NCBI GenBank assembly: GCA_029555085.1
Contig: JAKPTO010000026.1
Coordinates: 37,217 to 101,216 of the forward strand
DNA: 64,000 nucleotides
Source: a bacterium
GTDB lineage: Bacteria; Patescibacteriota; Patescibacteriia; UBA1558; S5-K13
Direction of reading: 5' to 3'
In this document: positions 1 through 64,000 of the stretch, piece after piece
Layout: each line of letters opens with the position of its first letter
Position numbering within the stretch: position 1 is the first letter of the stretch
Made by a program: the position numbers and the translations under genes
Notes under the pieces: generated by a model
What the model was told of the DNA's origin: nothing
Database searches by the model: none
The model's input: only the letters and a program-made list of their open reading frames with translations

Positions 1-1984
1 CAAGTCCTGTTTGATCTGTTAATGCCTTCATAATCTCAATGTCAATTTTTTTAAGTTTATCAATTGGCGCGTATGAGAAAAAATCAATTGAACCGATTAT
101 TTTATTTTCAGAATACATTGGAACAGCTATAGCTGATTTAGCATTTAATTCTTTTTGCATTTTATCAGCTTGATCTTTTGTTATTGCTGGTTTAAACACA
201 TCAAATACTGAACTACTTTTTTCTATATTACCAGAAGTCATTGCTTTTATAGCTAAATTATCTTTATTACTAAAGGATACACTATATTCATGGGGTTTTT
301 TTGGTAAAAATCCTACAACTTTTTTTATATCTTCATCAATTGTCATTGCTCCTATATACATAGCTTTTCCATCCTCGTCTATAAAATTAATTACACCAGC
401 CACAAATCCCATTTCTTTTTTTATACTGGTTGCTATAAATGAAGCAACCTCTTGAAAGTCTAAACTTCTTGTAATAACATTGCTAATTTTTTGTAGCGCT
501 GTTAAGTATTTATTTTTAGTTTCTAAATCTATATTTACTTGTCTCAAACTAAGAGTTGCTCGTTCAACTCTTTCTTGTAAATGAAGGTTAAGGTCTTGAA
601 TTTCATTATATAATTTTGCTTTTTCAAGTGCCATAGCAACTTGTGGTGTTAGAACTGATAATAAACCAATATCTTCTTCAGAAAAAGTATCTCCTGATAA
701 TTTCTTATCAATACAAAGCAATGCTGTTATTTGATTTTCAGAAACAATAGGAGCAATTAATCCTATTTTCATCTTATCTAATCTATCTACAATGGATAAT
801 AATCTTTGTTTTTCAAGGTCATTTTTTTGTTCTCTTGCTAATCTATCTAACTCTTCCACAACTATAATTTGTTTTTTTTCTTGTAAATAATTTATTATCT
901 CATCGTTTTTTGTAAAAAATATATCTCCTGATTCAAAACCCTTATACATTCCTGTTACAGTATTTTGATATAAAAAATTGACATCTCTACATTTTATAGA
1001 TTTTTCAAGCTCCTCGGACAAATCAATAAATAATTTTTTAAGTTCAATTTCTTTTGCTATTATAAATCCTAATTTTTTCAAAACATCCTGATAGTCAATT
1101 TTATCCTTAAAAAATATTTTATCAGTGATTCGCGCAAGAAAACGCTTTAATGGGTCGAATCCCAAAACTATAGCAAAAGAAACAAATACTGAAACAAATA
1201 TTTTAGAAAAACCCTCTGCTTCAAAAAATTGACCAGTAATAAATGTTATTGATGTAAAAGCAAAAGTCACGATACCAACAAGAAGAAAATATAGAATGCT
1301 TTTTGAAACAACAACGCGTATGTCCATAAGACGATACCTAGCTATAGCGTAACCAATTCCCAATATATAAAACATTGTACAAAAAGATCCAAAAGGGTAG
1401 ATATTTATTAATTGTGGAAAAAAATTAGTAACTCCGCCACCAAAACTAATTAATGCCGTTACTAAAACATATATTGCTTGTTGTTTTTTTAACCCACTTA
1501 ATTTTTTATAATTCCTTAAAAGGATATATATCGATAAAAAAACTAAAACACTAAAAAATAATGGAAAAATCGGATAAATAATTCCTGGATCTATCCAATG
1601 TCTAAAACCAAATTTGGGAGAAATCCCCAATTTAAATAACTTTGTAAAACTTAACAAAGATAATACGCACCCGAATGATAAAAAAATCCTAAAAACGATT
1701 TTATTAACTCCTTTATAAATATCTAATAAAACCAGCACAAACAAAAAGAAAAAAATCGGTATATATATAGCACTAAAATCTAAAAGATACTGACAAAATA
1801 ATGCAATATTATATTTTTCAAAAAAAACAACACCAAATAAACCAAAAGACCATACCGATGTTGAGAAACTAACACAGGACCAAGACACATTCAAAAGAGA
1901 TCTCTTGTTTTTTGAAATTACAAAAATACCAATAAATAAACCAAGTATAGATGTAATTAAAGACGATAATCCAAAAAATGACAT
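1..1984 (-). CDS. Membrane sensor protein, N-terminal ~660 aa: multi-TM domain followed by GAF-like domains and a coiled coil. The output domain lies beyond the window edge.
   Basis: Hand translation from the ATG at 1984-1982 (MSFFGLSSLITSILGLFIGIF...) stays open down to base 2. The first ~230 aa form 6-7 hydrophobic helices. Soluble segments that follow resemble GAF folds (...GLIAPIVSENQITALLCIDKK..., ...AVPMYSENKIIGSIDFFSY...). It is absent from the ORF track because its stop is off-window. Confidence 0.6.
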   Translation of the reverse strand, partial: MSFFGLSSLITSILGLFIGIFVISKNKRSLLNVSWSCVSFSTSVWSFGLFGVVFFEKYNIALFCQYLLDFSAIYIPIFFFLFVLVLLDIYKGVNKIVFRIFLSFGCVLSLLSFTKLFKLGISPKFGFRHWIDPGIIYPIFPLFFSVLVFLSIYILLRNYKKLSGLKKQQAIYVLVTALISFGGGVTNFFPQLINIYPFGSFCTMFYILGIGYAIARYRLMDIRVVVSKSILYFLLVGIVTFAFTSITFITGQFFEAEGFSKIFVSVFVSFAIVLGFDPLKRFLARITDKIFFKDKIDYQDVLKKLGFIIAKEIELKKLFIDLSEELEKSIKCRDVNFLYQNTVTGMYKGFESGDIFFTKNDEIINYLQEKKQIIVVEELDRLAREQKNDLEKQRLLSIVDRLDKMKIGLIAPIVSENQITALLCIDKKLSGDTFSEEDIGLLSVLTPQVAMALEKAKLYNEIQDLNLHLQERVERATLSLRQVNIDLETKNKYLTALQKISNVITRSLDFQEVASFIATSIKKEMGFVAGVINFIDEDGKAMYIGAMTIDEDIKKVVGFLPKKPHEYSVSFSNKDNLAIKAMTSGNIEKSSSVFDVFKPAITKDQADKMQKELNAKSAIAVPMYSENKIIGSIDFFSYAPIDKLKKIDIEIMKALTDQTGL

Positions 1985-1988
1985 ATTT

Positions 1989-2645
1989 TTAATTTAATAA
2001 AATTTTATTCAAATTTTTTTGACTAATAATTTTTTCCATATATTTATCTGGATTAACAATGAATGGATTTTCAACAATCGACAACAAATGTAAATCTGAT
2101 AAATGATCGCCATATGCATAGCTCCCACTTAAAGAAAGATTTTTTTCTTTTAAAAATTCAAGTACAGCTTGTTTTTTTTGAACCCCATAAATAACATTTC
2201 CTTCTATTGTTCCAGAATAAAATCCATTATTTTTTTGTAATTTTGTAGCTATGCAAAAATCCATTTCCAAAAAATCTGATATAATTTTAACAAGTGGATA
2301 GATAGATGCTGAAAGTAGAATAGTTATTGCGCCCCTTTCTTTGTGATAATTCAGTATATCAAAAATTTTTTTATAAATTCTTTTCTTAATTTCGGAATTA
2401 AAAAAATCTGTCAATATTTTTTCTAAAGCCACCTCGCTCCAGCCATTAAAAAATTTAAAAACTTTTTCTCTTATTTTTATAACATTTTGCACTAATCCTA
2501 ATTTATAAAAAATAAACCAAATTAATACATAACTATAAAGAAAAAACCCTATTTTCTTGTTTTTAAAAAGGTATTTAATTAAAAATTTTTGAGACTGTCC
2601 CTTTATAACAGTATCATCTAAATCAAAAAACACTACATAGCCCAT
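1989..2645 (-). CDS. HAD-IB family hydrolase/phosphatase
   Basis: 218-aa ORF with HAD motif I FFDLDDTV near the N-terminus and a C-terminal YGDHLSD (GDxxxD-like) motif. Confidence 0.75.
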   Translation of the reverse strand: MGYVVFFDLDDTVIKGQSQKFLIKYLFKNKKIGFFLYSYVLIWFIFYKLGLVQNVIKIREKVFKFFNGWSEVALEKILTDFFNSEIKKRIYKKIFDILNYHKERGAITILLSASIYPLVKIISDFLEMDFCIATKLQKNNGFYSGTIEGNVIYGVQKKQAVLEFLKEKNLSLSGSYAYGDHLSDLHLLSIVENPFIVNPDKYMEKIISQKNLNKILLN

Positions 2646-2652
2646 AAATTAT

Positions 2653-3237
2653 TTAAATTACTAAATTTAATATTTCACTCCTCAATCTCTCAGTTAAATC
2701 ATTTTCATCTAGATCGTTTAAAACAATTTTTTTTCCTATATTAATATCACATTTCTTTAACTTCGGATATTTATCAAATCTAGACATTATTTCAAACGCC
2801 CCTTTTATACCAACTGGTATTATTGGAACATTTACATTTTTAGCAATTCTAACAGCGCCATTATAAAACTTTCCGAGTTTACCATCACTAGATCTAGTGC
2901 CTTCAGGAAATATTCCAATTGCTCTACCTTGCTTTAAATATTCGATTGCTTTATTAAGTGATTCTGATTTATCCTTTGAATTTCTGTCAACTTTTATCTG
3001 CTTTGTAGATTTAACAAGCCAACTCCACTGCCATTTTTGAAAAAATACCTCCCCTGCTAAAAAATATATTCTTCTTGGGCAAACAGCTATAAGAGTAAGA
3101 AAATCAAAATAGCTTGAATGATTTGCACATATTACAAATGGTCCTTTTTTGGGAATATTTTCAATTCCCTTAACACTTCTTACCCAAACCAACCTAATTA
3201 ATGTTCCAATTGTATATTTTAAAATCCAGTAAATCAT
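2653..3237 (-). CDS. plsC: 1-acyl-sn-glycerol-3-phosphate acyltransferase (PlsC family)
   Basis: 194 aa with the H(X)4D acyltransferase motif NHSSYFD and the FPEGTRS motif. Confidence 0.85.
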   Translation of the reverse strand: MIYWILKYTIGTLIRLVWVRSVKGIENIPKKGPFVICANHSSYFDFLTLIAVCPRRIYFLAGEVFFQKWQWSWLVKSTKQIKVDRNSKDKSESLNKAIEYLKQGRAIGIFPEGTRSSDGKLGKFYNGAVRIAKNVNVPIIPVGIKGAFEIMSRFDKYPKLKKCDINIGKKIVLNDLDENDLTERLRSEILNLVI

Positions 3238-5064
3238 TTAATTATAAAAACTTCTTATTATTTTATTAAAATGCTCTATTATGGTTTCTCTTTTTATTTT
3301 TAAAGTTGGTGTAAGCTCATCATGTTTTTCATCAAATTGGCGTGACACAAGATAAAAATGAACAATCTGCTCGTACCTAGAAAAACCTTTTAATAAATTA
3401 TTAATCCTATCCCTATAAAAAATTTGTATTTTATCCAAATTTAAATAACTTTTTTCATTATCAACTGCTATATTATTCAAAGAGCAATATTTTTCTATTT
3501 CCTCAAAGTCCGGAACAATTAATGCTATTAGAAATTTTTCATTATTACCGATAACAATGGATTGATTTATATACTTATCATAATTCAACACTAATTCAAT
3601 ATTTCCAGGCACAACATTTTTCCCAGTTGATAAAACTATTACTTCTTTTTTTCTTCCGATTATATTTAAAAACCCATCTTTATCCAAAAATCCCAAATCC
3701 CCAGTATAAAACCATCCGTCAGTATCTATTACTTTTTCAGTTGATTCTTTATCATTATAATATTCCTTCATTACAGAGCTACCGCGAACTAAAATTTCTT
3801 TATCATTGTTTATTTTTACTTCTAAATTTTCCAACACAAATCCAACTGTTCCAAGTTTGTATTCATTCGTTTTATTTACAGAAATAATTGGCGAAGTTTC
3901 TGTGACCCCATATCCTTCTATTATTTTTATACCGACATCTTCAAAAAATCTAGCAATTCTTTTATCCAAACTTGATCCCCCTGATATTGCTAATCTTAAA
4001 TTCCCTCCAAATATATTTCTAATTTTTCTAAAAACAATCTTGTCTAAAATACCACATAAAATTAGTAAAAAAAAATTTATTTTTTTATTGTGTCTTTTAA
4101 GTGAGTTTAATTTGCTTTGATTTTTTATTGCAAAATAAAATAAATTATTTTTAAACTTTGAGTCACTTCTTAAATTATCATGAATTTTATCAAAAATTTT
4201 CTCAAAAATTCTAGGCACAGAAATAATTACCGTTGGCTTAGCTAGTTTTATATCATCAATAAGTGTTTTTGGGCTTCTGCTATAATATATTGAAACACCT
4301 GAAACTAACGGAAGAAATTGTCCCGCTACCCTCTCTAGTACATGTGACAGTGGTAAAAATGAAAAAAATATATCATTACTACATGTAGGCGTGTATTTTA
4401 AAACATTTTCTATATTGCTCAATATATTATAATTAGTAAGTACGGCGCCTTTTGGCATGTCAGTTGTTCCAGATGTGTATATTATTGTTGTAACAAGATT
4501 TTTATCGTTTATTGGTTCTATCTTTTTATTATTTTCAACTTTTAAAATATCATCAAAATATTTAACATTTTCTTTCTCAACTTTGTCAAAGGATATTATT
4601 TGTAAATCATCTATTAAATGCTCATCAATTCCATAAAAAACATTTAATAATTTGTCGTTTGATATAAAAATTATTTTGGGTTTTGTTTGTGAAATAATGT
4701 AGTCAATATATTTAGTTCCATAAGTTGTATGAATTGGAACTAAAATTAATCCCAAATAATTACAAGCTAAGTCAACAGTAGGCCACTCCCATCTGTTTTC
4801 AGAAAAAATTACAACCTTATCTCCTTTTTGTAATTTATTCTCAACGAAATAAGAAACTAATTTTAGAATATTTTCATTTAAACTTTTATAACTAATTTTT
4901 CTATAATTACCATTTTCTATGTATGCTAAAGCAGTATTACTTGGATATGTAATAACATTTTTTTTAAAATTAAGATATATGGTATTTTGATCCATTAATT
5001 TAGGTGATTTATATTTTAATTGTACCATAATTGGCCTAAAATAAAAAGAAAAAAACGAAGTCAA
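3238..5064 (-). CDS. Long-chain fatty acid-CoA ligase (AMP-binding enzyme)
   Basis: 608 aa with the AMP-binding signature IYTSGTTDMPKGAVLT, then GYGVTETS and YTGDLG motifs. Its stop abuts the plsC start. The start is uncertain (M1, M13 or M24). Confidence 0.85.
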   Translation of the reverse strand: MTSFFSFYFRPIMVQLKYKSPKLMDQNTIYLNFKKNVITYPSNTALAYIENGNYRKISYKSLNENILKLVSYFVENKLQKGDKVVIFSENRWEWPTVDLACNYLGLILVPIHTTYGTKYIDYIISQTKPKIIFISNDKLLNVFYGIDEHLIDDLQIISFDKVEKENVKYFDDILKVENNKKIEPINDKNLVTTIIYTSGTTDMPKGAVLTNYNILSNIENVLKYTPTCSNDIFFSFLPLSHVLERVAGQFLPLVSGVSIYYSRSPKTLIDDIKLAKPTVIISVPRIFEKIFDKIHDNLRSDSKFKNNLFYFAIKNQSKLNSLKRHNKKINFFLLILCGILDKIVFRKIRNIFGGNLRLAISGGSSLDKRIARFFEDVGIKIIEGYGVTETSPIISVNKTNEYKLGTVGFVLENLEVKINNDKEILVRGSSVMKEYYNDKESTEKVIDTDGWFYTGDLGFLDKDGFLNIIGRKKEVIVLSTGKNVVPGNIELVLNYDKYINQSIVIGNNEKFLIALIVPDFEEIEKYCSLNNIAVDNEKSYLNLDKIQIFYRDRINNLLKGFSRYEQIVHFYLVSRQFDEKHDELTPTLKIKRETIIEHFNKIIRSFYN

Positions 5065-5091
5065 AATAATGTCCCATTTTTATAAAAAATA

Positions 5092-5589
5092 TTATTCAAA
5101 CCATTGTATTGTATAGCCATTTGGCGCCTCTTTTGTAAAATCTCTATGAGGACAAACACCAAAACCAGTATTATCAAATTTCCTTTCAAATGAAACAATT
5201 TGAAATATTGCAAAAGATTTTTTACATCCGTATTCTCCTTCTTGGAATTTATGATATCTGTAATGAAAATTTTGATTATTTAAGGGATCCGACACATCGG
5301 ATAAAAAAAATTTCTCAATTAAATTTCTAAATAATGTTTTCCTGGCATCTATTGTTTCATAACTAACATCCCACTCATTTTGTGTTTGATTGTCTGGTAA
5401 CTGATCAAACTCTAACTTATATAATTCAATTGCTGTTCTTATTTGTTGCGCATTCTCCATTCTTATCGTGTCTCTAATTTTTTTTTGTTGACTTTTTGTA
5501 TACAATCCAATAATTATTGTTGAACAAAGAATAATTGAAACTAAAATTAAAATATTTAAAATAGATTTTGTGCCTTTCTCTGTTTCCAT
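5092..5589 (-). CDS. Hypothetical membrane-anchored protein with a pilin-like helical segment
   Basis: 165 aa with one N-terminal TM helix. The segment RDTIRMENAQQIRTAIELYKLEFDQLP resembles the pseudopilin alpha-1C region, but no G/FTLIE prepilin cleavage motif is present. Confidence 0.5.
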   Translation of the reverse strand: METEKGTKSILNILILVSIILCSTIIIGLYTKSQQKKIRDTIRMENAQQIRTAIELYKLEFDQLPDNQTQNEWDVSYETIDARKTLFRNLIEKFFLSDVSDPLNNQNFHYRYHKFQEGEYGCKKSFAIFQIVSFERKFDNTGFGVCPHRDFTKEAPNGYTIQWFE

Positions 5590-5637
5590 TAAATTTCCAA
5601 ATAAATACTTATATATAAATTATATAATTTTTTCAAT

Positions 5638-5667
5638 AAAAAAACCACCCTAAACTAAGTAGAGTGA
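5638..5667 (-). terminator. Rho-independent terminator downstream of rplY
   Basis: On the minus strand: CACTCTA-loop-TAGGGTG, a 7-bp stem with one G-U pair, followed by a T-run. Confidence 0.5.
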
Positions 5668-5678
5668 TTTTTATAAAA

Positions 5679-6341
5679 TTATTTTTGTGATTCTTCTTTT
5701 GTTTCCTCTGGTTCTTTGGTTTTTTCAGTTGTCTCTGGTGTTTCTGATTTTTCTTCTTCTACTGTCTCTGCCTTAGCTGGTTTCGCTATTACTATTGGTT
5801 GGTCTCCGTCAGTTAAAATTTCAACTCCGGACGGAACTTCTAAATCTGAAACTAAAATCATATCATTATAATTTTCAAGTTTAGATATATCTACTTCAAT
5901 TGATGAAATAATTTGACTTGCGAGACATTCAATTTCAATACGATCCATTGCTTTCACAAGAATCGCTCCTAGTTCTTTTACGGCTTTTGATTCGCCTGAA
6001 AAATTAATTGGGATTTCAACTGTCAATTTATTTTTTGCATCAAATCTATACAAATCAGCATGAATTATTGATCCAGTGATATGATCTTTGGCTATATCAT
6101 GTATAATTACTGGGATTTTTTTGTCTTCAAATTCTAAATTTAAAACCTGTGACTCACCCGTGGTATTAAAAATTTTCATAAACTCAGAATAAGAAACCTG
6201 CAAATTTAAATTTTCATGCTTTGGACCATAAACAACAACAGGTAAATACCCAGACGCTATGAGATTTTTCGCGCTTAAGCCACCAAAATTTTCTCTTTTT
6301 TGCGCTTTTAAGATTAATTCTGTCATTTTTTTAGCTTTCAA
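5679..6341 (-). CDS. rplY: 50S ribosomal protein L25 / general stress protein Ctc
   Basis: 220 aa. The N-terminus LKAQKRENFG...GYLPVVVYG is typical of L25/Ctc, and the C-terminal tail is acidic and Lys/Glu-rich. Confidence 0.9.
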   Translation of the reverse strand: MKAKKMTELILKAQKRENFGGLSAKNLIASGYLPVVVYGPKHENLNLQVSYSEFMKIFNTTGESQVLNLEFEDKKIPVIIHDIAKDHITGSIIHADLYRFDAKNKLTVEIPINFSGESKAVKELGAILVKAMDRIEIECLASQIISSIEVDISKLENYNDMILVSDLEVPSGVEILTDGDQPIVIAKPAKAETVEEEKSETPETTEKTKEPEETKEESQK

Positions 6342-6459
6342 GGTTTCGACTTTCAGCTTTCAATTAGCTAAAAACAAAACTCTAACTTAATTATTATAAT
6401 TATCTCATTATAAAACAAGACAAAATTTATGTCAATAATAAATTGTAAGTTAAAAAATT

Positions 6460-7560
6460 TTACAATACACCTTTTTCTATATTTTTCCTTATAATTCTCA
6501 TTAATTCCAAATAAAATTCTATATTATTTAAAGTTCCAAGTCTCATGGCTAAAGCATCTTCCACTTTAAACAAGTGATGTAAGTAAGATTTAGAATATAA
6601 TTTCAACTCATCAATATTTGAATTTTTATTTATAGCGGATTTATCTTTTTTGAATTCAGCATTTGTTATGTTTATAGTTTTATAAAATTTTCCTCTCAAA
6701 TTCTTATTTGTAAAATAATACAATCTTCCATGACGCGCTTCGCGTGTTGGAATTACACAATCAAACATATCTACTCCATTTTTAACAGCAGTTAAAATAT
6801 TATCAGGATAACCAACTCCCATTAAATATCTAGGACTTTTTTCTGGGAGCTTGTCTTTTAAAAATTTTAAAATTCCATACATTTCTTTATTTGTTTCACC
6901 AACAGCGAGTCCACCTATTGCATATCCATCAAATCCTATTTTCATAAGATCGTCTAAACTTTTTTTTCTTAAATCTTTATTTAGTGCTCCCTGAACAATG
7001 CCAAATAATAAATTTTTATTTTTAGGATCAAACTTTTTCTTGGACTCTTTACACTTTTTAGCCCAAATATTTGTTATATTAAGCGCTTTTTCTGTTGTTT
7101 GATAATCTGATTTTGAATCAATACACACATCTAATACCATTTGAATATCTGAATCCAAAACACTTTGAATTTTCATAACTTTTTCTGGAGTAAATAAATG
7201 ATTTGACCCGTCATAGGTTGATTTAAAATTAACACCTTCATTAGTAATTTTTCTAATTTTAGAAAGTGAAAAAACTTGAAAACCGCCAGAATCAGTAAGT
7301 ATTGGTTTTTTGTAATTTATAAAATTATTTAGAGATCCAAACTTTTTTATAACTTCTAATCCTGGTTTTAAATATAAATGATATGTATTTGCTAAAATTA
7401 TATCTGGATTTAATTTTTCTATGTCAGAAAAACTGAGCGACTTTATAACTCCACGAGTTGCTATTGGCATAAAAAATGGGGTATCTATTCTACCCAATTT
7501 TGTTTTTAAAATTCCAATTCTCGCACTGGATATTTTTGATTTTTTTAGTATTTTAAACAT
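6460..7560 (-). CDS. tgt: tRNA-guanine transglycosylase (queuine tRNA-ribosyltransferase)
   Basis: 366 aa with LTDSGGFQVFSL, GVGYP and MFDCVIPTR motifs. Confidence 0.93.
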   Translation of the reverse strand: MFKILKKSKISSARIGILKTKLGRIDTPFFMPIATRGVIKSLSFSDIEKLNPDIILANTYHLYLKPGLEVIKKFGSLNNFINYKKPILTDSGGFQVFSLSKIRKITNEGVNFKSTYDGSNHLFTPEKVMKIQSVLDSDIQMVLDVCIDSKSDYQTTEKALNITNIWAKKCKESKKKFDPKNKNLLFGIVQGALNKDLRKKSLDDLMKIGFDGYAIGGLAVGETNKEMYGILKFLKDKLPEKSPRYLMGVGYPDNILTAVKNGVDMFDCVIPTREARHGRLYYFTNKNLRGKFYKTINITNAEFKKDKSAINKNSNIDELKLYSKSYLHHLFKVEDALAMRLGTLNNIEFYLELMRIIRKNIEKGVL

Positions 7561-9555
7561 TTATAAATCAATTACTCTTTCTTTTCCGCTAGCTTTTTTA
7601 TCTCCTACTAATTCTGATGTTAAATAAGGAAAATCTTTACTAATTTTAGCTCCAGAAAATGAATCCATTCCGGAAATATTAGTTTGATTAATTAATGTAA
7701 CTATTTTATCTTTATGATTTTTTTCTGGTGTTAACAATATATTAAATTTCCCTGTATAATCTTTTGACTTTTCTAATGTTTTAATTTGCCAAACAACTTC
7801 TCGTGTTTCAGAATTATAAACCATATTTCCTTTTCCATAAACATTGGCCTCTCCCCAATCGACATTTGGAGGTAAAATTGTTTTCACATAAACATCATTT
7901 AAATCATTAGTTGGGGACTTTATCTGCCAAACAACTTCGTATGTTGTAGTTTCTCCGACAACTGGTGGAAGTGGACCAGAACCAACAGCAAGTCCGTTTT
8001 CATCGTAATATCTAACTTTTGATGACGCTTCTATTGGACTATTTAATTTATTAATTATTGTATTGGATAATACTTCTTTTTCCTCTGAAGATGCATTTTT
8101 ATATTTTAATTTTGCTTCTGATTTAACTAAATAATCTGTACTTCCTATATATTCATCATCAAATTGATGTAATTTAATTGAAATATTTATTTTTCCCTCT
8201 TGATTTTTTGCTAATTTTGCTAAAGATGGTATAGAATTTTTATCCCAAGTTATTGATAAATTATCTTCATTAAAATCTCCATTAAAATTATCTTGTAATG
8301 TTTCTTTGTCTAAATATTTTGAATCCAATTTTAAATTAATTACAATATTAGTTATTGCATCTTCTGAATTATTCTTATAATGTAATTCATATTTTAATTC
8401 ATCTCCCCAGTTCACAACTGCGTCAATTGGATTATTGTTTATGGAAATTTGCAAAGGAACATCAGAAGGAACAGACAATGTATCTTTTGAAACTTTTATA
8501 TATGGAATCCATTCTAAAACTAAATCGTTCTCTAAATTATGCTCAATACTATATAGAGATTTTATTTCAATTATGGCATTAAATGTTGATGTCGTATTAT
8601 TTGCTAAATCTAAAAATCCTGAGACCTTTATTTCACCGGAAGATTTTTTTTGCAAATCTCCCAAATTCCAAGTATTTTCTGATATTTGCTCTAGAGAATC
8701 GGCATTTACTTCGGATACAGAAAAACCACTTGGATATTCAAATCTAATTCTCGCATTTAATAAATTATTATCAGAAATATTTTTATATAAAATCTTATAA
8801 GCAACTCTATTGTTATTTCCAATCTCAGATGGCGAATCAATGCTCAATTCCATTAATGTTTTTTCTATTTTTATTGTGTGACTAACTTTTGTTTCAAAAT
8901 TTGAACTAAAATTTACGGGCTCATAAGCAATCGCGGATTCTATATTAAGCTCATCGTTGGTGTTTCCAATTACCTGAATATCTAAATTAATCTTTCCGTC
9001 TTCACCTGGATCCAAATCTCCTATTTTCCACAAATTAGCTCCTAAATTATCTGGTTCCTTACTTGAAGATACATAATAAACTCCTTCGGGATAATTTATG
9101 CGAAGTTCAACATTTTTCACTTTTACTTGTTCTTTATTTTCATATTTTATTGTGAGTCCAACTTTATGCCCAGAAATTACAGAATCTTCTCCGGAAATTT
9201 CTAACACCACGCCATTTCCACTTAGTGGCTTAAAATTATTAAAAAAATTCCAACCCAAATAACTTACAATAGCAACTGCTAAAAGAATAAAAATAATAAT
9301 CCATAATGATCTCATGCCTTTGTTTTTACCTTTATCAAATGTGGAAATGTTTTTTCTTCTACCCCAAATATTATAAATATCATCAGTGGAACCAACTTTA
9401 TCGTGATTGGGATTTTTTATACCTTTTAATTGCCTTTTAACAGGCATTCTTGGTTCCGCATAACTTTTACGGTTTCTTTTCTCTGAAGAAATTTTTTTTA
9501 TATTTACTCCATCGCCTAAATTTGGTTTTGATTTTGGATTCAATGTTTTTGACAT
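7561..9555 (-). CDS. Membrane-anchored surface protein with DUF11/CARDB-like repeat domains
   Basis: 664 aa. A basic N-terminus is followed by a TM helix (LWIIIFILLAVAIVSYL) and repeated beta-rich modules with IGDLxPGE-type motifs (WKIGDLDPGEDGKINLDIQVIG, WNLGDLQKKSSGEIKVSG). Confidence 0.6.
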   Translation of the reverse strand: MSKTLNPKSKPNLGDGVNIKKISSEKRNRKSYAEPRMPVKRQLKGIKNPNHDKVGSTDDIYNIWGRRKNISTFDKGKNKGMRSLWIIIFILLAVAIVSYLGWNFFNNFKPLSGNGVVLEISGEDSVISGHKVGLTIKYENKEQVKVKNVELRINYPEGVYYVSSSKEPDNLGANLWKIGDLDPGEDGKINLDIQVIGNTNDELNIESAIAYEPVNFSSNFETKVSHTIKIEKTLMELSIDSPSEIGNNNRVAYKILYKNISDNNLLNARIRFEYPSGFSVSEVNADSLEQISENTWNLGDLQKKSSGEIKVSGFLDLANNTTSTFNAIIEIKSLYSIEHNLENDLVLEWIPYIKVSKDTLSVPSDVPLQISINNNPIDAVVNWGDELKYELHYKNNSEDAITNIVINLKLDSKYLDKETLQDNFNGDFNEDNLSITWDKNSIPSLAKLAKNQEGKINISIKLHQFDDEYIGSTDYLVKSEAKLKYKNASSEEKEVLSNTIINKLNSPIEASSKVRYYDENGLAVGSGPLPPVVGETTTYEVVWQIKSPTNDLNDVYVKTILPPNVDWGEANVYGKGNMVYNSETREVVWQIKTLEKSKDYTGKFNILLTPEKNHKDKIVTLINQTNISGMDSFSGAKISKDFPYLTSELVGDKKASGKERVIDL

Positions 9556-9558
9556 TTT

Positions 9559-10182
9559 TTAAAAAGAATTTAATTTTTTTTCTAAAACTTTTTCAAAATA
9601 TGTTTTTATATAATTTAAAATTATCAATTTATCATAGTTTAATTTTAACACTAATTGTCTATTTTTTAAATATGTATTTTCAGTAAAAATATCAATAATT
9701 CTCATTTCTTTCTTATTTAAAGAGATTTTGTTTTTTTCATAAAATCCAAATTTCTTCATAATACACAATAAATAACATATTTCTAAATCTGACTCATTGT
9801 ATAAATTAGAATTTACATCTTTTAAAAACTCAACTGTATTTTTGTAAATATATTTTTCCTGCATATTTTCTGGCAAAAAATTAAGTAAAATTTCTGACAT
9901 TTTATTAAAAGACAAAAATGCTCTAAAATTTTTATTTACATCAAAAGAATTTATAACGCTAACCTGCGCTATTTTATTAATTGTCTTTCCTTGTGATAAC
10001 ATAAAAAGACATAAATTACCGGGCATTAAAAATCCAGATAACTTACTTTTTGGAGATGAAACTGATTTTGCAACAGCACTAATAAGTCCATTTTCAAAAG
10101 TAAAAATACGATAAAATTTATCTTCATCTTTAAAATTTTTCGCATACAGGATTATTCCTTGCGTTATATATTCACTATTCAT
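9559..10182 (-). CDS. recO: DNA repair protein RecO
   Basis: 207 aa. The N-terminal OB-fold region (TQGIILYAKNFKDEDKFYRIFTFENGLISAVAKS) is typical of RecO. Confidence 0.75.
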   Translation of the reverse strand: MNSEYITQGIILYAKNFKDEDKFYRIFTFENGLISAVAKSVSSPKSKLSGFLMPGNLCLFMLSQGKTINKIAQVSVINSFDVNKNFRAFLSFNKMSEILLNFLPENMQEKYIYKNTVEFLKDVNSNLYNESDLEICYLLCIMKKFGFYEKNKISLNKKEMRIIDIFTENTYLKNRQLVLKLNYDKLIILNYIKTYFEKVLEKKLNSF

Positions 10183-10192
10183 TTAGGCCCTA

Positions 10193-13072
10193 TTATTTTA
10201 AACTTATTTCAACTTCAAATTCATTTACCTTTACTTTTTTTTCAATAATTGGAGTATCAATTGATTCAAAAATAATATCTTTTGCTAAAACATCTTTCTT
10301 TAAAGATTGAATATTTTTCTTTATAGATTGAACAAAATTATTGTTCAATATTTTTAAACTAACTATAGCAGTATCTTTGATTGTCAAATTCGCTTGTTTT
10401 CTCAAGGCATTTATGTTTCTCACTAATTCTCGCAAATCTCCCTCGTTCTTTAATTCTTGTGTAATTTCAGTATTTAAATAAACCTCACCAATAGCTAAAT
10501 TTTTATCAAATTTGACCTCTTTTACATTTACTTCTTCTGATATTATATCTAAATACGCCTCTTGTAGTTCTCCGCCTTCTATATTATAAGAAGCAGAAGA
10601 AAGCACTTGCCTAACTTTTATTTGATTCTGGTCTCTCAAATTATGTAATTTCTCAACTATTTTACGAACCTTTTGCATTTCTGATAAAATTTTTAAATCG
10701 TCCTTGCTAAATTTATGTGTATCTCTCCAATTTAATAAATGCACGGATTCTTGATCTCCATAAACCTCTTTATAAATATGCTCCGCTGTGAAAGGAATAA
10801 ATGGAGAAATTGAAACAGCAAATTCCCTAAGAACAAAATTCAAAATTTTTGGAGCGAACTTGTCTTGGTTTTTAAATCTATCTCTCGATCTTCTTATGTA
10901 CCAAGTTGATAATTCCAAAATAAAATCTGAAATATGATCAATACATTTTTTAATATCATAAACCTCCAAACTTTCTGTAATATTATTTTGCAATTGCTTT
11001 ATTTCTAAAATAATCCATTTATCTAATAAATTGTCGCTTTCAATAAACTCTAAATCTGATTCGCTTTTATACATATTATAAAAAGATAAAATATTTGCTA
11101 ATGTTATAAAATATCTTCCATATATACTAGATAAATCTTTTTCAGAAAAACACAAATCGCCAGATTTTACAGCCTGAGATCCCAACAAATAAAAACGCAA
11201 TACATCAGCAGAATATTTCTGTATTATTTCAGTGGGCTCTGGATAATTTTTTAATCTTTTAGACATTTTCTTCCCGTCTTCTGCCAATACCATCCCATTT
11301 ACAACAACATTTTTAAATGCTGGTTTTTTGAATAATGCTGTCGCAAGCACCATAAGTGTATAAAACCAGCCCCTTGTTTGATCCTGACCCTCAGCTATAA
11401 AATCTGCTGGAAAATTTTTATCAAACCATTCTTTATTCTCAAATGGGTAATGTATTCCAGCGTATGGCATAGATCCGGATTCAAACCAACAATCTAAAAC
11501 ATCTGGGATTCTTTTTATTTTTTTAGAACATTTTTTACAATCAATTTCTATATCATCAATAAAATGCTTATGCAAATCATCTATTTTTTTACCACTTGCT
11601 TGTTCTAATTCCTCTTTTGAACCAAATACTACAATTTCTCCACAATCACATTTCCAAACAGGAATTGGTGCTCCCCAATACCTTTGACGAGATATTGACC
11701 AATCTCTTGCCCCTTCTAACCATTTGCCAAATCTTCCATCTTTAAAAGATTCTGGAATCCAATTTGTTTGTTTATTTGCATGAATTAAGTCTTTTTTAAT
11801 TTTTGTAACTTCGACAAACCATGATTTAGTTGCATAATTTAAAAGTGGACTATCGCATCTCCAACAATGAGGATAACTATGTTCATATTTTTCTTTAGAA
11901 AAAGCCAAATTTTTTGAATCAAGAAATTTTAAAATTTCTACATCCACTTTTTGATGATTGTCTTTTGGTTTTACATATTGACCAGCAAAATCTTTTACAT
12001 CACTTGTAAACTTTCCTTGAGAATCAACATGTTGTATAAATGGAAGTTTCATCTCTTTTCCCAAATTCATATCATCTTCACCATATGCTGGCGCAATATG
12101 AACAATTCCAGTTCCATCTTCAATTGTTACGAAATCCGCATTATAAATTTTATAAATATTTTCTTTATTTTTTAAATTTTTATCCACAAAATAATCAAAT
12201 AATGGTTTGTATGATTTACCAACAAGTTCCGCGCCTTTAAACTCCTTTATAATAGAAGGATTTACAAATTGATCTTTAAATACTTCATATCTGTCTTTTG
12301 CCAAAATATAAACATCATCTCCTGAGCTAATTTTTAAATAATGAATATGTTTCCCAACTGCCAAGGCAACATTACCTGGCAATGTCCATGGAGTTGTTGT
12401 CCACGCCAACACAAAAGTATTTGGCGAATCAACAAGTTCAAACTTAGCAGTTACTGAAATATCTTTTATGTCTTTATATCCCTGAGCTACTTCAAAATTT
12501 GATAATGTGGTTCCACAATGAGGACAAATATGCATGGATTTATAACCCTCATATATAAGTCCCTTTTTCCATAGTTCTTTAAAAACCCACCAAACAGATT
12601 CCATGTAGTTTACATCCATTGTTTTATAATCATCTTGCATATCAACCCACCTACCAATCATTGGAATAAACTTTCTCCACTCCCCAGCGTATTTCATAAC
12701 ACTTTTTCTACAATATTCATTAAAATCATGAACAGAATACTTTTCTTCTATTTCTTTTTTACCATTTAATCCCAATTCTGATTCAACTTCATTTTCAACT
12801 GGAAGTCCGTGACAATCCCAACCCCATTTTCTCCTAACATAATATCCCTGCATTGTTTTAAATCTAGGAATTACATCTTTTATAATAGACGCAACTATAT
12901 GACCATAATGAGGCAACCCATTTGCAAATGGCGGACCATCGTAAAAAGAAAAATCACCTTTTGTAGATTTTTTCAAAGATTTTTCGAAAATTTTATTTTC
13001 TTCCCAAAAATTTAAAATATCACGCTCTTTTTCGTATAAAGTAGATATTTTCTGATTATTATTTTTTTCCAT
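10193..13072 (-). CDS. ileS: Isoleucine-tRNA ligase (type 2-like)
   Basis: 959 aa with PPFANGLPHYGH (HIGH motif) and KMSKRLKNYP (KMSKS loop in the type-2 IleRS form). Confidence 0.93.
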   Translation of the reverse strand: MEKNNNQKISTLYEKERDILNFWEENKIFEKSLKKSTKGDFSFYDGPPFANGLPHYGHIVASIIKDVIPRFKTMQGYYVRRKWGWDCHGLPVENEVESELGLNGKKEIEEKYSVHDFNEYCRKSVMKYAGEWRKFIPMIGRWVDMQDDYKTMDVNYMESVWWVFKELWKKGLIYEGYKSMHICPHCGTTLSNFEVAQGYKDIKDISVTAKFELVDSPNTFVLAWTTTPWTLPGNVALAVGKHIHYLKISSGDDVYILAKDRYEVFKDQFVNPSIIKEFKGAELVGKSYKPLFDYFVDKNLKNKENIYKIYNADFVTIEDGTGIVHIAPAYGEDDMNLGKEMKLPFIQHVDSQGKFTSDVKDFAGQYVKPKDNHQKVDVEILKFLDSKNLAFSKEKYEHSYPHCWRCDSPLLNYATKSWFVEVTKIKKDLIHANKQTNWIPESFKDGRFGKWLEGARDWSISRQRYWGAPIPVWKCDCGEIVVFGSKEELEQASGKKIDDLHKHFIDDIEIDCKKCSKKIKRIPDVLDCWFESGSMPYAGIHYPFENKEWFDKNFPADFIAEGQDQTRGWFYTLMVLATALFKKPAFKNVVVNGMVLAEDGKKMSKRLKNYPEPTEIIQKYSADVLRFYLLGSQAVKSGDLCFSEKDLSSIYGRYFITLANILSFYNMYKSESDLEFIESDNLLDKWIILEIKQLQNNITESLEVYDIKKCIDHISDFILELSTWYIRRSRDRFKNQDKFAPKILNFVLREFAVSISPFIPFTAEHIYKEVYGDQESVHLLNWRDTHKFSKDDLKILSEMQKVRKIVEKLHNLRDQNQIKVRQVLSSASYNIEGGELQEAYLDIISEEVNVKEVKFDKNLAIGEVYLNTEITQELKNEGDLRELVRNINALRKQANLTIKDTAIVSLKILNNNFVQSIKKNIQSLKKDVLAKDIIFESIDTPIIEKKVKVNEFEVEISLK

Positions 13073-13303
13073 ATATTTTTATTCTATTCTAATAAAAAAT
13101 TAAATTTATACTTGTTTAATTTAACAACAAAATCACAATAAATCAAGACTAAAAAAACAACATTTTTATTAACTCCAGCGCTTTATTTTTTTTATTATGA
13201 CGACTTTTTCTGATAACTTTTGACTTATTATTTGTTTCAAAACCAAAACTTGATGATATTATTGTTTTTTTTCTTTTTGATTTCATAATATTTTAATTAA
13301 AAA

Positions 13304-13531
13304 TTATTGTTTATTTTTCAAATATGATTTTATTTCGGCAATTGTAAAACGTTTATTGGTTTGGAGCCGTTCTATTTCTTTTATTGTTTTTAATGCTTTA
13401 CTTTTTTCATATAAACGATACCCGCCTCTTGTAAAAGAATCGGGTTTTAATAAACCCTCCTTGGTATAAAAATGTATTGCCGATGGCAATCTATTTATAT
13501 GAGACGCGAGTTCTCCAATTTTTAGTAACAT
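13304..13531 (-). CDS. Small MerR-family HTH regulator
   Basis: 75 aa. IGELASHINRLPSAIHFYTKEGLLKP...GGYRLY matches the MerR N-terminal HTH pattern. There is no effector domain. Confidence 0.75.
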   Translation of the reverse strand: MLLKIGELASHINRLPSAIHFYTKEGLLKPDSFTRGGYRLYEKSKALKTIKEIERLQTNKRFTIAEIKSYLKNKQ

Positions 13532-13682
13532 TGTTATTTATTATTTTCATTAAGGTAGAATTAATCTTTGCTCTGCTCTACTACAATTATATATTAAAAA
13601 ATTAAAAGTGTAAAGTATGTATTATCACTTTATACTTTATGGTTATAAAAATAAAAAAACTTCTAAATTAAAAGTTAAAAAT

Positions 13683-13716
13683 AAAAAAATCTCCCTATTG
13701 AGCTAGGGAGATTTTG
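13683..13716 (-). terminator. Rho-independent terminator ending the giant-protein operon
   Basis: Perfect 9-bp stem ATCTCCCTA / TAGGGAGAT (13689-13697 and 13704-13712), flanked by an A-run and a T-run. On the minus strand it is followed by a T-run. Confidence 0.8.
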
Positions 13717-13727
13717 AAAAGCTAGTA

Positions 13728-14207
13728 TTATTTGTTTTGCTCTGCGATATACTGATTAATTGCTGTTACTACTTTTCCGTCTGTCTTTAATTCTTCTATA
13801 AAAATAACATGAGCTTTATTTATAGACATTTCATCTTTTGGTCCATGTAATTCATTTCCTAATTTTACTAAAGATAGTCCTTGTTGTTGCTGTGTTGAAT
13901 CAGCTGGTTGTAATGCTGTTGTTACTTGTAAGTAGTATATATTCCTTAAAGTAACTTCTTCGTTGGTATTTTTTACAACATTGCCAAAGTAAACCTGACC
14001 GTTTGATAAAAATACTGCTTGCCATTTACCATTAGATCCATCTTTATCAATACCTAGAATATTAAATTTTGTAAATCTAGATACTCCATAAAGACATACT
14101 AGTATAACAGCAATAACAATTACTACTGTCATTATCCATCTAAAAATGGATTTCTTTTCTACTGGTTCTGTTACTTTTGTTGTAACATTTTCCGTTTTTT
14201 TGTCCAT
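13728..14207 (-). CDS. Hypothetical single-pass membrane protein
   Basis: 159 aa with one TM helix (IMTVVIVIAVILVCLYGV). No recognisable domain. Confidence 0.55.
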   Translation of the reverse strand: MDKKTENVTTKVTEPVEKKSIFRWIMTVVIVIAVILVCLYGVSRFTKFNILGIDKDGSNGKWQAVFLSNGQVYFGNVVKNTNEEVTLRNIYYLQVTTALQPADSTQQQQGLSLVKLGNELHGPKDEMSINKAHVIFIEELKTDGKVVTAINQYIAEQNK

Positions 14208-14350
14208 ATTTTTGACCTTTCTTTATGATTATATTTAATTATTTTATAGAGATATTATAACACCTTTAAATAATTTTTTAAAGATGCTTTAACTACTATA
14301 TTTTTGGCTTATTTAAGCCATTTTATATATAAAATAATGTATAAATAAAT

Positions 14351-14773
14351 TTATTTGGTTTTTTCTACATACAAAGGAGCCACTCCTATTATCTTATCTG
14401 TGCTTGGTCTATATAAAATTACTTTCATGGATTTTGTATATATAAGCAAATTATCGCCATTTTCTGCATTCTCAAAAAAAGGATAATCTTTTAATTTTTC
14501 TTCATTTAAAACATTTGCAACCTGAGGAATTTCATCAGATGGCAATTCTATTAATCTTGAAACTCGTTTTATTATTTTTTCTGATCGTCCTCTATCTCCC
14601 ATATTTAGTTTGTAAGAATTTGATTTGATTTTTTTGTAAACAACTACAACGCCAAAACATATTCCAACAATTAAAATAATTATAATTATTATTTTAAATA
14701 ATTTTTTAAAATTAAAACTTTTCTTCTTTTTCTTTGAAAGTATTCTTAGATCTAGAACTCTATTTTTACTCAT
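14351..14773 (-). CDS. Hypothetical single-pass membrane protein
   Basis: 140 aa with a basic N-terminus and one TM helix (IIIIILIVGICFGVVVV). Confidence 0.55.
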   Translation of the reverse strand: MSKNRVLDLRILSKKKKKSFNFKKLFKIIIIIILIVGICFGVVVVYKKIKSNSYKLNMGDRGRSEKIIKRVSRLIELPSDEIPQVANVLNEEKLKDYPFFENAENGDNLLIYTKSMKVILYRPSTDKIIGVAPLYVEKTK

Positions 14774-14812
14774 GATGTTTATTTTCTAATTGGATTAGAT
14801 GTTTAATATAAT

Positions 14813-17800
14813 TTATTCTTCTATTGTCTCTATTGTGACTTCTGTTTCTGTTATTGTTGTTTCTGTTGTTTCCTCTGCCGAAGTTTCCTGTTCTGTGGTT
14901 GTATCTGTTTGAGTTGTGTCTATTGAGGTTTCCGTGGTTTGATTACCTGATGAGATATCATCCTCTATTGTAGTTTCTGTTGTGTCTTCTATTGGAGTTT
15001 CTTGTTCTGTGGTTGTTTCTGTTTGAGTTGTGTCTATTGAGGTTTCTGTGGTTTGATTACCTGATGAGATATTGTCCTCTGTTGTTGTTTCTGTTGTGTC
15101 TTCTATTGGAGTTTCTTCTATTAAACCCTGCTCTGTTGAAGATGAAATCAATTCTGATGTTCCATCGCTACTAAATATCATTCCCTTGTATGCTCCGAAT
15201 GAATGCCAGTCAAATATCACATCAGTTTCTTGAGTATTTTCTATCTTTATCACAAAACCATTCTTTGTAACTTCGTCTATATAATAACCGCCATTGATTA
15301 ATGCGCGTGGAGAAATCGTTATAACTGGATCATTTCTATATTCATGCTCAAACATGACTGCTGTACTTGTTGCGCCTGTTAAAATCTTTGCTTGACCAAC
15401 CGTATCACGACCTAAATCAACTAATCCCTCAACTTGCAATGCGCCAGACAATACCAAATCTTCTAATGCGTCAAGCGACATTCCAAATTGCGCTCTAATT
15501 TCATTAATTTGTTGCTGTTGTTCTTGTATTGCTGAAACCATTACTGGCGTAAATGATTCATAGTCAATTGATTTGTTTCCACTTTCATCAATATTTAAAA
15601 GTTCTGGCGCAATTTCTTCTACTTGAGTTGTTATAAATCCTAATTTATTAATTTGTGTTTCATTTTCTATCCATACGAAATTTACTGCTTCAATGTCTGT
15701 TAATTTATTAAGCGAAATTATTCCATCTAATTGATCTATTGTTGCATTTTCTACAATTTGTTCTGAAGATGGGACAGAATTATTTAATTGATTTCTTAAA
15801 TTAGTAATTTCATTATTCAATGAATCAAATCTTTGTTCTATGTTATATGAATCTATAATGCTTTGTATTTCTGAAATATTTTCATCTTTTGCTTCTAAGA
15901 CCTTAGTTGTCACCTCTTTTTCAATTTCATTCACTGTTACACTCTTATTGTTTCTTGAAATTAATACATTTATAGTTCCAAAATCTCCACTAAATGATTC
16001 AAGCGCAACTCCGACTGTTGAGTCGCCCTGATTTGCTTTCATTAAATATCCTTGTCTTGATGCACTTGTCAAAGAATCACCCGGATTAATATCTCCATTT
16101 TCATTTGAGACAAATGCTGGAATCTGACCTAAAAGCGCTACTAATTTATAATTTGGATTATTTTTGTATTCTTCTTTTGAATTTCCTATAAATCCAGGCT
16201 TGGTTGAAATAATTCCAATAATATTTGAATCACTTGATGTGGCGCACCTTGATATAGCATTGTTATTTGCAAAGTCAATACATACAACCTCTCCTGATGA
16301 AATATTTGTATTATTAGTATAAAAATATTCTGCATAGTCAGCTGCTGGTGTGTCATAACCAGTATCAGCTAAAACTAAGCCATCGGAGCTAACCGTAAAG
16401 ACATTATCCCCTTCCGAATTCTGCAAAACAAATCCCAATACTTTTTCCTTTCCAAGATTTTTTATCGTGGTTCGACCAATATAATCTACTGAAAAAAGAG
16501 TTTCTTCGTATTCCACCCTACTTTGTATCTCAAATAAATTAGCGGAAGGGTGAGCTGATGTATTTACTACTTTTAACACCGGAACATGCCCCAAGTCACT
16601 AACTATTGTAGCTGATTTAATTAATTCTATAGGTACATCCGCGATTATTTTAGATTGCGATAGTGTTAAAGGGGAAACATTATTGGTTTCATCTCTAAAT
16701 TCTAATGTCCCATATGCATATGAAGAAGAATGTGGTCTTATTGCCCAAGTAGATGTTCCTACGTGAATTTCTTCTGCCCAAAGATCAGTCCATCTATAAT
16801 CTGATGAACCAAGAGTATAGGTTAAATTTGACTCAGGAACAATATCTCGCATAGTTGATGTTCCTGTTACATTGAGTGTTCCAGCACCTGTATTTATTAC
16901 TAAATCTGTTCCGTTCCATAAAATATTTGCATCTTGATCTTCTCCGAGATAGAGAGCAGCATTATCTTCGTCTATATAAACATTACCTGTAGCAAAAGCT
17001 CGAAAATTAGCAAGATCTGCACGTGAATGACCTAACCATATCTTAGACGACGGTTGAGTGGCAAAAAAACTAGAGAGAGTATATATAAGACCATTAACTC
17101 TAAGAGCGCTACCAAAATATGAATGACCTTTTACATCTAAAGTTCCTTCTACATATAAATCATTATCATCAAGTTCAAGGGTACTAACTCCGCTATTTGA
17201 TATTGCATTATATGGTAACGCGCTTACTCCACCTATATTAAATACATTATTATTAGCAAATACTATATGACCACCTGTAGTATTTATTGTTAAATCTCCT
17301 GAAGAATCAGTTCCAAATGTTGTTGAAGTTGCAGAATTGTATCCTAGTGTCAATTGTGGTGAAGTTGAGTTTACTACATGAAGCGCGGATGACGGCGCTG
17401 TAATACCGATACCGACATTACCACCATTAAAATATGATGCACCCCTAGAATGCAGTAAAATAGTCGAGTCATTAGATGAATTTCTCATGGTAAGGGATGT
17501 ATTAGATCCGCTACGCAACAAAACTCCTCCTGAACTAGGCACAATATTTAACTGGCCAGACGCTCTAATTTCCTGATTTCCAGATGATGGGAAAAATGAT
17601 ATAGATCTAGTTTTAGTAGAATCATAAAAATAAACATCTCCAGTAACATCTAGAGTTGCTTGCGGATCATTTGTCCCAATTCCGACCCTTCCTGAATTAT
17701 AATAAATACCATTACCATATGCGTTTGGGGTCCACCGGGATGACACAATTGGCGATCCGTTTATAGAAAATCCGGCTGCATCTACTATTCCAGTTGAAGC

Positions 17801-20356
17801 AGTGATAGTTGCACGACCGCCGACTGATAAGTTATTCGTTAGTGTAGTGGCACCGTTTAAAGTTATAGTATCGTCACTATTTGCATATAAAATTCTTCCC
17901 CAATCACCATCACTGGCTCCATATTTTACAAACGCAGTTCCTCCACCCACGCCATAAGAACCCATTGGTGCGGTATAACCAGCAGCAAGATGTTCATCTG
18001 ATATAACAATATTCATTTCTCCTCCATAACCATCTACAACAAAACTTGCTATTGTATTAACATTACTATCAACTACTGTTAGCGCATACTGTGGTGTTGT
18101 GGTACCGATTCCGACGTTGCCTGATCCGACATTAACTGCTATGTTATTATAATGCATTATATCGTTGTAACCGCTAATATCTACAGCCTCATAAACTACC
18201 ATTGGTGCATCTCCCGCTAAATCATATATACCAAACTCATCGTTGCTAAACATTCCACCATTACCAATATAAAAACCTCCTTTGCTATAATCGCCACTTT
18301 CAAAACTAGCAATCATATCTGTACTTGAAACATGTAAACCGCTCAGAGGATCTGTCGTCCCTATCCCAACATTTCCTGAGTTATAGTAAATATCAGATCC
18401 ATTTGTAATCCACTGAGATGATACAATTGGCGAGCCATTTATAGAAAATCCGGCTGCATCTACTATTCCGGTTGAAGCGGTGATAGTTGCGCGACCGCCG
18501 ACTGATAGATCGCCTATAAACGAAGAAGCGCCTGATTGTAATATTTTTAATACTGTACCACCATAATAATAAGCATTCTCACTAGTATCATACACGGCTA
18601 TATAAGTATCATCACCCTTATTAATTAAACCTATTTCATCAGTTATGGCGCCAGAAACCAATGCTACTGGACCATATAAACCATTAGCAATTATCTCTGA
18701 TCCAAAATCAGCAATTCCCGTTAAAGCAGTAATAGTTACCTTGCCTCCTATTGATATATCTCCGGTAAAATTAGCTCCTGATAAAAGTGCATAAGAAGTT
18801 GAAGCAGCAGTCCACACAGGATCTAATTCTGTAATTAAACTTCCAAGTGGTGAACCATTCCAATAAAGATCTCCACCTAGATTATATAATGTATCTACTG
18901 TTACAGCTGGAGTTGAAGATGCGATATTCAAACCATTATTTGTTACTACTAATCCCATTGCGGTTGTTGTTGCAAACGAAGAACTTCCAGTTACTATTAA
19001 ACTAGCAGATGAATATAAATCTGATGATAAATTTACAGGACCGTCAAAAGTATTTATTCCCGTCCATGTATTATTATCAGATAAAGACACCCCTCCCCCA
19101 TTTTGAACTATCGTAGTTCCACCACCAATAAAATTATATACGCCCCCAGTAAAAGACCCGTCCTCCCCTTTATCTCCTTTGTCTCCTTTTTCGCCAGTAT
19201 CTCCTTTTGGTCCAGCATCTCCCTTGTCTCCTTTTTCACCTTTTACCAAAATTGTTTTTTGGATAACCTGCGTATCACCATTTGCTGTATGATAATTTTG
19301 AATTATTTGGGGTTGAACTTTGTCGGTAGCCCCGAGATAAATATTTTTTATCTCCTGCGTTTCAGCTGCATCTCTTATAAATCGAACAACGCTATCCCTA
19401 AGAACTAAATTTATTGATAAAACTTTATTCGCAAATTTTTTTGATATATTCTCAGAATAATCTCTATATTTATTTAAAGAAACAAGAGAATTAATTATTT
19501 TCTGTAAAAATGTTAGCTTAGATGAAATATTGACAGACACCTCGCTTGCGCCAAGTACTCTATGAGATGGGTTATTTTCTGTATAATAATTATCTTTTTT
19601 ATTTAAAAACGCTCTTGGGTTAAAATATGAAATCCTATCAACAACAGAATGAGCTAATTCTTTATAATTATTTTTATAGCGTTTTAATAAATTAAAATTA
19701 TTAAGTTGTGAATTTCTTAAAAATTTACCAAAATTTGTTAATTTATTTTTTATGTTTGAAAATTGATATTTGTAAGCATTGGAAAATTTCTCAGAAGAAA
19801 GTGATAAAATTCTTTCTACTTTATTTTGATTTTCTCCATAAGTACCGAGAGCAGAAGGAATAAAAAATCTCATTGTCAAAATTAATAAAAAACTTATAGC
19901 TAAAAAATTTGCCAATCCAATTAATTGATTCGGAGAATGTGGTTTTGGGGATCTAAACTTTGAAGATTTTAAATTAGAATATTTTTTAGACTTATCAAAT
20001 TTAAAAAATGTAAAAACTGACAATAAAAAATTTCTAAAAATGTTTACTATATGATAAAAAGTTTTTTTAAATTTTTCTTTATTAAAAAAATGAATTTCTG
20101 CTAAAAGTATGTCTGGTAAATTTGGTTTTCTATTAAGTGAAACATCTTCATACTGAATTTGAAAATTCATCTCACTATTCTTCTCTTCATACTCTTTCAA
20201 GTAGCTTTTTTTCGTAAACCATATTCCATCAATTTTCTCTGCTTTTAATTTTCCCTGCCTCGCGCGAAGAGATAAATATTCTTGTGAATATGAACAATAC
20301 TTTGTCGCCTGTGACAAAGTAATGTATGGTTCTATTTGTTGATTTTGTTCGTCCAT
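14813..20356 (-). CDS. Giant (1847 aa) membrane-anchored fibre protein: N-terminal excisionase/MerR-like HTH, TM helix, collagen-like GXY tract, tail-fibre-like repeats, S74 intramolecular-chaperone-like domain, H-type-lectin-like domain and a Thr/Glu-rich tandem-repeat tail
   Basis: - HTH-like: YITLSQATKYCSYSQEYLSLRARQGKLKAEKIDGIWFTKKSYL
- TM helix: LIGLANFLAISFLLILTMRFF
- Collagen-like tract: GEKGDKGDAGPKGDTGEKGDKGDKGEDG
- Internal repeat present twice: LSVGGRATITASTGIVDAAGFSINGSPIVSS
- S74-like: LGFITTQVEEIAPELL...IDYESFTPVMVSAIQEQQQQINEIRAQ. Confidence 0.8.
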   Translation of the reverse strand: MDEQNQQIEPYITLSQATKYCSYSQEYLSLRARQGKLKAEKIDGIWFTKKSYLKEYEEKNSEMNFQIQYEDVSLNRKPNLPDILLAEIHFFNKEKFKKTFYHIVNIFRNFLLSVFTFFKFDKSKKYSNLKSSKFRSPKPHSPNQLIGLANFLAISFLLILTMRFFIPSALGTYGENQNKVERILSLSSEKFSNAYKYQFSNIKNKLTNFGKFLRNSQLNNFNLLKRYKNNYKELAHSVVDRISYFNPRAFLNKKDNYYTENNPSHRVLGASEVSVNISSKLTFLQKIINSLVSLNKYRDYSENISKKFANKVLSINLVLRDSVVRFIRDAAETQEIKNIYLGATDKVQPQIIQNYHTANGDTQVIQKTILVKGEKGDKGDAGPKGDTGEKGDKGDKGEDGSFTGGVYNFIGGGTTIVQNGGGVSLSDNNTWTGINTFDGPVNLSSDLYSSASLIVTGSSSFATTTAMGLVVTNNGLNIASSTPAVTVDTLYNLGGDLYWNGSPLGSLITELDPVWTAASTSYALLSGANFTGDISIGGKVTITALTGIADFGSEIIANGLYGPVALVSGAITDEIGLINKGDDTYIAVYDTSENAYYYGGTVLKILQSGASSFIGDLSVGGRATITASTGIVDAAGFSINGSPIVSSQWITNGSDIYYNSGNVGIGTTDPLSGLHVSSTDMIASFESGDYSKGGFYIGNGGMFSNDEFGIYDLAGDAPMVVYEAVDISGYNDIMHYNNIAVNVGSGNVGIGTTTPQYALTVVDSNVNTIASFVVDGYGGEMNIVISDEHLAAGYTAPMGSYGVGGGTAFVKYGASDGDWGRILYANSDDTITLNGATTLTNNLSVGGRATITASTGIVDAAGFSINGSPIVSSRWTPNAYGNGIYYNSGRVGIGTNDPQATLDVTGDVYFYDSTKTRSISFFPSSGNQEIRASGQLNIVPSSGGVLLRSGSNTSLTMRNSSNDSTILLHSRGASYFNGGNVGIGITAPSSALHVVNSTSPQLTLGYNSATSTTFGTDSSGDLTINTTGGHIVFANNNVFNIGGVSALPYNAISNSGVSTLELDDNDLYVEGTLDVKGHSYFGSALRVNGLIYTLSSFFATQPSSKIWLGHSRADLANFRAFATGNVYIDEDNAALYLGEDQDANILWNGTDLVINTGAGTLNVTGTSTMRDIVPESNLTYTLGSSDYRWTDLWAEEIHVGTSTWAIRPHSSSYAYGTLEFRDETNNVSPLTLSQSKIIADVPIELIKSATIVSDLGHVPVLKVVNTSAHPSANLFEIQSRVEYEETLFSVDYIGRTTIKNLGKEKVLGFVLQNSEGDNVFTVSSDGLVLADTGYDTPAADYAEYFYTNNTNISSGEVVCIDFANNNAISRCATSSDSNIIGIISTKPGFIGNSKEEYKNNPNYKLVALLGQIPAFVSNENGDINPGDSLTSASRQGYLMKANQGDSTVGVALESFSGDFGTINVLISRNNKSVTVNEIEKEVTTKVLEAKDENISEIQSIIDSYNIEQRFDSLNNEITNLRNQLNNSVPSSEQIVENATIDQLDGIISLNKLTDIEAVNFVWIENETQINKLGFITTQVEEIAPELLNIDESGNKSIDYESFTPVMVSAIQEQQQQINEIRAQFGMSLDALEDLVLSGALQVEGLVDLGRDTVGQAKILTGATSTAVMFEHEYRNDPVITISPRALINGGYYIDEVTKNGFVIKIENTQETDVIFDWHSFGAYKGMIFSSDGTSELISSSTEQGLIEETPIEDTTETTTEDNISSGNQTTETSIDTTQTETTTEQETPIEDTTETTIEDDISSGNQTTETSIDTTQTDTTTEQETSAEETTETTITETEVTIETIEE
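14882..15109 (-). repeat. Two tandem 114-nt (38-aa) near-identical coding repeats at the 3' end of the giant gene
   Basis: Copies at 14882-14995 and 14996-15109 encode ETPIEDTTETT(T/I)ED(N/D)ISSGNQTTETSIDTTQT(E/D)TTTEQ. Confidence 0.85.
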
Positions 20357-20430
20357 ATTGACAAGCTTGTATGAAATTTTATTTTTGTTTTAGATTTCAT
20401 ATCTTCTATTATTATATATAATTATATATA

Positions 20431-20500
20431 ATTTACCCGATATATTCAATACTTTTTATCCGATATATTATTTTTTATACCCGATACGGTTTTTATCCCT
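20431..20500. promoter_or_regulatory. Three to four phased direct repeats TTT(A/T)(A/T)CCCGATA(T/C) in the divergent region between the giant gene and smpB
   Basis: ACCCGATAT at 20435, ATCCGATAT at 20458, ACCCGATAC at 20479 and a degenerate TTTATCCCTTTA at about 20493. Spacing is 21-23 nt. Confidence 0.4.
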
Positions 20501-20759
20501 TTATTTAAAGGACAAAAATCATATGGGATAAATTTTTATAAAATAAGACAAAGCATATAAATTTGACAAATTTTCAATAAAAAAATAATATTTTTCAAAA
20601 CCCAAATAAATTACCTATACAAATATTTATAGAAGTGGAAAACTATATAACCAATTTAGTTTAAAAATTAAATAAAATTACCTGAAAGTTAGAGTGCTTA
20701 CTTTATTATTTTTAACAAAGGCGCTATACTAAAATTATAAATATATCAAAAAATAATAT

Positions 20760-21218
20760 ATGGAAAAATTAATAATTTTGAATAAAAAAATTGACTACGA
20801 ATATGAAATCAAAGAAAAATTTGTAGCTGGATTAGTTTTGTTTGGCGATGAAGTTAAGTCAATAAAAAATTCTTCATTTGACATGAAAGATTCGTATATA
20901 AAAATTTCATCTGAGTCCGAAGTTCTTCTTCTCAATTTTAAAATTTCTCCATACAAAAAATCAAATTTAAACTTATTGAAACACAAACCCAATAGATCCA
21001 TAAAATTACTACTCAAAAAATCTGAAATTAAAAAATTAAATTCTCTTTTAAAAGAAAAATCCTACACTGCCATTCCTAAAAAAATTTTTGTAAAAAACAA
21101 TTTTATAAAAGTTGAAATTGCTGTTGTAAGGGGAAAGAAAAAATATGAAAAAAGAGAATTTATAAAAAATAAAGAAATTAAAAAAGATCTACAAAAAAAT
21201 TATAAACTTCATAGTTAA
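20760..21218 (+). CDS. smpB: SsrA-binding protein SmpB
   Basis: 152 aa. The sequence NKKIDYEYEIKEKFVAGLVLFGDEVKSIK and the basic C-terminal tail are typical of SmpB, and the gene lies next to tmRNA. Confidence 0.9.
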   Translation: MEKLIILNKKIDYEYEIKEKFVAGLVLFGDEVKSIKNSSFDMKDSYIKISSESEVLLLNFKISPYKKSNLNLLKHKPNRSIKLLLKKSEIKKLNSLLKEKSYTAIPKKIFVKNNFIKVEIAVVRGKKKYEKREFIKNKEIKKDLQKNYKLHS

Positions 21219-21450
21219 ATTTTTTAATAAAAAATTTTTAAAAACCATCTTGTACAAATTTTGTGTTCAATTTAAAATGTCTAAAATTATCAAAATTACA
21301 CCCTTAAAATTATCAAATTTCACATAAACAATCTTCTTTAAAATTTCTAAAATACTAAAAAATTATATAAATTAAAAATAAAATTTTTTATATTTTTATA
21401 AAAAATATCCACTCCTAAATAGTACATATAAAATTTATTACATTTGGCGA

Positions 21451-21479
21451 TTGACAGATGATAAAAATTGCTGTATACT
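21451..21479 (+). promoter_or_regulatory. Sigma70-type promoter for the tmRNA precursor
   Basis: TTGACA (21451-21456), a 17-nt spacer, then TATACT (21474-21479), about 40 nt upstream of the mature 5' GGGG. Confidence 0.6.
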
Positions 21480-21521
21480 AATCCTATAAATTATACGCAT
21501 AAAATTGTATAATTTTTTTAT

Positions 21522-21912
21522 GGGGATGTATCAATTTGATGCATAAAAAATTTGTTCTTTGGCAAGTCAAGTTTTGCGAAACTTGTAAAAAACGCTAAAT
21601 CATAAATGTCAAATCATTTATAGAAAAAGTTAAAGTTGCATTTAGTAATCCAGCTTTCAACTTTTCAATTGCTTAATCTTTTTTAAAAATTAAGCCATCC
21701 TCTATCTTCATACTCGATGGGGATTTACGAGGGTGTTATATTTTCGAGTTATACTATGGTAATTTCCATGTGCCATAGTGAAAACTTATGGAATATATAA
21801 ATAATATTTTTCTTATTTATAGTTATTTATAGAATTTTAAAAATAAGATAAACTTGTAGATAAAGAATGAATTGTTAGGCAGACAGGGGTTCAAATCCCC
21901 TCATCTCCACCA
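21522..21912 (+). ncRNA. ssrA: tmRNA (SsrA), standard one-piece form
   Basis: The 5' GGGGATG pairs with the 3' CATCTCC-ACCA, including a G3-U70 wobble (alanine identity element). The T-arm GGGGTTCAAATCCCC lies just before the acceptor 3' strand. A candidate tag ORF runs from GCA at 21638 to TAA at 21674-21676. Confidence 0.9.
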
Positions 21913-22026
21913 TAATTTATTATTACCCAAATCTTTGATATAATAAATATGGTTTAATAATTAACCAAAAAACATATAAACAAATTTTTAAACAATAGAA
22001 ATACTAATAATTCTAAAAAATATAGA

Positions 22027-22509
22027 ATTAATAACCAAATAAGTATAGACAAGGTGTTTGTGATAGGTTCTAATGGTGAAAAATTGGGAATCATGGACAC
22101 GCATTCCGCTATTACAAAAGCAAAAGAATCAGGACTTGATCTAGTTGAAGTTTCTCCAAATGCTAATCCTCCGGTATGTAAAATAGTTGATTTCGGACAA
22201 TTTCAATACAGTAGATCAAAAAAACAAAAAACCAACAAGCCAAAAAAGGTTGAAATAAAAGGAATAAGATTGTCTCTAACCATAGGAAAACATGATTTAG
22301 AGGTAAAAAGAAATCAGGCAAAAAAATTTCTATCACAAAAAGATAAGGTTCGTATAGAATTAATGTTAAGAGGTAGAGAAAGGCAGCATGTAAATAAAGC
22401 AAAAGATGTAGTAAATGAATTTTTATCGGAAATAATAGATGATATATCCATAGAACAAGATATGCGCTATATGTCTGGAAAACTATCAATGATTATAAAA
22501 TCTAAATAA
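22027..22509 (+). CDS. infC: Translation initiation factor IF-3, probably with a non-canonical start
   Basis: The track ORF starts at GTG 22054. The conserved IF-3 N-terminal block (YRINNQISIDKVFVIGSNGEKLGI) extends upstream in the same frame, which is open from 21961. That stretch has no ATG, GTG or TTG, only ATT (22027) and ATA (21976). Confidence 0.88.
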   Translation: MNNQISIDKVFVIGSNGEKLGIMDTHSAITKAKESGLDLVEVSPNANPPVCKIVDFGQFQYSRSKKQKTNKPKKVEIKGIRLSLTIGKHDLEVKRNQAKKFLSQKDKVRIELMLRGRERQHVNKAKDVVNEFLSEIIDDISIEQDMRYMSGKLSMIIKSK

Positions 22510-22595
22510 GTAAATTGAAAAAATATAAAGTTAAATACCTACAATAGAACAGGAAAATTATAAATATTGACATAAGCATTTTAAAACTAAAATAT

Positions 22596-22781
22596 ATGCC
22601 AAAATTAAAGACATACAAAACATTATCAAAACGAATAAGAATTACAAAAAACGGTAAAGTCATAAGAAGGAGTAAATCACAGGATCATTTTAATACTAGA
22701 GAAACTGGAAAGACAAAAAGAAATAAAAGGAAAGATGTAAAAGTCTCGGATGTTTATTCAAAAAACATAAGTAAATTATAA
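22596..22781 (+). CDS. rpmI: 50S ribosomal protein L35
   Basis: 61 aa starting MPKLKTYKTLSKRIRITKNGKVIRR. Confidence 0.93.
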   Translation: MPKLKTYKTLSKRIRITKNGKVIRRSKSQDHFNTRETGKTKRNKRKDVKVSDVYSKNISKL

Positions 22782-22823
22782 TACTTAAGCATTGTTTTAG
22801 TGCTTAATTAGGAAATAAATTAT

Positions 22824-23171
22824 ATGCCAAGAGTAAAAAGAGGTGTTACACATCTTAAAAAAAGAAAAAAAATATTGAAAAAAGCTAAGGGTTATAAATG
22901 GGGAAGAAAATCCACAATAAGAGCAGCAAAAACAGCTGTTAAAAAGGCCGGGCAACATGCGCTTCATGATAGAAGAAAGAAAAAGGGCGTTATGAGATCC
23001 TTGTGGACAACAAAACTCAACGCAGCGCTTAGAAAATATGAAATATCATATAGCAAATTTATAGACATGCTAAAAAAGCAGAACATAGAATTAGATAGAA
23101 AAATACTTGCTGAAATAGCAGAAAAAAATCCAGAAATATTTGAAAAAATAGTAAAATCTATTCAGAAATAA
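22824..23171 (+). CDS. rplT: 50S ribosomal protein L20
   Basis: 115 aa starting MPRVKRGVTHLKKRKKILKKAKGY, in the infC-rpmI-rplT order. Confidence 0.95.
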   Translation: MPRVKRGVTHLKKRKKILKKAKGYKWGRKSTIRAAKTAVKKAGQHALHDRRKKKGVMRSLWTTKLNAALRKYEISYSKFIDMLKKQNIELDRKILAEIAEKNPEIFEKIVKSIQK

Positions 23172-23195
23172 GAAAAACCTTTGGGTTTTTCTGTT

Positions 23196-23272
23196 GGAGC
23201 GGTAGTTCAGTTGGTTAGAACGCCTGCCTGTCACGCAGGAGGTCGAGGGTTCGAGTCCCTTCCGTTCCGCCA
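23196..23272 (+). tRNA. tRNA-Asp (GUC), CCA encoded
   Basis: Acceptor GGAGCGG / CCGTTCC, anticodon stem CCTGC / GCAGG with loop CTGTCAC (anticodon GTC), T-arm GAGGGTTCGAGTCCCTT, and 3' GCCA. Confidence 0.93.
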
Positions 23273-23442
23273 GAAAAATCTAAATATATAAAATAAATAC
23301 TCTATCAAATGTAGGGTTTTTATTTTTTACAAAAAGGGACGAGAAGTTTATCCCGCCGTATGGCGGGAAGTCCCTTCCGTTCCGCCAGAAGAATCTAAAT
23401 ATATAAAATAAATACTCTATCAAATGTAGGGTTTTTATTTTT
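23254..23442 (+). repeat. Direct duplication (74 nt, one mismatch, 115-nt period) of the tRNA-Asp 3' end plus 55 nt of downstream flank
   Basis: 23254-23327 matches 23369-23442, with a single mismatch at 23276/23391. The 41-nt spacer contains the hairpin TCCCGCC-GTAT-GGCGGGA (23351-23368). Confidence 0.85.
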
Positions 23443-23649
23443 ATACAGATATTGCAAAACACATACCTTTATTTGACTCAAAGCGTTAATATGTTAAAAT
23501 AAACAATTAAATATTAAATGTTATATTATTTATTGTGAGAATAAACCAATAACAAATACAAATATCTTTAAAATAAAAAAACCTGTTAAAAAAGCAATAG
23601 AATTGATATAATTTATAAATAAAATAATAAAATACTAAATAAAAACTAT

Positions 23650-25335
23650 ATGACAAAAAAGAAGAAAACAATATTTATAATATTCTCTATTATTATACTT
23701 ATAATAGTATCTAGTTTTATTTTTAAAAAACCAAACACGACTTATACTACTGAAAAAGTACAAAGAAAAGACCTAAAACAAACTGTTAGTGAAACTGGGA
23801 CTATTAAATCCTCTGACGAAATAGAACTAAATTTTCAAAATACTGGAAAAATAACAAAAATCCTTGTAAATGTTAATGATAAAGTAAAAGAAAATCAAAT
23901 CTTAGCAGAATTAGATCATAGAAGCTTAGATATATCTGCAAAAAATGCAATCGCAAGCTTAGATATAGCAAAAGCTAATTTAAATAAACTAGTATCTGGC
24001 GCAACCCAACATGAAATAAATACACAACAAATTGCTGTTAATAAAGCTGAAACAGAATACAAATCTGCTTTAAATGAATTAGAAGAAGCCAAGGCAAGTA
24101 TAATAAAAACCTCTAAACAAGCAGAAACAGATGCTCTAATTTCAATTGATACAAATATTTCAAAAGCGCAAATAGCTGTCGATAATATCAACACAATTTT
24201 AAATGATAATGATGCTCAATATCTCTTGGGTGTTAAAAATTCATCAATACTTTATCAGACAAAAAATTCCTACAATGATGCAAAACTACTAATTTCAAAT
24301 GCTAAATCCTCTATCAATACAGCAAAAAATACTAAAACTAGAAATGATATAAAGCTAGCCATAAATAAAACAATCGAAGCTTTGGATTCAACATTTAGCG
24401 CATTAACAAATTCTTATCAAATGCTTGAAGATTCAATTATTTCCTATCAATTCACACAAGCAAAGTTGGATTCCTATAAATCTATAATTAGCACTCAACA
24501 AATAACCATATCCAATGCTCTATCCTCTGTTAAAAATTCGTTAAATATATTAAACAACACAGAACTAAGTAGCGACGGACTAACTATTTCAGGAAGTCAA
24601 ACAATTGCAACAGCTCAATCGAGAGTTGATTCTTCTTACCAAGCTTTTCAATTAATAAAAGCTCAACTTGATGAATTAAAAGCTCCTGCAAGAAGTCAAG
24701 ATGTTATTTTATATCAAGCACAGGTAAGGCAAGCTGAGGCCAATCTAGAATCCATACAAAATCAAATTGAATACAATATAATAAGAGCGCCAATTAATGG
24801 AACAATAACTCAAATTGAATATAAAAAAGGAGAACAATTTTTAGCTACAAAACCAGCAATAAAAATGCTATCTGAAAATAAATTAGAAATAGAAGTCGAT
24901 ATTTCAGAGTCAGATATTACAAAAATAAAAATTAATGATCCAACTGAAATAACCCTAGACGCTCTAACATCTGAAGAAAAACTATACGGAAAAGTTTATA
25001 ATATAGACCCAGCTGAAACAACAATTCAAGATGTAATTTACTATAAAACCAAAATCAGCTTTGATATTCCAGAAGAATTAGTGGAGAATATAAAACCTGG
25101 AATGACAGCAAATGTAATAATTACAACAAAAAATAAAGCAAATGTGCTAGTTATTCCATCTCGCGCTGTTATAGAGAAAAATGGGGATGGAAAATTTGTA
25201 AAAATATTAGAAAATAAAAAAGAAAAGGAAGTATCTGTAAAAACAGGAATATATGGCGATGATGGAATGGTAGAAATTTTATCAGGACTAAAAGAAGGAC
25301 AAGGAATAATAACTTCAACAAACACAAAAAAATAA
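23650..25335 (+). CDS. HlyD/MacA-type membrane fusion (periplasmic adaptor) protein
   Basis: 561 aa with an N-terminal TM helix, a very long coiled-coil region, and the barrel-sandwich motif IRAPINGTITQIEYKKGEQ. Confidence 0.8.
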   Translation: MTKKKKTIFIIFSIIILIIVSSFIFKKPNTTYTTEKVQRKDLKQTVSETGTIKSSDEIELNFQNTGKITKILVNVNDKVKENQILAELDHRSLDISAKNAIASLDIAKANLNKLVSGATQHEINTQQIAVNKAETEYKSALNELEEAKASIIKTSKQAETDALISIDTNISKAQIAVDNINTILNDNDAQYLLGVKNSSILYQTKNSYNDAKLLISNAKSSINTAKNTKTRNDIKLAINKTIEALDSTFSALTNSYQMLEDSIISYQFTQAKLDSYKSIISTQQITISNALSSVKNSLNILNNTELSSDGLTISGSQTIATAQSRVDSSYQAFQLIKAQLDELKAPARSQDVILYQAQVRQAEANLESIQNQIEYNIIRAPINGTITQIEYKKGEQFLATKPAIKMLSENKLEIEVDISESDITKIKINDPTEITLDALTSEEKLYGKVYNIDPAETTIQDVIYYKTKISFDIPEELVENIKPGMTANVIITTKNKANVLVIPSRAVIEKNGDGKFVKILENKKEKEVSVKTGIYGDDGMVEILSGLKEGQGIITSTNTKK

Positions 25336-26048
25336 TGCTTATACAAATCAAAGATATAAAAAAAGAATATTCTAATGATGAAGTAGTAACTGAGATACTT
25401 CACGGATTATCTTTTGAAATTAAAAAAGGTGAATTTGTTTCCATTATGGGTCCATCTGGATCTGGTAAATCAACACTCATGCATATTTTAGGACTTCTGG
25501 ATAGACCTACAACTGGAACATATTTTTTTGAAAATCAAGATGTTTTAAAATTAACTGATGATGAATTGGCAAATTTGAGAAACAAAAAAATAGGATTTGT
25601 TTTTCAAGCTTTTCATTTACTACCAAAAACACAAGTAATAGATAATGTGATGCTTCCACTCATATACTCTGAAGAAAAAACAAATCACAATGAAAAAGCA
25701 AAACAAGTACTAGAAAGTGTTGGACTATCACACAGAATGTATCACTACACGAATCAAATTTCTGGTGGAGAAAAGCAAAGAGTCGCTATCGCAAGAGCTC
25801 TTGTAAACAATCCCGATGTTATTTTTGCTGATGAACCAACTGGAAACTTGGACTCAAAATCAGGAAAGCAAATTATGGAAATTCTACAAGATTTAAATGA
25901 CAAGGGCCATACCATTATTCTCGTAACTCATGAAACATACACCGCGGAACACGCTCATAGAATTATAAAAATTGTAGATGGACTCATAACTGAAGATTAT
26001 AAAGTTTCCAATAGGCGCTTAGCAAAAAACGAAAACGGCATAAAATAA
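25335..26048 (+). CDS. ABC transporter ATP-binding protein (MacB/LolD family)
   Basis: Walker A GPSGSGKST, signature ISGGEKQRVAIARAL, Walker B VIFADEPTGNLD. Confidence 0.93.
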   Translation: MLIQIKDIKKEYSNDEVVTEILHGLSFEIKKGEFVSIMGPSGSGKSTLMHILGLLDRPTTGTYFFENQDVLKLTDDELANLRNKKIGFVFQAFHLLPKTQVIDNVMLPLIYSEEKTNHNEKAKQVLESVGLSHRMYHYTNQISGGEKQRVAIARALVNNPDVIFADEPTGNLDSKSGKQIMEILQDLNDKGHTIILVTHETYTAEHAHRIIKIVDGLITEDYKVSNRRLAKNENGIK

Positions 26049-26049
26049 T

Positions 26050-27303
26050 ATGTTTAATTTTCTAAAACAATGCGCCAAACTAGCTATTAATTCACTTCTA
26101 GCTAATAAGACAAGAAGTTTTTTGACTATGCTTGGAATTATAATTGGGGTGTCTGCCGTTATAATTATTACTTCAATTGGAAGCGGTGCTCAAGATTTAA
26201 TTCTCTCTGAAATTAAAATACTTGGAACTGATACTATAAGCATTATGCCTGGCAAAGCAGAAGAAAATGGACCACCAGCTTCTGTCATGGGGATAATAAT
26301 TACAACCCTAACATACGAAGATGCAAAGGCGCTTCTCGAGAAAAAAAATTCTCAGCACATTATTAATGTTGCTGCTTACTCAAACACAAATGCGAATGTT
26401 TCCTGGGGTTCCCAGAGTTCAAACTTTGATATAATAGGAACAAATGTAGGTCACTTAACAATGAATAATTTTAATGTCGAAAGTGGGAGATTTTTTACAA
26501 TCGACGAGGAGAGTAATTTGGCAAAAATAGCAGTTTTGGGTAGTCAAGCGAAAGAAGATTTATTTGGGGATTCTGATGCTATAGGAGAAAAAATAAAAAT
26601 TAAAAAACAGGTCTTTGAGGTAATAGGGATACTAGAAGAAAAAGGAACAGTTGCTTTTCAAAATTATGATGACAAAATTTTTATTCCTATAAAAACAATG
26701 CAAAAATTAATTGTTTCCTCAGATGCTGTTGGGATTATAAGAGCAAAAGTAGACAACGAGAAAAATCTTCCTCTTGCTATAAAAGATGCTGAAACTACAC
26801 TTCGCGAAAGACATGATATAAGAGATAATTCTGGAGAGGATGATGATTTTACTGTTAGTAGTCCCGCAGAAGCACTTGAGGCGATTGAAACTGTTACGGG
26901 TGCTTTAAAATTTTTCTTAGCTGCGATGGGGGCAATTTCACTTATTGTGGGTGGAATTGGAATTATGAATATAATGCTTGTAAATGTCAGCGAACGCACA
27001 AATGAAATAGGTCTTAGAAAAGCAATCGGAGCAAAAAATAACAATATCTTAGTTCAATTTTTAATAGAATCAACAATAATAACACTTTCTGGTGGAATTA
27101 TAGGAATAATATTTGGGATACTTGTTTCTCTGCTTGTTAGTGTTATTGCTCAAGCACTAGATTATAATTGGGGATTCCATGTTTCAATGCTCTCAATAAT
27201 TATGGGAATTATTGTTTCAAGCTCTATAGGAATAATTTTTGGACTATACCCAGCGAAAAAAGCTAGTAAACTTGATCCAATAGAAGCATTAAGATATGAA
27301 TAA
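26050..27303 (+). CDS. ABC transporter permease (MacB-PCD plus FtsX domain)
   Basis: 417 aa with an N-terminal TM helix, a large extracytoplasmic domain, and a C-terminal FtsX bundle (GGIGIMNIMLVNVSERTNEIGLRKAIGA). Confidence 0.88.
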   Translation: MFNFLKQCAKLAINSLLANKTRSFLTMLGIIIGVSAVIIITSIGSGAQDLILSEIKILGTDTISIMPGKAEENGPPASVMGIIITTLTYEDAKALLEKKNSQHIINVAAYSNTNANVSWGSQSSNFDIIGTNVGHLTMNNFNVESGRFFTIDEESNLAKIAVLGSQAKEDLFGDSDAIGEKIKIKKQVFEVIGILEEKGTVAFQNYDDKIFIPIKTMQKLIVSSDAVGIIRAKVDNEKNLPLAIKDAETTLRERHDIRDNSGEDDDFTVSSPAEALEAIETVTGALKFFLAAMGAISLIVGGIGIMNIMLVNVSERTNEIGLRKAIGAKNNNILVQFLIESTIITLSGGIIGIIFGILVSLLVSVIAQALDYNWGFHVSMLSIIMGIIVSSSIGIIFGLYPAKKASKLDPIEALRYE

Positions 27304-28582
27304 TATGATAAGAATAAAAAATTCAATAAAACTCGCTATTAATTCAATGAAAACAAATAAGGGAAGAACTCTTCTTACTATTTTAGGTATGGTAATTGGT
27401 GTAATGAGTATTGTTGTGGTTTTTTCAGCTGGAGAGGGATTAAAGAAATTAATCATAAAACAAATTGAATCCTTCGGTACTGATATTATTGAAATTGAAA
27501 CAAGAATCCCTGTGGGGAAAAATAAAATGGGCAATGAATCACATGAATCAGCCATGAGTATGGCTCAAGGAGTTCGAATAACAACACTAACATTAAAAGA
27601 TGTAGAAGATATAAAAAAAATACCAAATATAGATGGCGGTTATGGTGCGTTAATGGGGCAAGAACTCGCAACCTATGGTAGTAAAAGAAAAAAAGCGTCT
27701 CTTTTTGGAGTTAGTGCTGATTTTATAAACATTGATAAAAGTGAAATAAATAAAGGTAGATTTTTTACCAATGCAGAAGATGAGTCGCTCACAAAGGTTG
27801 TAGTACTAGGCGCTGGAATAAAAGAAGATTTGTTTGGTGACTCAGATGCAATAGGAAATTATATAAATTTAGGAAAATCAAAATACAGAGTAATTGGAAT
27901 AATGAAAGAAAAAGGAGCTGCCATGGGAATGGACTTTAACAGATATATATATCTTCCCGTGCAAACTCTTCAAAAAAAAATCATGGGGATAGATTATTTA
28001 ATGTATACTATATATAAATTAAAAAACTCTGAAATCACAGATGAAACAGTAAAAGAAGTAAAAATTATCTTAAGAGAAAATCATGATATAAATAATCCCG
28101 ACGATATAGTGGGTGTAGATGATTTTACTGTTGTAACAATGGAAGAAATGATGAAAACCGTCAATAGTATTACAAAATATGTAACCGGCTTACTTCTTGC
28201 AATAGTAATAGTTTCTCTTGTGGTTGGTGGTGTGGGGATTATGAATATAATGTATGTAATAATAAGCGAAAGGACATTTGAAATTGGCCTTAGAAAAGCA
28301 CTAGGAGCAAAAAATAAAGATATTATGTGGCAATTTCTCATGGAAGCAATAATAATATCAATTCTAGGGGCAATTTTAGGTATTATTCTAGGTATTCTAC
28401 TATCACTACTTATAACTTTTGCTGCAAATGCTTATGGTCTTTCCTCGAGTTTTAAAATACCCATTTACGCTCTTTTCATATCTCTAATATTTGCGGTTTC
28501 CACTGGTCTTTTATTTGGTGTTTTTCCTGCAAAAAAAGCTGCGGAACTTAATCCAATAACAGCTCTTAGAAATAAAAATTAA
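27296..28582 (+). CDS. Second ABC transporter permease (MacB-PCD plus FtsX domain), paralogue of the previous gene
   Basis: 428 aa with the same architecture (GGVGIMNIMYVIISERTFEIGLRKALGA). It overlaps the previous gene by 8 nt. Confidence 0.88.
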   Translation: MNNMIRIKNSIKLAINSMKTNKGRTLLTILGMVIGVMSIVVVFSAGEGLKKLIIKQIESFGTDIIEIETRIPVGKNKMGNESHESAMSMAQGVRITTLTLKDVEDIKKIPNIDGGYGALMGQELATYGSKRKKASLFGVSADFINIDKSEINKGRFFTNAEDESLTKVVVLGAGIKEDLFGDSDAIGNYINLGKSKYRVIGIMKEKGAAMGMDFNRYIYLPVQTLQKKIMGIDYLMYTIYKLKNSEITDETVKEVKIILRENHDINNPDDIVGVDDFTVVTMEEMMKTVNSITKYVTGLLLAIVIVSLVVGGVGIMNIMYVIISERTFEIGLRKALGAKNKDIMWQFLMEAIIISILGAILGIILGILLSLLITFAANAYGLSSSFKIPIYALFISLIFAVSTGLLFGVFPAKKAAELNPITALRNKN

Positions 28583-28611
28583 CCTATGGGCAAGCTCGAA
28601 GGTTGAAAAAA

Positions 28612-29508
28612 TTATTTATACATTTCATCAACCCATTCACCAATTTTTACAACTGCATCTTCACTGTCACTTCTTTTATAAACCGACAAAACCGCAACAC
28701 AAATTTTCTTTTTCATGGGAGTTATATAACCAGCTGTAACATGAAATCTTGTTTCATTCAAAAAACCAGTTTTAGCTCCAAAATAATTCTGGGGATTATT
28801 TCTTAAATCATATACAGTGTGTTTTAAATTTATTTGTCTCCCCTCTCTTGTTGTGAAAGTATATTGTGGCTTGGAAGAATACTCGCTTATGTTTTCATTT
28901 GAAAATGCATGACATGTTACTATTGCCATGTCGCGAGCACTTGTTAAATTTTTCATTGACAATCCCGATGGATCGTCAATTAATGTTTTTGTAAGTCCCC
29001 ACTCGCTTGCAATTTTTCCCATATTTTCTAAAAATTGAGTTTTTGAAATTTCTGTAATTTTTGATAATTTATTTGCAGAATTATTTGCTGAAGCAATTAA
29101 AGTCGAAGCAAAAATATCTTTTATTTTTATTCTTTCTGTTGATTTTAATTTCAGAGTTACAAAAGAATCCCTTGGTCCAACATATTGCCTAAGATCTCCT
29201 TCGCTGTCTTGCCATGTTAAATTATAAGTTTTATTCCATAATGGAAAATGTTTTACAAACTCACTTGCGGTTATTAATTTCATCAAACTTGCGCTTGGCA
29301 TCTGACGCTCTTCTTGATGAAAATATAGCGGTTTCAAAGTTTCATATTCTATAACAGCTGCAGAAATATATGGAACATCTTTTCCGGTTTTCTCTTTATA
29401 CCAATTTGTAAAATCAACATAATTATCTTTTTTCTCTAAAGCAAAACAATTTGCAGGAATTGCAACTATTAAAATAAATAAAAAAATGATTAAAAATTTA
29501 TTTCGCAT
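28612..29508 (-). CDS. D-alanyl-D-alanine carboxypeptidase (serine peptidase S11 / PBP5-like)
   Basis: 298 aa with a signal/anchor sequence, SxxK (SASLMK), SxN (ASANNS) and KTG (AKTGFL) motifs. Confidence 0.85.
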   Translation of the reverse strand: MRNKFLIIFLFILIVAIPANCFALEKKDNYVDFTNWYKEKTGKDVPYISAAVIEYETLKPLYFHQEERQMPSASLMKLITASEFVKHFPLWNKTYNLTWQDSEGDLRQYVGPRDSFVTLKLKSTERIKIKDIFASTLIASANNSANKLSKITEISKTQFLENMGKIASEWGLTKTLIDDPSGLSMKNLTSARDMAIVTCHAFSNENISEYSSKPQYTFTTREGRQINLKHTVYDLRNNPQNYFGAKTGFLNETRFHVTAGYITPMKKKICVAVLSVYKRSDSEDAVVKIGEWVDEMYK

Positions 29509-29524
29509 AAAACAATTATATCAC
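29506..29524 (-). promoter_or_regulatory. Extended -10 promoter placed for a leaderless mRNA of the carboxypeptidase gene
   Basis: Minus strand reads GTGATATAAT-TGTTTT-ATG. This is a TGnTATAAT box with only 6 nt between the -10 element and the start codon. Confidence 0.45.
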
Positions 29525-29719
29525 AAAAATATTCTTTAGAAAATTATTATAAATCTTCACATCCTGAACCATTCCAAAATATCCACTGTATTTAAATTAT
29601 CCTCTCTTACAACTCACCCATTCAAAACAAAAATTAATCCTAAAAATAAAATTAATTTTTTCATATTATTTATTTTATTTACTTTTTATTATTATTTTTA
29701 ATATATTCCTCCAATACTT

Positions 29720-30016
29720 TTATATGCTCCCCCCTATCGCATAAACGAACATTTCACTTTGCTTCTTAACAACATATCGCATAAGCACAAATCCAAATCC
29801 ACTAGTAATGGTAATGGTCATATTAAGAAATTTCTTATTGTCAAAAATAAGAAAAGAAAATATTCCCCAAAATATTCCTAATTTAAAAATAAAAGAGAGG
29901 AAACGCGGAAACATTTTCATGAAAAATTGATAAATATTTAGAACAATCAATACTGGTTTTTCTATGGGCAGATATTTAAATATCTCTAAAAAATTATCTT
30001 TTTCAACTTGATTCAT
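29720..30016 (-). CDS. Small hypothetical multi-pass membrane protein
   Basis: 98 aa with 2-3 hydrophobic helices. No recognisable domain. Confidence 0.45.
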   Translation of the reverse strand: MNQVEKDNFLEIFKYLPIEKPVLIVLNIYQFFMKMFPRFLSFIFKLGIFWGIFSFLIFDNKKFLNMTITITSGFGFVLMRYVVKKQSEMFVYAIGGSI

Positions 30017-30111
30017 TTAAATTAGCTATATTATTTATTTGAATTATCTTGATTTAATTATATCAATAATTTTAAGAAAATACATTATCCTCTTGTCATG
30101 TTTCATAGTGG

Positions 30112-30148
30112 GGAAAATAAAAGCTCTCTGAAAATTTTTCAGAGAGCT
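30112..30148 (-). terminator. Rho-independent terminator downstream of the M23/CBM gene
   Basis: 13-bp inverted repeat AGCTCTCTGAAAA / TTTTCAGAGAGCT (30122-30134 and 30136-30148), followed on the minus strand by TTTATTTT. Confidence 0.75.
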
Positions 30149-30154
30149 CATGAA

Positions 30155-32746
30155 TTATTTACTAAAAACCAGTTTCTTGTCAAAAGAAAATCCGTTTACA
30201 TTTACCCGACAAATATAAACACCGCTTGAGCAAATTTTTCCTGAATCATCTTTTGAATCCCAGTTAATAGTTGCTGATTTGGATTTTGTGGGGACAAACT
30301 TTTTTACAAGTTGTCCTTTGATGTTATAAATCGAAATTTGAACTTCAGATGGTTCTTTTGTGTCTTCTATATCAAACATTAAGCTTACTGTGGAGTTAAA
30401 TGGATTTGGAAATATTTCAAATTTCTTTTTTAATAAATTCACTGTTTGACTTGGTGCGAGTATAAGTGACACATCATCAATCCAAACAGGAACATCTTGT
30501 TCTCCCAAATTCCATGAAATGCGTGCAATTCCAGAACTTGTGGCAGTAAAGCTCATTGTATAATTTTGCCAATCAGTTCCAGTGCTCACAACTTGCCATA
30601 GGCCAAAATTATTCCAGGGAGAATTTTCATTATATAACTCTACCTGGATTTGTCTTTGTGAGGTAGATTTCGCCCAGAAAGACAAAGTATAATTTTGACC
30701 CGATACAATGTTTAAATTCTGGTACAATTGAACCTCGAAGTGCAAACCATTTTGATTGGGATCAATAAATATTGAGTTATTCCCTGAATGGTAAATAGAA
30801 TTATCAATATAATAACTCGCTGTGGAATTGAGATCGCCAACCTCAAATGGTGCAAAATTTCCTGTTTCAAAACCAGGATTTATTATTAAATTATCTCCTT
30901 CTGTTTCCATATCAGATATTTTTTCAAAAACAACATTATCAAAATATTTACAACCAGCTGACTCGCCAATCATAAAATTCAAACGCGCTAATTGATCAGT
31001 TGTATTTGCTATAAAAATATACTGATATTTTTTCCAAGTTGAAGTGAGATTAATCTCTTTCCATAGACCATAATTATTCCATGGATCATTGTTGTTTTGT
31101 ATGCAAAATTTAATTCCCGATGCAGGATTGGATTTTGCCCAAAAAGAAACATTATATGACTCGCCTGATTCAATTTCAACAAGTTGCATAAGTTCTTCTT
31201 CGTAAAATAATCCGGAATCACCAATATTGATTTCTGCTTTAAAGTTTCCATCAACGCAATCACCGGATGTTATATCGAAACTTGCGCTATTTCTACTGTC
31301 ATTTAAAATCCAATAATTACAAATTCCAGAATCAAATCCACCGTCTTCGAAGTCACCACCCTGATAATCAACCATTCCACCACCAGCAAAATATTGAATA
31401 TTTTCTCCGGATTGAAATGAATTAACATCGCTATCGGAAACTTCTAAAACATTAGCAAAATTAAACCCATAGGTATTGAAGGTTGATTCGTCTATAATGA
31501 GACGACGCAATCCATTTTCTATATAATAACAAGCTGGACCTGGACCAGAAATTAATTTTCCATCCATGATTTTTTCATAGCTTACAAATGGCGCAATCTG
31601 ATAATAATTTAAAACATTTTGAGTAACTACTATATTAAAATTTGAATGATAATAGTTAATCATATAAACATTGTCAGAAAGCAATCTCAGAAGAATCTTT
31701 TGTCCAGTGTATGAAGAAGAAACTTCAATCCCTCGTTTAATAACATATCGTTCGTTCATGTTATTTACATTTTGCAATACTGTTCCGTATGGATAATCGC
31801 TTGAAGATGTAAGTTCAGATCCTTCCGCAAATTGAGATAAATATGAACTTGTTGTTGGAATCCAAACATCCGCAGAGTATCCTAATTGTTGCCAATTATT
31901 TACCCTTCGCTTCACAATTGTCGTAGAATTGTTTGACTGATAATCAAATACCCATCTCTGAGAATTCTCATCATAAACACAAGTTCCAACTTTTGGACTA
32001 ATATCAGGACCAATTGAAAATGAATTGAATTCTTCTTGACTAATTTCAACTGCATCAGACCAGTCAAATCCCCAAGTATAAAAAGGTGTCTCACTAGTAA
32101 ATCGTTGCATTTGCCTGTCACGAATCCAATAATAATTTGGAGTATTAGTTACATGAACCAATAAATCATCTGGTAGAATTCTTGGTTGTGAAACAACAAT
32201 GCCTGGGAGTGATGGCGGGTTTGATACGAAATAATGTTTATCTGGATTACAACCATTATTATATTGTTGTGTGTTGTTACTATACCAACCATAGGGATCA
32301 ATTGGTTCATTATTATAGTAAACACCAAAGTGAAGGTGAGGGTTGGTTGAATAACCAGTGTCACCCACCTTTCCTATAAATTGTCCTTGGTAAACAAATT
32401 CTCCGACAGAAACAGTTGCAGTATGGTAAAGCATGTGCGCGTATATTGTTTTGTAACCATTTCCATGGTCTATTTTCACATAATTACCATAATCCGTTCC
32501 TGTTCCATCTGGAATATCTCTTTGCACCGCAATAACCTGTCCACCATAAGCAGAAAGAATTCTTGTTCCCTCTACTGCGGAATAATCAATTCCGTAATTA
32601 TAGTTATAACTATAACTAGGTGGATATTGCCAACCAGATGAAATTATAAAATTTCCTTCAATGGGGAGTGTGAATATATGATCCACACCGAACAAATAAC
32701 CACAACACATTGTGATTATTACTAGAATTGTCATGAGAGTTTTCAT
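30155..32746 (-). CDS. Secreted M23 (LytM) metallopeptidase with two CBM4/9-like carbohydrate-binding modules and a T9SS-type (Por/FlgD-Ig-like) C-terminal sorting domain
   Basis: - Signal peptide: MKTLMTILVIITMCCGYLFG
- M23 motifs: GIDYSAVEGTRILSAYGGQV, KIDHGNGYKTIYAHM, NPHLHFGVY
- Two CBM-like modules: ...YNVSFWAKSNP... and NPGFETGNF...YTLSFWAKST...
- C-terminus: FEIFPNPFNSTVSL...ISIYNIKGQLVKKF...WDSKDDSGKICSSGVYICRV. Confidence 0.8.
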   Translation of the reverse strand: MKTLMTILVIITMCCGYLFGVDHIFTLPIEGNFIISSGWQYPPSYSYNYNYGIDYSAVEGTRILSAYGGQVIAVQRDIPDGTGTDYGNYVKIDHGNGYKTIYAHMLYHTATVSVGEFVYQGQFIGKVGDTGYSTNPHLHFGVYYNNEPIDPYGWYSNNTQQYNNGCNPDKHYFVSNPPSLPGIVVSQPRILPDDLLVHVTNTPNYYWIRDRQMQRFTSETPFYTWGFDWSDAVEISQEEFNSFSIGPDISPKVGTCVYDENSQRWVFDYQSNNSTTIVKRRVNNWQQLGYSADVWIPTTSSYLSQFAEGSELTSSSDYPYGTVLQNVNNMNERYVIKRGIEVSSSYTGQKILLRLLSDNVYMINYYHSNFNIVVTQNVLNYYQIAPFVSYEKIMDGKLISGPGPACYYIENGLRRLIIDESTFNTYGFNFANVLEVSDSDVNSFQSGENIQYFAGGGMVDYQGGDFEDGGFDSGICNYWILNDSRNSASFDITSGDCVDGNFKAEINIGDSGLFYEEELMQLVEIESGESYNVSFWAKSNPASGIKFCIQNNNDPWNNYGLWKEINLTSTWKKYQYIFIANTTDQLARLNFMIGESAGCKYFDNVVFEKISDMETEGDNLIINPGFETGNFAPFEVGDLNSTASYYIDNSIYHSGNNSIFIDPNQNGLHFEVQLYQNLNIVSGQNYTLSFWAKSTSQRQIQVELYNENSPWNNFGLWQVVSTGTDWQNYTMSFTATSSGIARISWNLGEQDVPVWIDDVSLILAPSQTVNLLKKKFEIFPNPFNSTVSLMFDIEDTKEPSEVQISIYNIKGQLVKKFVPTKSKSATINWDSKDDSGKICSSGVYICRVNVNGFSFDKKLVFSK

Positions 32747-32934
32747 TTTTACCTCCTATGAAAATTTCTCAATTTCTTTAAAAATGTTTCGAGAATAAAA
32801 AATCGCCAAAAAAATCTGATAAATCAAATTAAGTTTGGCGACCCTGATTTTGAAATTATAAAAACCCAAGTCTCTTGTTAAAATTTAACAAGAATTAATA
32901 AATCGCTTTTCCTCGCTTTTATTTAATTGTTAAT

Positions 32935-33480
32935 CTACTTATTTATTAAAAAATCTTTAAATATACCCAAACTACCCACTCTAAATAAACCTATATTTTC
33001 TACTGTTTCGCAACCAACCATCACTGGGGCATATTCGTCTCTACATGTGCTAGCTCTACAATTATCACCTGCATATTTATACTCTACAAACATATTTTGC
33101 TTTATTAGTTGCTCTGTTAATGCAAACGGGAAAACACTACTAACAGAATAAATACCTCTTGGAACCTCTAATCTGTAACCTTTTTTATTTCTATATTTAG
33201 AATTAATTACTTGATTAGGTGTGCAATAATAATTATTTGTTTCTATATTTTTCGCGCAAACCAAAGATCCATCTGGAACAATTTCTGATGGATAGCTTAA
33301 TTCTCCCTCAATTGCCCCCATACAATTTTCTGATTGTATTTTTGTTGCTTCTCTTTCATCTGAAATACTCTGTGTATTGTTTATAATATTTTCTTGATTT
33401 TTACTATCATAAATTACAATATATATAACAAGTGATATAAATAGTATTATTGAAATAATTATTAATATTTTTTTCCACAT
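32935..33480 (-). CDS. Hypothetical membrane-anchored / secreted Cys-containing protein
   Basis: 181 aa with an N-terminal TM helix (ILIIISIILFISLVIYIVIY) and an extracytoplasmic domain with several Cys residues. Confidence 0.5.
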   Translation of the reverse strand: MWKKILIIISIILFISLVIYIVIYDSKNQENIINNTQSISDEREATKIQSENCMGAIEGELSYPSEIVPDGSLVCAKNIETNNYYCTPNQVINSKYRNKKGYRLEVPRGIYSVSSVFPFALTEQLIKQNMFVEYKYAGDNCRASTCRDEYAPVMVGCETVENIGLFRVGSLGIFKDFLINK

Positions 33481-33575
33481 AAATTTATTTAATTTTATTA
33501 ATTATAAATTAAAAATACTTTTATAAATTAAAGATACTTCGATTTTTAAAAAATGTAAATACCAATTATTAACAT

Positions 33576-33608
33576 AAAAAAAGGCGTCGTATTACTACGA
33601 CGCCTTTT
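33576..33608 (-). terminator. Rho-independent terminator downstream of the 1707-aa gene
   Basis: Perfect stem AAAAGGCGTCGTA / TACGACGCCTTTT with loop TTAC. A T-run follows on the minus strand. Confidence 0.85.
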
Positions 33609-33634
33609 AGATTTTAATAAAAATAACCAAATTT

Positions 33635-36600
33635 TTATTTTTTATATAAAGTGGAAACAAATCTTTGCATTCTGTCATTCAATACATCTAAAGCAATTCT
33701 TGTACTTTCTGGTGCGTTTTTTGGTATGCTCTTTAATGTGAGTTCCCAAAATTTTATCTCAAAATTATTTAACTTACTACTACCTGTTCTTTCCAGCTTT
33801 ATATCGCTTAATAATTTAAATGCTTTATCGTGTACAATGTCTTTATTAGCACTCTCCGTAATTATTCTATATAATTCAGTACCTCGTTCTCGGCTATAAA
33901 AAAATGTTCCAACTGAACTAACATCTGATGTCTGTTTAATAATGGAACCATTTTCATCAAATACTTGTTTAAGTGTTCCGCTTCTTCCCGCCTCCTTAAA
34001 AGTAACGAGCTTTGTATAATCATCGAGCCATTTCTCTGTTATTGTTCCTGTATTTGTTTTTATAATTTCTATATTTGGCTCGGAAATCAATTCTTGAAAA
34101 TTATTCTCTGTAATTTGCTCTAAGCCGGGACTTTGTGGATCAAGATCTGCATAATATTCCCCATGGTCTTTTTGAATTTCCAACACCCGATTATTACCAA
34201 CATTCGTTTCAAATTTAACTGGAATATTGTCTTCAACATCTTTCAATGCCTCTTCCAACTCAGAAAATGTATTAACTCTTTTAACTCCTAGTATCTCTGT
34301 TTGATTTTGAGCTATAGGCACACGATCTAATATATCTTCGACAGGTGTCCGTCCTGATATACCTTTGGTAGGCACATGATCTGGCTCAATAGTCAAATTT
34401 TGAACTGAGGATACTTGGTCTGATATATCTTCTATATTTGACTCAGAAATCAATTCTTGAAAATTATTCTCTGTAATTTGCTCTAAACCAGGGAGATTAG
34501 GATTAAAGTCTGTGTAATATTCTCCATTGTCCTCTATAATCCGTACAACATTACCACCAATTTCTACATCAGCCGAAGCACCTGCCTCTTTAAACTGAAA
34601 TACTTCTTTCAAATCAGAAAAATCCCTAACCACTGGAACCTCTGATGTTTCTATAGGTACATTAGTCAATGTATCTGGGGTGACTTCTATACTTTCTGTA
34701 GGTACATGATCTAACATATCTTCAGTGGGTACATGATCTGGTTTAATAACTGGGATTTCTGTATTACCATTATTAAACTCATCTTGCAACCTCGCTATTT
34801 GAAAATTTAACTCCTCTCCAGTATTTTGCTGTTGTGAAAGTAATTCTCGAGTTGCATTTAGTTCCTCAGATATCTTCGCTTGTATATTGGATGGAATATT
34901 TGGATCATCTAGCATTTCTTCTAATCTGGTAATTGATAATTTTGACTTTATTATATCATCATTTAACTCAAAATATTTACTTTGTAGCTCTTCTATTTGC
35001 TCAGGATAATTTGACTTAACTATATCTTCTACGGGTAGCACTTCTCTTACATTTGTTGGTCTGACAATTTCTGAAACATTAGGACCATGTTTGGGCTTAA
35101 TGACGCCCATTACATTATCTACATAATGTTTGTAAAAACTTTCATAAGACTTGGGTTTGACAAAGGCAAAAACCTCGTTAGTTTCTGGATCAACGACAAC
35201 TCTTGCTCCCGGCGCAACAACATTTGCATCAAAATTTTTAAGAATCAATGGTTCGCCATTAGGTCCAGAAGTAACAAGTGTCATTTTTGAACCACGAGGC
35301 ATGCTTATACCCAAAGTTTCAGAAACACTAGAGCCCTTAGCTACTGGAACGCCTTGATCTGCCAACTCTTGAATACGTTGAGGGTTCAAACCCTTAATAT
35401 CTTGAAAATTAGATACATCTGATTTTTTTGGAGAAAAACTTTGTGATGCCTCATTTATATCATCCGCTCGACTTGTTGAGATAACCTGATCTTTTTTACC
35501 AAAAACAGAGTTCTTCAAATTCTCAAAAGACTTTCCTAATCTCTCCATTCTTGAAACTATATCAGCATAACTTACAAAATTATCTTTCATGTTTTCCAAT
35601 ACATTACCCTGAGTAAATGTTTTGGTAAAACATTGTACCATGTTATCCACACTTGCACCAGATGTTTGTATTCCTGATAAAGCTTGCGTTCCCATACCAA
35701 GAGCCATTAATAATTCCCCCCAAGCTCTCATCATGGTAGTTTTTTTATCAAAACCTTTTAATTTTCTAACATCACTATGTTTTTTTAATTTATCATTTTC
35801 TACATAAAAACTTGATTCATATCGTTTTCCAGATAATCCATAATATGTTTCTAAAAACATTGTTTTAAATGCATCTCCAAGATATTGATGTGCTTTCATT
35901 TTTTCGCCAACCTTATTCCAGGAATATTCCTTTTGATATTTCAATGCTGATTTATCTAATTTTCCACCAAATGCAAATATTCCATACATAGCACCTCGAA
36001 GTCCAGCCGCACCTATCCCGCCACCAAAAACCATAGCCGTATTAAGTGCATCTTTTACAAGTATACTTCCATTTACTGTTCCTTGTATATAATCTTGCAA
36101 AATATAATCTATTTTTTTTGACCTTTGTTTTCTTAAATCATTTTTTGATTCCAAATTCGTAAGTAGAACTTTGTTTAATCTATTTCTCATTGTCATCTGA
36201 TCATGATCAGAAATAATATACAATAACTTTTCTTTATCTGTTAATGAACCTTCGTTAAACTTTTTTTCTATTTCTTGTCTTTTTTCTTTTGGTAAATCAT
36301 AATAATTCTGAGATCTGGCATTCTTTATCATTTCATTATATTGCATTGCTTTTTCTTTTACATCATCTACAGAAATTTTTTCATTTTTTATAAAATTTTC
36401 TCTAATTTTATTATTCTCCATTGAAAGAGTTTTTATTTTACGCTCTAATTCTTCTCTTTCTGTTTCATCTTTTGTGTTTTTATATATCTCTACATATCTA
36501 GATATTGCAGCAACTCTTCTTTTGTAATTATCATCTTGGTAAAGCTTCTGAAATTTTTCCTTATTAGAAGAAATCAACTCTGCTAAATCGCTTGTTTTCT

Positions 36601-38758
36601 TTTCTGCCTCAACCCTATCTTTCTTTGTTTCACTTTTTTGATCAAAATATTTATACACATCTGTTCTCTTGCCAAGAGCAAAATTAATTTTTCCTCCACT
36701 TATTTTATCAAGTCCATGCGCAAGTCCAGCGCCAATCCAATCACCAATGGCTTTAACACCAAACATTGAACCGATAATATTATATATTCCCTTACCTGTT
36801 GCTGCGCATAAGGCCCTCTTTTCTTCTTTTTCTTCTGGTGTTTTTGGTTTCTTAAAAATCAAATCAAAAGTTTTCTTAACCCTATCCTTAAATTTAACTT
36901 TTATCTGTTCTTCTTTTAACTCTTCATTGATAATATGTTCTTCCGGCGTATTAGATTGAATTTCTTTTTCTGATTCAAAATTATTGTAAGTAGATGTCCA
37001 TTTTATTTCTTGTCCCCATTCTGGACTGGTATGGGTAGATGTCCATTTTGCTTCCTGTCTCTCTCCTTGACTCGTATTAGTTTCCCATTGTTGTTCTTGA
37101 TTAGTATTAGATATTGTCTCTGGTTTTATTTCTTTTATTCCAAGTACATTGCTTATATATGTATTTGTATTTTCAAGAAGACTTGGTGCTATTTTTGTCA
37201 CAAAATTTACAATAAAAGACTCATTACCCTCCCTACCCTCATCTTCTACTCTATCCTTAGCTTCTAAAAATTTTCTTACCTCAATAATCTGATTATCGCT
37301 TAGTCTACTCAACTTGTACTTTAAAATATCAACTCCGGTATTTTCTAATTCTAAATGTTTATTAAAAAATTTTTCCTCTGTTTTCGGCAAATCGTCTTCA
37401 AAGACTTGTTTTTCTTTAATAACCTCCTCTTCTGATTTTTCAAAATTCTCTGATTTTGAAGTCTCTTCTTTTTCTGATTTAATCTTTTCTTCTGAATTTC
37501 CTAACAACTCTTTAACTTTATCTCTTAAACCGTATGCTCTAGTAACGAAATTAATATGATAGCTTTCGTGTCTCACTTGATCAATTATCTGCTTCAATTC
37601 CTCTGGACTATATTTTTCTTTGGTACCATCTATTGTCCCAATTTCTTCTATGGCAGAAAATAATTCCTCAAAATTTTTAGCATTGCTAATTTTTGCTTTT
37701 TGATTTTCTAGTAACTCTACAACCTTATCTCTTAAACCGTATGTTCTAGTAACATAAGTATTGCGAAGATCTCCATTCCTTACTTGGTTAATGATCTGCT
37801 TCAATTCCTCTGGACTATATTTTTCTTTGGTACCATCTATTGTCCCAATTTCTTCTATGGCAGAAAATAATTCCTCAAAATTTTTAGCATTGCTAATTTT
37901 TGCTTTCCTATCTTCTTCTGTTTCTATTGTATTTTTTTTATTTTTCCCCTCAATTTCTTTTTTAGATTCACTTTCTCTCATCATTTCAATGAGTTTTTTT
38001 GCATGCATTTTAGCCCATTGAATTTGTCCTTCATTATTTTCATAATCTAAACCTGCTTCTGGGTTAGGATGATTATCTTTTTCCCTATTTTCTATATCAT
38101 GTTGTTTCCAACTCATAAGAATTTTATACGCAATAGCTGTTTCTAAATCATTTGTAGTATCTCTATACATGTCATAATGTTTGTAATAATCATTAAAAAT
38201 GCCTTTATAATCTATACCCGTTTCCATATCTGGATTTTCAAAAAAATTCTTATACACTTTTTCAACTTCAGATTCCATATATTTATAATCTTCTGGATTG
38301 TCTGGTAATTCTGTTTTTATAACTCTCTCTGGAACCTGATCTAAAACATTGAGATCTTTTTCTGATTCAAATTTTTCATCTATTTTTTCTTGTCCATCTT
38401 CGGGGATTTCTTTCGCATACTCGTCTGATGCTGATATAATTTCTTTTGCCCTTTTTATTCTCTTATTAATCTCAGGGACTAATTTTCTTAAATCTTCTAA
38501 ATAATTAAAAAAAAGAGAACGATCTTCATCAAATGTTTCTTGGTCACTCGATATAAGTATATATTGATCTGCACTAAATGATATATCCGACCTAATTTCT
38601 TCGAGTAATTCTTCACCCCTATTTAATATTTTCTCTAAAGCTTGTTTCTTAAATCTTATGAATCCATCTGGGTTATTATTATCTATAAATTCTCTGTATT
38701 GCTCATTCTTATCAACTAAATTTTTTAAATTCTCTGTAGGTTGTTTTATTTTATCCAT
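33635..38758 (-). CDS. Giant (1707 aa) orphan protein: acidic coiled-coil-rich N-terminal third, internal Gly-rich hydrophobic segments, and duplicated modules
   Basis: A single uninterrupted ORF with no signal peptide. Hydrophobic Gly-rich segments include ALCAATGKGIYNIIGSMFGVKAIGDWIGAGLAHGL and NTAMVFGGGIGAAGLRGAMYGIFAFGG. The 69-aa module KAKISNAKNFEELFSAIEEIGTIDGTKEKYSPEELKQII is duplicated, as is a ~121-aa-period module containing PGLEQITENNFQELISE. Confidence 0.8.
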   Translation of the reverse strand: MDKIKQPTENLKNLVDKNEQYREFIDNNNPDGFIRFKKQALEKILNRGEELLEEIRSDISFSADQYILISSDQETFDEDRSLFFNYLEDLRKLVPEINKRIKRAKEIISASDEYAKEIPEDGQEKIDEKFESEKDLNVLDQVPERVIKTELPDNPEDYKYMESEVEKVYKNFFENPDMETGIDYKGIFNDYYKHYDMYRDTTNDLETAIAYKILMSWKQHDIENREKDNHPNPEAGLDYENNEGQIQWAKMHAKKLIEMMRESESKKEIEGKNKKNTIETEEDRKAKISNAKNFEELFSAIEEIGTIDGTKEKYSPEELKQIINQVRNGDLRNTYVTRTYGLRDKVVELLENQKAKISNAKNFEELFSAIEEIGTIDGTKEKYSPEELKQIIDQVRHESYHINFVTRAYGLRDKVKELLGNSEEKIKSEKEETSKSENFEKSEEEVIKEKQVFEDDLPKTEEKFFNKHLELENTGVDILKYKLSRLSDNQIIEVRKFLEAKDRVEDEGREGNESFIVNFVTKIAPSLLENTNTYISNVLGIKEIKPETISNTNQEQQWETNTSQGERQEAKWTSTHTSPEWGQEIKWTSTYNNFESEKEIQSNTPEEHIINEELKEEQIKVKFKDRVKKTFDLIFKKPKTPEEKEEKRALCAATGKGIYNIIGSMFGVKAIGDWIGAGLAHGLDKISGGKINFALGKRTDVYKYFDQKSETKKDRVEAEKKTSDLAELISSNKEKFQKLYQDDNYKRRVAAISRYVEIYKNTKDETEREELERKIKTLSMENNKIRENFIKNEKISVDDVKEKAMQYNEMIKNARSQNYYDLPKEKRQEIEKKFNEGSLTDKEKLLYIISDHDQMTMRNRLNKVLLTNLESKNDLRKQRSKKIDYILQDYIQGTVNGSILVKDALNTAMVFGGGIGAAGLRGAMYGIFAFGGKLDKSALKYQKEYSWNKVGEKMKAHQYLGDAFKTMFLETYYGLSGKRYESSFYVENDKLKKHSDVRKLKGFDKKTTMMRAWGELLMALGMGTQALSGIQTSGASVDNMVQCFTKTFTQGNVLENMKDNFVSYADIVSRMERLGKSFENLKNSVFGKKDQVISTSRADDINEASQSFSPKKSDVSNFQDIKGLNPQRIQELADQGVPVAKGSSVSETLGISMPRGSKMTLVTSGPNGEPLILKNFDANVVAPGARVVVDPETNEVFAFVKPKSYESFYKHYVDNVMGVIKPKHGPNVSEIVRPTNVREVLPVEDIVKSNYPEQIEELQSKYFELNDDIIKSKLSITRLEEMLDDPNIPSNIQAKISEELNATRELLSQQQNTGEELNFQIARLQDEFNNGNTEIPVIKPDHVPTEDMLDHVPTESIEVTPDTLTNVPIETSEVPVVRDFSDLKEVFQFKEAGASADVEIGGNVVRIIEDNGEYYTDFNPNLPGLEQITENNFQELISESNIEDISDQVSSVQNLTIEPDHVPTKGISGRTPVEDILDRVPIAQNQTEILGVKRVNTFSELEEALKDVEDNIPVKFETNVGNNRVLEIQKDHGEYYADLDPQSPGLEQITENNFQELISEPNIEIIKTNTGTITEKWLDDYTKLVTFKEAGRSGTLKQVFDENGSIIKQTSDVSSVGTFFYSRERGTELYRIITESANKDIVHDKAFKLLSDIKLERTGSSKLNNFEIKFWELTLKSIPKNAPESTRIALDVLNDRMQRFVSTLYKK
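37587..37906 (-). repeat. Intragenic direct repeat: 113 nt perfectly identical, 207-nt period
   Basis: 37587-37699 is identical to 37794-37906 by base-by-base comparison. The flanks are diverged but related (CTTATCTCTTAAACCGTATG...). Confidence 0.9.
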
Positions 38759-38775
38759 ATTTTTGTAATTAAATT

Positions 38776-38964
38776 TTATTTATTTAAAAATTTCTTTCTA
38801 ATATTTTCTAATTTTTTCTGAGTCATCAATGTTTCTATTTTTTTTACAATATCGTTTCTTTTTTTTGAAATAATAGATAATTCCGCCATTATAATATTTA
38901 ATTCTTTATCAACTTCCTCTATAAGATCCTTATAATTCTTTATTTTTGTTTTTATTTCTTCCAT
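38776..38964 (-). CDS. Small coiled-coil protein (hypothetical)
   Basis: 62 aa, heptad-like and Lys/Glu-rich, immediately upstream of the 1707-aa gene. Confidence 0.4.
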   Translation of the reverse strand: MEEIKTKIKNYKDLIEEVDKELNIIMAELSIISKKRNDIVKKIETLMTQKKLENIRKKFLNK

Positions 38965-38974
38965 GTATTTATAT

Positions 38975-39292
38975 TTATTTTTTACTCCTTTTAAAAATAG
39001 AATCTAGTTCTGTTATTGTTTTTTCATCAATTTTTTTCTCTTTCTCGGCATATTCAATTGCCAATTGTTCTAATTTATTTTCCAATTCAATATTTAATAA
39101 GTCTAATTGCTCAGATGCAAATTTATTCTCAAGCGTCATTGCTACTTCTGCTACCTTTTCCGGAGGGAGATTATTTAATATCTCTATAAATAATTCCTTT
39201 GCATCATCGGATATATTCATAGAAGCTAACAAAAAACCCAGCTTTTTACCAAAACCGCCTATCAATTCTTGGTCATTTATTTTTTTGCTCAT
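38975..39292 (-). CDS. Hypothetical small acidic helical protein
   Basis: 105 aa with no TM helix and no recognisable motif. Confidence 0.45.
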   Translation of the reverse strand: MSKKINDQELIGGFGKKLGFLLASMNISDDAKELFIEILNNLPPEKVAEVAMTLENKFASEQLDLLNIELENKLEQLAIEYAEKEKKIDEKTITELDSIFKRSKK

Positions 39293-39296
39293 ATTG

Positions 39297-40073
39297 TTAT
39301 TTTAATAATAAATTATACAATTTTTTATATTTTTTGTCAATAAATAAAAAATAACTCGCAAATAATATAAAAATTAAAGCCATTATTTGCGGAAATCTAA
39401 TTCCGAAAATATGAAGTGTTGTATCAATTCTTAAAAATTCCATAAAAAACCTAATAATTCCATAACCAAAAACATACAACAAAAATATTCTTCCTTCTTT
39501 GTAATGTCTCTTAAATACTCTCATTAGTATAAAAAATAAAATTAAATTTAAAATAAATTCATATGCAAATATGGGATGATGATGAAACCCTGTTTTTTGT
39601 ATATATATTGCCCATGGCACATTTGAAACTTTTCCATACAATTCTGAGTTAAAAAAATTACCCCATCTCCCAATTGCTTGCCCAAGTGGAACAACAAGAG
39701 CAAAAATATCTAAATATTTTAGCGAATTCAATTTATGCTTTTTACAATAAAAATAAACAGTTAATATTCCAGCTATTATTGCTCCTTGAATTGCTATACC
39801 GCCACGCCAAATTCTAAAAATCTCCCAAAAATTATACTTATAATATTTAAAATCGAAAAACAATACTGAGTAAATTCTAGCCCCAATTATTCCAAAAATT
39901 ATAATATAAAAATATAAATTTTCTAAATGATTTTTATCAATTTCACTGCCCCTGGATAATCTTTCTATTAAATACATACACAATAAAATACCAAAAACTA
40001 CTATAATTCCGTAAAAATATACATTGATTAACCCAAGGCGCAGTAATATTGGATGTGGATTTGCATTTATCAT
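39297..40073 (-). CDS. lgt: Prolipoprotein diacylglyceryl transferase
   Basis: 258 aa, polytopic, with the Lgt signature GRWGNFFNSELYG. Confidence 0.9.
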   Translation of the reverse strand: MINANPHPILLRLGLINVYFYGIIVVFGILLCMYLIERLSRGSEIDKNHLENLYFYIIIFGIIGARIYSVLFFDFKYYKYNFWEIFRIWRGGIAIQGAIIAGILTVYFYCKKHKLNSLKYLDIFALVVPLGQAIGRWGNFFNSELYGKVSNVPWAIYIQKTGFHHHPIFAYEFILNLILFFILMRVFKRHYKEGRIFLLYVFGYGIIRFFMEFLRIDTTLHIFGIRFPQIMALIFILFASYFLFIDKKYKKLYNLLLK

Positions 40074-40783
40074 TGATTTGTTGTATTTTTAATTGCTTCT
40101 AAAATTTGTTCCCAAATTTGTTTATTTATAACACCCTGAAATAACTCCCCGTTTACAAAAAATGTTGGCGCTCCATTTACACCCGCTTTCAAGCCCAATT
40201 GAACATCAGAATAAATAAGGGATTCATATTTTTTCGAAAGATAACAGTCTTTAAATTTATTAACATCAAGATGAATATCCTTTGCAAACTGCATAAATGC
40301 AGATTCTCCTAAAATTCTCTGATTTTCAAATAATTTATCGTGCATTTCCCAAAACTTTCCTTGTTCATTTGCACAGCTTGATGCTAATGCGGGAGTTATA
40401 TCATCCGATATTGGAAAATATCTGTATATTAATTTTACACTATCTTTATTATCATTGACAAAATTTTTTAAATCTACATATGCAGACAAGCAGTATGGAC
40501 AATTAAAATCTGAAAACTCAACTATCGTCATGATTGGAGATGAGGCCCCTCTCTGAGGAGAAGTTTTAGATTCCAACTCTTCTCTTTTAACTTTTTCTTT
40601 TGGGGTATTTGATGTGTTGCTATATGCAGAATAAAGAGTTAAGTCACTATTATGCATAATAATTGAACCGTCTTCTATTGCTTTTTTATAATCAAATACT
40701 TTTTTGACAAATAAAATAGCTACTGTCAAAAAAAAGATTAAAAAAACCCCTAAGAATATATGCCATTTTTTAATTTTAATCAT
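40070..40783 (-). CDS. DsbA-family thiol:disulfide oxidoreductase (membrane anchored)
   Basis: 237 aa with an N-terminal TM helix and the thioredoxin active site FNCPYC. It forms an ATGA stop/start overlap with lgt. Confidence 0.85.
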   Translation of the reverse strand: MIKIKKWHIFLGVFLIFFLTVAILFVKKVFDYKKAIEDGSIIMHNSDLTLYSAYSNTSNTPKEKVKREELESKTSPQRGASSPIMTIVEFSDFNCPYCLSAYVDLKNFVNDNKDSVKLIYRYFPISDDITPALASSCANEQGKFWEMHDKLFENQRILGESAFMQFAKDIHLDVNKFKDCYLSKKYESLIYSDVQLGLKAGVNGAPTFFVNGELFQGVINKQIWEQILEAIKNTTNQ

Positions 40784-40789
40784 ATGATT

Positions 40790-42214
40790 TTATTTATTTA
40801 TAAAATTTTTTTCTAAATTCCATGCTAATTTCAAAACATTTTCCTCGTCCATATATTTTCCCATAATTTGTAATCCTATTGGCAAGTCATTTGATTTTAG
40901 AGGTATTGAAATTGCTGGAATATCCGCGATACTTGCTGAAACTGTAAATATATCAGAAAAATACATTTTTAGTGGATCTTTTAATTTTTCTCCGATTTTA
41001 AAAGCTTTCGTTGGTGTGGTTGGAGTAATAATAAAATCTACATTTTTAAAAATTTCGTTCAATTTATTTTTTATATCGCCTTGAACTAACATTGCTCTAT
41101 TATAATAAGCTTCTTTATATCCACTTGATAAAACATAATTTCCTATTAAAATTCTTCTTTTAACTTCATCTCCCATACCCATTGTTCTATTTTTTTTGTA
41201 TGCATCGTCTAAAGAATCATACACCTTGGAATCAAAACCATATCTAAACCCATCATATTTCGCTAGATTTGAGGAACTTTCCGCTGGCTGAATTATACAG
41301 TAGGCAGCAAGAGCTTCATCAATAAAAGACATGTTTATTTCTTTTATTTTTATTTTTGCTCCCCTTAAATCTTTAATTAATTTGTCAAAAGACTCTAATA
41401 TGTTTTTATCTGTTACAAAATTATCAAAATTTTTTGGTATTCCTATTGTTATATTTTTTATTTTTGATTTTATATTACGAATATTAACTTTTTTAGTATT
41501 TAAATTTGTTGCATCATCGTCGTCTTTACCAACAATTACATTAAATAAGATTGCACAATCAAGAGAAGAATTAGCAATTGGTCCTATTTGATCAAATGAG
41601 GAGGCAAGTGAAATAAGTCCATTTCTTGAAATTCTTCCATAGCTTGGTTTTAATCCACAAACTCCGCAAAAACTAGCCGGCTGTCTTATGGAACCGCTAG
41701 TATCACTTCCTAAAGCAACAGCACAATGACCAGAGGCAACTGAAACAGCGCTACCACCAGACGAACCACCAGAAACTCTTTTTCTATCATGAGGATTTAA
41801 TACAGGACCAAAAAATGATGTCTCATTCGATGATCCCATTGCAAACTCATCCATATTTGTTTTACCAAGAATAATAACACCACTTTGTTTTAATTTTTTA
41901 ATAACATATGCATCGTACGAAGCCACATAATTAGACAACATTTTTGAACCAGCAGTTGTCTTGTGATCCTTAACTAAAATATTATCTTTTATGGCTATCG
42001 GAACTCCTTCTAATAATTCTAGTTTTTTACCGCTTTTAATTTTTTCATCAATTTTTTGTGCTTGTTCTATTGAATCATTCTCAAAAATAGTAATAAAATC
42101 ATTCAAATTATCTGACTTAATTTTTTTTATACAATCTTTTATCAAATCAACACAAGAGATTATTTTATTGTTTAACTCTCTATTAATTTTCTCTATTGTA
42201 AAATTATTATTCAT
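40790..42214 (-). CDS. gatA: Glutamyl/aspartyl-tRNA amidotransferase subunit A
   Basis: 474 aa with the amidase signature GGSSGGSAVSVASG and the Ser-cisSer-Lys context. Confidence 0.93.
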   Translation of the reverse strand: MNNNFTIEKINRELNNKIISCVDLIKDCIKKIKSDNLNDFITIFENDSIEQAQKIDEKIKSGKKLELLEGVPIAIKDNILVKDHKTTAGSKMLSNYVASYDAYVIKKLKQSGVIILGKTNMDEFAMGSSNETSFFGPVLNPHDRKRVSGGSSGGSAVSVASGHCAVALGSDTSGSIRQPASFCGVCGLKPSYGRISRNGLISLASSFDQIGPIANSSLDCAILFNVIVGKDDDDATNLNTKKVNIRNIKSKIKNITIGIPKNFDNFVTDKNILESFDKLIKDLRGAKIKIKEINMSFIDEALAAYCIIQPAESSSNLAKYDGFRYGFDSKVYDSLDDAYKKNRTMGMGDEVKRRILIGNYVLSSGYKEAYYNRAMLVQGDIKNKLNEIFKNVDFIITPTTPTKAFKIGEKLKDPLKMYFSDIFTVSASIADIPAISIPLKSNDLPIGLQIMGKYMDEENVLKLAWNLEKNFINK

Positions 42215-42218
42215 AGAT

Positions 42219-42491
42219 TTACAAAACCTTCTTTACTCTTAGTAAATTATCCTTTTTGTCAGCAAATTGTGATATAAGTAAATCGCTTTGGGATGTTTTA
42301 ATTTTATCTTTTCTTAAATTTGTATATTTACTATTATTGGATTTTATTTTTTCTGAGATTGGATACTGCTGAACTTTTTTTACATAATTTAAAATATTGT
42401 TAATATCTTTCAATAAAGTACTTTCCTCTTTTTTAGAAAGTTGTATTTTTGAAAACTCAGCAAGTTTTAAAATTTCTTTTTTCGTTAACAT
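42219..42491 (-). CDS. gatC: Glutamyl/aspartyl-tRNA amidotransferase subunit C
   Basis: 90 aa directly upstream of gatA. The N-terminus (LTKKEILKLAEFSKIQLSKKE) is typical of GatC. Confidence 0.8.
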   Translation of the reverse strand: MLTKKEILKLAEFSKIQLSKKEESTLLKDINNILNYVKKVQQYPISEKIKSNNSKYTNLRKDKIKTSQSDLLISQFADKKDNLLRVKKVL

Positions 42492-42495
42492 GTTT

Positions 42496-44511
<2,016 letters not shown>

Positions 44512-45348
44512 CTAATTAAAATCTTTTAACAAAGATTCTTCAGAAAATATAACATAATCAAATAACCCAGATAAAGGATCTTCTCTTCTTAAACTAACAG
44601 ACAATGCTTGTCTATTAGCATTTTCTATATCTCCTCCGGGATATTGACCAATTGTTTTTATTACATATATATTTTTAAACTTCAGAGAATTATTATCTCC
44701 ATCAAATGCTTGAATTTTTAAATCATGAATATCACAAAATAAAGCTTTGACTCTAAATTGATAAATCTTATTTGGATCTAAACTAGAACCGCCAATTTCA
44801 GTTATTGAATCACTTGACTCGTTTAGTAAAGATTTATAAACATGTTGCGATTCGCCCCCCGCGCTCCAAACAATACTTCCTCCGGACTTCCATTCATTTA
44901 CTGTAAGTTCTATCCAAGAACTATTTGGCGACTCTTCGGTGGAACAATTATCCTCCCAAGAAATTGAAAGATAAGATAGATTACTCGCCTCCCCTAAATC
45001 CTCTAAATTGTAAAGGTCGAATTGAAAAAATTGATTTTTTTTGAGACCTATATTTATACTTTGAATATCGTCATCTACTGTTCTAATTATGGAACTATCA
45101 AAGCCATTAAAAAAATAACTGTCGGTATTTAATTTTTCTGGAATTATGTTTTTTTGCCTTAAATAGTATATTGCTTGTTCATTGCCTGATTCTGCAGCAT
45201 AAAAAGCAATATTTGCATTATCAACGCTTTTAGATTGCTTAATTTGCCTTAAAGAGAATCTTGATACATAAAGAACACTTACCAAAATAGAAGTCATAAT
45301 TAAAAACGCTAATAAAAGAGCTGATCCATTTTTAACTTTAATTGTCAT
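44512..45348 (-). CDS. PilX-like type IV minor pilin
   Basis: 278 aa. The N-terminus KNGSALLLAFLIMTSILVSV resembles the PilX N-terminal domain. Confidence 0.6.
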   Translation of the reverse strand: MTIKVKNGSALLLAFLIMTSILVSVLYVSRFSLRQIKQSKSVDNANIAFYAAESGNEQAIYYLRQKNIIPEKLNTDSYFFNGFDSSIIRTVDDDIQSINIGLKKNQFFQFDLYNLEDLGEASNLSYLSISWEDNCSTEESPNSSWIELTVNEWKSGGSIVWSAGGESQHVYKSLLNESSDSITEIGGSSLDPNKIYQFRVKALFCDIHDLKIQAFDGDNNSLKFKNIYVIKTIGQYPGGDIENANRQALSVSLRREDPLSGLFDYVIFSEESLLKDFN

Positions 45349-45350
45349 AA

Positions 45351-45911
45351 TTATTTTATATAATTTCTTGCACTTACTGTTGTTTGTAATAAAATTTCTG
45401 CACCATCTCTATTATCAACAAATGTCATAACAATTGTTACAAGTGTTTGCTTGTTTAAATCCCCAGCAAGCTTTTCTGTTGATATAGTTGGGCTAATATA
45501 AAAATACATATCTTTCACGCTAACACTATTTCCAGTTACATCACTCCAACCAGAATCATTATATTTAACTTGCAGAAAAGTATTGTTTTTTCCTCCAACT
45601 AATTTTACTTGTTTTCGAAAAAAAATCTTATTACCGGAATTATCTTCTAGAGCCAACTCTGTTATTGGGTTTTTTACTGTAAAATCTGGATAATAAGAAT
45701 AATCAACATTACCCAATCTTACTTCTCTAGATATATAATCCATTGCGAACCTCATCTCATTTTGTACCCTTTGCATTGCTATAATCTTTGTATTTGCCTT
45801 CATTGTTAATATGTACACACCAATACAAATCGTTGAAACAATACTAAAAATAGCAGTCGCGACAATCATTTCAAGTAATGTAAATCCTGGTTTTTTATAT
45901 ATTTTTTCCAT
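45351..45911 (-). CDS. Type IV pilin/pseudopilin with prepilin-type N-terminal cleavage/methylation motif
   Basis: 186 aa with KKPG-FTLLEMIVATAIFSIV. Confidence 0.8.
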   Translation of the reverse strand: MEKIYKKPGFTLLEMIVATAIFSIVSTICIGVYILTMKANTKIIAMQRVQNEMRFAMDYISREVRLGNVDYSYYPDFTVKNPITELALEDNSGNKIFFRKQVKLVGGKNNTFLQVKYNDSGWSDVTGNSVSVKDMYFYISPTISTEKLAGDLNKQTLVTIVMTFVDNRDGAEILLQTTVSARNYIK

Positions 45912-45922
45912 AAATTAAAATA

Positions 45923-46582
45923 CTATTTCCAATTATATATCCTTTCTTGTATCTGGGTTGTTTTGATCGAACCTCCATCGTTCCAACCAACTAAAGAAGT
46001 TACCTGTAGGCCTATAAAATTTGTAGGATCTTCGCATTCTGATTCTGGTGATGTATTAATTATTTCATCTTCCCATTCATCATTATAACAAATCGCATCT
46101 ATATATATTATTCTATAAAAATTAGCATCCGACAATTGATAAGAATCTAATCCCTCCATAGAATCTTTATGAACATATATTTTTTGATTTGGCGATTCTT
46201 CTGGCCAAGCTAAGAACAATTTACATTGTCCAGTCTCAAGACATTTATCCCAAGGTATGCTAATGTATTCTAAAATATATCCATCTTGATCTTCCCTGGG
46301 ATACTTATTATCTAATATAAATGTTCTTGAATCTCCATCAATTGCTAAATCCGGTAATAATCCACTGCTCCACGCTAATCCATCAATCCAATTTGAATCT
46401 CTTATATTTCTAACAACTTCCACTCCTTCTCTGGCTAAGTTCGTGGCTTTAAGCATATTATGATTGAAACGCTCAACCCTAAGATTCGCCACAACTAAAT
46501 TCATAATAGATAAAATACCTACCACTGCTATATAAATAGCTATTACTACCTCCAATATTCCCTGTGCTTTACTTTTTTTCAT
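45923..46582 (-). CDS. Type IV minor pilin-like protein (variant leader)
   Basis: 219 aa with KAQG-ILEVVIAIYIAVVGIL. Confidence 0.6.
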   Translation of the reverse strand: MKKSKAQGILEVVIAIYIAVVGILSIMNLVVANLRVERFNHNMLKATNLAREGVEVVRNIRDSNWIDGLAWSSGLLPDLAIDGDSRTFILDNKYPREDQDGYILEYISIPWDKCLETGQCKLFLAWPEESPNQKIYVHKDSMEGLDSYQLSDANFYRIIYIDAICYNDEWEDEIINTSPESECEDPTNFIGLQVTSLVGWNDGGSIKTTQIQERIYNWK

Positions 46583-46584
46583 AT

Positions 46585-47166
46585 TTAATTATTTAAAAAT
46601 TCAGACCATGTTTTACCAGAACCTGGAGTAATGTTTATTACCCATTTCCCCGGTGCCTTAGTACTGCCTAAAAATATCTGACAAGACAAAACATTTTCAT
46701 CTTTATTTTCATCTATAATAATAGACATTAAACCTTTTGGCATTGAAAAATTAATATCTAATGATTCTAATTCTTTTTCTTCGTATCCAAGTTCTGATTC
46801 ATCTTTAATTTTACACCGTAACTGATCAAAATAAAACTGACTTTCTAAAATATTTTCTGAATAAATTAAATTTTCATTATAAAAACCATAAACACCAATA
46901 TCTGCGTAAATATTATATGAATATGAACCATTTACATCCTTTAAAAAAATTATTCCATAACCATTAATAGGTACTGTATTTTGAATTTTTTGACCTGTTA
47001 GTGAAAGATTTTTTGTAAATCCTATTGAATCTTCTATGTCATAAGCTGTTAAACGAAATTCATTTATTCTTCTTGTATATCCATAATCAAGAATAACAAC
47101 ACTTAAGAGAATTACAAATATACCAATCGCAACTACAACCTCTATTATTGTAAAAGCTTTTTTCAT
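46585..47166 (-). CDS. Type IV pilin/pseudopilin (Ala at position -1)
   Basis: 193 aa with MKKA-FTIIEVVVAIGIFVILL. Confidence 0.7.
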   Translation of the reverse strand: MKKAFTIIEVVVAIGIFVILLSVVILDYGYTRRINEFRLTAYDIEDSIGFTKNLSLTGQKIQNTVPINGYGIIFLKDVNGSYSYNIYADIGVYGFYNENLIYSENILESQFYFDQLRCKIKDESELGYEEKELESLDINFSMPKGLMSIIIDENKDENVLSCQIFLGSTKAPGKWVINITPGSGKTWSEFLNN

Positions 47167-47960
47167 ATAATTAATAAATTAATATACCAATTCAATAATT
47201 GCTCTCCGAAAAGAAAAGAAATAAACATTGCAAAAGAAATAAATGGTCCAAGAGGAATTTTTAATTTAGTTTTTTCTTTTTTAGATTTAGATAATAAAAG
47301 AAAAATACCAATTATTGCTCCGGAAAAGTAAGTAATCAATAACGCCACAATTGTAATTTTAAATCCCAAAAGCGCACCCATAAAAACCCCGAGCAATATG
47401 TCTCCACTACCAAGCCATTTTCCTTTTGAAATAACATATTGTATACCAAAAAAAATTACTCCGAGAACAATCCCATAAAAAATATTTAAAATATTATTTT
47501 TCATTATTAAATTAAAAATAATAGATAAAACTATCCCCAAATAAACTATAAAATCCACTATTAAATAGTATTTCAAATCATAAATAAATATAAAAGACAA
47601 AATAAATACAAGTATTAAATAAAATATAAAGCTAATAATTAATTGACCATGAAGCCAAAGTCCAGAAACAAAGAAAAACCAATATCCGAATGAAAATAAA
47701 ATTCCTAGAATTACCTCAACAAAAAAATTCTCAAATTGAATCTTTGATTTACAATATCTACATTTCCCAAGTAAAACAATGTAAGAAAAAACTGGAATTA
47801 AATCTAAAATCCCCAATGTTTTTTTACAATTAAGACAATACGATCTATTAAGTATTGATTTTTCTTCATTTATTCGATAAATCAAGCAATCTAAAAAACT
47901 ACCAAAAACAGCCCCTAAAATAAAAAATAGTATATAGAACATACCATTATTATAGCACAA
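47163..47960 (-). CDS. pilD: Prepilin peptidase (A24 family, PilD)
   Basis: 265 aa, polytopic, with the N-terminal CLNC...CRYC zinc motif and GSGDILLG. It forms an ATGA overlap with the downstream pilin gene. Confidence 0.88.
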   Translation of the reverse strand: MCYNNGMFYILFFILGAVFGSFLDCLIYRINEEKSILNRSYCLNCKKTLGILDLIPVFSYIVLLGKCRYCKSKIQFENFFVEVILGILFSFGYWFFFVSGLWLHGQLIISFIFYLILVFILSFIFIYDLKYYLIVDFIVYLGIVLSIIFNLIMKNNILNIFYGIVLGVIFFGIQYVISKGKWLGSGDILLGVFMGALLGFKITIVALLITYFSGAIIGIFLLLSKSKKEKTKLKIPLGPFISFAMFISFLFGEQLLNWYINLLII

Positions 47961-47996
47961 AATCTCGGATTATAATATTTATATTTTCATCCAAAA

Positions 47997-48614
47997 TTAC
48001 TTCAAAATTGTACCTGTTTTTATATACCAGATATAAATATCTAACTCTCCCTGACTCATATCCAATTTTTTGCATATTTTATGCATTTTTTTCTCTATTT
48101 CAATATATCTCTTTGGTGTTAATGTTTTATATTCAGCTATTATTCCGTTATCAATCAAACTACTAATAATATGCCTATCTAAAATAGCATAATCAAAAAA
48201 ACCAACATTTCTTAAAAAATGCGACGATTCCTTCATCCCAAGACCTTTTATATTTTTCAAAAGCCACATTCTTTTATCATTTTCTTCTAATAAAATATCT
48301 TTGATGTTTTTATACTTTCTTGCCAAAACAATACGATTCGCGCGTTGAGGCCAAAATCTATGACCTGATTTTTTCAAAAATCTTGCTAATTTTTCTTCAT
48401 TCCAATTTAAAAAACCATTCGGAGTTAATTTTTTTTGAATTTCAATTGACTCTTTTGCTTTCCAATTTGAAGTTAATAAACAATAACAAAGTTCAAAAAA
48501 CCATTCATTGTTTGATTTTTTGTTTAAAATTAAAAAATCTTTTAATCTTCTATCAATTTTATTTTTGATTTTTGATTTTCTTATTTCTTGAATTTTGTTT
48601 ATTAATTTTTTCAT
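47997..48614 (-). CDS. ogg: Archaeal-type 8-oxoguanine DNA glycosylase / N-glycosylase-DNA lyase (Ogg2-like)
   Basis: Motifs FFELCYCLLTSNWKA and GLGMKESSHFLRNVGFFDYAILDRHI. The start is more likely M25 (48614) than the ORF-track start at 48686. Confidence 0.8.
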   Translation of the reverse strand: MKKLINKIQEIRKSKIKNKIDRRLKDFLILNKKSNNEWFFELCYCLLTSNWKAKESIEIQKKLTPNGFLNWNEEKLARFLKKSGHRFWPQRANRIVLARKYKNIKDILLEENDKRMWLLKNIKGLGMKESSHFLRNVGFFDYAILDRHIISSLIDNGIIAEYKTLTPKRYIEIEKKMHKICKKLDMSQGELDIYIWYIKTGTILK

Positions 48615-49269
48615 AATGTAAACAATAATTTTTAATTTTACAAATATTACATTTTGGACCAATTGGCCTACAAATATTTTGACCAAACAATACTAATACA
48701 AAATTTATTTTTTTCCAGTACAACTTATCTAAATTTTTTCTTAAAAACATTTCGGTTTCATACGGAGTCCTTGTGTTTAAATATCCAATTCTATTTAATA
48801 TTCTATGAACATGCGTATCCACACAAATTGCTGGTTTTTTTAAAACTGTAGAAATATATAAATTTGCTGTTTTTCTCCCAATTCCTGGAAGTTTTATAAG
48901 TTCATCGATAGTTTCCGGAATTTTAGAATTGAAATCCTTATTTAAAACAAAACATAATTTTTTTAAATTTTTTGCTTTTGTTTTATAAAAACCAACTGGA
49001 TAAATCAATTTTTGTATTTGTAGATTTGTTAATTTTTGCAAATCTTTACAGTTGCTTACTTTTTCAAATAATCTTAATGATGACTCAAGAGTTGTTTTGT
49101 CTTTTGTTCGTGACGATAAAATTATTGAAATTAAAATCTGAAAATTGTTAAATTTTTTAGAATACAAAAAATCAACAGCAGGAAGTTCAAATTCACTAAC
49201 CTGCTGTGACAATAAATCAAGTATTTTTTCTATTTTTACTTTGATTTCCATAATCCATGAAGATTGCAA
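48559..49269 (-). CDS. nth: Endonuclease III
   Basis: HhH-GPD motif LPGIGRKTANL and a 4Fe-4S cluster loop C-X6-C-X2-C-X5-C (CRPIGPKCNICKIKNYC). Confidence 0.9.
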   Translation of the reverse strand: MQSSWIMEIKVKIEKILDLLSQQVSEFELPAVDFLYSKKFNNFQILISIILSSRTKDKTTLESSLRLFEKVSNCKDLQKLTNLQIQKLIYPVGFYKTKAKNLKKLCFVLNKDFNSKIPETIDELIKLPGIGRKTANLYISTVLKKPAICVDTHVHRILNRIGYLNTRTPYETEMFLRKNLDKLYWKKINFVLVLFGQNICRPIGPKCNICKIKNYCLHYEKINKQNSRNKKIKNQK

Positions 49270-49637
49270 TATGCTCTAACCGTAACAATATTTGCTTTAG
49301 CGTAGAAGTCTGCTTCTGGTTTATCTCCTGGATTTAAAAATTTCTTCCCAGACTTTCCATCATCAGTATTAATTTCAATCCACTCTATAAAATGAGATTC
49401 TTCCATTGGATGTTCAGTTGATCCAACCTTAACTTTGTAACCAAATTCTGTTTTTTCTATAATTGGAACATGTTTTTCATTACCCTGATCTTGTGATTTT
49501 TCTCCTTCTAATCTCATAGCCGTCCCACAACAAACAAGTGATTCTGCTCCAATGTTTAAAACCTCAATAACATTGCCACAAATATCACATTTATAAATCT
49601 GTTTTTTCTTTGTCATAATATTTAAATTAATAATCAA
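49236..49637 (-). CDS. dfx: Desulfoferrodoxin (class I superoxide reductase)
   Basis: 133 aa with the N-terminal desulforedoxin motif YKCDICGNVIEV...CCG, and EKHVPII in the SOR domain. Confidence 0.9.
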   Translation of the reverse strand: MIINLNIMTKKKQIYKCDICGNVIEVLNIGAESLVCCGTAMRLEGEKSQDQGNEKHVPIIEKTEFGYKVKVGSTEHPMEESHFIEWIEINTDDGKSGKKFLNPGDKPEADFYAKANIVTVRAYCNLHGLWKSK

Positions 49638-49692
49638 TTATAAAATTTTAAATACTAAGTAACCAAAATGGAAATTTGATTATTAGTTGTTG

Positions 49693-50262
49693 TTACTTGG
49701 ACATTGTTTCAAAATATGCTTTTGGGTGTTTACATGCTGGACATTCTTCTGGGGCATTTTCTGATTCATGAACATAACCACAATTTCTACAAACCCAATA
49801 AACTTTTTCTGATCTTACAAAAGTAGTATTGTTTTCTAAATGTTCTAAAAATTTCTTATACTTTTCTTCATGATGTCGTTCTGCCTCGGCAATACTCCTA
49901 AGTCTAATTGCAATATCTTTTAAACCCTCGCGTTCTGCTATATCAGCAAATTCTGGATACATTGATGTATGTTCATAATTTTCTCCAGCAATTGCTGCTT
50001 TTAAATTCGCAATTGTATCACCTAAAACAGTAGGACATTCTGAATCAACTTTTATAGCTTCTCCACTATTTTGAGTTAATTCGTTTATAAGTTTCATTAG
50101 AACTTTTGCATGTTCTTTTTCTTGATCTGCTGTTAGTGTAAAGTTAGCTGAAATCTCTTCAAATCCCTCTTTTTTAGCAACAGAAGCATAATAAGTATAT
50201 CTATTTCTAGCTTGTGATTCACCTATAAAAGCTTTTGCTAAATTTTTAATTGTTTCTTGCAT
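49693..50262 (-). CDS. rbr: Rubrerythrin
   Basis: 189 aa with diiron four-helix motifs (E...EXXH twice) and a C-terminal rubredoxin-like CRNCG...CPACKHP. Confidence 0.93.
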   Translation of the reverse strand: MQETIKNLAKAFIGESQARNRYTYYASVAKKEGFEEISANFTLTADQEKEHAKVLMKLINELTQNSGEAIKVDSECPTVLGDTIANLKAAIAGENYEHTSMYPEFADIAEREGLKDIAIRLRSIAEAERHHEEKYKKFLEHLENNTTFVRSEKVYWVCRNCGYVHESENAPEECPACKHPKAYFETMSK

Positions 50263-50339
50263 AATTTTTTAATTAATTATTAATATTTTAAGTATATCAA
50301 ATTCAAACAGCATTATAAAGCGTTGTTAATAGCGTATAA

Positions 50340-51554
50340 TTATTGATAATATTTATTTCTATTATAGTTAAATTCAAAAGATTTATTAAAATCAGATACT
50401 AATGATGGAATATTTGAAACCATAATTGACTCATCGTTTCTAAAAAATCCCCCAGAACTCCAATTATTTGTTCCAAAAAGAGCTATTTTATCATCAAAAA
50501 TCATTAGATGATGGTGTAAAAAAGAATTTAAATTTTGTTCATTAAATATTTGTTTTAATTCTTTATTTCTATTTTCATCAGTCAAAATTTCTAAATTATC
50601 TAAATGATTTTGCTTTTTCTTTTTTATCATAAAATTAAATACGGAACCATCTACTGAAAAATTATAATCATCTGTTAAAATTTTTACACTAATCTTTTTT
50701 GATGCTAATAATAAATCTTCTGCAATATCTCTATCTGTCATAAGCCAAATCATGGATTTTATGTTGTCCTTTGAATTCTCAATCAGATTCAACATTCTAT
50801 CCTTGATACCAGTATTTATTCTTTGTGGAGTAAACCAAATTTCTAAAAATCCTTCTGGATATTTTATAAGAGCAGCGAATGGATTATATTCTTTTGATAA
50901 TTTATCTCTTCCGCGTAAACCAGAAAATATTCTATCAAATTCCTCTCCATATATTTCAATAATTTCTGGCCTGTCAGTTTCTAAAATAAAACTCGGATCA
51001 TATTTATCTTGAATATAAGTAAAATTATAAGAACTAAAGAGTAATTTCTGGGTCTCCTCGCCTCTATCAATTATTATAAATTTATGATGCATGTATTCTG
51101 ATTTTTGAGTATTAATGTTCCTAGACAAAATATCTTTTCTTGTAATATTATCTCGCTTTTCTGAAAACAATCTATTATTTATATCTCTATGCACATCACT
51201 AAAAACTAATTTTATATTCACTCCTCTGTCTGATGCTTTATAAATTGCATCTCTTATCCTTTCGTCGTTCATAGAATAAATAGCCACTTCAATGGTTTTT
51301 TGTGCAGAATTTATAGAATCAATAACAATTTTTGACAAAATGTTTTGTCCAAATTCATCATTAAAATGTAAACTCCCTGAAAATGGTTCTGTGATTTCTA
51401 TGATTTTCGCAGGCCTAAATTCTACTATTCTTCTCTTCGAAAAAGATGTAAAAAATAAGTATATAAAAATTCCCATTGTAATTAATAAAAGAATTGGAAT
51501 TGCCCAAAAAATAAATGTCTTATGTGATTTTTCTAATTTCATCACCCAGCTCAT
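50340..51554 (-). CDS. Membrane-anchored phospholipase D-family protein (two PLD repeats, the second with a variant HKD motif). Third gene of the RT operon.
   Basis: 404 aa with a TM helix (FIFWAIPILLLITMGIFIYLFF). The first motif is canonical: HHKFIIID...FSSYN. The second is HHHLMIFDDKIALFGTNNWS, with Lys replaced by His at the x-K position. It overlaps the upstream gene by 35 nt, or 23 nt if M5 is the start. Confidence 0.75.
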   Translation of the reverse strand: MSWVMKLEKSHKTFIFWAIPILLLITMGIFIYLFFTSFSKRRIVEFRPAKIIEITEPFSGSLHFNDEFGQNILSKIVIDSINSAQKTIEVAIYSMNDERIRDAIYKASDRGVNIKLVFSDVHRDINNRLFSEKRDNITRKDILSRNINTQKSEYMHHKFIIIDRGEETQKLLFSSYNFTYIQDKYDPSFILETDRPEIIEIYGEEFDRIFSGLRGRDKLSKEYNPFAALIKYPEGFLEIWFTPQRINTGIKDRMLNLIENSKDNIKSMIWLMTDRDIAEDLLLASKKISVKILTDDYNFSVDGSVFNFMIKKKKQNHLDNLEILTDENRNKELKQIFNEQNLNSFLHHHLMIFDDKIALFGTNNWSSGGFFRNDESIMVSNIPSLVSDFNKSFEFNYNRNKYYQ

Positions 51555-53235
51555 ATTTTTGCTGATAAGTTAAATAATTATTATTTTCTTTTGAAAATAC
51601 TATAATAATAGAATCTTCAAGTTTTTCACTTAATATTTCTATTATTTTTATAATATCATTATAATTCAAATCAATCCAAATATTGTCAATAATAATAAGT
51701 TGTTTTTTATTAACTATGCAATGGAGCGCTTGAAGAGCAAAGCATGAAACATTATTATTAAAAGCCAACACACAAGAAGAATTAACATTATTTATAGAAG
51801 ATATTTTTGATGCAATAAATTGATTTTCAGATATTACCTTGATCACATTTTCAATTTCAGAAGAATTAATTTGTTCTTTATCTTTCCCTAAAATAAACTC
51901 CATCAAACTTTTTTCTGAAAATATTTTAGGATCGAAAAAATATGCGCCACAGAATAATTTTTGCCATATTGGATAATCATATCTTTTATTGTCTATTTTC
52001 ACCTTCATTGCCTTGGGATTATAAATACGCATTCCTGCAAAAATTTTAGCCAAACTTGTTTTTCCTGAAAAATTCTCTCCAAAAAATAAAATTCTTTCTG
52101 ATTTTTTAAAATGAAAATCTAGATTTCTGAAATATTTACCATCTTTAAATAATTTTGTTTTTTTTGCGTGAAACAATATTTCATTATGAATTTTTAAAGT
52201 ATTTTTTCTACGCAAAACTGCTCCTTTTTGCAATACTGTTAAAAACAAACCCAATCTTGCTGGAAAAAAATATAAACCAACTCTTAGCGCTTGATTAAGT
52301 GTTCTTGGAAAATAGAACATTAAAAATAAAAATAAAAATCTATTATCTCTACCAAGTAAATTTATAAAAGAAAAAAACTCATTTGTAAAAAAATTGCTTA
52401 AAATTACAATTATCAAAACTATCACAAATACAATTTTTGCGCTTATTCCAATCCAAAGATTTCTTCTAATGCGAAAAAAAGAATCTATATTAACAAGACG
52501 ATCAAACTTTTGTAGCACACTATCTTCATTATTAAAATTTTTATTAAAATATTTTTCTGATAAGCTAATATCGATATGTTTTATTATTTGTGAATAAAAA
52601 GTGACTTCTTGCGAAATATATTTTTTTGCAACATAATAAGCTATTATTCCTATAAGAATAGAAAGTGCCACGAAAAAAACGAAAACAATAAATAAATTTA
52701 ATCCTATTAAATATGCAATGAGCATTGCCACAGAAAAATATATGAACCATCTAATTATTCCAAAAAAAACAATTGATACACCCATTGAAACAAGCGATAA
52801 TTGATAAGAAATTTTTGCTATTAACCTACCCTGCCTTTCGTTGTTCATTGTTTCAACGGGTCTATCAATAAATGATTTAAATATTCTGCGCCTAATATCA
52901 TTTGCAAATAATACCACAATAGTTTTTTCTTGTTTTATAGAAAAAAATGAACTTATGATAAACAACAATATAAAAATAGCAAAAAATTGCCAAAAAAATG
53001 GGTCTAAAATACTATTTAGCTGAGATAATTTATTTCTACTAAATACAATAAGAAACGCTTCTATTACACAGGAAACAAAAATTAAAAGAACAAGACGCAA
53101 AATATAAAATTTATATTTTTTAAAAAAATCTCGTAAATACCCGTAATGTAAAAACGATAATTTTATATCTTTGTATTTATTCCTTGTTTTTCTAATTTCT
53201 TTTATTAATCTAATTTGTTCTTTTATTTCTTTCAT
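51520..53235 (-). CDS. ABC-exporter-like protein (type I 6-TM domain fused to a degenerate nucleotide-binding domain). Second gene of the RT operon.
   Basis: 571 aa. The TMD resembles ABC exporters (ANDIRRRIFKSFIDRPVETMNNERQGRLIAKISYQL). In the NBD, Walker A is retained (GENFSGKTS). The LSGGQ signature is replaced (NNVSCFALQALHCI). Walker B is LIIIDNIW (catalytic Glu replaced by Asn). There is no H-loop His. It overlaps the RT gene by 26 nt. Confidence 0.7.
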   Translation of the reverse strand: MKEIKEQIRLIKEIRKTRNKYKDIKLSFLHYGYLRDFFKKYKFYILRLVLLIFVSCVIEAFLIVFSRNKLSQLNSILDPFFWQFFAIFILLFIISSFFSIKQEKTIVVLFANDIRRRIFKSFIDRPVETMNNERQGRLIAKISYQLSLVSMGVSIVFFGIIRWFIYFSVAMLIAYLIGLNLFIVFVFFVALSILIGIIAYYVAKKYISQEVTFYSQIIKHIDISLSEKYFNKNFNNEDSVLQKFDRLVNIDSFFRIRRNLWIGISAKIVFVIVLIIVILSNFFTNEFFSFINLLGRDNRFLFLFLMFYFPRTLNQALRVGLYFFPARLGLFLTVLQKGAVLRRKNTLKIHNEILFHAKKTKLFKDGKYFRNLDFHFKKSERILFFGENFSGKTSLAKIFAGMRIYNPKAMKVKIDNKRYDYPIWQKLFCGAYFFDPKIFSEKSLMEFILGKDKEQINSSEIENVIKVISENQFIASKISSINNVNSSCVLAFNNNVSCFALQALHCIVNKKQLIIIDNIWIDLNYNDIIKIIEILSEKLEDSIIIVFSKENNNYLTYQQKYELGDEIRKIT

Positions 53236-54427
53236 AATGAAAGTCTAAATAAAAATTATATAATGATTTTATTTTTAAATATTCTATCTCTTTTCTTAAC
53301 AACCTTCTGTTGCGTGGTGAATATTTACCAAATATAAAATCTGTTAAAATACGGAAAAAATCTTCTGATAATTTTTTTATTTGTTCTGAGTTATTGATTT
53401 GTGGTTTATCTTTTATAATTTTTTGAAATTGGTAGTTAAAATTTTTTTCTGGATGTCCCATAATCCTTCTCAGTAAATACTTTTTTTTACTTAAATTATA
53501 ATTTTTATATTTTAAAATACTTTTCCAACCAGCAATAATACGCTTAATATATGATTTTTCTAAACTAATAATTCCTGAATTAAAGCAGTAGCCTAAAAAA
53601 GAAAAATTTTCTTTTGCATCACCAATAAATAATTTGCTATTATTTATTGTTAAATTTCTAATATTCAAATCTTTGATAATTTCTAATTTTAATTTATTTA
53701 GCTTGTCTATGTTATTATCAAAAATACCTATATCATCTCCTATTCTTATATAAAATGAACATTGTTTTTGATATTTATGATCAAGGTCTGTTAAATATAA
53801 ATTATTAAAAAGTGCTATTAGTGGAACACCCTGGACAAGACCTATATCAGGTGCTTCTATCTTACCATTTTTATATATTTTATTAAAAATAAATAATTTT
53901 AATAAATCTAATATTTTTCTATCTTCAAAAATGTTTTCCAGTTGTGAGTATAAAACATTCTTATCAATCAAGTCAGAATAGTTTTCCAAATCTAACACTA
54001 ATGCTTTGTCTGTAGAAAAATTTTTCCTATATCTATGGCAAAAATTTTTTGCTGCAAAATATGGTGGCTTGCCCGGCCTATATGAAAACAATCTTTTTGA
54101 AAAAACTTTTTCAAATTCTGGTAATAAAACTCTATAAATTGCCTGTGCTTTTATACGATCTTTTATATTATAAATAAAAATATCCCTGAATTTCTCGGGA
54201 TTATTTTTTTTAGGAATTGAAACAATAAGTGCTGGCTCAATTTCCCTATTTTCAACTAATTCTTTTTGACAAATATCTATAAGCTCCTTTGAATTTAAAT
54301 CTCTGTCTTGTATTGAAATATTATCCAAACCGTGATATCTAAAACTTTTACTATCTATAGAAAATTTTTCCACTATATCTAAATAAGCAGATCGAATATT
54401 ATCATAAGATACAATTTTATTAAACAT
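53210..54427 (-). CDS. Stand-alone reverse transcriptase, with no endonuclease or recognisable maturase extension
   Basis: 405 aa with RT motifs in order:
- SIPKKNNPEKFRDIFIYNIKDRIKAQAIYRVL (motifs 1-2)
- SYRPGKPPYFAAKNF (motif 2a/3 region)
- LVLDLENYSDLID (motif A)
- GLVQGVPLIALFNNLYLTDLD (motif B)
- FYIRIGDDIGIF (YxDD-type motif C)
- LTINNSKLFI...FSFLGYCF (motifs 6-7)
A ~110-aa helical tail follows. Confidence 0.85.
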   Translation of the reverse strand: MFNKIVSYDNIRSAYLDIVEKFSIDSKSFRYHGLDNISIQDRDLNSKELIDICQKELVENREIEPALIVSIPKKNNPEKFRDIFIYNIKDRIKAQAIYRVLLPEFEKVFSKRLFSYRPGKPPYFAAKNFCHRYRKNFSTDKALVLDLENYSDLIDKNVLYSQLENIFEDRKILDLLKLFIFNKIYKNGKIEAPDIGLVQGVPLIALFNNLYLTDLDHKYQKQCSFYIRIGDDIGIFDNNIDKLNKLKLEIIKDLNIRNLTINNSKLFIGDAKENFSFLGYCFNSGIISLEKSYIKRIIAGWKSILKYKNYNLSKKKYLLRRIMGHPEKNFNYQFQKIIKDKPQINNSEQIKKLSEDFFRILTDFIFGKYSPRNRRLLRKEIEYLKIKSLYNFYLDFHYERNKRTN

Positions 54428-54430
54428 ATT

Positions 54431-54624
54431 TTTAAAAATCGTCCTCAGGATATATAATAAAAATACTATATATTAATAAATCTAATGAAGACCCCCGTCC
54501 ACAAACTGGTTACAACCGTTTCCATTTTAATTAATTCGATATTAACGAATATAAAAAATTAAAACTAAAACGATTATTAATATCTCCTAAAATAGGAGTT
54601 TTGAGGATGATTTTTAAAAGTACA
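54431..54624 (-). ncRNA. Candidate structured non-coding RNA / leader immediately upstream of the RT gene (retron msr-msd-like or DRT-type ncRNA)
   Basis: A 17-nt inverted repeat with one mismatch (54431-54447 against 54602-54618) encloses about 154 nt. Inside are local hairpins CTCCT/AGGAG (54584-54598), ATTCG/CGAAT (54534-54550) and AAAC(T)GG/CCGTTT (54501-54521). A locally GC-rich core GAAGACCCCCGTCC stands out in an otherwise AT-rich intergenic region. The 3' arm ends 4 nt before the RT ATG. Confidence 0.4.
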
Positions 54625-54630
54625 TAATAT

Positions 54631-54660
54631 ATTATAGCATGTCAATAAAGCGTATGTAAA
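54631..54660 (-). promoter_or_regulatory. Sigma70-type promoter with extended -10, driving the RT leader and operon
   Basis: Minus strand: TTTACA (54660-54655), an 18-nt spacer, then TGcTATAAT (-10 at 54636-54631). The predicted TSS is near 54624. Confidence 0.5.
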
Positions 54661-54679
54661 GAATAAATATATAATTTTG

Positions 54680-54697
54680 TGATATAATTAATCTATG
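54680..54697 (+). promoter_or_regulatory. Extended -10 promoter placed for a leaderless recG mRNA
   Basis: TGaTATAAT (54680-54688) lies 6 nt upstream of the recG ATG (54695). No SD is present. Confidence 0.45.
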
Positions 54698-56758
54698 AAT
54701 CTAGATACAACACTTGATAAAATCTACGGAATAGGTCCAACAATCTATAAAAAATTACAAAAAATCGGATTAAATACAATATCTGATGCTATTTTTTATT
54801 ATCCATTTAGATATGAAGATTTTTCCCATTTAAAACAAATAAATGAGCTTGTAAATGAAGAATCTGCCACTATAAAAGGAAAAATCATACTTTTAAACAA
54901 TAAGAGATCTCCTAGAAAAAAAATGAATATCACTGAAATGCTTTTAGGAGATGATTCCGGACAAATTCAGATAATTTGGTTTAATCAACCATATATTAAA
55001 AATATATTACAAATTGGAGATGAGATATTTGTTTCAGGTGTTGTAAAAAAATCACTTTTGGGATTATCACTTATAAATCCAAATTATGAAAAAACTAATA
55101 GAGACACATCACACACTGCAAGAATTATTCCTATATATCCATCAACAGAGCATTTATCACAGAAACAACTTAGATACATAATAAAACAATCCTTGTCTTG
55201 TATAAATGAATTACATGAAAGGTTACCAAGTCAAATTATTAAAAAAGAAAATTTAATAGAAATAAAAGAGGCAATAAAACAAATTCACTTTCCAGATAAT
55301 TATAAAAAATTAGATCTTGCAAAAAAAAGATTATCATTTGATGAAATATTTTTATTATCATGTTTATCAAAATTTATTAAAAAACAAAATATTGAATTAA
55401 GCGCTCCTCAAATTAATTTCAAGGAAAAACAGATAAAAGATTTAGTAAAAAAAATTCCATTTAAATTAACAGAAGATCAAAGAAAGGCAACCTGGCAAAT
55501 TCTAAAAGATATTAGCCACAAAATTCCAATGAATAGACTTCTTGAAGGCGATGTAGGAAGTGGAAAGACAATTGTTTCTTTTATCTGCGCTTACAATGTA
55601 ATCTTGAACAAATATCAAGCAATTTTAATGTCTCCTACTCAGATTTTAACAAAACAACACTTTGAAAATGCTGTAAAATTTTTCAAGGACTATGATATTA
55701 ATATTTTACTTTTTACAAACTCTGACAGATTATTATTTAATGGAAAAAAACAATTAGCACAAAAATTAACAAAAAAAGAAATTAATAAGTTTGTCAAAAA
55801 ATCTGATTTTATAATAGGAACTCATTCTTTAATTCAGCAAAATGTAGAATTCAAAAATATTGGGCTCATAATAATTGACGAGCAACACAGATTCGGAGTT
55901 AAGCAGCGTCAAGAATTAACAAAAAAATCAGATATTAGTCCACACTTTTTATCAATGACTGCAACTCCAATTCCAAGATCTCTAGCGCTTACAATTTATG
56001 GAGATTTAGATATTTCAAAAATTTTACAAAAACCAGCAAACAGAAAAAAAATTATTACAAAATTTGTATATTCTCGCAACAGAACAAAAGCTTATGAATT
56101 TATTTATAACCAGATCCAAAACGGCAGACAAGTTTTTGTTGTGTGTCCACTTATAAATGAATCGGATAAATTAGGAGTAAAATCCGTAATGAGTGAATAT
56201 GAAAAATTAAGCAACGACATTTTTCCAAATTTAAAAATAGAATATTTACATGGAAAAATGAAAGAAACAGAAAAGCAAAAAATTCTAAAAAGTTTTTCTG
56301 ACAATGAAACAAAAATTTTAGTATCAACTTCTGTTATTGAGGTTGGAATTGATTTTCCAAATGTAACAATAATGATAATTGAAGGTGCTGATAGATTTGG
56401 ATTGGCATCACTCCATCAATTTCGAGGTCGTGTTGGTCGCGGAGAACATCAATCATTTTGCTTTTTATTTTCTGAATCAAACTCAGAAAAATCCCGTAAA
56501 CGTTTAGAAATATTAACAAAAACAGATAATGGATTTGAACTCGCAGAATATGATTTAAAATTTCGTGGAAGTGGAGATTTGTATGGAATAAAACAATCAG
56601 GATTTATGAATGGAGTGAAAATTGCAGATTTATCAGATTTAGAATTAATCAAAAAATGCAATATTTGGGCTCAATATATTTTTGAAAAAGGTCTTGAAAA
56701 ATTCCCTCAAATAAAAAAAGAGATAGAATTACTATCTTCTGATATTCACTTGGAATAA
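54695..56758 (+). CDS. recG: ATP-dependent DNA helicase RecG
   Basis: 687 aa with an N-terminal wedge/OB region, helicase motifs GDVGSGKT and DEQHRFG, and HQFRGRVGRG. Confidence 0.95.
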   Translation: MNLDTTLDKIYGIGPTIYKKLQKIGLNTISDAIFYYPFRYEDFSHLKQINELVNEESATIKGKIILLNNKRSPRKKMNITEMLLGDDSGQIQIIWFNQPYIKNILQIGDEIFVSGVVKKSLLGLSLINPNYEKTNRDTSHTARIIPIYPSTEHLSQKQLRYIIKQSLSCINELHERLPSQIIKKENLIEIKEAIKQIHFPDNYKKLDLAKKRLSFDEIFLLSCLSKFIKKQNIELSAPQINFKEKQIKDLVKKIPFKLTEDQRKATWQILKDISHKIPMNRLLEGDVGSGKTIVSFICAYNVILNKYQAILMSPTQILTKQHFENAVKFFKDYDINILLFTNSDRLLFNGKKQLAQKLTKKEINKFVKKSDFIIGTHSLIQQNVEFKNIGLIIIDEQHRFGVKQRQELTKKSDISPHFLSMTATPIPRSLALTIYGDLDISKILQKPANRKKIITKFVYSRNRTKAYEFIYNQIQNGRQVFVVCPLINESDKLGVKSVMSEYEKLSNDIFPNLKIEYLHGKMKETEKQKILKSFSDNETKILVSTSVIEVGIDFPNVTIMIIEGADRFGLASLHQFRGRVGRGEHQSFCFLFSESNSEKSRKRLEILTKTDNGFELAEYDLKFRGSGDLYGIKQSGFMNGVKIADLSDLELIKKCNIWAQYIFEKGLEKFPQIKKEIELLSSDIHLE

Positions 56759-56793
56759 ATTAAGAATATAAAATAAGCTAAACAATTCAAAAC

Positions 56794-58131
56794 TTAAATT
56801 AAAAACTTTTTAAGTTCTTTTATATTTTTGATACAATTCAAATTAATTCCTTTTACATCAACTGCTTTTTCAAAACTTGGAATAATTATATTTTTAAATC
56901 CTAAATTCACTGCTTCTTTTATTCTCTCTTTTGTTTTTGGTATTTGTCTAATTTCTCCATTGAGTCCTACTTCACCAAAAAATACTGAATTTTCCATAAT
57001 TTTTTTATTTTCATATGATGAATAAATTGCCACCGCAACCGCTAAATCAAGCGCGCGGTCCGAAACTTTGAAGCCACCAGTTAAATTAATATAAACATCA
57101 TATAAATTTAATTTTAAATCTAATTTTGATTGAAGTACTGCTATAAGTAATTCTAATCTTTTCTGATCATAACCAGATACGGTTCTTTTTGGATAACCAA
57201 AATTTGTTTTTGATACAAGTGCTTGAAGTTCTAACATTAAAACCTGATTTCCTTCTATAATAGAAGTAATTGCCGTGCCTGAACTTTCTGGATTAATTGA
57301 TGACAAATAAATTTTTGATGGATTTATCACTTCTTTAAATCCTGATTTTGTCATCTCTAAAATTACCGACTCATCAGTTGCTCCAAATCTATTTTTAACA
57401 GATTTCAAAATTCTAAATCTATGCAATCTATCACCTTCAAGACTCAGTACGCAATCAACTAAATGTTCCATTGTTTTAGGTCCCGCTAAATCACCTGATT
57501 TATTTACATGACTTATGATGAGAGTTGCAATATTAAATTTTCTTGCAATTTCCATAATTTTTACAGTACAAGCCCTTACTTGCGCGACTCCACCTGGATC
57601 GCTTTCAATCTCACTCGTGTAAAGTGTTTGAATTGAATCTATAATTAAAAAATCTGGTTTGATTTTTAATATTCCAGCTAGAATTATTTCTATATTATTT
57701 TCTGCCAAAAACTTTACTACTTTACTATCAACTTCCAATCTATCAAAACGAGATTTTACTGAACTTGCACTCTCTTCTCCTGAAACATATAAAGTATTTA
57801 AACTCTTGTTTATAATTTGAGAAATAATTGTAGATTTTCCAATCCCCGGCTCACCACCAAGTAAAACCAAAGAAGAAGGAACTAATCCTCCTCCGACTAC
57901 TTTATCAAAATAAGTTAATCCTGTTTTTATTTTTTTAACTTGTTCATTTTTTATTTTTGACAAATCTATGAAATCAACTTTTAAATCTTTTAAATTTTCT
58001 GTTTTGTCTTTTCTTTCGTCTTCGATAAATGTTTCTTTTTCTAATGTTCCCCAAGCACCACACTCAATACACTTTCCAGCCCATTTCGGAAATTGTGCTC
58101 CACATTTTGAACATGAATATATTGTTTTCAT
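56794..58131 (-). CDS. radA: DNA repair protein RadA/Sms
   Basis: 445 aa with the Zn finger CSKCGAQFPKWAGKCIECGAW, Walker A GGEPGIGKST, the KNRFG motif and a Lon-like C-terminal domain. Confidence 0.95.
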   Translation of the reverse strand: MKTIYSCSKCGAQFPKWAGKCIECGAWGTLEKETFIEDERKDKTENLKDLKVDFIDLSKIKNEQVKKIKTGLTYFDKVVGGGLVPSSLVLLGGEPGIGKSTIISQIINKSLNTLYVSGEESASSVKSRFDRLEVDSKVVKFLAENNIEIILAGILKIKPDFLIIDSIQTLYTSEIESDPGGVAQVRACTVKIMEIARKFNIATLIISHVNKSGDLAGPKTMEHLVDCVLSLEGDRLHRFRILKSVKNRFGATDESVILEMTKSGFKEVINPSKIYLSSINPESSGTAITSIIEGNQVLMLELQALVSKTNFGYPKRTVSGYDQKRLELLIAVLQSKLDLKLNLYDVYINLTGGFKVSDRALDLAVAVAIYSSYENKKIMENSVFFGEVGLNGEIRQIPKTKERIKEAVNLGFKNIIIPSFEKAVDVKGINLNCIKNIKELKKFLI

Positions 58132-58157
58132 TTAATTATATTAGTTTTATATTTATA

Positions 58158-59570
58158 TTATCTACCGATTCCCTTTCTTGCTATATTCTCAAATCCTAAT
58201 TCTTTGCATTTATTATAACGAGCTAATTTTAAATTACCAGTAGAAATAGCCCACTGACTCGTTGTGCCTCCAGCATATCTTCTAAAACAAAGTTCCAAGT
58301 TACCATCTTTACAATACTGATGTTTCCATCCTAAAACAAAAGCTTCTAAATTAGAATCAATAGTTAATAATGAATCAAAACTAAAACACTTATTTTGATA
58401 TATAAAACCATTATTATTATTACATAAAATATCTTGTTTAGAATGGTAAGTAATTTGACCCAAACCCAATCCAAATGTATAACCTTTTTTATTTATATAG
58501 TTTTTCCAATTAGAAATAGAGACCCCTGGAATATTTTTATCATAAACATACTTAGAGCAATTAGGATTATTACACAACTCTCTTTTATTGCTATTAATTT
58601 TTCCTGCCAACCAATCCTTGCAACAAGAAGGATAAAGATTACATATATGTGCCCTGCGAGCAATAATATCACAAGCCGTGTCTCTAGTAACAGCCGAGTC
58701 ATTGCCAAATGCTCTTGGGTCTCCTCCTGATTCTTGATGAATTACAGCATAATAAATACACTCATCTATATTGTTCCACTTAGCAGACTTTTGAATACCA
58801 ACAATTACTTCCTCAGAAAAAATATGACTATCACCAACAGATTTTATATTAGACCCAGATCCAATATAAGAACCACTACTAGCTAATTCATATCTATCAA
58901 CTTCAATAGGTATAATCTTCTCCACCTTTATTGGTACTATATTCAACAAGGCTGGATTTATTGTTTGGAGTATCAAAACAGAAGAAACGCATAAAACAAA
59001 CCCTATTAAAGCATTTTGTAGTCTTGATTTAGCTTCCCCTATTTTACTCTGATTTCCTCCTGCTAATACCCACTGAAAACCAGCCAATATTATTGCTAAA
59101 ACAGCCACGATTCCTGATAAATATATTAAATATCTAAAAAGTACTACTAAAAAATCTCCAATCAAAGCACCGCTTACCTCTACTTCACTTCTAAAACCTG
59201 GTATTCCGACTTCTGGAGTAAATGATATAGATTTTGGTTCCCCAGGAGTTTCATCTACGCCTTCATTTGAATTATTTTGACAATCAGAAGCCCATTGTTT
59301 AATAGCCTCCTGTTTATAGTGATTACGAAATTCAATATCATGCACAACTTCAGCTGGAAATCCAGCTGCCGTATTCTGCAACTCCCTATCCATCCAAGTC
59401 GTATACAAACCCTGATAATCAACGCTAGATTTATTTAAATCAGTGGCCGGACAATAACTCGGCCTTAAGTATTTTAAATTGGGATCATCCGGTAACTGTG
59501 CCTCTACGCCTCTAAAAAAAAACAGAAACGCTACACTAAAAATAAATAAATATCTCCTTATCTTATTCAT
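58158..59570 (-). CDS. Secreted fusion protein: T4SS-pilin-like two-TM module plus C-terminal lytic transglycosylase (SLT/VirB1-like) domain
   Basis: 470 aa with signal peptide MNKIRRYLFIFSVAFLFFFRGVEA. The pilin-like hairpin is LFRYLIYLSGIVAVLAIILAGFQWVLAGGNQSKIGEAKSRLQNALIGFVLCVSSVLIL. The SLT catalytic region is YYAVIHQESGGDPRAFG, followed by GLGLGQIT. Confidence 0.65.
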   Translation of the reverse strand: MNKIRRYLFIFSVAFLFFFRGVEAQLPDDPNLKYLRPSYCPATDLNKSSVDYQGLYTTWMDRELQNTAAGFPAEVVHDIEFRNHYKQEAIKQWASDCQNNSNEGVDETPGEPKSISFTPEVGIPGFRSEVEVSGALIGDFLVVLFRYLIYLSGIVAVLAIILAGFQWVLAGGNQSKIGEAKSRLQNALIGFVLCVSSVLILQTINPALLNIVPIKVEKIIPIEVDRYELASSGSYIGSGSNIKSVGDSHIFSEEVIVGIQKSAKWNNIDECIYYAVIHQESGGDPRAFGNDSAVTRDTACDIIARRAHICNLYPSCCKDWLAGKINSNKRELCNNPNCSKYVYDKNIPGVSISNWKNYINKKGYTFGLGLGQITYHSKQDILCNNNNGFIYQNKCFSFDSLLTIDSNLEAFVLGWKHQYCKDGNLELCFRRYAGGTTSQWAISTGNLKLARYNKCKELGFENIARKGIGR

Positions 59571-59574
59571 ATTT

Positions 59575-60237
59575 TCATTTGATAATTGATTTTATAATAT
59601 TTTCCAAATTTTCTTGAGTTATCTCACCTTCAAATTTTTGTTGATTTATAAAAATTGTTGGAATTTGCTCTACTTTAAGCACATATGCCTCCACTATATT
59701 ATTATCTATATCTTCCAAGTACTTCTGCGAAGAATAACATGATACAAATTTATTTGTATCCATTTTTAATTTTTCTGAAATTCTTTTATATAAATCTAAA
59801 GAAAATTTTTCATCGGTATTTAGTAACTCATTATTATATTCCCAATATTTATCCTGCTCAAGAGAACAACGAGCCGCTAGAGCTGAACCCTTTGAAAAAA
59901 TATTTGTAGAAAGTGGCAAATCTTTCCAAACCAAATTAACATCTTTTGGATATTTTTTTATTATTTCATCTATAATATTCAAAATATTTTTTGTTTCACT
60001 TGTTTCATAATCAGTAAATAAATAAATACTAACCTGTGTATTCCTCTCTCCTTTAATTGGATCATTTATAAATGATGATAATAAATATTTTTCTTGGGTC
60101 GTGGTTTCCACAATTTGCTTTTCATTTTTAATTTTTATAATCTTATAAAAATTAAACAAATTATAAAATAAAAAACTAAGACCTATTAGAATAAAAATCA
60201 TTACAATAATTGAAATTATTTTGTCTTGCTTGTTCAT
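59575..60237 (-). CDS. DsbA-like thioredoxin-fold protein lacking the CxxC active site
   Basis: 220 aa with an N-terminal TM helix. It aligns by eye with the DsbA at 40070-40783, with FTDYETSET in place of FSDFNCPYC. The other Cys pair is conserved (AARCSLEQDKYWEY / FVSCYSSQKY against ASSCANEQGKFWEM / FKDCYLSKKY). Confidence 0.6.
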   Translation of the reverse strand: MNKQDKIISIIVMIFILIGLSFLFYNLFNFYKIIKIKNEKQIVETTTQEKYLLSSFINDPIKGERNTQVSIYLFTDYETSETKNILNIIDEIIKKYPKDVNLVWKDLPLSTNIFSKGSALAARCSLEQDKYWEYNNELLNTDEKFSLDLYKRISEKLKMDTNKFVSCYSSQKYLEDIDNNIVEAYVLKVEQIPTIFINQQKFEGEITQENLENIIKSIIK

Positions 60238-60265
60238 TTTTTTATCAAATATTGAATATTAAATT

Positions 60266-61501
60266 TTATTTCAAATCAATACTATATAGATACCCAGTAG
60301 ATGAATCTATATAATACATCTGTGAATCATTCTGATTCGTATATATCTTATCTATTGAAATTCTATTATTATTTACCATTGGCTGGGCAATTATTTGCTG
60401 ATTTCCTGTTGATATATTTATTTTATAAATAGAATAAGGAATTCCACTTGCTAAACCCGGATTAAGCCCAGCTCCTCTTGGCATAGAATCTGGCACAGCA
60501 CAATAAACAACATCATTATTTGATTGACTAAAAGAACATTTATTTATCCAGGTATTTATTCCCATAGATACCTTCCCATAACCCAAATCGTCTCCCTGAC
60601 CATTTGCAAACCACAAAGTTGGCTTAAAATCGCTTCTCTGTGATGTAACATTATATAGAAGTTTATCGCCTTGCGTATTCCACATACCATCAAAATTAAA
60701 ACCATCAACAACCAATGATCTTAAATTTTTATCATCTTCATTGATAAAATATATTTCCTGTCTTTCTAAATCATATTGTTTTCTAAAGGTTGCCATCACC
60801 TCGCCATTTGGGCTCCAAATATTTTTTATATTCCTTGCCTGATCAGCTATCGGCCTTATAAATTTGAAATTACTCGCGTCTGAATTAGAAGTGACTAAAT
60901 AATTCTGATCTTCATAATCACCCATCCATTTATAAGACAATTTATCACCTGTTTCAGAAAAAGCAAAGTCTTGAGTTTCTTGTGGAAATCTTGCTATAAA
61001 TTCTTCTCTTTCAAAATCATACAATACTTTTGTATTATCTGGATATTCTAAAATTGCTTGATTTTTTGTGGGTGAAAAAGTTGCATTAGTTACAGAATAA
61101 AATTTCCTATCAGATAATTTAGAAATAGTACCATCCCCTGAAACCTTGAAAAAACTCTGATTCAAATTATCATAATACACAACTCCATTATTTACTGCGC
61201 TATAAGTGTTTATGCTTGCTATATTTTTACCAACAACTTCTTGAGAATTTGTTACTAGCTCTTCATCTGTTCCCATAATTTCTGGTTTAGTTGTGATAAT
61301 TGTCTCGCCTCCAGTATCTATTATCTGCGGACCACCAATACCAACATCTGGAAACCCTACATCACTAGGCGTGGTATCAATTGGTGAAGAAATTGGTTCT
61401 TGCTTTCTTGCAAAAAATGTAAAATAAATAAGAAAAGCCATTCCGATACTAACCGCTAAAAAAAGTAATATTAAAATTATTTTTTTTGTATTTTCAGGCA
61501 T
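60266..61501 (-). CDS. Membrane-anchored beta-propeller (TolB/PD40-like) protein
   Basis: 411 aa with an N-terminal TM helix. Repeated strands with the WSPNG signature (IWSPNGEVMATF, GDKLLYNV, GDKLSYKW) are typical of PD40-like blades. Confidence 0.5.
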   Translation of the reverse strand: MPENTKKIILILLFLAVSIGMAFLIYFTFFARKQEPISSPIDTTPSDVGFPDVGIGGPQIIDTGGETIITTKPEIMGTDEELVTNSQEVVGKNIASINTYSAVNNGVVYYDNLNQSFFKVSGDGTISKLSDRKFYSVTNATFSPTKNQAILEYPDNTKVLYDFEREEFIARFPQETQDFAFSETGDKLSYKWMGDYEDQNYLVTSNSDASNFKFIRPIADQARNIKNIWSPNGEVMATFRKQYDLERQEIYFINEDDKNLRSLVVDGFNFDGMWNTQGDKLLYNVTSQRSDFKPTLWFANGQGDDLGYGKVSMGINTWINKCSFSQSNNDVVYCAVPDSMPRGAGLNPGLASGIPYSIYKINISTGNQQIIAQPMVNNNRISIDKIYTNQNDSQMYYIDSSTGYLYSIDLK

Positions 61502-61619
61502 TGTAATTTTATTATTTTATAAAATATTTAAATTAATTTTTTATAATTTATCATCAATCGCCACCAAATATTGATAAAAAATACTATCCATTCTTTCACA
61601 GTTAAACTTTTCAACGTTT

Positions 61620-62513
61620 CTAAGTAACCCCTAGTAAATCCCCTATTGCAGACTTTAGTAAGTCTAATAAATCTTTTATAGCATCGATAGGATCTGTTAA
61701 AATATACCCTATTAAAAATAATAGTAAAAATATAATTGTCAAAAGTGCTATAATTATAGCTCCTATAAGAACAAAAGCTATCATTGCTCCATGGTTCATT
61801 TTATCCTTACCTTCTAATATTTCTTTTGTCGCTAGGGCTGGATTTGTTATAGAAACAAAATGACAAAATAACTGACTACCCATTATATATTTACCTATAA
61901 AATGAAATGCCAAATAAAACCATGTTAAACCATAACTATCGATTAAATGTTCATAAGAAAACTTATAGGCGGCAAAAGATGCTAACTTTAATTTGTTTTT
62001 AGCTTTTGTTTTAGCATCAGCTGCCTTTTTCTTAATATTAGCAATTCCCTGTCCTAATTTACTATTTCTTAATTTCTCTTTTTGTCTTTCTAAAAATCTT
62101 GCCTTTTGTTTTGCCTGTTCAAGAGCTGCTTTTGGATTTTCATCTGGATCAATGGTTTGAGAAATTTCTGAATTATCATTCTGAGCATTGACATTATCTG
62201 AATTATCTTGATTTGTATCTGATTGCCTGTAGTCTGGTTGTTGATTTATTGCACCAATGGTACTTAAAGGTAAATCGCTATTGCTTGGCCTAACTAATCC
62301 ACTCTCACCCTCTCTTTTCGCAGTCTCCCTACCCTGTCTTAACTGTGAAATAGGCCCCCTTAAATCTTCTGGGGTCGACGCCTCTTCCAAAAATTCTGTT
62401 CCATATTTTATAGAGGATTTAACTCCCCCAGTAATACCACCAACTTCATTTCTAACTGCACCAGCAACAGTTTTAAAGCGTCTCCCAATAGTTGATGATG
62501 CTTTACTTGGCAT
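61620..62513 (-). CDS. Hypothetical membrane protein of the T4SS-like locus (disordered N-terminal half, 2-3 C-terminal TM helices)
   Basis: 297 aa. The N-terminal ~170 aa are polar, Lys-rich and low complexity. The C-terminus has helices YGLTWFYLAFHFIGKYIMG and AMIAFVLIGAIIIALLTIIFLLLFLIGYIL. Confidence 0.5.
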   Translation of the reverse strand: MPSKASSTIGRRFKTVAGAVRNEVGGITGGVKSSIKYGTEFLEEASTPEDLRGPISQLRQGRETAKREGESGLVRPSNSDLPLSTIGAINQQPDYRQSDTNQDNSDNVNAQNDNSEISQTIDPDENPKAALEQAKQKARFLERQKEKLRNSKLGQGIANIKKKAADAKTKAKNKLKLASFAAYKFSYEHLIDSYGLTWFYLAFHFIGKYIMGSQLFCHFVSITNPALATKEILEGKDKMNHGAMIAFVLIGAIIIALLTIIFLLLFLIGYILTDPIDAIKDLLDLLKSAIGDLLGVT

Positions 62514-62517
62514 AATA

Positions 62518-63081
62518 TTATTTCCATGAAACAGAATCTACTAACCATTTATCATTTACAAAAACTAATGACAAATCTGCTTTTTTATAAAAAGTTGCTT
62601 CTTCTCCGTTTTTCGATTCTATTTGCTGTAATTGAAGAGAAACAAGCGCCGAATTATTATCTAACTCTAAAATCGTTGCATTTATAAGTTTAGTAGTTAT
62701 TCCATAATAATTTTTATTATCTGAAAAATTAGCATTACTTGATATATAATTTTTTGCCTGACTATACATATGATCAGTTATCATTGGAGAAATAAGTTCA
62801 TAAAAATCTTCTGTTTGATTTGACCACGATCCATAGCGTTCTATAAAATTTCTCGCAGTTTCGATTACTAATGAATTTTCATCAATTTTTGCATTAGATT
62901 CAAATTCTAATGAGTTAAATTCTTCTTTTTTAGGTTCTTCCATAACCTGCTGTGGCGGAATCTGATCCTCTGGTTTTATAATTTCCTGTTTTGGTTTTTT
63001 AAAAAATATAATTAAAAAAGTCAGCAATATAATTATTATTAAAATAACCAAGATAATTATTTGTTTTTTATTTATTTGCAT
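62518..63081 (-). CDS. Membrane-anchored protein with NTF2-like (VirB8/TcpC-like) ectodomain (tentative)
   Basis: 187 aa with an N-terminal TM helix. The ~120-aa C-terminal domain ends in ...SLVFVNDKWLVDSVSWK. The size, topology and position next to VirB4 resemble VirB8-type components. Confidence 0.4.
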   Translation of the reverse strand: MQINKKQIIILVILIIIILLTFLIIFFKKPKQEIIKPEDQIPPQQVMEEPKKEEFNSLEFESNAKIDENSLVIETARNFIERYGSWSNQTEDFYELISPMITDHMYSQAKNYISSNANFSDNKNYYGITTKLINATILELDNNSALVSLQLQQIESKNGEEATFYKKADLSLVFVNDKWLVDSVSWK

Positions 63082-63113
63082 ACAATTTTATTTCAATTAA
63101 TTATTATATTAAA

Positions 63114-64000
63114 TTAATTTTGAATCCTATTTAATTGTTCAAATTCTTTTTTTGCGGCTTCTATTTCAAGTAATTGTCTTGGATCTGATGTGATTAGTTG
63201 ATCCTCTGTGTACGATGCTTCAATTTGAATAGCAACATGTTTATTTCCAGCAAAAAATATTCCCTGACCAACTTTTCCTTGTAATAATAAATATTTTTCT
63301 TCCTGGGTTAATAAAAATGTTTTTTGTATTAACTCAATAGCCGCTGGAGATTGTTTTAATAATAATTGCAAAGCCGAATTTGTAACTATTGCTTGTCCAT
63401 ACGGAGAAATCAAGAAATCATTCACATCCTGAGTTATAGTTGTCACTCCTAAATAATATTTTCTACATCTTTTGACAAGTGAAAAAATAAACTTAGCGCT
63501 ATCTTCGTGTTGCATTAACCACCAAGCCTCATCAATAATTAATATTCTTTTTTTCATACTTGACCGAACTATATTCCATATATAATTTATTATTGTATAA
63601 ATTGCTATAGGACGAAGTTCATCTTCTAAATCTCTAACACTGAAAACCACTAACTGATTTGATATATTAACATTGGTTGGGCTATTAAATAATCCGGAAA
63701 ATGTTCCTTCTGTATATTTTTTAATTCTCTGAGCTAAATTTTCTCCCCCCTGAATTCCTTCTAAAACTTCCTCAAAATCTTTCATAAGTGGAGATTCTAT
63801 ATTGTCTATATCACTGTCTTCAGTTATATCTTTTTTTGCGTATGTTTCTACTAATGCTCTATCAACAATTGAATCTTCCAGATGCGTCAAATCTCCAACC
63901 ATTAATCTAGTCAATCCCTTTAGAGTTATAACTGCGCTTCTTATTATATCACCAATTCTCATTTCCTTTGTAAGTCCACGCGGTAAATCAAATGGATTTA
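63114..64000 (-). CDS. VirB4/TrbE/TraC-like type IV secretion ATPase, C-terminal part (the ORF continues beyond the window)
   Basis: Walker B ILIIDEAWWLM, then GVTTITQDVNDFL and NSALQLLLKQS motifs. Hand translation upstream of the track's first Met (...NPFDLPRGLTKEMRIG...) shows the frame stays open to base 64000. Confidence 0.85.
   Translation of the reverse strand, partial: NPFDLPRGLTKEMRIGDIIRSAVITLKGLTRLMVGDLTHLEDSIVDRALVETYAKKDITEDSDIDNIESPLMKDFEEVLEGIQGGENLAQRIKKYTEGTFSGLFNSPTNVNISNQLVVFSVRDLEDELRPIAIYTIINYIWNIVRSSMKKRILIIDEAWWLMQHEDSAKFIFSLVKRCRKYYLGVTTITQDVNDFLISPYGQAIVTNSALQLLLKQSPAAIELIQKTFLLTQEEKYLLLQGKVGQGIFFAGNKHVAIQIEASYTEDQLITSDPRQLLEIEAAKKEFEQLNRIQN

Follow-up and report, generated by a model that had tools for sequence, protein, structure and literature searches.

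An ABC exporter-fold protein lacking the ATP-hydrolysis motifs is encoded between a reverse transcriptase and a phospholipase D-superfamily protein in Patescibacteria

The window analysed here, a 64,000-nucleotide stretch of DNA from a patescibacterial genome (contig JAKPTO010000026.1), encodes a protein that structural modelling shows to be a full-length ABC type I (type IV) exporter-fold membrane protein. At the level of sequence motifs, alignments of its homologues establish that the nucleotide-binding domain (NBD) was turned into a module without the residues known to be needed for ATP hydrolysis before the family diversified. The gene belongs to a cassette that consists of a structured RNA followed by genes for a reverse transcriptase (RT), the ABC-like protein and a phospholipase D-superfamily protein (PLD). 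No description of an RT + ABC + PLD cassette or of such a CPR-specific RT system was found in the literature searched, and the cassette is apparently undescribed, although absence there is no proof of novelty.

Fold of the ABC-like protein

The features of the ABC-like protein are as follows.

51520-53235, minus strand: ORF of the ABC-like protein, 571 aa, ATG start
52231-53235, minus strand: residues 1-335, transmembrane domain (TMD) region
51523-52200, minus strand: residues 346-571, NBD-fold domain
52054-52080, minus strand: Walker A, GENFSGKTS, kept
51919-51942, minus strand: Q-loop region, YFFDPKIF, without Gln (P436 at the Gln position)
51745-51765, minus strand: signature site, AFNNN instead of LSGGQ in both alignments
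51664-51699, minus strand: Walker B LIIID, followed by N518 in place of the catalytic Glu, and D-loop LIIIDNIWIDLN (from the alignments)
51583-51612, minus strand: H-loop IIIVFS, S548 in place of His (from the alignments)

The TMD region was delimited by the helix boundaries of the model, Foldseek, conservation profiles, ABC_membrane and a profile match to the MsbA TMD. The NBD-fold domain was delimited by motif alignments, translation-checked coordinates and the AlphaFold model. The Pfam matches are marginal, with ABC_membrane at 31 bits (cutoff 28) and ABC_tran at 25.8 bits (cutoff 25), the latter over the Walker A half only. The AlphaFold model has a mean pLDDT of 77, and the NBD scores 75-93 per 10-residue block, mostly above 80. 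Foldseek searches with this model returned full-length matches (~570 columns, E 5e-15 to 1e-12) to PglK, MsbA, TM287/288, TAP and PCAT1, with E 5e-15 to 1e-13 for the first three, the lipid flippases PglK and MsbA being the best, and the family profile matches the MsbA TMD with an E-value of 1.5e-11. The preliminary description of this DNA, made by eye from the sequence, had regarded the TMD as that of a normal type I exporter, and these matches agree with it.

Residues 1-335 comprise a basic N-terminal helix and a six-helix type I exporter TMD with long cytoplasmic extensions. These extensions hold the best-conserved motifs (EKT..N..RRRIF, AKISYHLPLVSMGVS, YISQEVTFYSQIIK and FDSxFRIRRDLW). 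Compared with an ABCB-like half-transporter, the protein has the six-helix exporter TMD, Walker A and Walker B, and lacks LSGGQ, the catalytic Glu, the H-loop His and the Q-loop Gln.

Loss of hydrolysis motifs in the NBD

The NBD motifs were placed by profile alignment to MsbA and TM288, as well as by MAFFT alignment with four canonical exporters, and all motif coordinates in the ORF were confirmed via translation. The D-loop is two residues shorter than usual and retains its Asp. A kept Walker A, together with loss of LSGGQ, the catalytic Glu and the H-loop His, had been proposed earlier with the caveat that the motifs might have been mis-registered. Structure prediction and alignment to MsbA-type NBDs place them within 1-2 residues of the original assignment, and all four observations stand. 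Another NBD of the window, MacB-type (25335-26048, 119 bits) and used as an internal control, has all the expected motifs (GPSGSGKST, ISGGE, FADEP and THE).

The losses extend through the family. The catalytic Glu is found in none of 68 close homologues and in 3 of 60 divergent cluster representatives, and the H-loop His in 0/68 and 1/60, respectively. No LSGGQ-like signature was found in the 128 family members examined (0/68 among the close homologues). Family-specific conserved motifs, DNxW[LI]D, FALxxLHC and YFFDP, occupy the places of the canonical ones. Since hydrolysis motifs were lost family-wide and new conserved motifs stand in their place, the domain is maintained by selection rather than decaying. 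As far as can be read from the motifs, ATP hydrolysis by this protein has almost certainly been lost. A canonical ATP-sandwich NBD dimer is unlikely, because there is no signature motif.

The P-loop has a different history. In the window's clade, the conservation profile shows no variation at the P-loop Lys (K392) or the Walker B Asp (D517); among the close homologues, GK[ST] is retained in 64/68 and the Walker B Asp in 68/68. Nucleotide binding is thus probably retained in this clade, and the earlier suggestion that the protein binds but barely hydrolyses ATP is reasonable here, as both residues are under purifying selection while the hydrolysis motifs are gone. The suggestion does not carry over to the whole family: GK[ST] is gone in 28 of the 60 divergent representatives, 10 of which have also lost the Walker B Asp. 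Two members without a P-loop, P0249 and P0280, remain in RT-ABC-PLD triples. Nucleotide binding or sensing, which had been put forward as the role of the protein, cannot be the family-wide function, because deep branches lost the P-loop and still kept the cassette.

The PLD protein

50340-51554, minus strand: two-HKD phospholipase D-superfamily protein, 404 aa (PLDc_2, E 4e-31)
51456-51512, minus strand: signal-anchor helix, N-terminal residues 15-33
51066-51089, minus strand: HKD1, HHKFIIID, canonical
50493-50516, minus strand: HKD2, HHHLMIFD, of the HxH type

Both HKD motifs are kept in 39 homologues, as they are at L047 and L048, two divergent loci; the Lys of HKD2 is replaced by His in all 39 + 2 homologues, with the other residues intact. 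The anchor helix is flanked by more K+R on its N-terminal side (mean 4.9, vs 2.2 on the C-terminal side), with N>C in 33/39 homologues and C>N in 1/39. By the positive-inside rule alone, this corresponds to an N-in/C-out anchor, which would probably place the catalytic domains outside the cell.

Sequence-level matches are to nuclease-type members of the superfamily (NucT, Nuc, Zucchini and DrmC). The model (pLDDT 93) matches PLD3/PLD4, F13 and bacterial PLD in Foldseek. However, PLD3/4, F13, true PLDs and PssA score alike, and the fold search was dropped as a test of nuclease versus lipase, since both types score similarly. The protein shares the two-HKD (or dimeric single-HKD) fold with PLD3/PLD4 and bacterial Nuc/NucT. 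According to database entry titles, PLD3/4 are ssDNA exonucleases with an N-terminal single-pass type II anchor and a non-cytoplasmic catalytic domain. The cassette PLD family differs from these proteins in its low identity (12-14%) and in having HxH for HxK in the second motif throughout.

Reverse transcriptase, leader RNA and promoter

53210-54427, minus strand: reverse transcriptase, 405 aa (RVT_1, E 3e-13), group-II-intron-like / UG class-2-like
53975-54001, minus strand: RT catalytic motif LDLENYS, intact
within 53726-53752, minus strand: RT catalytic motif RIGDD, intact
54432-54616, minus strand: structured leader/non-coding RNA, ~185 nt, directly upstream of the RT (RNAalifold, covariance model)
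54631-54660, minus strand: best sigma-70-like promoter, TTTACA, 18 nt, TG-extended TATAAT (consensus match only)

The RT family has 176 matches, all Patescibacteria-type, and GDD is invariant among 40 RT homologues. The match to TIGR04416 covers the RT domain only (125 bits, E 4e-36, under the cutoff of 300). Among the PADLOC HMMs, the generic RT model scores best (7e-39), followed by UG26 (2e-31) and UG17 (4e-25), while retron models match weakly (RT_IX 8e-6, RT_II-A 3e-5). The nearest solved relative is GsI-IIC RT (E 4e-17), and group II maturases are also matched.

The leader RNA consists of a closing stem P1, a P2 hairpin, a pseudoknot and a 3' hairpin, and is closed by long-range inverted repeats. 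In the pseudoknot, AUAUUA pairs with the UAAUAU loop of a UUCG/CGAA hairpin. RNAalifold (30 loci) gave 22 pairs, 19 of which have compensatory changes. The covariance model R1 has 40 matches across loci; the window contains a single one (109.6 bits, E 5.5e-26). Pairing is maintained in 93.8% of cells, vs 34-46% in slid controls, a value reached by 0/500 shuffles; both pseudoknot helices are ~95% paired, with compensatory changes at all of their pairs. The RNA folds with a minimum free energy (MFE) of -52.4 kcal/mol (z = -5.35). An Rfam scan of 49000-56000 gave no match at E ≤ 1, and across the whole window it detects only one tmRNA and one tRNA. When the window's full MFE structure was projected onto the covariance-model alignment, there was no support for the long P3, the outer P1 or the 3' hairpin register (40-54% paired, similar to slid controls), probably owing to an alignment-register problem. 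The structure claimed here is limited to inner P1, the pseudoknot, the stem of the small hairpin and the 3' hairpin of the consensus.

The promoter matches 11/12 consensus positions, is the best site in 50100-54800, and ends ~12 nt upstream of the leader RNA; the transcription start is a predicted one.

Organization and distribution of the cassette

The order RT, ABC-like, PLD is found in all 45 loci whose contig permits judgement, with the ABC-like gene always in the middle, and is preserved in very divergent members (17-18% identity). In the window, the ABC-like ORF shares 26 nt with the RT ORF and 35 nt with that of the PLD, which confirms its earlier placement inside an RT operon. Intact ORFs of ~570 aa occur in ~128 cluster representatives of the ABC-like family, and 89 clusters were recovered at E ≤ 1e-30 among 1.84 billion proteins searched. 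Two borderline matches of the representative search, P0278 and P0274, were left out of the family, as they are not in RT-ABC-PLD triples.

Cassette carriers amount to ~40 of 185,579 species representatives, and the cassette was found only in Patescibacteria (Candidate Phyla Radiation, CPR) among the genomes searched. Some single genomes carry two diverged copies. The cassette is chromosomal, in part syntenic within subclades, and its neighbours are housekeeping rather than defence genes; no relatives were found in IMG/VR viral contigs or PLSDB plasmids. In these respects it is unlike a typical mobile defence island. PADLOC recognised neither the ABC-like protein nor the RT-ABC-PLD triple as a known system, and its one weak P-loop match (mad8, E 0.0016) was discarded.

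A canonical partner, which the preliminary description had considered, is not encoded with the ABC-like gene. Clustering of the flanks placed 'ABC' genes near 10 loci; on inspection these were generic stand-alone NBDs or ABC-F proteins 1.6-4 kb away, plus a single full exporter. This one (L027) is the only full exporter within 5 kb of the cassette in ~40 loci.

Comparison with known systems

DRT10 is a precedent for an RT with an ncRNA and a membrane effector, SLATT (bioRxiv 10.64898/2026.04.29.721553, 10.64898/2026.06.29.735271), and the tripartite logic of DRT10/UG17 is set out in the first of these. Both systems have a 5' structured ncRNA in a tight operon, a stand-alone class-2/group-II-like RT and an obligate membrane-protein partner. 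The likeness of the conserved structured RNAs is one of presence and position. The membrane partner of DRT10/UG17 is the 2-TM SLATT, whereas that of the cassette is a 571-aa ABC-exporter-fold protein; the cassette also has an extra PLD gene, an RNA without an Rfam match and CPR-only hosts. The window RT matches UG17, but equally or better UG26 and group II models, as ranked by HMM scores. Beside the window RT there is no Pfam or PADLOC match to SLATT, and a SLATT-5 effector was not found. Tandem-repeat cDNA synthesis and defence are features of DRT10, whereas the cassette is known from sequence.

Type I-A retrons (Ec78/Eco7), which consist of RT, msr/msd, the ABC/SMC-type ATPase PtuA and the HNH nuclease PtuB, likewise combine an RT and ncRNA with an ABC-superfamily P-loop protein and a nuclease-family protein; their RNA, too, immediately precedes the RT and is closed by long-range inverted repeats. 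However, PtuA is soluble and catalytically competent, whereas the ABC module of the cassette is fused to an exporter TMD and is predicted to be hydrolysis-dead, and the second effector is HNH in the retrons and PLD here. The cassette does not classify as a retron: despite the closing inverted repeat, retron RT HMMs match weakly (see above) and no Rfam retron msr was matched.

[quoted passage not shown] It differs in its active site (xGDD vs YADD or YIDD) and in its obligate linkage to membrane proteins and its own pseudoknotted RNA. The Rfam search of 49000-56000 (E ≤ 1) yielded no group II intron ribozyme, and the locus does not classify as a mobile group II intron.

Degenerate sites in heterodimeric ABC exporters bind ATP without hydrolysing it (PMC5216877, PMC12038006, PMC3691448). 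The ABC-like protein has the fold of TM287/288, TmrAB, BmrCD, TAP1/2, MsRv1273c/72c and CFTR, and the kinds of substitution at the catalytic Glu, H-loop His and signature are similar. Those proteins, however, always have one consensus site, contributed by a partner chain or by the other half of the protein. In the cassette, one and the same gene is without signature, Q-loop, H-loop and catalytic Glu, no partner is encoded nearby, and deep branches lack the P-loop as well.

Discussion

We tentatively favour, at slightly less than even chances, a scheme in which the ABC-like protein spans the membrane and, without hydrolysing ATP, serves as an adaptor or effector linking a cytoplasmic RT-RNA complex with a PLD outside; the cassette would then most likely be a conflict (defence) system. 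The RT and RNA would work in the cytoplasm, with the PLD catalytic domains on the outer face of the membrane and the ABC-derived protein spanning it to couple the two. The NBD-like domain and the conserved cytoplasmic helix extensions may form a docking and switch module; in the window's clade it would bind a nucleotide, or, in the family at large, the RT-RNA/cDNA complex. Ligand binding, without hydrolysis, would flip the exporter-type TMD between states, such that the RT product controls a membrane effector pair in an antiviral or abortive-infection type of conflict system. The conflict-system part is suggested by analogy with DRT10 and with retrons bearing membrane or ATPase-plus-nuclease effectors.

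Several observations favour this adaptor or effector role: the exporter fold with degenerate motifs, the lasting gene order and overlaps, the lone strong promoter ahead of the leader RNA, the absence of a canonical exporter partner nearby, and the two diverged copies in single genomes. The covariation of the RNA, the invariant RT catalytic motifs, the PLD active-site residues conserved everywhere and the predicted N-in PLD topology point in the same direction. However, a PLD outside the cytoplasm would be an unusual nuclease effector for classical abortive infection. The chromosomal setting among housekeeping genes, with no relatives in viral contigs or plasmids, and the lack of recognition by PADLOC also speak against a defence role.

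The probable location of the PLD outside the cell revives a translocation-type role, which the preliminary description had set aside, driven otherwise than by ATP hydrolysis. In such a role, the RT would dock on the NBD-like domain and thread nascent single-stranded cDNA through the exporter TMD, with dNTP polymerisation as the energy source making ATP hydrolysis dispensable, and the outward PLD would trim, release or transfer the DNA at the cell surface. This would account together for an exporter fold without motor motifs, the tight RT-ABC-PLD coupling and the probable position of the PLD outside the cytoplasm. Among the best structural matches to the PLD are 5' ssDNA exonucleases with a type II anchor, and a proposal by Burroughs et al. 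2015 that SLATT partners export RT-derived DNA is cited in bioRxiv 10.64898/2026.04.29.721553. Against it, an extra rationale is needed for making DNA merely to degrade it outside, and nuclease-type and lipid-type PLDs are inseparable by fold search. We also know of no precedent for a nucleic acid crossing the cavity of a type I ABC exporter, and consider polymerisation-driven export rather unlikely.

A role outside defence, in the envelope or in scavenging by episymbiotic CPR, was also considered and appears improbable. Host-derived lipids or nucleic acids would be harvested or remodelled by an MsbA/PglK-like lipid handler together with an external PLD, which might be a phospholipase, a transphosphatidylase or a nuclease, and the RT-RNA would have a regulatory or accessory part. 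CPR bacteria do not synthesize lipids and nucleotides themselves, the flippases PglK and MsbA are the best fold matches, true phospholipases and PssA are among the PLD matches, and the chromosomal, partly syntenic, CPR-restricted spread resembles lineage-specific physiology. However, this role leaves without function an RT with intact catalytic motifs and a conserved pseudoknotted RNA, translationally coupled to both other genes. The rarity of the cassette and its diverged second copies are also unlike a core physiological function, and the PLD sequence matches are of the nuclease type.

A bolder form of the export idea, which we regard as a long shot, would make the cassette a synthase-dependent nucleic-acid secretion machine. 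The RT would copy part of the pseudoknotted RNA into ssDNA, which would be pushed through an ATP-independent ABC-derived channel and cut by the outward PLD3/4-like enzyme or transferred by it to a surface acceptor (transphosphatidylation). If so, ultra-small CPR symbionts could display or release templated DNA outside the cell.

It is highly unlikely that the protein is an ordinary ATP-driven transporter, one that retains some activity or forms a heterodimer with a canonical half encoded elsewhere, and that the adjacent RT is incidental. Canonical ABC proteins do occur in CPR genomes, and heterodimers with one degenerate site are common, as in TM287/288, TmrAB and MsRv1273c/72c (PMC5216877, PMC12038006). 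However, their degenerate halves retain the signature or Q-loop, and always the P-loop, whereas here all four catalytic motifs are gone, and often the P-loop too; the RT-ABC-PLD order is unchanged down to 17% identity with overlapping ORFs, and a full exporter is nearby in a single locus. A decaying, non-functional transporter relic, to which the marginal Pfam scores and lost canonical motifs might point, is effectively refuted by the conservation pattern, with the intact ORFs and numerous clusters described above, many invariant or near-invariant positions, conserved family-specific motifs and a mostly confident NBD fold.

For ABC-transporter biology, the family would be a natural case of a whole exporter fold kept under selection after its ATPase machinery was discarded, in some branches along with the P-loop, and would show what such a fold can do without a motor, as an adaptor, gated pore or passive conduit. 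To our knowledge, CPR RTs apart from DGRs are poorly explored. The cassette adds a partner type apparently unreported for RTs, an ABC-exporter fold with an externally anchored PLD, and its pseudoknotted RNA joins a growing set of RT + ncRNA + effector systems. The predicted RT-inside/PLD-outside layout would make directly testable an old idea, that some RT-associated membrane proteins export or sense RT-made DNA.

An association with type IV pilins, reportedly seen for UG4, was rejected for the cassette, as a pilin-like ORF lies in the flanks of just 5/39 loci. At one locus (L008), two pilin paralogues lie between the RNA and the RT, and a pseudopilin operon is present in the window.

Cassette organization

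[quoted passage not shown]

54432–54616, minus strand: probable leader RNA (covariance-model match, 109.6 bits)
53210–54427, minus strand: RT, 405 aa, upstream of the ABC-like ORF and overlapping it by 26 nt
51520–53235, minus strand: ABC-like protein, 571 aa, ATG start
50340–51554, minus strand: two-HKD PLD-superfamily protein, 404 aa, downstream of the ABC-like ORF and overlapping it by 35 nt

The order RT, ABC-like protein, PLD is found at all 45 loci where the contig permits it to be read, drawn from six contexts chosen by protein identity and 40 loci on one-genome-per-species GTDB contigs. Two members that lack a P-loop and share 17–18% identity with the window protein are flanked by RT and PLD all the same, while two borderline matches outside such triples mark the boundary of the family. 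Linkage of the ABC-like gene is obligate: its partners are a structured RNA and two enzymes that look active, the RT and the membrane-anchored PLD. At least two genomes (HGW-Falkowbacteria-1 and SO_2017_GW1_115) carry two diverged copies of the cassette. The flanks differ between lineages and are partly syntenic within them; no universal fourth gene was found there.

An exporter fold with a degenerate nucleotide-binding domain

Support for the ABC identity of the 571-aa protein is marginal at the sequence level. Pfam ABC_membrane scores 31 bits (cutoff 28), ABC_tran scores 25.8 bits (cutoff 25) with a match confined to the half of the model that holds Walker A, and phmmer against PDB sequences gives weak matches to ABCB10, TM288, MsbA and ExpZ. 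The AlphaFold2 model, computed with 25 homologues as input, has a mean pLDDT of 77, with values of 75–93 per 10-residue block, mostly above 80, in the nucleotide-binding domain (NBD). Foldseek aligns this model over ∼570 columns with PglK, MsbA, TM287/288, TAP, PCAT1 and HlyB (E = 5e-15 to 1e-12). The type I exporter fold proposed in the preliminary description therefore holds, as the model aligns at near full length with exporters.

NBD motifs of the ABC-like protein, with retention among 68 close members and 60 divergent representatives of its family

Walker A: GENFSGKTS (canonical GRSGSGKST); GK[ST] in 64/68 and 32/60
Q-loop: YFFDPKIF; Pro at the Gln position
Signature: AFNNN (canonical LSGGQ); signature-like motif in 0/68 and 0/60
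Walker B: LIIID-N (canonical hhhhD-E); Asp in 68/68 and 50/60, catalytic Glu in 0/68 and 3/60
D-loop: shorter by two residues; Asp retained
H-loop: IIIVFS (canonical xxIAHR); His in 0/68 and 1/60

Profile-to-PDB alignments, a MAFFT alignment with four canonical exporters and a 134-sequence family alignment all gave the same motif correspondences, and the window coordinates of every motif were confirmed by translation. The motifs had thus been registered essentially correctly in the preliminary description: Walker A is kept, and the signature, the catalytic Glu and the H-loop His are lost. In terms of ABC transporters, the protein has the fold, Walker A and Walker B, and is without the signature, catalytic Glu, Q-loop and H-loop; it is an exporter fold devoid of the residues required for hydrolysis. 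A canonical system in the same window served as an internal control:

23650–28582, plus strand: MacAB-type operon (HlyD-family adaptor, ABC ATPase, two MacB/FtsX permeases)

Its NBD (25335–26048) scores 119 bits, with GPSGSGKST, ISGGE, FADEP and THE present.

A search of 5.8 billion proteins returned 69 homologues (30–71% identity), and every one comes from a Patescibacteria-type MAG. When 1.84 billion cluster representatives were searched exhaustively with a profile, 89 clusters scored at E≤1e-30, below which the scores drop into generic ABC exporters; the family is therefore small and sharply bounded. Within it, the replacement motifs DNxW[LI]DLxY, FALxxLHC and YFFDP are conserved. The NBD, encoded in a window of ∼28% G+C, is neither decayed nor an artefact of composition, and both its remaining and its new motifs are under selection.

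An NBD that binds ATP but barely hydrolyses it, as previously suggested, is a reasonable expectation for the clade of the window protein. The P-loop is gone, however, in 28 of the 60 divergent representatives, and the cassette persists. For this reason nucleotide sensing, the role put forward with that suggestion, cannot be the common function of the family; a role other than transport is likewise not established. As a whole, that interpretation is partly supported.

The reverse transcriptase and the PLD protein

The RT matches group II intron RTs (GsI-IIC, E = 4e-17; TIGR04416, 125 bits, under the cutoff of that model) and is about equally close to UG class-2 HMMs (UG26, 2e-31; UG17, 4e-25). 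No variation occurs at its catalytic Asp residues (LDL..., xGDD). Neither an ABC nor a PLD partner is described for any RT group in one review and one UG/Abi survey.

The first HKD motif of the PLD protein is canonical, and the second (residues 347–354; window 50493–50516) reads HxH rather than HxK in every homologue examined, including those at divergent loci; the active site is asymmetric in a family-specific manner. All homologues have a single N-terminal hydrophobic helix, with on average 4.9 Lys and Arg residues before it and 2.2 after it (N-terminal excess in 33/39, C-terminal excess in 1/39). By the positive-inside rule, the helix is a type II signal anchor and the catalytic domains probably lie outside the cytoplasm. 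The predicted structure (pLDDT 93) matches two-HKD enzymes including PLD3 and PLD4, and about as well vaccinia F13, true phospholipases D and PssA. PLD3 and PLD4, which the cassette PLD would resemble in its anchoring, are type II-anchored and, by their entry titles, 5′ ssDNA exonucleases.

A structured RNA, the probable leader of the transcript

Nearly every locus has at least 180 nt of non-coding sequence 5′ of the RT. A long-range helix closes this region, and its arms covary from one locus to the next, as seen by eye and by a stem search. Compensatory changes occur in 19 of the 22 pairs that RNAalifold predicted from 30 loci, and a covariance model gave 40 matches in the loci, with exactly one in the window. 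On the alignment to this model, 93.8% of cells are paired, compared with 34–46% when the partners are slid, and the observed covariation was reached by none of 500 shuffles. A second count identified two crossing helices (columns 36–41 with 91–98, and 72–75 with 99–102), both ∼95% paired and with compensatory changes in every pair; the RNA therefore contains a pseudoknot. For the window RNA, the folding energy is −52.4 kcal/mol (z = −5.35), and no Rfam family matches it. A long P3 stem in the minimum free energy fold of the window RNA is without support in the covariance-model alignment.

Among promoter-like sites in the region, the best one (11/12, extended −10) lies upstream of the RNA, with ∼12 nt between the two, suggesting that the RNA is probably the leader of the RT-ABC-PLD transcript. 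The 3′ arm of helix P1, which closes the RNA (window 54432–54450), is purine-rich (UGAGGACGAUUUUU; in relatives, GGGGGUGAU) and ends 0–23 nt ahead of the RT start codon (54427 in the window). By analogy with DIVa of group II introns, P1 formation could mask the ribosome-binding region of the RT. Upstream of the RT, the RNA occurs once in the window and as a tandem pair at four related loci: L012 (4319–4497, 4622–4793), L024 (4441–4609, 4620–4804), L025 (4391–4560, 4576–4778) and L039 (928–1188, 1234–1502).

Functional implications

The cassette is closest in system logic to DRT10/UG17 (bioRxiv 10.64898/2026.04.29.721553, 10.64898/2026.06.29.735271) and type I-A retrons. The nearest counterparts of the ABC-like protein in NBD chemistry are degenerate-site heterodimeric ABC exporters and CFTR, and those of the PLD gene are PLD3/4 and NucT. 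Unlike DRT10, the cassette has no SLATT; it qualified neither as a retron nor as a group II intron. RT systems with an ncRNA and an effector, and degenerate ABC proteins, are kinds already known. The RT-ABC-PLD combination is apparently new, no description of it having been found in the searchable literature, the coverage of which is incomplete.

With the RT-RNA presumably in the cytoplasm and the PLD probably external, a connector spanning the membrane would be required, for which the ABC-derived protein would be the sole candidate. For this reason, we tentatively favor a reading in which it serves, without hydrolysis, as an adaptor or effector that links the RT-RNA to the PLD in a conflict or defence system. 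A ligand, either a nucleotide in members that retain the P-loop or, more generally, the RT-RNA/cDNA complex, would be bound by the NBD-like domain and the strongly conserved helix extensions on the cytoplasmic side, and this binding would switch the transmembrane domain. Defence appears the most probable frame by analogy with DRT10, which couples an RT and ncRNA to a SLATT effector, and with retrons carrying membrane or ATPase-plus-nuclease effectors.

An unlikely alternative is that ssDNA made by the RT is exported to the external PLD, driven by polymerisation; this would account elegantly for the lost motor, but we know of no precedent for export of this kind. Against the defence frame stand the probably extracellular PLD, the housekeeping genes beside the cassette, its synteny within subclades and its absence from mobile elements (searches of IMG/VR viral contigs and PLSDB plasmids gave no relatives). 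A CPR-specific role in the envelope or in scavenging is rather improbable, slightly more so than ssDNA export. That the protein is an ordinary transporter whose partner gene lies elsewhere is very improbable: no canonical partner is encoded nearby, the "ABC" cluster of the flanks consists of generic NBD genes 1.6–4 kb away, and a full exporter lies within 5 kb at only one locus. A decaying relic, contradicted by the selection on the NBD motifs, can practically be dismissed.

Genomic neighborhood

Around the window cassette are genes for DNA repair and redox functions, together with a type IV pilus block (42496–49269, 54695–58131). By their ORF translations, these putatively include ligA, two HhH-type glycosylase/endonuclease III-like ORFs, radA, a divergently transcribed recG, pseudopilins with a prepilin peptidase (44512–47960), and desulfoferrodoxin-like and rubrerythrin-like ORFs. 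Rubrerythrin is the only one of these neighbors common to related loci (L007, L012, L015). An association with pilins was considered and rejected, as pilin genes lie near only 5/39 loci. At locus L008 (1602–4800), two type IV pilin paralogues lie between the RNA (2617–2788) and the RT (4809), and a third, near-identical gene is immediately upstream of the RNA, an arrangement suggestive of pilin genes having been amplified locally around the RNA.

On an unrelated short contig (L050, 1709–4905), the ABC exporter P0274, which is closer to canonical with its Walker A, Walker B-E and partial signature, is convergent to and abuts a 442-aa RVT_1 protein, which may be a coincidence or a distinct RT-ABC association. 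In the most divergent cassette examined (L048, 6729–11549; ABC-like representative P0280), a giant ORF (>2417 aa), for which no Pfam match is recorded, comes after the PLD gene. The window has two very large ORFs, at 14813–20356 (minus strand, 1847 aa) and 33635–38758 (minus strand, 1707 aa). Giant surface-type proteins are frequent in CPR genomes. A tmRNA gene (21522–21912, plus strand, 91 bits) and a tRNA-Asp(GTC) gene (23196–23272, plus strand) are the sole Rfam gathering-level matches in the window.

Follow-up and report, generated by a model that had tools for sequence, protein, structure and literature searches.

Class-2 DRT systems (DRT2/UG2, DRT9/UG28, DRT10/UG17 and UG27) carry a structured non-coding RNA (ncRNA) of ~140–300 nt beside the reverse transcriptase (RT) gene, usually upstream and on the same strand, with a large closing stem that bears several stem–loops (PMC9226505, PMC12632851, 10.64898/2026.09.22.753630). 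Their partners are often membrane proteins, such as SLATT in DRT10, and UG27 loci contain arrays of RNA units with conserved structure and diverse sequence (PMC9226505, PMC12632851, 10.64898/2026.09.22.753630). RT–ncRNA systems (retrons, DRT2, DRT9, DRT10, UG27) have recently revealed unexpected uses of cDNA, and some have become genome-editing tools. To our knowledge, no characterized RT–ncRNA system has an RT other than a retron or UG/Abi enzyme, or comes from outside the cultivable phyla. In group II introns, DIVa is a high-affinity site for the RT and contains the start of its ORF. The group-II-like RT G2L4 is not known to have a dedicated RNA or fixed partner genes.

Within the 64-kb stretch of DNA analyzed here (the window), we find a four-part cassette on the minus strand, consisting of an RNA, a group-II-intron-like RT, an ABC-exporter-like protein and a membrane PLD/Nuc-like protein, with the RNA as its first element. 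Among Patescibacteria (Falkowbacteria, Magasanikbacteria, Parcubacteria) this cassette is passed on as one unit, and its place in the genome varies. Its RT (53210–54427, 405 aa) is free-standing and matches Pfam RVT_1. The family alignment shows intact catalytic Asp residues, with R[IV]GDD in place of YxDD (compare YADD or YIDD). Against the NCBIfam model group_II_RT_mat (TIGR04416) it scores 125 bits, below the cutoff of 300. GsI-IIC was the best hit in a PDB profile search (113 bits, versus 28 bits for Ec86), and also the best Foldseek match (TM 0.81) to an AF2 model with a pLDDT of 91. Other TM values were 0.74 for G2L4, 0.69 for DRT9, 0.52 for DRT2 and ∼0.5 for retron RTs. The modeled fold has complete fingers, palm and thumb, and is group-II-like over its full length. 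PADLOC ranked a generic/group-II model first (7e-39), followed by UG26 (2e-31, 107 bits), UG17 (4e-25), RT_IX (8e-6) and RT_II-A (3e-5).

The two protein genes downstream are tightly packed against the RT gene. The ABC-exporter-like gene (51520–53235, 571 aa) overlaps the RT stop by 26 nt and directly follows the RT in 46 of 48 loci. Its product has transmembrane and nucleotide-binding domains (Pfam ABC_membrane and ABC_tran; PDB matches to ABCB10, TM288 and YheH). The Walker A GK is invariant, Walker B reads D-N without the catalytic Glu, and no LSGGQ signature is conserved. The PLD/Nuc-like gene (50340–51554, 404 aa) overlaps the ABC stop by 35 nt and is present in 44 of 48 loci, being absent only at contig ends. 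It encodes an N-terminal membrane anchor and two PLDc_2 halves (Pfam PLDc_2, 3.8e-31), in which HxKx4D and a variant HxHx4D are both invariant; it matches NucT in NCBIfam, and NucT, Nuc and MitoPLD in the PDB.

The RT, ABC-like and PLD-like genes are invariant neighbors, while the genes flanking them vary. The recG gene adjoins the cassette only in this window; the element thus travels with the RT and not with recG, contrary to one alternative raised in the initial annotation. Flanking genes are of housekeeping type (FtsE, NusB, RNase III, PilT, ComEC, pilins, DEAD-box helicase) and no defence-island enrichment was found among them, which leaves a defence role for the cassette unsupported. Viral contigs (IMG/VR) gave a single distant match, so the cassette is not typically phage-borne.

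The RNA is closed by a long inverted repeat. The initial annotation had described 17-nt arms at 54431–54447 and 54602–54618 with one mismatch, A·C on the minus-strand (RT-sense) RNA and G·U on the plus strand. Both the arms and the mismatch call hold. A repeat search places these arms inside a longer repeat (54427–54447/54602–54622; 21 nt, 90% complementary, 154 nt apart), and the helix, here termed P1, extends to 20–22 bp in the window. The minimum-energy fold gives P1 20 pairs, between 54602–54623 and 54426–54447, reaching the A and U of the RT AUG. Two details needed correction: the 17-nt proximal arm stops 3 nt, not 4 nt, before the ATG, and instead of three hairpins there are four to five within the helix, namely P2, P3 (long, with P3b at its apex), a short P4 and P5. 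What had been called the only GC-rich stretch of the intergenic region contains P4.

Folding of the minus-strand intergenic RNA gave –58.1 kcal/mol (z = –5.0), and none of 200 shuffled sequences folded as well. The corresponding values for the plus strand were –50.6 kcal/mol and z = –4.5. For the fold of the whole RNA in the window, minus strand, z ranged from –5.0 to –6.2. Taken alone, the repeat is only moderately unusual. Inverted repeats of ≥17 nt within 300 nt number 77 in the AT-rich window, but only two of them reach 90% complementarity at ≥21 nt, and a low-complexity run, UUUUUAAAAA, makes up half of each P1 arm. It is the comparative evidence that is decisive: almost every homologous locus carries the helix, with covariation, and the repeat is therefore more than chance. 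These data show that the inverted repeat is real and corresponds to the helix P1, which closes an RT-sense, multi-helix, pseudoknotted RNA of ∼195 nt.

This RNA spans 54428–54625 on the minus strand, with the layout P1-P2-PK-P3-P4-J4/5-P5-P1′. A covariance model of the family, R1, matches 54425–54625 (minus strand, 126 bits, E = 5e-30) and finds no second copy in the window. Upstream lies a putative promoter for the RNA/RT transcript (54631–54660, minus strand), with TTTACA at 54660–54655, an 18-nt spacer and TGcTATAAT. Its –10 hexamer (54636–54631) ends ∼6 nt upstream of the RNA. The site matches 11 of 12 consensus positions, has the extended –10 TG and is the top-scoring site in the region, though by consensus match only. 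On the same basis, the predicted transcription start is at about 54623–54626, coinciding with the first base of P1's 5′ arm. A –10-like hexamer occurs 3–12 nt upstream of the RNA in most homologous loci.

From 5′ to 3′, all on the minus strand, the 5′ arm of P1 (GUACUUUUAAAAAUCAUCCUCA, 54602–54623) leads through a conserved A-rich junction, AAAAC, into the short hairpin P2 (CUCCUA-UUU-UAGGAG, 54584–54598). The linker after P2 supplies the 5′ strand of the pseudoknot (GAUAUUAA, 54577–54584), which is complementary to the apical loop of P3. P3 is a long hairpin (54512–54577), made up of a base, P3a, and an apical part, P3b (54534–54550), that closes the 7-nt loop UUAAUAU; the 3′ strand of the pseudoknot (UUAAUAUC, 54538–54545) lies within it. 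P4 is a short GC-rich hairpin (GGAC-GGGG-GUCU, 54489–54500), weak in the window itself and placed there by homology only. Next comes J4/5 (54474–54487), the most conserved single-stranded motif, which reads CAUUAGAUUUAUUA in the window and YCUC-NUUGGAUUUAAU in the family consensus; the consensus from the model alignment is ccUCnuUggAuuUaauunaU, where capital letters denote ≥90%. J4/5 is possibly an RT-binding or initiation site, an inference made without binding data. P5, a 10-bp hairpin (AUAUAUAGUA-UUUU-UAUUAUAUAU, 54450–54473), precedes the 3′ arm of P1 (UGAGGACGAUUUUUAAAAAUAU, 54426–54447).

The same architecture (P1, P2, pseudoknot, P3, variable P4, conserved single-stranded motif, P5) is shared by 47 homologous genome loci and two metagenome loci. 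In nearly all 47, a segment 170–310 nt upstream pairs with the last ∼20 nt before the RT ATG, and the sequences of the arms vary by locus. P1 is 20 bp long in the window and 12–29 bp in homologues. With a MAFFT-only alignment, 88.3% of cells were paired, versus 36–46% when partners were slid, and 39 of 44 pairs showed double changes; none of 500 shuffles attained the observed values. A model-based alignment of 39 RNAs gave 91.2% of cells paired and compensatory changes in 34 of 37 pairs. All 38 RNAs tested folded with z below –3 (median –6.1).

Support was seen helix by helix. In P1, 12–13 of 13 core pairs were changed on both sides, with 94–95% of cells paired, and a sequence-only alignment still showed double changes in 12 of 13. 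P5 was comparable (90–93% of cells paired, double changes in 9 of 10 pairs), as were P3a (81–92%, 5 of 6) and P3b (88–93%, 4 of 4). P2 was the weakest helix, with 70–74% of cells paired and CG to UA changes. The pseudoknot, 91% paired with double changes in 6 of 7 pairs, was chosen by RNAalifold unprompted and is retained in the distant clade. Across clades it covaries as AUAUUA/UAAUAU, AUGCCG/CGGCAU, AUAUCA/UGAUAU, GCAUUA/UAAUGC and GUAUUA/UAAUAC. P4 is the family's hypervariable insertion point, ∼10 to 60 nt in the close clade (alignment A2) and expanded to two or three hairpins of 60–130 nt in the distant clade; it is wholly different even between tandem copies of one locus. An all-against-all scan of column covariation for further tertiary pairs was too noisy to use, owing to the phylogenetic and G–U background.

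The comparative data also assign a strand. Read in the RT sense, G–U pairs outnumber A–C mismatches by 120 to 35 overall and by 35 to 4 in P1, and covariance-model scores are 120–173 bits for the sense strand versus 14–32 bits for the antisense strand. We therefore assign the RNA to the RT-sense strand. Two outcomes that would have refuted the initial annotation, namely a helix without conservation or covariation in homologues and pairing favored only on the plus strand, were not observed: the helix is kept, covaries, and is favored family-wide in the RT sense. The idea of an RT-linked structured RNA on this strand is thus supported by comparative data, its function being inferred.

In almost all loci the RNA precedes the RT, on the same strand, and in most of them it overlaps the region of the RT start. 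The P1 3′ arm comes within 1–7 nt of the ATG in about two-thirds of close-clade loci, whereas in several clades the helix stops 9–30 nt before it. In some loci the RNA is separated from the RT altogether. In locus L002 a copy stands alone, 2 kb away from the RT and with a terminator of its own; copy 1 of L008, also with its own terminator, lies directly after a tRNA-Tyr gene; and in L031 and L036 a terminator stands between RNA and RT. Complete tandem second units occur in L008, L032 and L047, with a partial second copy in L011; between tandem units the core is conserved and the P4 region divergent. Copies adjoining no ORF start (L002, L008 copy 1 and the upstream copies of L032 and L047) keep the full fold and compensatory changes. 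From the stand-alone and tandem copies with their own terminators, we conclude that this is not merely a leader RNA. Only a few copies stand alone, and the loci that carry them are possibly decaying.

A scan of 650 kb of metagenome DNA sharing a J4/5 16-mer with the RNA yielded two real model matches, each followed by RT and ABC genes. The remaining 118 of 120 loci were chance matches and served as a specificity control for the model.

Occlusion of the RT start by the fold, also proposed in the initial annotation, is plausible. Yet it is not the conserved function, since in other loci the helix lies 9–30 nt from the ATG, or a terminator or 2 kb intervenes. A Shine–Dalgarno-like motif was found in only 2 of 34 window genes. 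We considered and rejected GAGGA as a Shine–Dalgarno site: its spacing would be 14 nt, and the genome has almost no such sites.

How does this RNA/RT pair compare with described elements? On the features compared below, it does not qualify as a retron, group II intron, DGR or recognized DRT. None of 4227 Rfam covariance models matched the intergenic RNA; the only matches, SNORD91 (E = 4.5) and RybB (E = 0.73), fell outside it and were at chance level. An Rfam search of 53000–55500 up to E = 10 detected no group II intron ribozyme domains; only ∼197 nt lie upstream of the RT, and the downstream gene overlaps its stop. The RT, for which Pfam reports RVT_1 only, lacks a GIIM or endonuclease domain. 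It resembles group II intron RTs and G2L4 in its full fingers–palm–thumb architecture (TM 0.81 to GsI-IIC, 0.74 to G2L4), and differs from intron RTs in having no ribozyme domains around it, neither of those protein domains and a score below the NCBIfam cutoff. By analogy, an RNA that overlaps the start of its own RT gene is reminiscent of DIVa, and translational autoregulation may be possible. No DGR-like variable repeat was found in the 64-kb window, where matches to the intergenic region were AT-rich and ≤15 nt, and an accessory Avd gene is absent among the cassette neighbors.

Like class-2 DRT systems, the cassette combines a conserved structured RNA beside the RT, a closing stem with stem–loops and membrane-protein partners; its tandem RNA units, one or two per locus, recall the arrays of UG27. 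Unlike them, it has an RT that is not a clear UG/Abi member and that sequence and fold both place closer to group II intron RTs, and its RNA has no poly-U template, endless ORF or consistent A-B-A′ repeat. Its hosts are Patescibacteria only. ABC-exporter-like or PLD-like partners were not found for any DRT in the one UG/Abi survey examined for them (PMC9226505). A DRT2-like endless ORF was rejected, as the longest stop-free frames in 39 RNAs differ in strand, frame and position.

The cassette also shares with retron msr–msd loci a long, covarying, a1/a2-like inverted repeat (P1) that joins the ends of an RNA lying immediately 5′ of the RT, an internal region of variable hairpins and accessory effector genes in the same operon. 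Unlike retrons, it has an RT outside the retron clade, a pseudoknot, and no conserved branching G after the P1 5′ arm, where the junction is the conserved AAAAC. The likeness to retron a1/a2 repeats and to the end-joining stem of DRT template RNAs, which the initial annotation had pointed out, is thus held as analogy and not as membership, because the RT is group-II-intron-like and the branching G is missing.

A third resemblance, in topology, is to the core of telomerase RNA and the DRT10 ncRNA, which combines a closing helix and a pseudoknot with a single-stranded template situated just 3′ of a boundary helix. Here P1 encloses the core, the pseudoknot covaries, and the conserved single-stranded J4/5 directly follows, on the 3′ side, P4, a helix whose base (...CCUC) is conserved. 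No reproducible template-realignment repeat was found in J4/5, and the RT does not fall clearly in the UG17/TERT-like group. Short repeats can be read in J4/5 of several sequences (UU-GGA-UU, AAU-GGA-AAU, CAUU-GU-CAUU), with inconsistent period and register, and are expected in AU-rich RNA; no consistent A-B-A′ realignment repeat of the DRT10/telomerase type was found there. This topological resemblance is a possible lead and no more than an analogy. A tRNA-primer-binding-site reading of UGGAUUUAAU was dropped by inspection, as the implied tRNA 3′ end (U73, A72) would be atypical.

On balance, and by a modest margin, we favor the view that the RNA serves the RT as its cognate scaffold or template, and that P1 additionally masks the start of the RT gene. 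This is inferred, in the absence of expression, binding or cDNA data. P1 would join the RNA ends and frame a compact core of P2, pseudoknot, P3, J4/5 and P5, which the RT would recognize as its cognate ncRNA. Part of the RNA might then template a small cDNA, the top candidate by analogy being the hypervariable P4 region beside J4/5; this step would parallel retrons and the class-2 systems DRT2, DRT9, DRT10 and UG27. The ABC-like and PLD-like membrane proteins would form the output module. With its P1 3′ arm abutting the RT AUG in most loci, the window included, the folded RNA may keep RT translation low, or dependent on RNA processing or RT binding, as the organism hardly uses Shine–Dalgarno sites. 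Such cis-autoregulation would resemble the interaction of group II intron DIVa with its RT.

There are objections to this reading. The template role rests purely on analogy, again with no data on expression, binding or cDNA. Other group-II-like RTs, for example G2L4, function, as far as is known, without a dedicated RNA, which counts against a cognate RNA here. And a position 5′ of the RT, overlapping its start region, may equally be expected of a pure cis-regulator.

That rival survives best and remains possible. It holds that the RNA is purely a cis-acting 5′ leader of the RT operon, acting by start-codon masking or by attenuation with a terminator, under the control of a ligand or of the bound RT, the latter being autoregulation of the kind seen at group II intron DIVa, with no trans role as template or scaffold. 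In its favor, almost all loci have the RNA ahead of the RT and on its strand, and about two-thirds of those in the close clade have a P1 3′ arm that ends 1–7 nt short of the ATG. An organism without Shine–Dalgarno sites should be sensitive to structure at the start, and the terminator between RNA and RT in L031 and L036 is like a riboswitch expression platform. However, copies away from ORF starts (L002, L008 copy 1, upstream L032 and L047) keep the full fold with compensatory changes, the helix is 9–30 nt upstream of the ATG in several clades, and no Rfam family matches. Moreover, a five-helix, pseudoknotted RNA of 190–310 nt with a hypervariable insert exceeds what start-codon masking needs.

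A retron is very unlikely. In that case P1 would be the a1/a2 stem, P2–P3 the msr and P4–P5 the msd, and branched msDNA would be primed from the 2′-OH of a G beside a1. A long inverted repeat does join the ends, the RT lies immediately downstream with accessory genes, and some databases label homologues 'retron-type RT'. Yet the RT is outside the retron clade (PADLOC 8e-6 and 3e-5 for retron models versus 7e-39 for generic/group-II), it matches Ec86 at 28 bits versus 113 bits for GsI-IIC (TM ∼0.5 versus 0.81), and no G is conserved directly after the P1 5′ arm, where the junction reads AAAAC.

Equally improbable is that the RNA is a degenerate group II intron remnant, for example domain IV or IVa around the ORF, without present function. 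By sequence and by fold alike, the RT is most similar to RTs of group II introns, and DIVa does contain the ORF start. But no intron domains were detected up to E = 10, the upstream side offers only ∼197 nt, and downstream the following gene already overlaps the RT stop. Strong purifying and compensatory selection also acts on the RNA, and duplications take in the whole unit; the RNA is therefore functional, whether or not it descends from an intron.

Finally, the comparative data refute, to the point of near exclusion, a DNA-level or plus-strand feature of the recG–RT divergent intergenic region (an operator or plus-strand RNA) or a chance AT-rich repeat: in the window alone the mismatch is G·U on the plus and A·C on the minus strand, AT-rich DNA gives many inverted repeats (77 here) and half of each arm is low-complexity, but recG is adjacent in this window only, covariation of the helix extends over 49 loci, just 2 of the 77 repeats reach the quality of P1, RT-sense G–U pairs exceed A–C mismatches 35 to 4 in P1, and antisense model scores collapse.

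Beyond the cognate-RNA reading, a bolder one can be framed, which taken as a whole we would narrowly bet against: the cassette would be an undescribed class of RT system confined to Patescibacteria, in which an RNA–RT RNP drives the membrane module. As elements of this joint reading, the P4 hairpin would be copied into a small cDNA, and the RNP would signal to, or load, the degenerate ABC exporter and the PLD/Nuc-like enzyme. The system might serve abortive defence; a more radical possibility is that it exports or processes nucleic acid at the surface of these episymbiont cells. The covarying loop–linker pairing might even act in trans, dimerizing two RNPs.

The literature searched contained no description of an RT–ABC–PLD–RNA module, nor of a group-II-intron-like RT with a dedicated non-intron RNA partner; coverage was incomplete, and a prior description of the module is possible. 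The RNA is defined to the nucleotide, with a covariance model, at least 40 examples and natural compensatory variants, which makes the proposal directly testable. If it is true, a group-II-intron-like RT would have a dedicated non-intron RNA partner, and the ABC-like and PLD-like output module would be unprecedented. The family would also offer a view of how intron RTs are domesticated, with an RNA possibly descended from the intron's RT-binding site. For the ultra-small, largely uncultured Patescibacteria, it would mean an RT–ncRNA system specific to them.

The intergenic region at 54428–54694 separates the minus-strand reverse transcriptase (RT) gene (53210–54427) from plus-strand recG (54695–56758). 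An inverted-repeat search identified 21-nt arms at 54427–54447 and 54602–54622, 90% complementary and 154 nt apart, which contain and confirm the 17-nt arms of the initial annotation. Its single mismatch, described as A·C on the RT-sense RNA and G·U on the plus strand, also held. Predicted folding energies were –58.1 kcal/mol for the RT-sense intergenic RNA (z = –5.0) and –50.6 kcal/mol for the plus strand (z = –4.5). In the minimum-energy fold, the arms form P1, a helix of 20 pairs that extends to the AU of the RT AUG; inside it lie P2, the long hairpin P3, whose apical part is P3b, the short GC-rich hairpin P4, and P5. The count of three enclosed hairpins was inexact; there are four to five. 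Inverted repeats of ≥17 nt within 300 nt number 77 in the very AT-rich window, but only two show 90% complementarity at ≥21 nt. Taken alone, then, the repeat may be meaningful and is not conclusive. The sole other comparable repeat (52772–52793 and 52848–52869; 22 nt, 91% complementary, 54 nt apart) lies within the ABC-like gene.

Comparative analysis showed that P1 closes the ends of a conserved, covarying RNA (54428–54625, minus strand) genetically locked to a cassette of RT, ABC-exporter-like and PLD/Nuc-like genes. RT homologues numbered 176 at E < 1e-10; the majority lack an organism name, and all named ones are Patescibacteria. A genome scan found 47 homologous loci, with two divergent cassettes each in three genomes. 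Many of the cassette-bearing MAGs (L001–L044) are titled 'uncultured Gammaproteobacteria bacterium', yet both their genes and the relatives of their RTs are patescibacterial, so the titles are probably a submission-level mislabel. In nearly all 47 loci, the RT ATG is preceded by ∼20 nt that pair with sequence 170–310 nt upstream. Arm sequences vary despite this conserved pairing: the window has UGAGGACGAUUUUUAAAA, L014 pairs UUAGGGAGUGAGUGUA with UACACUCAUUCCCUAA, L022 pairs UUGGGGAGCGGUUUUACCUU with AAUGUAGGAUCGCUCCCUGA, and the helix reaches 28–29 bp in L037 and L046.

Individually folded homologous RNAs share one architecture, with z < –3 in all 38 tested (median –6.1). Given a MAFFT alignment of 29 RNAs built from sequence alone, RNAalifold itself recovered P1 and P5, as well as pairing of the P3 apical loop with the linker that follows P2. 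On this alignment we scored a six-helix structure (P1, P2, the pseudoknot, P3a, P3b and P5). Paired cells made up 88.3%, versus 36–46% with partners slid; 39 of 44 pairs changed on both sides, and none of 500 shuffles matched any observed measure. For P1, double changes occurred in 12 of 13 pairs and 94% of cells were paired. The helix proposed in the initial annotation is thus upheld as conserved and covarying. A covariance model of the RNA, R1, scored the window copy at 126 bits, close-clade loci at 80–173 bits and distant-clade loci at 29–41 bits; when 39 RNAs were aligned with R1, 91.2% of cells were paired and 34 of 37 pairs were compensatory. As a specificity control, 650 kb of metagenome contigs sharing a 16-mer with the RNA yielded just two R1 matches, each with RT and ABC genes downstream.

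The P3 apical loop can pair along its full seven nucleotides with the linker that follows P2, and changes in one are matched by changes in the other (linker/loop: GAUAUUA/UAAUAUC, GAUGCCG/CGGCAU(U), GAUAUCA/UGAUAUC, GGCAUUA/UAAUGCC, GGUAUUA/UAAUACC and GGUGUUA/UAACACC). This pseudoknot is 91% paired, with double changes in six of seven pairs, and the closing stem P3b covaries in all four of its pairs. With P3a fully stacked, the apical loop could not reach the linker at the base of P3. P3 may bend back at its large internal loop, P3 stacking and loop–linker pairing may alternate as two states, or the pairing may form in trans between two RNAs; these possibilities remain undistinguished.

The RNA belongs to the RT-sense strand, although the window's own mismatch points the opposite way. 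Antisense R1 scores at the same loci were only 14–32 bits, and on the RT-sense strand G–U pairs outnumbered A–C mismatches (120 versus 35 overall and 35 versus 4 in P1 on the MAFFT-only alignment; 126 versus 29 on the R1 alignment), both of which argue that the RNA functions in this orientation. Pairing favoured only on the plus strand, which would have unlinked the helix from the RT, is therefore not seen family-wide. The top promoter match in the region (TTTACA, 18 nt, TGcTATAAT; 11/12 score) has its –10 hexamer ending at 54631, and this consensus match places the predicted transcription start on the opening bases of the P1 5′ arm. A –10-like hexamer lies 3–12 nt upstream of the RNA in most homologous loci. 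There is no terminator between RNA and RT in the window, so the RT transcript here begins with the RNA.

The initial annotation also held that the fold would occlude the start codon. The P1 3′ arm abuts the AUG in the window and most close relatives, and the genome is nearly without Shine–Dalgarno sites (motifs at 2 of 34 long ORFs of the window, with several genes looking leaderless), so folded P1 should limit RT translation. Occlusion is thus a plausible inference for these loci. An extended –10 box (TGnTATAAT) ends ∼6–8 nt before the ATG of several window genes, suggesting leaderless mRNAs; such starts include recG (54671–54697, tgtgatataattaatctATG), 28611–29508 and 47162–47942. P0001 (393 aa), the public gene call for the identical protein, spans just 95% of the RT ORF, making it 12 residues shorter. 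The longer N-terminus (MFNKIVSYDNIRSAY) is conserved family-wide, with N10, A14 and Y15 invariant, which supports the start at 54427.

In several loci the RNA lies apart from the RT start, and in several clades P1 ends 9–30 nt before the ATG. What is conserved is thus the RNA fold rather than the masking of the AUG. In L002, an intrinsic terminator (1989–2019) comes after the sole copy (1800–1987, 128 bits), and duplicated pilin genes lie in the 2 kb between that copy and the RT. The RNA there is surrounded, and cut off from its RT, by a tandem array of three paralogous type IV pilin-like genes (794–3992; shared N-terminus MKSKKAFTLIELLVVIAIIGILA). L008 has one complete copy directly 3′ of a tRNA-Tyr gene with its own terminator at the end (3514–3707) and a second abutting the RT (3817–4003); they differ by a compensatory C–G to U–A change in P1 and throughout P4. 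The first copy includes the initial 6 nt of the RT ORF, then the terminator, and may be a remnant of a duplication or integration event. Two complete tandem units occur in L032 (919–1194 and 1218–1522) and L047 (3388–3660 and 3684–3999); within each pair the core is shared and the P4 regions are unrelated. L011 has a partial extra unit (3632–3801), and in L031 and L036 a terminator separates RNA from RT.

Clustering the ORFs of all loci (n = 48) showed an invariant order of RNA, RT, ABC-exporter-like gene (46/48; 51520–53235 in the window) and PLD/Nuc-like membrane protein gene (44/48, absent solely at contig ends; 50340–51554). Window overlaps are 26 nt for RT/ABC-like and 35 nt for ABC-like/PLD-like. 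Flanking housekeeping genes vary by locus (FtsE, NusB, RNase III, PilT, ComEC, pilins, DEAD-box helicase), and recG adjoins the cassette in the window only. Pilin, PilT-like and ComEC-like genes also lie near the cassette in L006, L007, L025–L029, L040 and L045, where chance is not excluded. Only one IMG/VR contig carries the RT.

All three catalytic Asp residues of the RT are kept, and in the family alignment (A1) an invariant R[IV]GDD replaces YxDD, with Tyr changed to Val or Ile and Gly next (residues ∼228–232). The RT scored 125 bits against the group II maturase model (cutoff 300), and domain searches found no GIIM or endonuclease domain. GsI-IIC was closest in profile searches (113 bits; DRT9 51, DRT2 47, G2L4 38, Ec86 28), and the AF2 model (pLDDT 91) superposes on it full-length (TM 0.81; G2L4 0.74, DRT9 0.69, DRT2 0.52). 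The ABC-like protein resembles the exporters ABCB10, TM288 and YheH; its nucleotide-binding domain has Walker B D-N without the catalytic Glu and lacks the conserved LSGGQ signature. The PLD-like protein, similar to NucT, Nuc and MitoPLD, has an anchor at its N terminus and carries a canonical HxKx4D motif together with an invariant HxHx4D. Both partners thus have conserved yet non-canonical active sites.

The likeness to a1/a2 repeats suggested initially holds for the end-joining helix, but retron identity fails, as the RT falls outside the retron clade and no conserved G lies beside P1. A DRT10-type system would need a consistent realignment repeat, which was not found. DRT2 is ruled out by the lack of a conserved stop-free frame, a DGR by the missing variable-repeat copy in the window, and a group II intron by an Rfam search that detected no intron domains. 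Rfam gave no credible match to the RNA, only two chance-level matches outside it (E up to 10).

We infer that the RNA is likely the RT's cognate partner, able to act as a separate RNA. By analogy with retron msd and UG27 hairpin templates, it may contain the template for a small cDNA, an inference to which we give no more weight than to its opposite; the best candidate would be the hypervariable P4 region beside P5 and the invariant single-stranded motif J4/5. P1 would also restrain translation of the RT, and the membrane ABC-like and PLD-like proteins would be the effectors. A defence role is possible as a default guess, without support from genomic context. The RT–ABC–PLD–RNA module is undescribed in the literature searched (including UG/Abi, myRT, DRT10 and genome-language-model papers), coverage of which was incomplete. 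Within that coverage, the RT lineage, the RNA family and the partner genes are all new among RT–ncRNA systems.

Follow-up and report, generated by a model that had tools for sequence, protein, structure and literature searches.

[quoted passage not shown]

One end of a 64,000-nucleotide stretch of bacterial DNA (GCA_029555085.1 JAKPTO010000026.1:37217-101216, hereafter the window) carries a string of genes resembling a type IV secretion system (T4SS). The original prediction had suggested that it could be a chromosomal, non-conjugative T4SS-like apparatus of the CPR kind, serving DNA uptake or host interaction, with no relaxase, coupling protein (T4CP) or integrase in view. Here we ask to which family of T4SSs these genes belong, whether they are part of a conjugative element and what they might translocate. 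We inspected about 73 kb of the 127-kb contig, consisting of the window, where essentially all ORFs of at least 100 aa were scanned with Pfam, and 9 kb beyond its edge, where the precomputed Pfam families of the called genes were used. The locus was compared with those of 80 species-level relatives (81 loci), and flank statistics come from the 38 relatives whose loci have 8 kb or more of flanking sequence.

Table 1. Features of the T4SS-linked string and its neighbours inside the window, counted from the first nucleotide of the window.
Feature	Position	Strand	Remarks
VirB4 ATPase, C-terminal 295 codons	63114..64000	-	runs past the window edge; P-loop_TraG 5e-18
VirB8-like bitopic protein, 187 aa	62518..63081	-	
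2-TM membrane protein, 297 aa	61620..62513	-	
PD40/TolB-type beta-propeller, 411 aa	60266..61501	-	membrane-anchored, extracytoplasmic
Thioredoxin_4/DsbA-like protein, 220 aa	59575..60237	-	membrane-anchored; ETSE for CXXC
T4SS_pilin and SLT-fold fusion, 470 aa	58158..59570	-	PF18895 35.3 bits
radA/sms	56794..58131	-	Zn ribbon, RecA-like ATPase, Lon-like C-domain
recG helicase	54695..56758	+	RecG_wedge, DEAD, Helicase_C; convergent with radA

The six minus-strand ORFs originally proposed are all present (Table 1). Related genomes have homologues of each, arranged alike, so they are real genes and not chance ORFs. A cluster of six genes describes the window only: the cluster starts about 3.3 kb past the window edge, on the same contig (L001), and comprises, besides radA, no fewer than nine T4SS-linked genes. 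The additional upstream genes encode an orphan 359-aa cytoplasmic protein, a PrgI/VirB3-like protein, a TrsD-like protein and the rest of VirB4. The complete co-directional string thus has ten genes, in the order orphan, PrgI/VirB3-like, TrsD-like, VirB4, VirB8-like, 2-TM protein, PD40 propeller, DsbA-like, pilin-SLT and radA; within the window, its intergenic spacing is 4–118 bp. As predicted, radA directly follows the pilin-SLT gene, 26 bp away on the same strand, and closes the string. Judging from this spacing, the T4SS genes and radA may be co-transcribed; a promoter and terminator scan of the locus gave the same counts as shuffled sequence. The recG gene is a conserved neighbour, outside the apparatus proper. 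Housekeeping genes lie 100 bp to 1 kb away on either side of the cluster, with genes for a methyltransferase, a radical-SAM protein, SHMT and FolD upstream of its start, and those for IleRS, LigA, GatA, TGT, IF3, L20 and SmpB also in the region. A reverse-transcriptase gene is found 3.7 kb from the cluster.

The ATPase that is cut by the window edge, where its Walker B motif (ILIIDEAWW) is still included, is a 621-aa protein in full (L001 8103-9968; running to about 64979 in window numbering). It scored 355.9 bits against NF045971, 'VirB4-like conjugal transfer ATPase, CD1110 family' (conju_CD1110; cut-off 325), and also matched the CagE_TrbE_VirB N-domain. These profiles identify it as a genuine VirB4 of the monoderm (MPF-FATA) type and not as an FtsK/HerA protein, in agreement with the first call of a partial VirB4-type ATPase. 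VirB4 homologues number in the thousands in Patescibacteria; the best 120 matches listed are 69–100% identical, and all of those 120 that bear a lineage name are Patescibacteria/CPR MAGs. Immediately upstream of virB4 are genes matching TrsD (NF041427, 2.3e-8) and PrgI (PF12666, 3.5e-6; 27.9 bits against a cut-off of 27), and the PrgI/TrsD-virB4 order is kept in 79–81 of the 81 loci. The TrsD-like protein (TrsD223) and the 621-aa VirB4 align to successive stretches of the long VirB4 model NF045975 (99–246 and 276–893), and the former corresponds to the N-terminal part of a long VirB4, split off as its own gene.

The 187-aa protein has, in its AF2 model, an N-terminal TM helix (residues 5–27), a disordered linker and a C-terminal NTF2-like domain of three helices and a four-strand sheet (pLDDT >90, residues 65–187). 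Foldseek matched it to CagV, PrgL, TcpC, DotI, Rickettsia VirB8 and R388 VirB8, intermixed with other NTF2-fold proteins, and TM-scores (target) were 0.55–0.74 for CagV, PrgL, TcpC, DotI and R388 VirB8. The NTF2 fold alone is not discriminating for VirB8, because non-T4SS NTF2 proteins share it. The Pfam VirB8 profile (PF04335) retrieved 2 of 78 orthologues (1.1e-4) and not the window protein itself, and a profile search against PDB sequences returned nothing significant. Its gene immediately follows virB4 in 75 of the 81 loci by phmmer and in all 81 by iterated HMM. Topology, predicted fold and place beside virB4 support the initial designation of this protein as VirB8-like.

The next two genes encode the 2-TM protein and the propeller. 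In the 2-TM protein, a long, charged N-terminal part that lacks a signal peptide precedes a hydrophobic hairpin at the C-terminus, and the protein matched no Pfam or NCBIfam family. It is fast-evolving, with sequence similarity found in only 7–13 loci; relatives with the accessory module encode a 150–350-aa 2-TM protein at the equivalent position. The propeller gene is present in 19 of the 38 relatives with sufficient flank. Its alignment displays repeated WSPxG-type blade motifs, and Pfam PD40 was matched in 16 of 23 orthologues (best 9.7e-7), along with other beta-propeller families, which bears out the beta-propeller call; the window copy falls below the Pfam threshold.

The DsbA-like protein (Thioredoxin_4 4.1e-16, DSBA 4.3e-7) had been described as dead. 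In the orthologue alignment, E-T-S-E occupies the active-site position in place of CXXC, and together with the Thioredoxin_4 match this makes the protein DsbA-like by fold and not a redox-active member. The description does not extend to the family as a whole: most orthologues keep CxxC, which is lost in the window and three other loci (L004, L035 and L036) and partly lost in L007, L010 and L033. By this alignment, the loss is lineage-specific, confined to this lineage and a few others. The window also encodes a second DsbA, with a CPYC motif, at 40070-40783.

The last T4SS gene encodes a signal peptide, a variable N-region, a VirB2-like two-helix membrane hairpin (about residues 136–204 in the model) and a Cys-rich C-terminal domain of lytic-transglycosylase (SLT) fold (about 250–470). 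The pilin part exceeds the T4SS_pilin (PF18895) cut-off of 26.6 bits. The hydrolase part has the features of a family-1 lytic transglycosylase/SLT, namely a goose-lysozyme-like fold, a predicted catalytic Glu in an E-S pair (E280-S281), a GLMQ-like motif (GLGLGQIT) and an AYNxG-like motif (RYAGG), and the pilin-SLT call stands. VirB2-like pilin domains are abundant and diverse, with 15,719 cluster representatives at E<=0.001. The loci compared here have one or two pilin-like genes each, whose products of 240–520 aa carry large hydrolase domains, and the hydrolase domain of the fusion is swappable.

A five-gene core, from the gene for the 359-aa protein (g359) through PrgI, TrsD and VirB4 to the VirB8-like protein, keeps the same order in all 80 relatives. 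All relatives whose records carry a candidate-phylum name are Patescibacteria, mostly of ABY1 type. With VirB4 67–80% identical across these species-level relatives, this order has the pattern of vertical descent. At least one of radA, recG and comF lies beside the cluster in 36 of the 38 relatives with sufficient flank (8 kb or more), and in 27 of the 38 recG is no more than 10 kb away. In many ABY1 relatives radA comes immediately after the last T4SS gene. ComFC-like genes (zinc ribbon and PRTase) stand right behind the virB8-like gene in 29 relatives, and no comF was found in the approximately 73 kb inspected of this genome. The accessory block and radA are inverted together in five relatives (L011, L012, L033, L056 and L078), with recG still adjacent; L081 shows the inverted arrangement for the block and recG, and no radA was detected there. 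Within a single class, such synteny may reflect gene order passed on by descent and not functional coupling.

Two readings would take the locus out of the non-conjugative T4SSs altogether. One is that the ATPase is of HerA/FtsK or Ced type and serves an unrelated membrane complex. Its secondary matches to DUF87/HerA (3.4e-7) and to CedB (NF041017, 1.8e-15) would fit this, although they are weak, the latter reaching 56.6 bits against a cut-off of 700. The reading is refuted by a top match, above its own cut-off, to the VirB4 family and by four adjoining T4SS-specific components (PrgI, TrsD, VirB8-like and T4SS_pilin), and we give it practically no credence. The other is that the locus is an integrated conjugative element, intact or decaying, with relaxase, T4CP and integrase beyond the sequence seen. 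Indeed, the VirB4, TrsD, PrgI and pilin families originate in conjugation systems, some 54 kb of the contig lies outside the inspected span, and the reverse-transcriptase gene is close. Against it, housekeeping genes flank the cluster closely, its GC content does not deviate from that of its surroundings, no tRNA bounds it (the only one is 35 kb off) and the radA/recG side showed no bounding repeats. The core order shared by 80 relatives points to vertical descent, and a survey of 3,035 genomes found relaxases in only 103 (Quinonero-Coronel et al. 2025, PMC12102498). Extending the contig past position 64000 led through the TrsD-like, PrgI/VirB3-like and orphan genes into housekeeping genes, and Pfam detected no relaxase, T4CP or integrase in the 73 kb, nor any T4CP/FtsK-like family among window ORFs of at least 100 aa. 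A conjugative element is thus largely refuted already and very improbable. The predicted chromosomal, non-conjugative apparatus is upheld by this extension and by the VirB4 assignment, and we are highly confident that the cluster is a non-conjugative T4SS of Patescibacteria. Its ancestry lies in the monoderm conjugation machinery (MPF-FATA, TrsD-containing subclass), and it is no longer in a conjugative element.

The Patescibacteria clade of T4SSs (PMC12102498; Southlakia epibionticum SEML1_0006-0019) shares with it a monoderm-type VirB4, adjoining TrsD-like and PrgI/VirB3-like genes, VirB2-like pilin genes (unusual for monoderms), a chromosomal location and the lack of a relaxase. PMC12102498 agrees on the clade, on relaxase absence and on ABY1 synteny, ABY1 having detectable VirB8 homologues and loci with comF, recG and radA; the PD40 propeller and the DsbA-like gene are not mentioned in its text or the supplements consulted. 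The Saccharimonadia system differs in its small-pilin arrays, recognizable VirB6 and separate peptidase and lysozyme genes, whereas here VirB6 was undetected and the pilin-like hairpin and hydrolase form one protein. Gram-positive MPF-FATA systems (pGO1/pSK41 Trs, pCF10 Prg/Pcf and C. difficile CTn2 CD1110) are alike in the VirB4, which is above the CD1110-family cut-off, a PrgI-like VirB3, a PrgL/TcpC-like NTF2 VirB8 domain and a dedicated cell-wall hydrolase in the PrgK/TraG role; TrsD, found here in a similar form, marks the pGO1 subclass, which also lacks a recognizable VirB6. Unlike the present locus, they are located on plasmids or ICEs with relaxase, T4CP and oriT and lack VirB2-like pilins, and their hydrolases are SLT+CHAP proteins without a pilin-hairpin fusion. 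The F plasmid reportedly encodes the periplasmic thioredoxin-fold proteins TraF and TrbB in its T4SS cluster, TraF being without CXXC and required for pilus assembly. It offers a possible precedent for a CXXC-less DsbA-like component; its system is MPF-F and diderm, and most ABY1 DsbA-like orthologues retain CXXC. ComB of Helicobacter pylori is chromosomal, lacks relaxase, VirD4 and VirB11, and imports DNA that feeds ComEC/ComF and recombination proteins; it is of the diderm MPF-T type, with VirB7, VirB9 and VirB10. Its likeness to the present locus would be a functional analogy to the import function favoured below, with orthology limited to the T4SS core. The crenarchaeal Ced system (CedA/CedB) also imports DNA without a relaxase, using a VirB4/HerA-like ATPase. 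Membership in Ced was rejected on the CedB score and the lack of any CedA-like match; archaeal VirB4-like proteins are part of the same broad MPF-FATA radiation (PMC12102498).

We consider an MPF-FATA-derived, non-conjugative Patescibacteria T4SS with a nucleic-acid substrate the best explanation overall, and a reasonably probable one. In it, a VirB4 hexamer, which the VirB3-like protein anchors at the membrane and which acts with TrsD, would energize the building of an envelope-spanning conduit or short pilus from VirB2-like hairpin proteins, with the VirB8-like NTF2 domain as a scaffold on the outer side of the membrane. Local cleavage of peptidoglycan, in the wall of the cell itself and perhaps also in that of the host, would fall to the SLT domain on its pilin-like hairpin, and the propeller and thioredoxin-fold protein may assist in assembly or binding outside the cytoplasm. 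Being rich in Cys, the SLT domain is probably a client of DsbA, and the CPYC DsbA could supply the redox chemistry lost in the linked one. Most speculatively, nucleic acid from the host or environment would be imported, much as by the relaxase- and T4CP-less ComB or Ced importers, and passed to ssDNA-processing proteins.

Because comFC, radA and recG are kept joined to the cluster in ABY1, we favour nucleic acid as the substrate, though only weakly and tentatively as far as gene content can tell; that neither a VirB6-like polytopic channel protein nor a T4CP turned up in the 73 kb weighs against this reading. The same apparatus might instead export proteins or effectors, or manipulate the host at the contact site, leaving the radA/recG/comF linkage as inherited order. 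Wang et al. read the missing coupling protein and relaxase as pointing to protein export or another role (PMC10633639), and T4CP-less protein-secreting systems exist in Ptl and Brucella VirB (cited in PMC12102498). In Southlakia the T4SS is essential for epibiotic growth (PMC10633639) and comEC, comF and dprA are dispensable, so its essential role there is not ComEC-dependent transformation, which also suits export, and the extracytoplasmic hydrolase and propeller could act on a host envelope. However, no candidate effector genes were seen within or beside the cluster, and the tight, recurrent placement of comFC and radA after T4SS genes and their co-inversion exceed a loose neighbourhood; export is a live but rather unlikely account. 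Less likely by far is an adhesive VirB2-type pilus or attachment organelle that translocates nothing, with VirB4 as its assembly motor. The abundance and diversification of VirB2-like domains would agree with it, as would the lack of T4CP and VirB6 in the 73 kb and the tubular structures at the host interface of an RNA-feeding Patescibacterium, proposed to be T4SS pili (bioRxiv 10.64898/2026.06.21.733656). Yet the 'pilins' here, with their large hydrolase domains, are not small polymerizing pilins, these genomes already have type IV pili for adhesion (PMC12206443), and the linkage to DNA-processing genes would be unaccounted for.

The locus matches the already published T4SS of the ultra-small CPR/Patescibacteria (Wang 2023; Quinonero-Coronel 2025), in its class ABY1 form, of which it is an ordinary member, and the idea of a non-conjugative CPR apparatus is not new but the published view of these systems (PMC10633639, PMC12102498). 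To that view it makes modest additions: a pilin–hydrolase fusion with swappable hydrolases, the PD40 propeller and DsbA-like protein as members of the cluster, and a lineage-specific loss of CXXC.

The ORF listing, which covered window positions 54000-64000, placed the six co-directional minus-strand genes where the original prediction had put them, from an ATPase gene open at the window edge to a gene encoding a fusion of a pilin and a lytic transglycosylase (pilin-SLT; see table). Gaps within this string range from 4 to 118 bp, and the claim that radA follows immediately holds, as it lies on the same strand 26 bp from the pilin-SLT gene. Since scanning the cluster (28%-GC DNA) for promoters and terminators was uninformative (89 sites versus 83.6 expected; 5 versus 4.1), we infer the operon structure from gene spacing alone. 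GC content is 22-37% throughout the window, with no deviation at the T4SS locus. The recG gene is adjoined by a gene for a 405-aa reverse transcriptase (53210-54427, minus strand) that matched RVT_1 only (3e-13), and a weak homologue of it was found about 4 kb from recG in the related locus L019. A link to a DGR or retroelement was dropped, as there were no template/variable-type repeats within 8 kb.

Features of the T4SS locus and its flanking genes in the window and on the longer contig L001
Feature	Size	Position	Strand	Basis
g359, soluble, no family	359 aa	L001 5822-6901 (~66181-67260 in window numbering, outside window); upstream of ATPase		
PrgI/VirB3-like protein, two TM helices	145 aa	L001, upstream of ATPase		
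TrsD-like protein	223 aa	L001, upstream of ATPase		
ATPase, open at edge		63114-window edge	-	Pfam P-loop_TraG/AAA_10
VirB8-like protein	187 aa	62518-63081	-	fold model, position
2-TM protein, no family	297 aa	61620-62513	-	
PD40-type beta-propeller	411 aa	60266-61501	-	orthologue Pfam matches
DsbA-like protein	220 aa	59575-60237	-	Pfam Thioredoxin_4/DSBA
pilin-SLT fusion	470 aa	58158-59570	-	Pfam T4SS_pilin
radA		56794-58131	-	canonical RadA domain set (Pfam)
recG		54695-56758	convergent to radA	

An ENA metagenome contig of 127 kb (L001; ERZ27249272, contig k141_704445), identical to the window, also encodes the 187-aa protein, with the genes on the plus strand. This contig extends the locus upstream of virB4 with genes for a TrsD-like protein, a PrgI/VirB3-like protein and the orphan protein g359; further upstream, beyond the T4SS genes, are housekeeping genes for a methyltransferase, a radical-SAM protein, SHMT and FolD. 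The complete ATPase (621 aa) scored 355.9 bits against the NCBIfam profile 'VirB4-like conjugal transfer ATPase, CD1110 family' (cut-off 325), while matches to HerA/DUF87 and CedB were far weaker. An ATPase of the HerA/FtsK type is therefore rejected, and its identification as VirB4 stands. On a long mycoplasma VirB4 model, the TrsD-like protein covers positions 99-246 and the 621-aa protein positions 276-893; matching separate parts of one model, the two together act as a VirB4 split over two genes. Close homologues of VirB4 number in the thousands. Among the 120 matches listed, identity was at least 69% and all those with a lineage name came from Patescibacteria/CPR MAGs.

Scanning GTDB with one genome for each species retrieved 80 related loci, and those named to candidate phylum belong mostly to Komeili-, Falkow-, Kerfeld-, Magasanik-, Buchanan- and Uhrbacteria (GTDB class ABY1). 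Many of the related records (L002, L004, L007, L010 and others) bear the title 'uncultured Gammaproteobacteria bacterium' (TPA assemblies), and their loci are clearly of the Patescibacteria type; the titles look like placeholders or mislabels. Local phmmer and iterated HMM searches across the 81 loci delimited an invariant core of g359, PrgI-like, TrsD-like, VirB4 and VirB8-like proteins, each present in 75-81 loci. Downstream of this core, two patterns were found. In the first, that of the window, a small 2-TM protein, no or one extra pilin-like gene, the PD40 propeller and the DsbA-like protein are followed by the pilin-hydrolase fusion, radA and the convergent recG. In the second, a ComFC-like gene or radA comes directly after the VirB8-like gene. 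The ComFC-like gene (double zinc ribbon plus phosphoribosyltransferase) occupies the position directly 3' of the virB8-like gene in 29 of the 81 ABY1 relatives, including L011, L012, L018, L027, L067 and L079; no comF was found in the 73 kb examined of the window genome. The block from propeller to radA is inverted as a unit in five genomes, with recG still adjacent, and a sixth (L081) carries the same inverted block and recG with no radA detected. Downstream sequence reached at least 8 kb in 38 loci, and in 36 of these at least one of radA, recG and comF was present.

The gene for g359 heads the T4SS core in 76-78 of the 81 ABY1 loci. Its conservation is limited to the C-terminal ~110 aa (W304, Y313 and an FRRLG-like motif), and it had no match in Pfam, NCBIfam or PDB sequences. 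A role for it as cytoplasmic receptor or adaptor in the T4SS is conceivable. Profile searches of PDB sequences with the propeller, VirB8-like and g359 families returned nothing significant, and the propeller and VirB8-like calls therefore come from fold prediction or from Pfam scans of orthologues. An AF2 model of the 187-aa protein, built from a 12-sequence alignment, has pLDDT >90 at residues 65-187 and predicts a TM helix joined by a disordered linker to a domain of three helices and a four-stranded sheet. Foldseek against the PDB matched this model to CagV, PrgL, TcpC, IcmL-like, DotI, Rickettsia VirB8 and R388 VirB8, in a listing that also contained further proteins of the NTF2 fold, the CaMKII hub among them. 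Sequence evidence is thin, as Pfam VirB8 was matched by only 2 of 78 orthologues. Given its predicted topology and gene position, VirB8-like is a sensible reading of this protein. Homology between the VirB8-like protein and the propeller was rejected as TM/linker contamination: their N-terminal HMM cross-match arose after three iterations and was absent from first-pass phmmer.

The pilin-SLT protein matched Pfam T4SS_pilin with 35.3 bits (cut-off 26.6) and, weakly, SLT (E=0.058). An exhaustive HMMER search with the full-length protein found the pilin domain in 15,719 cluster representatives, and about 30 of the best 150 of these also covered the C-terminal domain. In a 31-sequence alignment, E280, S281, G367, G369 and Q372 are invariant; ES, GLGLGQIT and RYAGG correspond to the motifs of family-1 lytic transglycosylases. 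Orthologues at the same position carry, behind the same pilin hairpin, SLT (6e-21, 5e-18, 5e-15), Peptidase_M15_4 (6e-20) or 3D (1e-7) domains, so that the conserved design is a pilin-like hairpin with a swappable wall hydrolase. A single-sequence PDB search with the SLT-like domain found nothing significant. A word-indexed homologue search with the C-terminal domain (58161-58880, minus strand) returned no match and missed even the protein it was taken from; the word index, rather than the sequence, appears to be the cause, as dozens of homologues from the exhaustive search cover the domain.

No significant family match was obtained for the window copy of the propeller. Of its orthologues, 16 of 23 matched PD40 (best 9.7e-7), and their alignment contains a repeated WSPxG blade motif. 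The DsbA-like protein had been described as dead, which applies to the window copy, where ETSE occupies the CXXC position, but not to most ABY1 orthologues, which keep CxxC (CQFC, CPFC and others); L004, L035 and L036 have likewise lost the motif, and L007, L010 and L033 retain half of it. A second DsbA-like gene with an intact CPYC (40070-40783, minus strand) adjoins lgt (39297-40073) and could supply the redox activity lost by the T4SS-linked copy. The fast-evolving 297-aa protein consists of a charged cytoplasmic region and then a hydrophobic hairpin, and no family was found for it. Its candidacy as a VirB2 or VirB6 paralogue was dropped, since profile evidence supported neither, and no VirB6-like polytopic protein was found.

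Essentially all window ORFs of at least 100 aa were scanned against Pfam, and no relaxase, coupling protein (T4CP) or integrase was detected among them. The housekeeping and repair genes identified include those for IleRS, NAD-ligase, GatA, TGT, RecO, SmpB, IF3, L20, L25, Lgt and base-excision repair enzymes, alongside a MacB-type ABC system, an M23 peptidase, rubrerythrin and desulfoferrodoxin. As no such mobility gene was detected in the ORFs scanned and the sole tRNA lies 35 kb from the cluster, we consider the cluster ordinary chromosome and reject an ICE. The chromosomal, non-conjugative T4SS-like apparatus of the original prediction is supported, and the separate type IV pilin cluster that it named is present at 44512-47960 (minus strand). 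This group comprises an A24 prepilin peptidase (47163-47960) and at least two pilins with N-methyl motifs (45351-45911, 46585-47166), next to ORFs without family. Elsewhere in the window, two giant minus-strand ORFs (14813-20356, 1847 aa; 33635-38758, 1707 aa) matched no Pfam family at E<=0.001 and may encode large surface proteins typical of CPR genomes. An 863-aa protein (30155-32746, minus strand) combines Peptidase_M23, CBM_4_9 and Por_Secre_tail, a T9SS C-terminal sorting signal unexpected for a monoderm Patescibacterium.

The locus is a member of the already-described Patescibacteria T4SS and no new kind of system. The T4SS of the Patescibacterium Southlakia is Gram-positive-like, with pilins and without relaxase or coupling protein, and is essential for epibiotic growth, whereas the organism can dispense with comEC, comF and dprA (Wang et al. 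2023, PMC10633639). In a survey of 3,035 genomes, VirB4 was found in 2,417, forming a Patescibacteria clade nested in MPF-FATA, with TrsD, PrgI and VirB2-like pilins nearby; VirB8 homologues were almost confined to ABY1, relaxases were rare, and the ABY1 locus was linked to comF, recG and radA (Quinonero-Coronel et al. 2025, PMC12102498). These systems figure as a new subgroup of T4SSs in a 2025 review (PMC12857230), and a 2026 preprint on an RNA-feeding Patescibacterium reports tubular structures at a host interface that are possibly T4SS pili (bioRxiv 10.64898/2026.06.21.733656). Our locus mainly confirms published comparative genomics and holds no surprise for a specialist who knows the 2023-2025 papers. 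The text and available supplements of PMC12102498 do not mention the thioredoxin/DsbA protein, the propeller or the pilin-hydrolase fusion, so these details appear to be small additions.

The analysis establishes which genes the locus contains, their order and how they are conserved, together with folds for two components, intact SLT motifs and the loss of the DsbA redox motif. In the mechanism that we infer, VirB4 and TrsD, anchored by the VirB3-like protein, would drive the assembly of a conduit based on VirB2 hairpins. The VirB8-like protein would scaffold it, the tethered transglycosylase would open the peptidoglycan, and the propeller and thioredoxin-fold proteins may assist outside the membrane. 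The substrate may be nucleic acid, passed to ComFC, RadA and RecG, a speculative reading to which we give somewhat less than an even chance. However, gene order shared within one class can be a matter of inheritance, the essential role of the T4SS in Southlakia is genetically separable from ComEC-dependent transformation, and neither a channel (VirB6) nor a receptor (T4CP) was identified. Protein export or host manipulation by the same apparatus seems rather unlikely, and a function as a pilus only is improbable.

It is doubtful, though conceivable, that the ABY1 T4SS is a ComEC-independent nucleic-acid importer with a wall-breaching module. Its core would be VirB4/TrsD/VirB3/VirB8, and an extracytoplasmic module, undescribed so far, of hairpin-hydrolase fusion (SLT, M15 or 3D), PD40 propeller and DsbA-like protein would breach the host wall. 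Host or environmental DNA or RNA would be delivered straight to the co-encoded ComFC, RadA and RecG, with g359 as substrate receptor in place of the coupling protein.

Patescibacteria represent a large share of bacterial diversity, and no T4SS before theirs had been shown to be essential for the growth of its own bearer. In ABY1, it is physically tied to radA, recG and comFC and has a wall-cutting enzyme of its own, attached to a pilin-like anchor. As a clean and complete ABY1 example, this locus sharpens the testable hypothesis of a DNA-processing link. Nucleic-acid import, if confirmed, would explain host feeding by organisms without nucleotide synthesis; import independent of ComEC, if true, would tie T4SS essentiality to nucleotide scavenging by organisms unable to make nucleotides.
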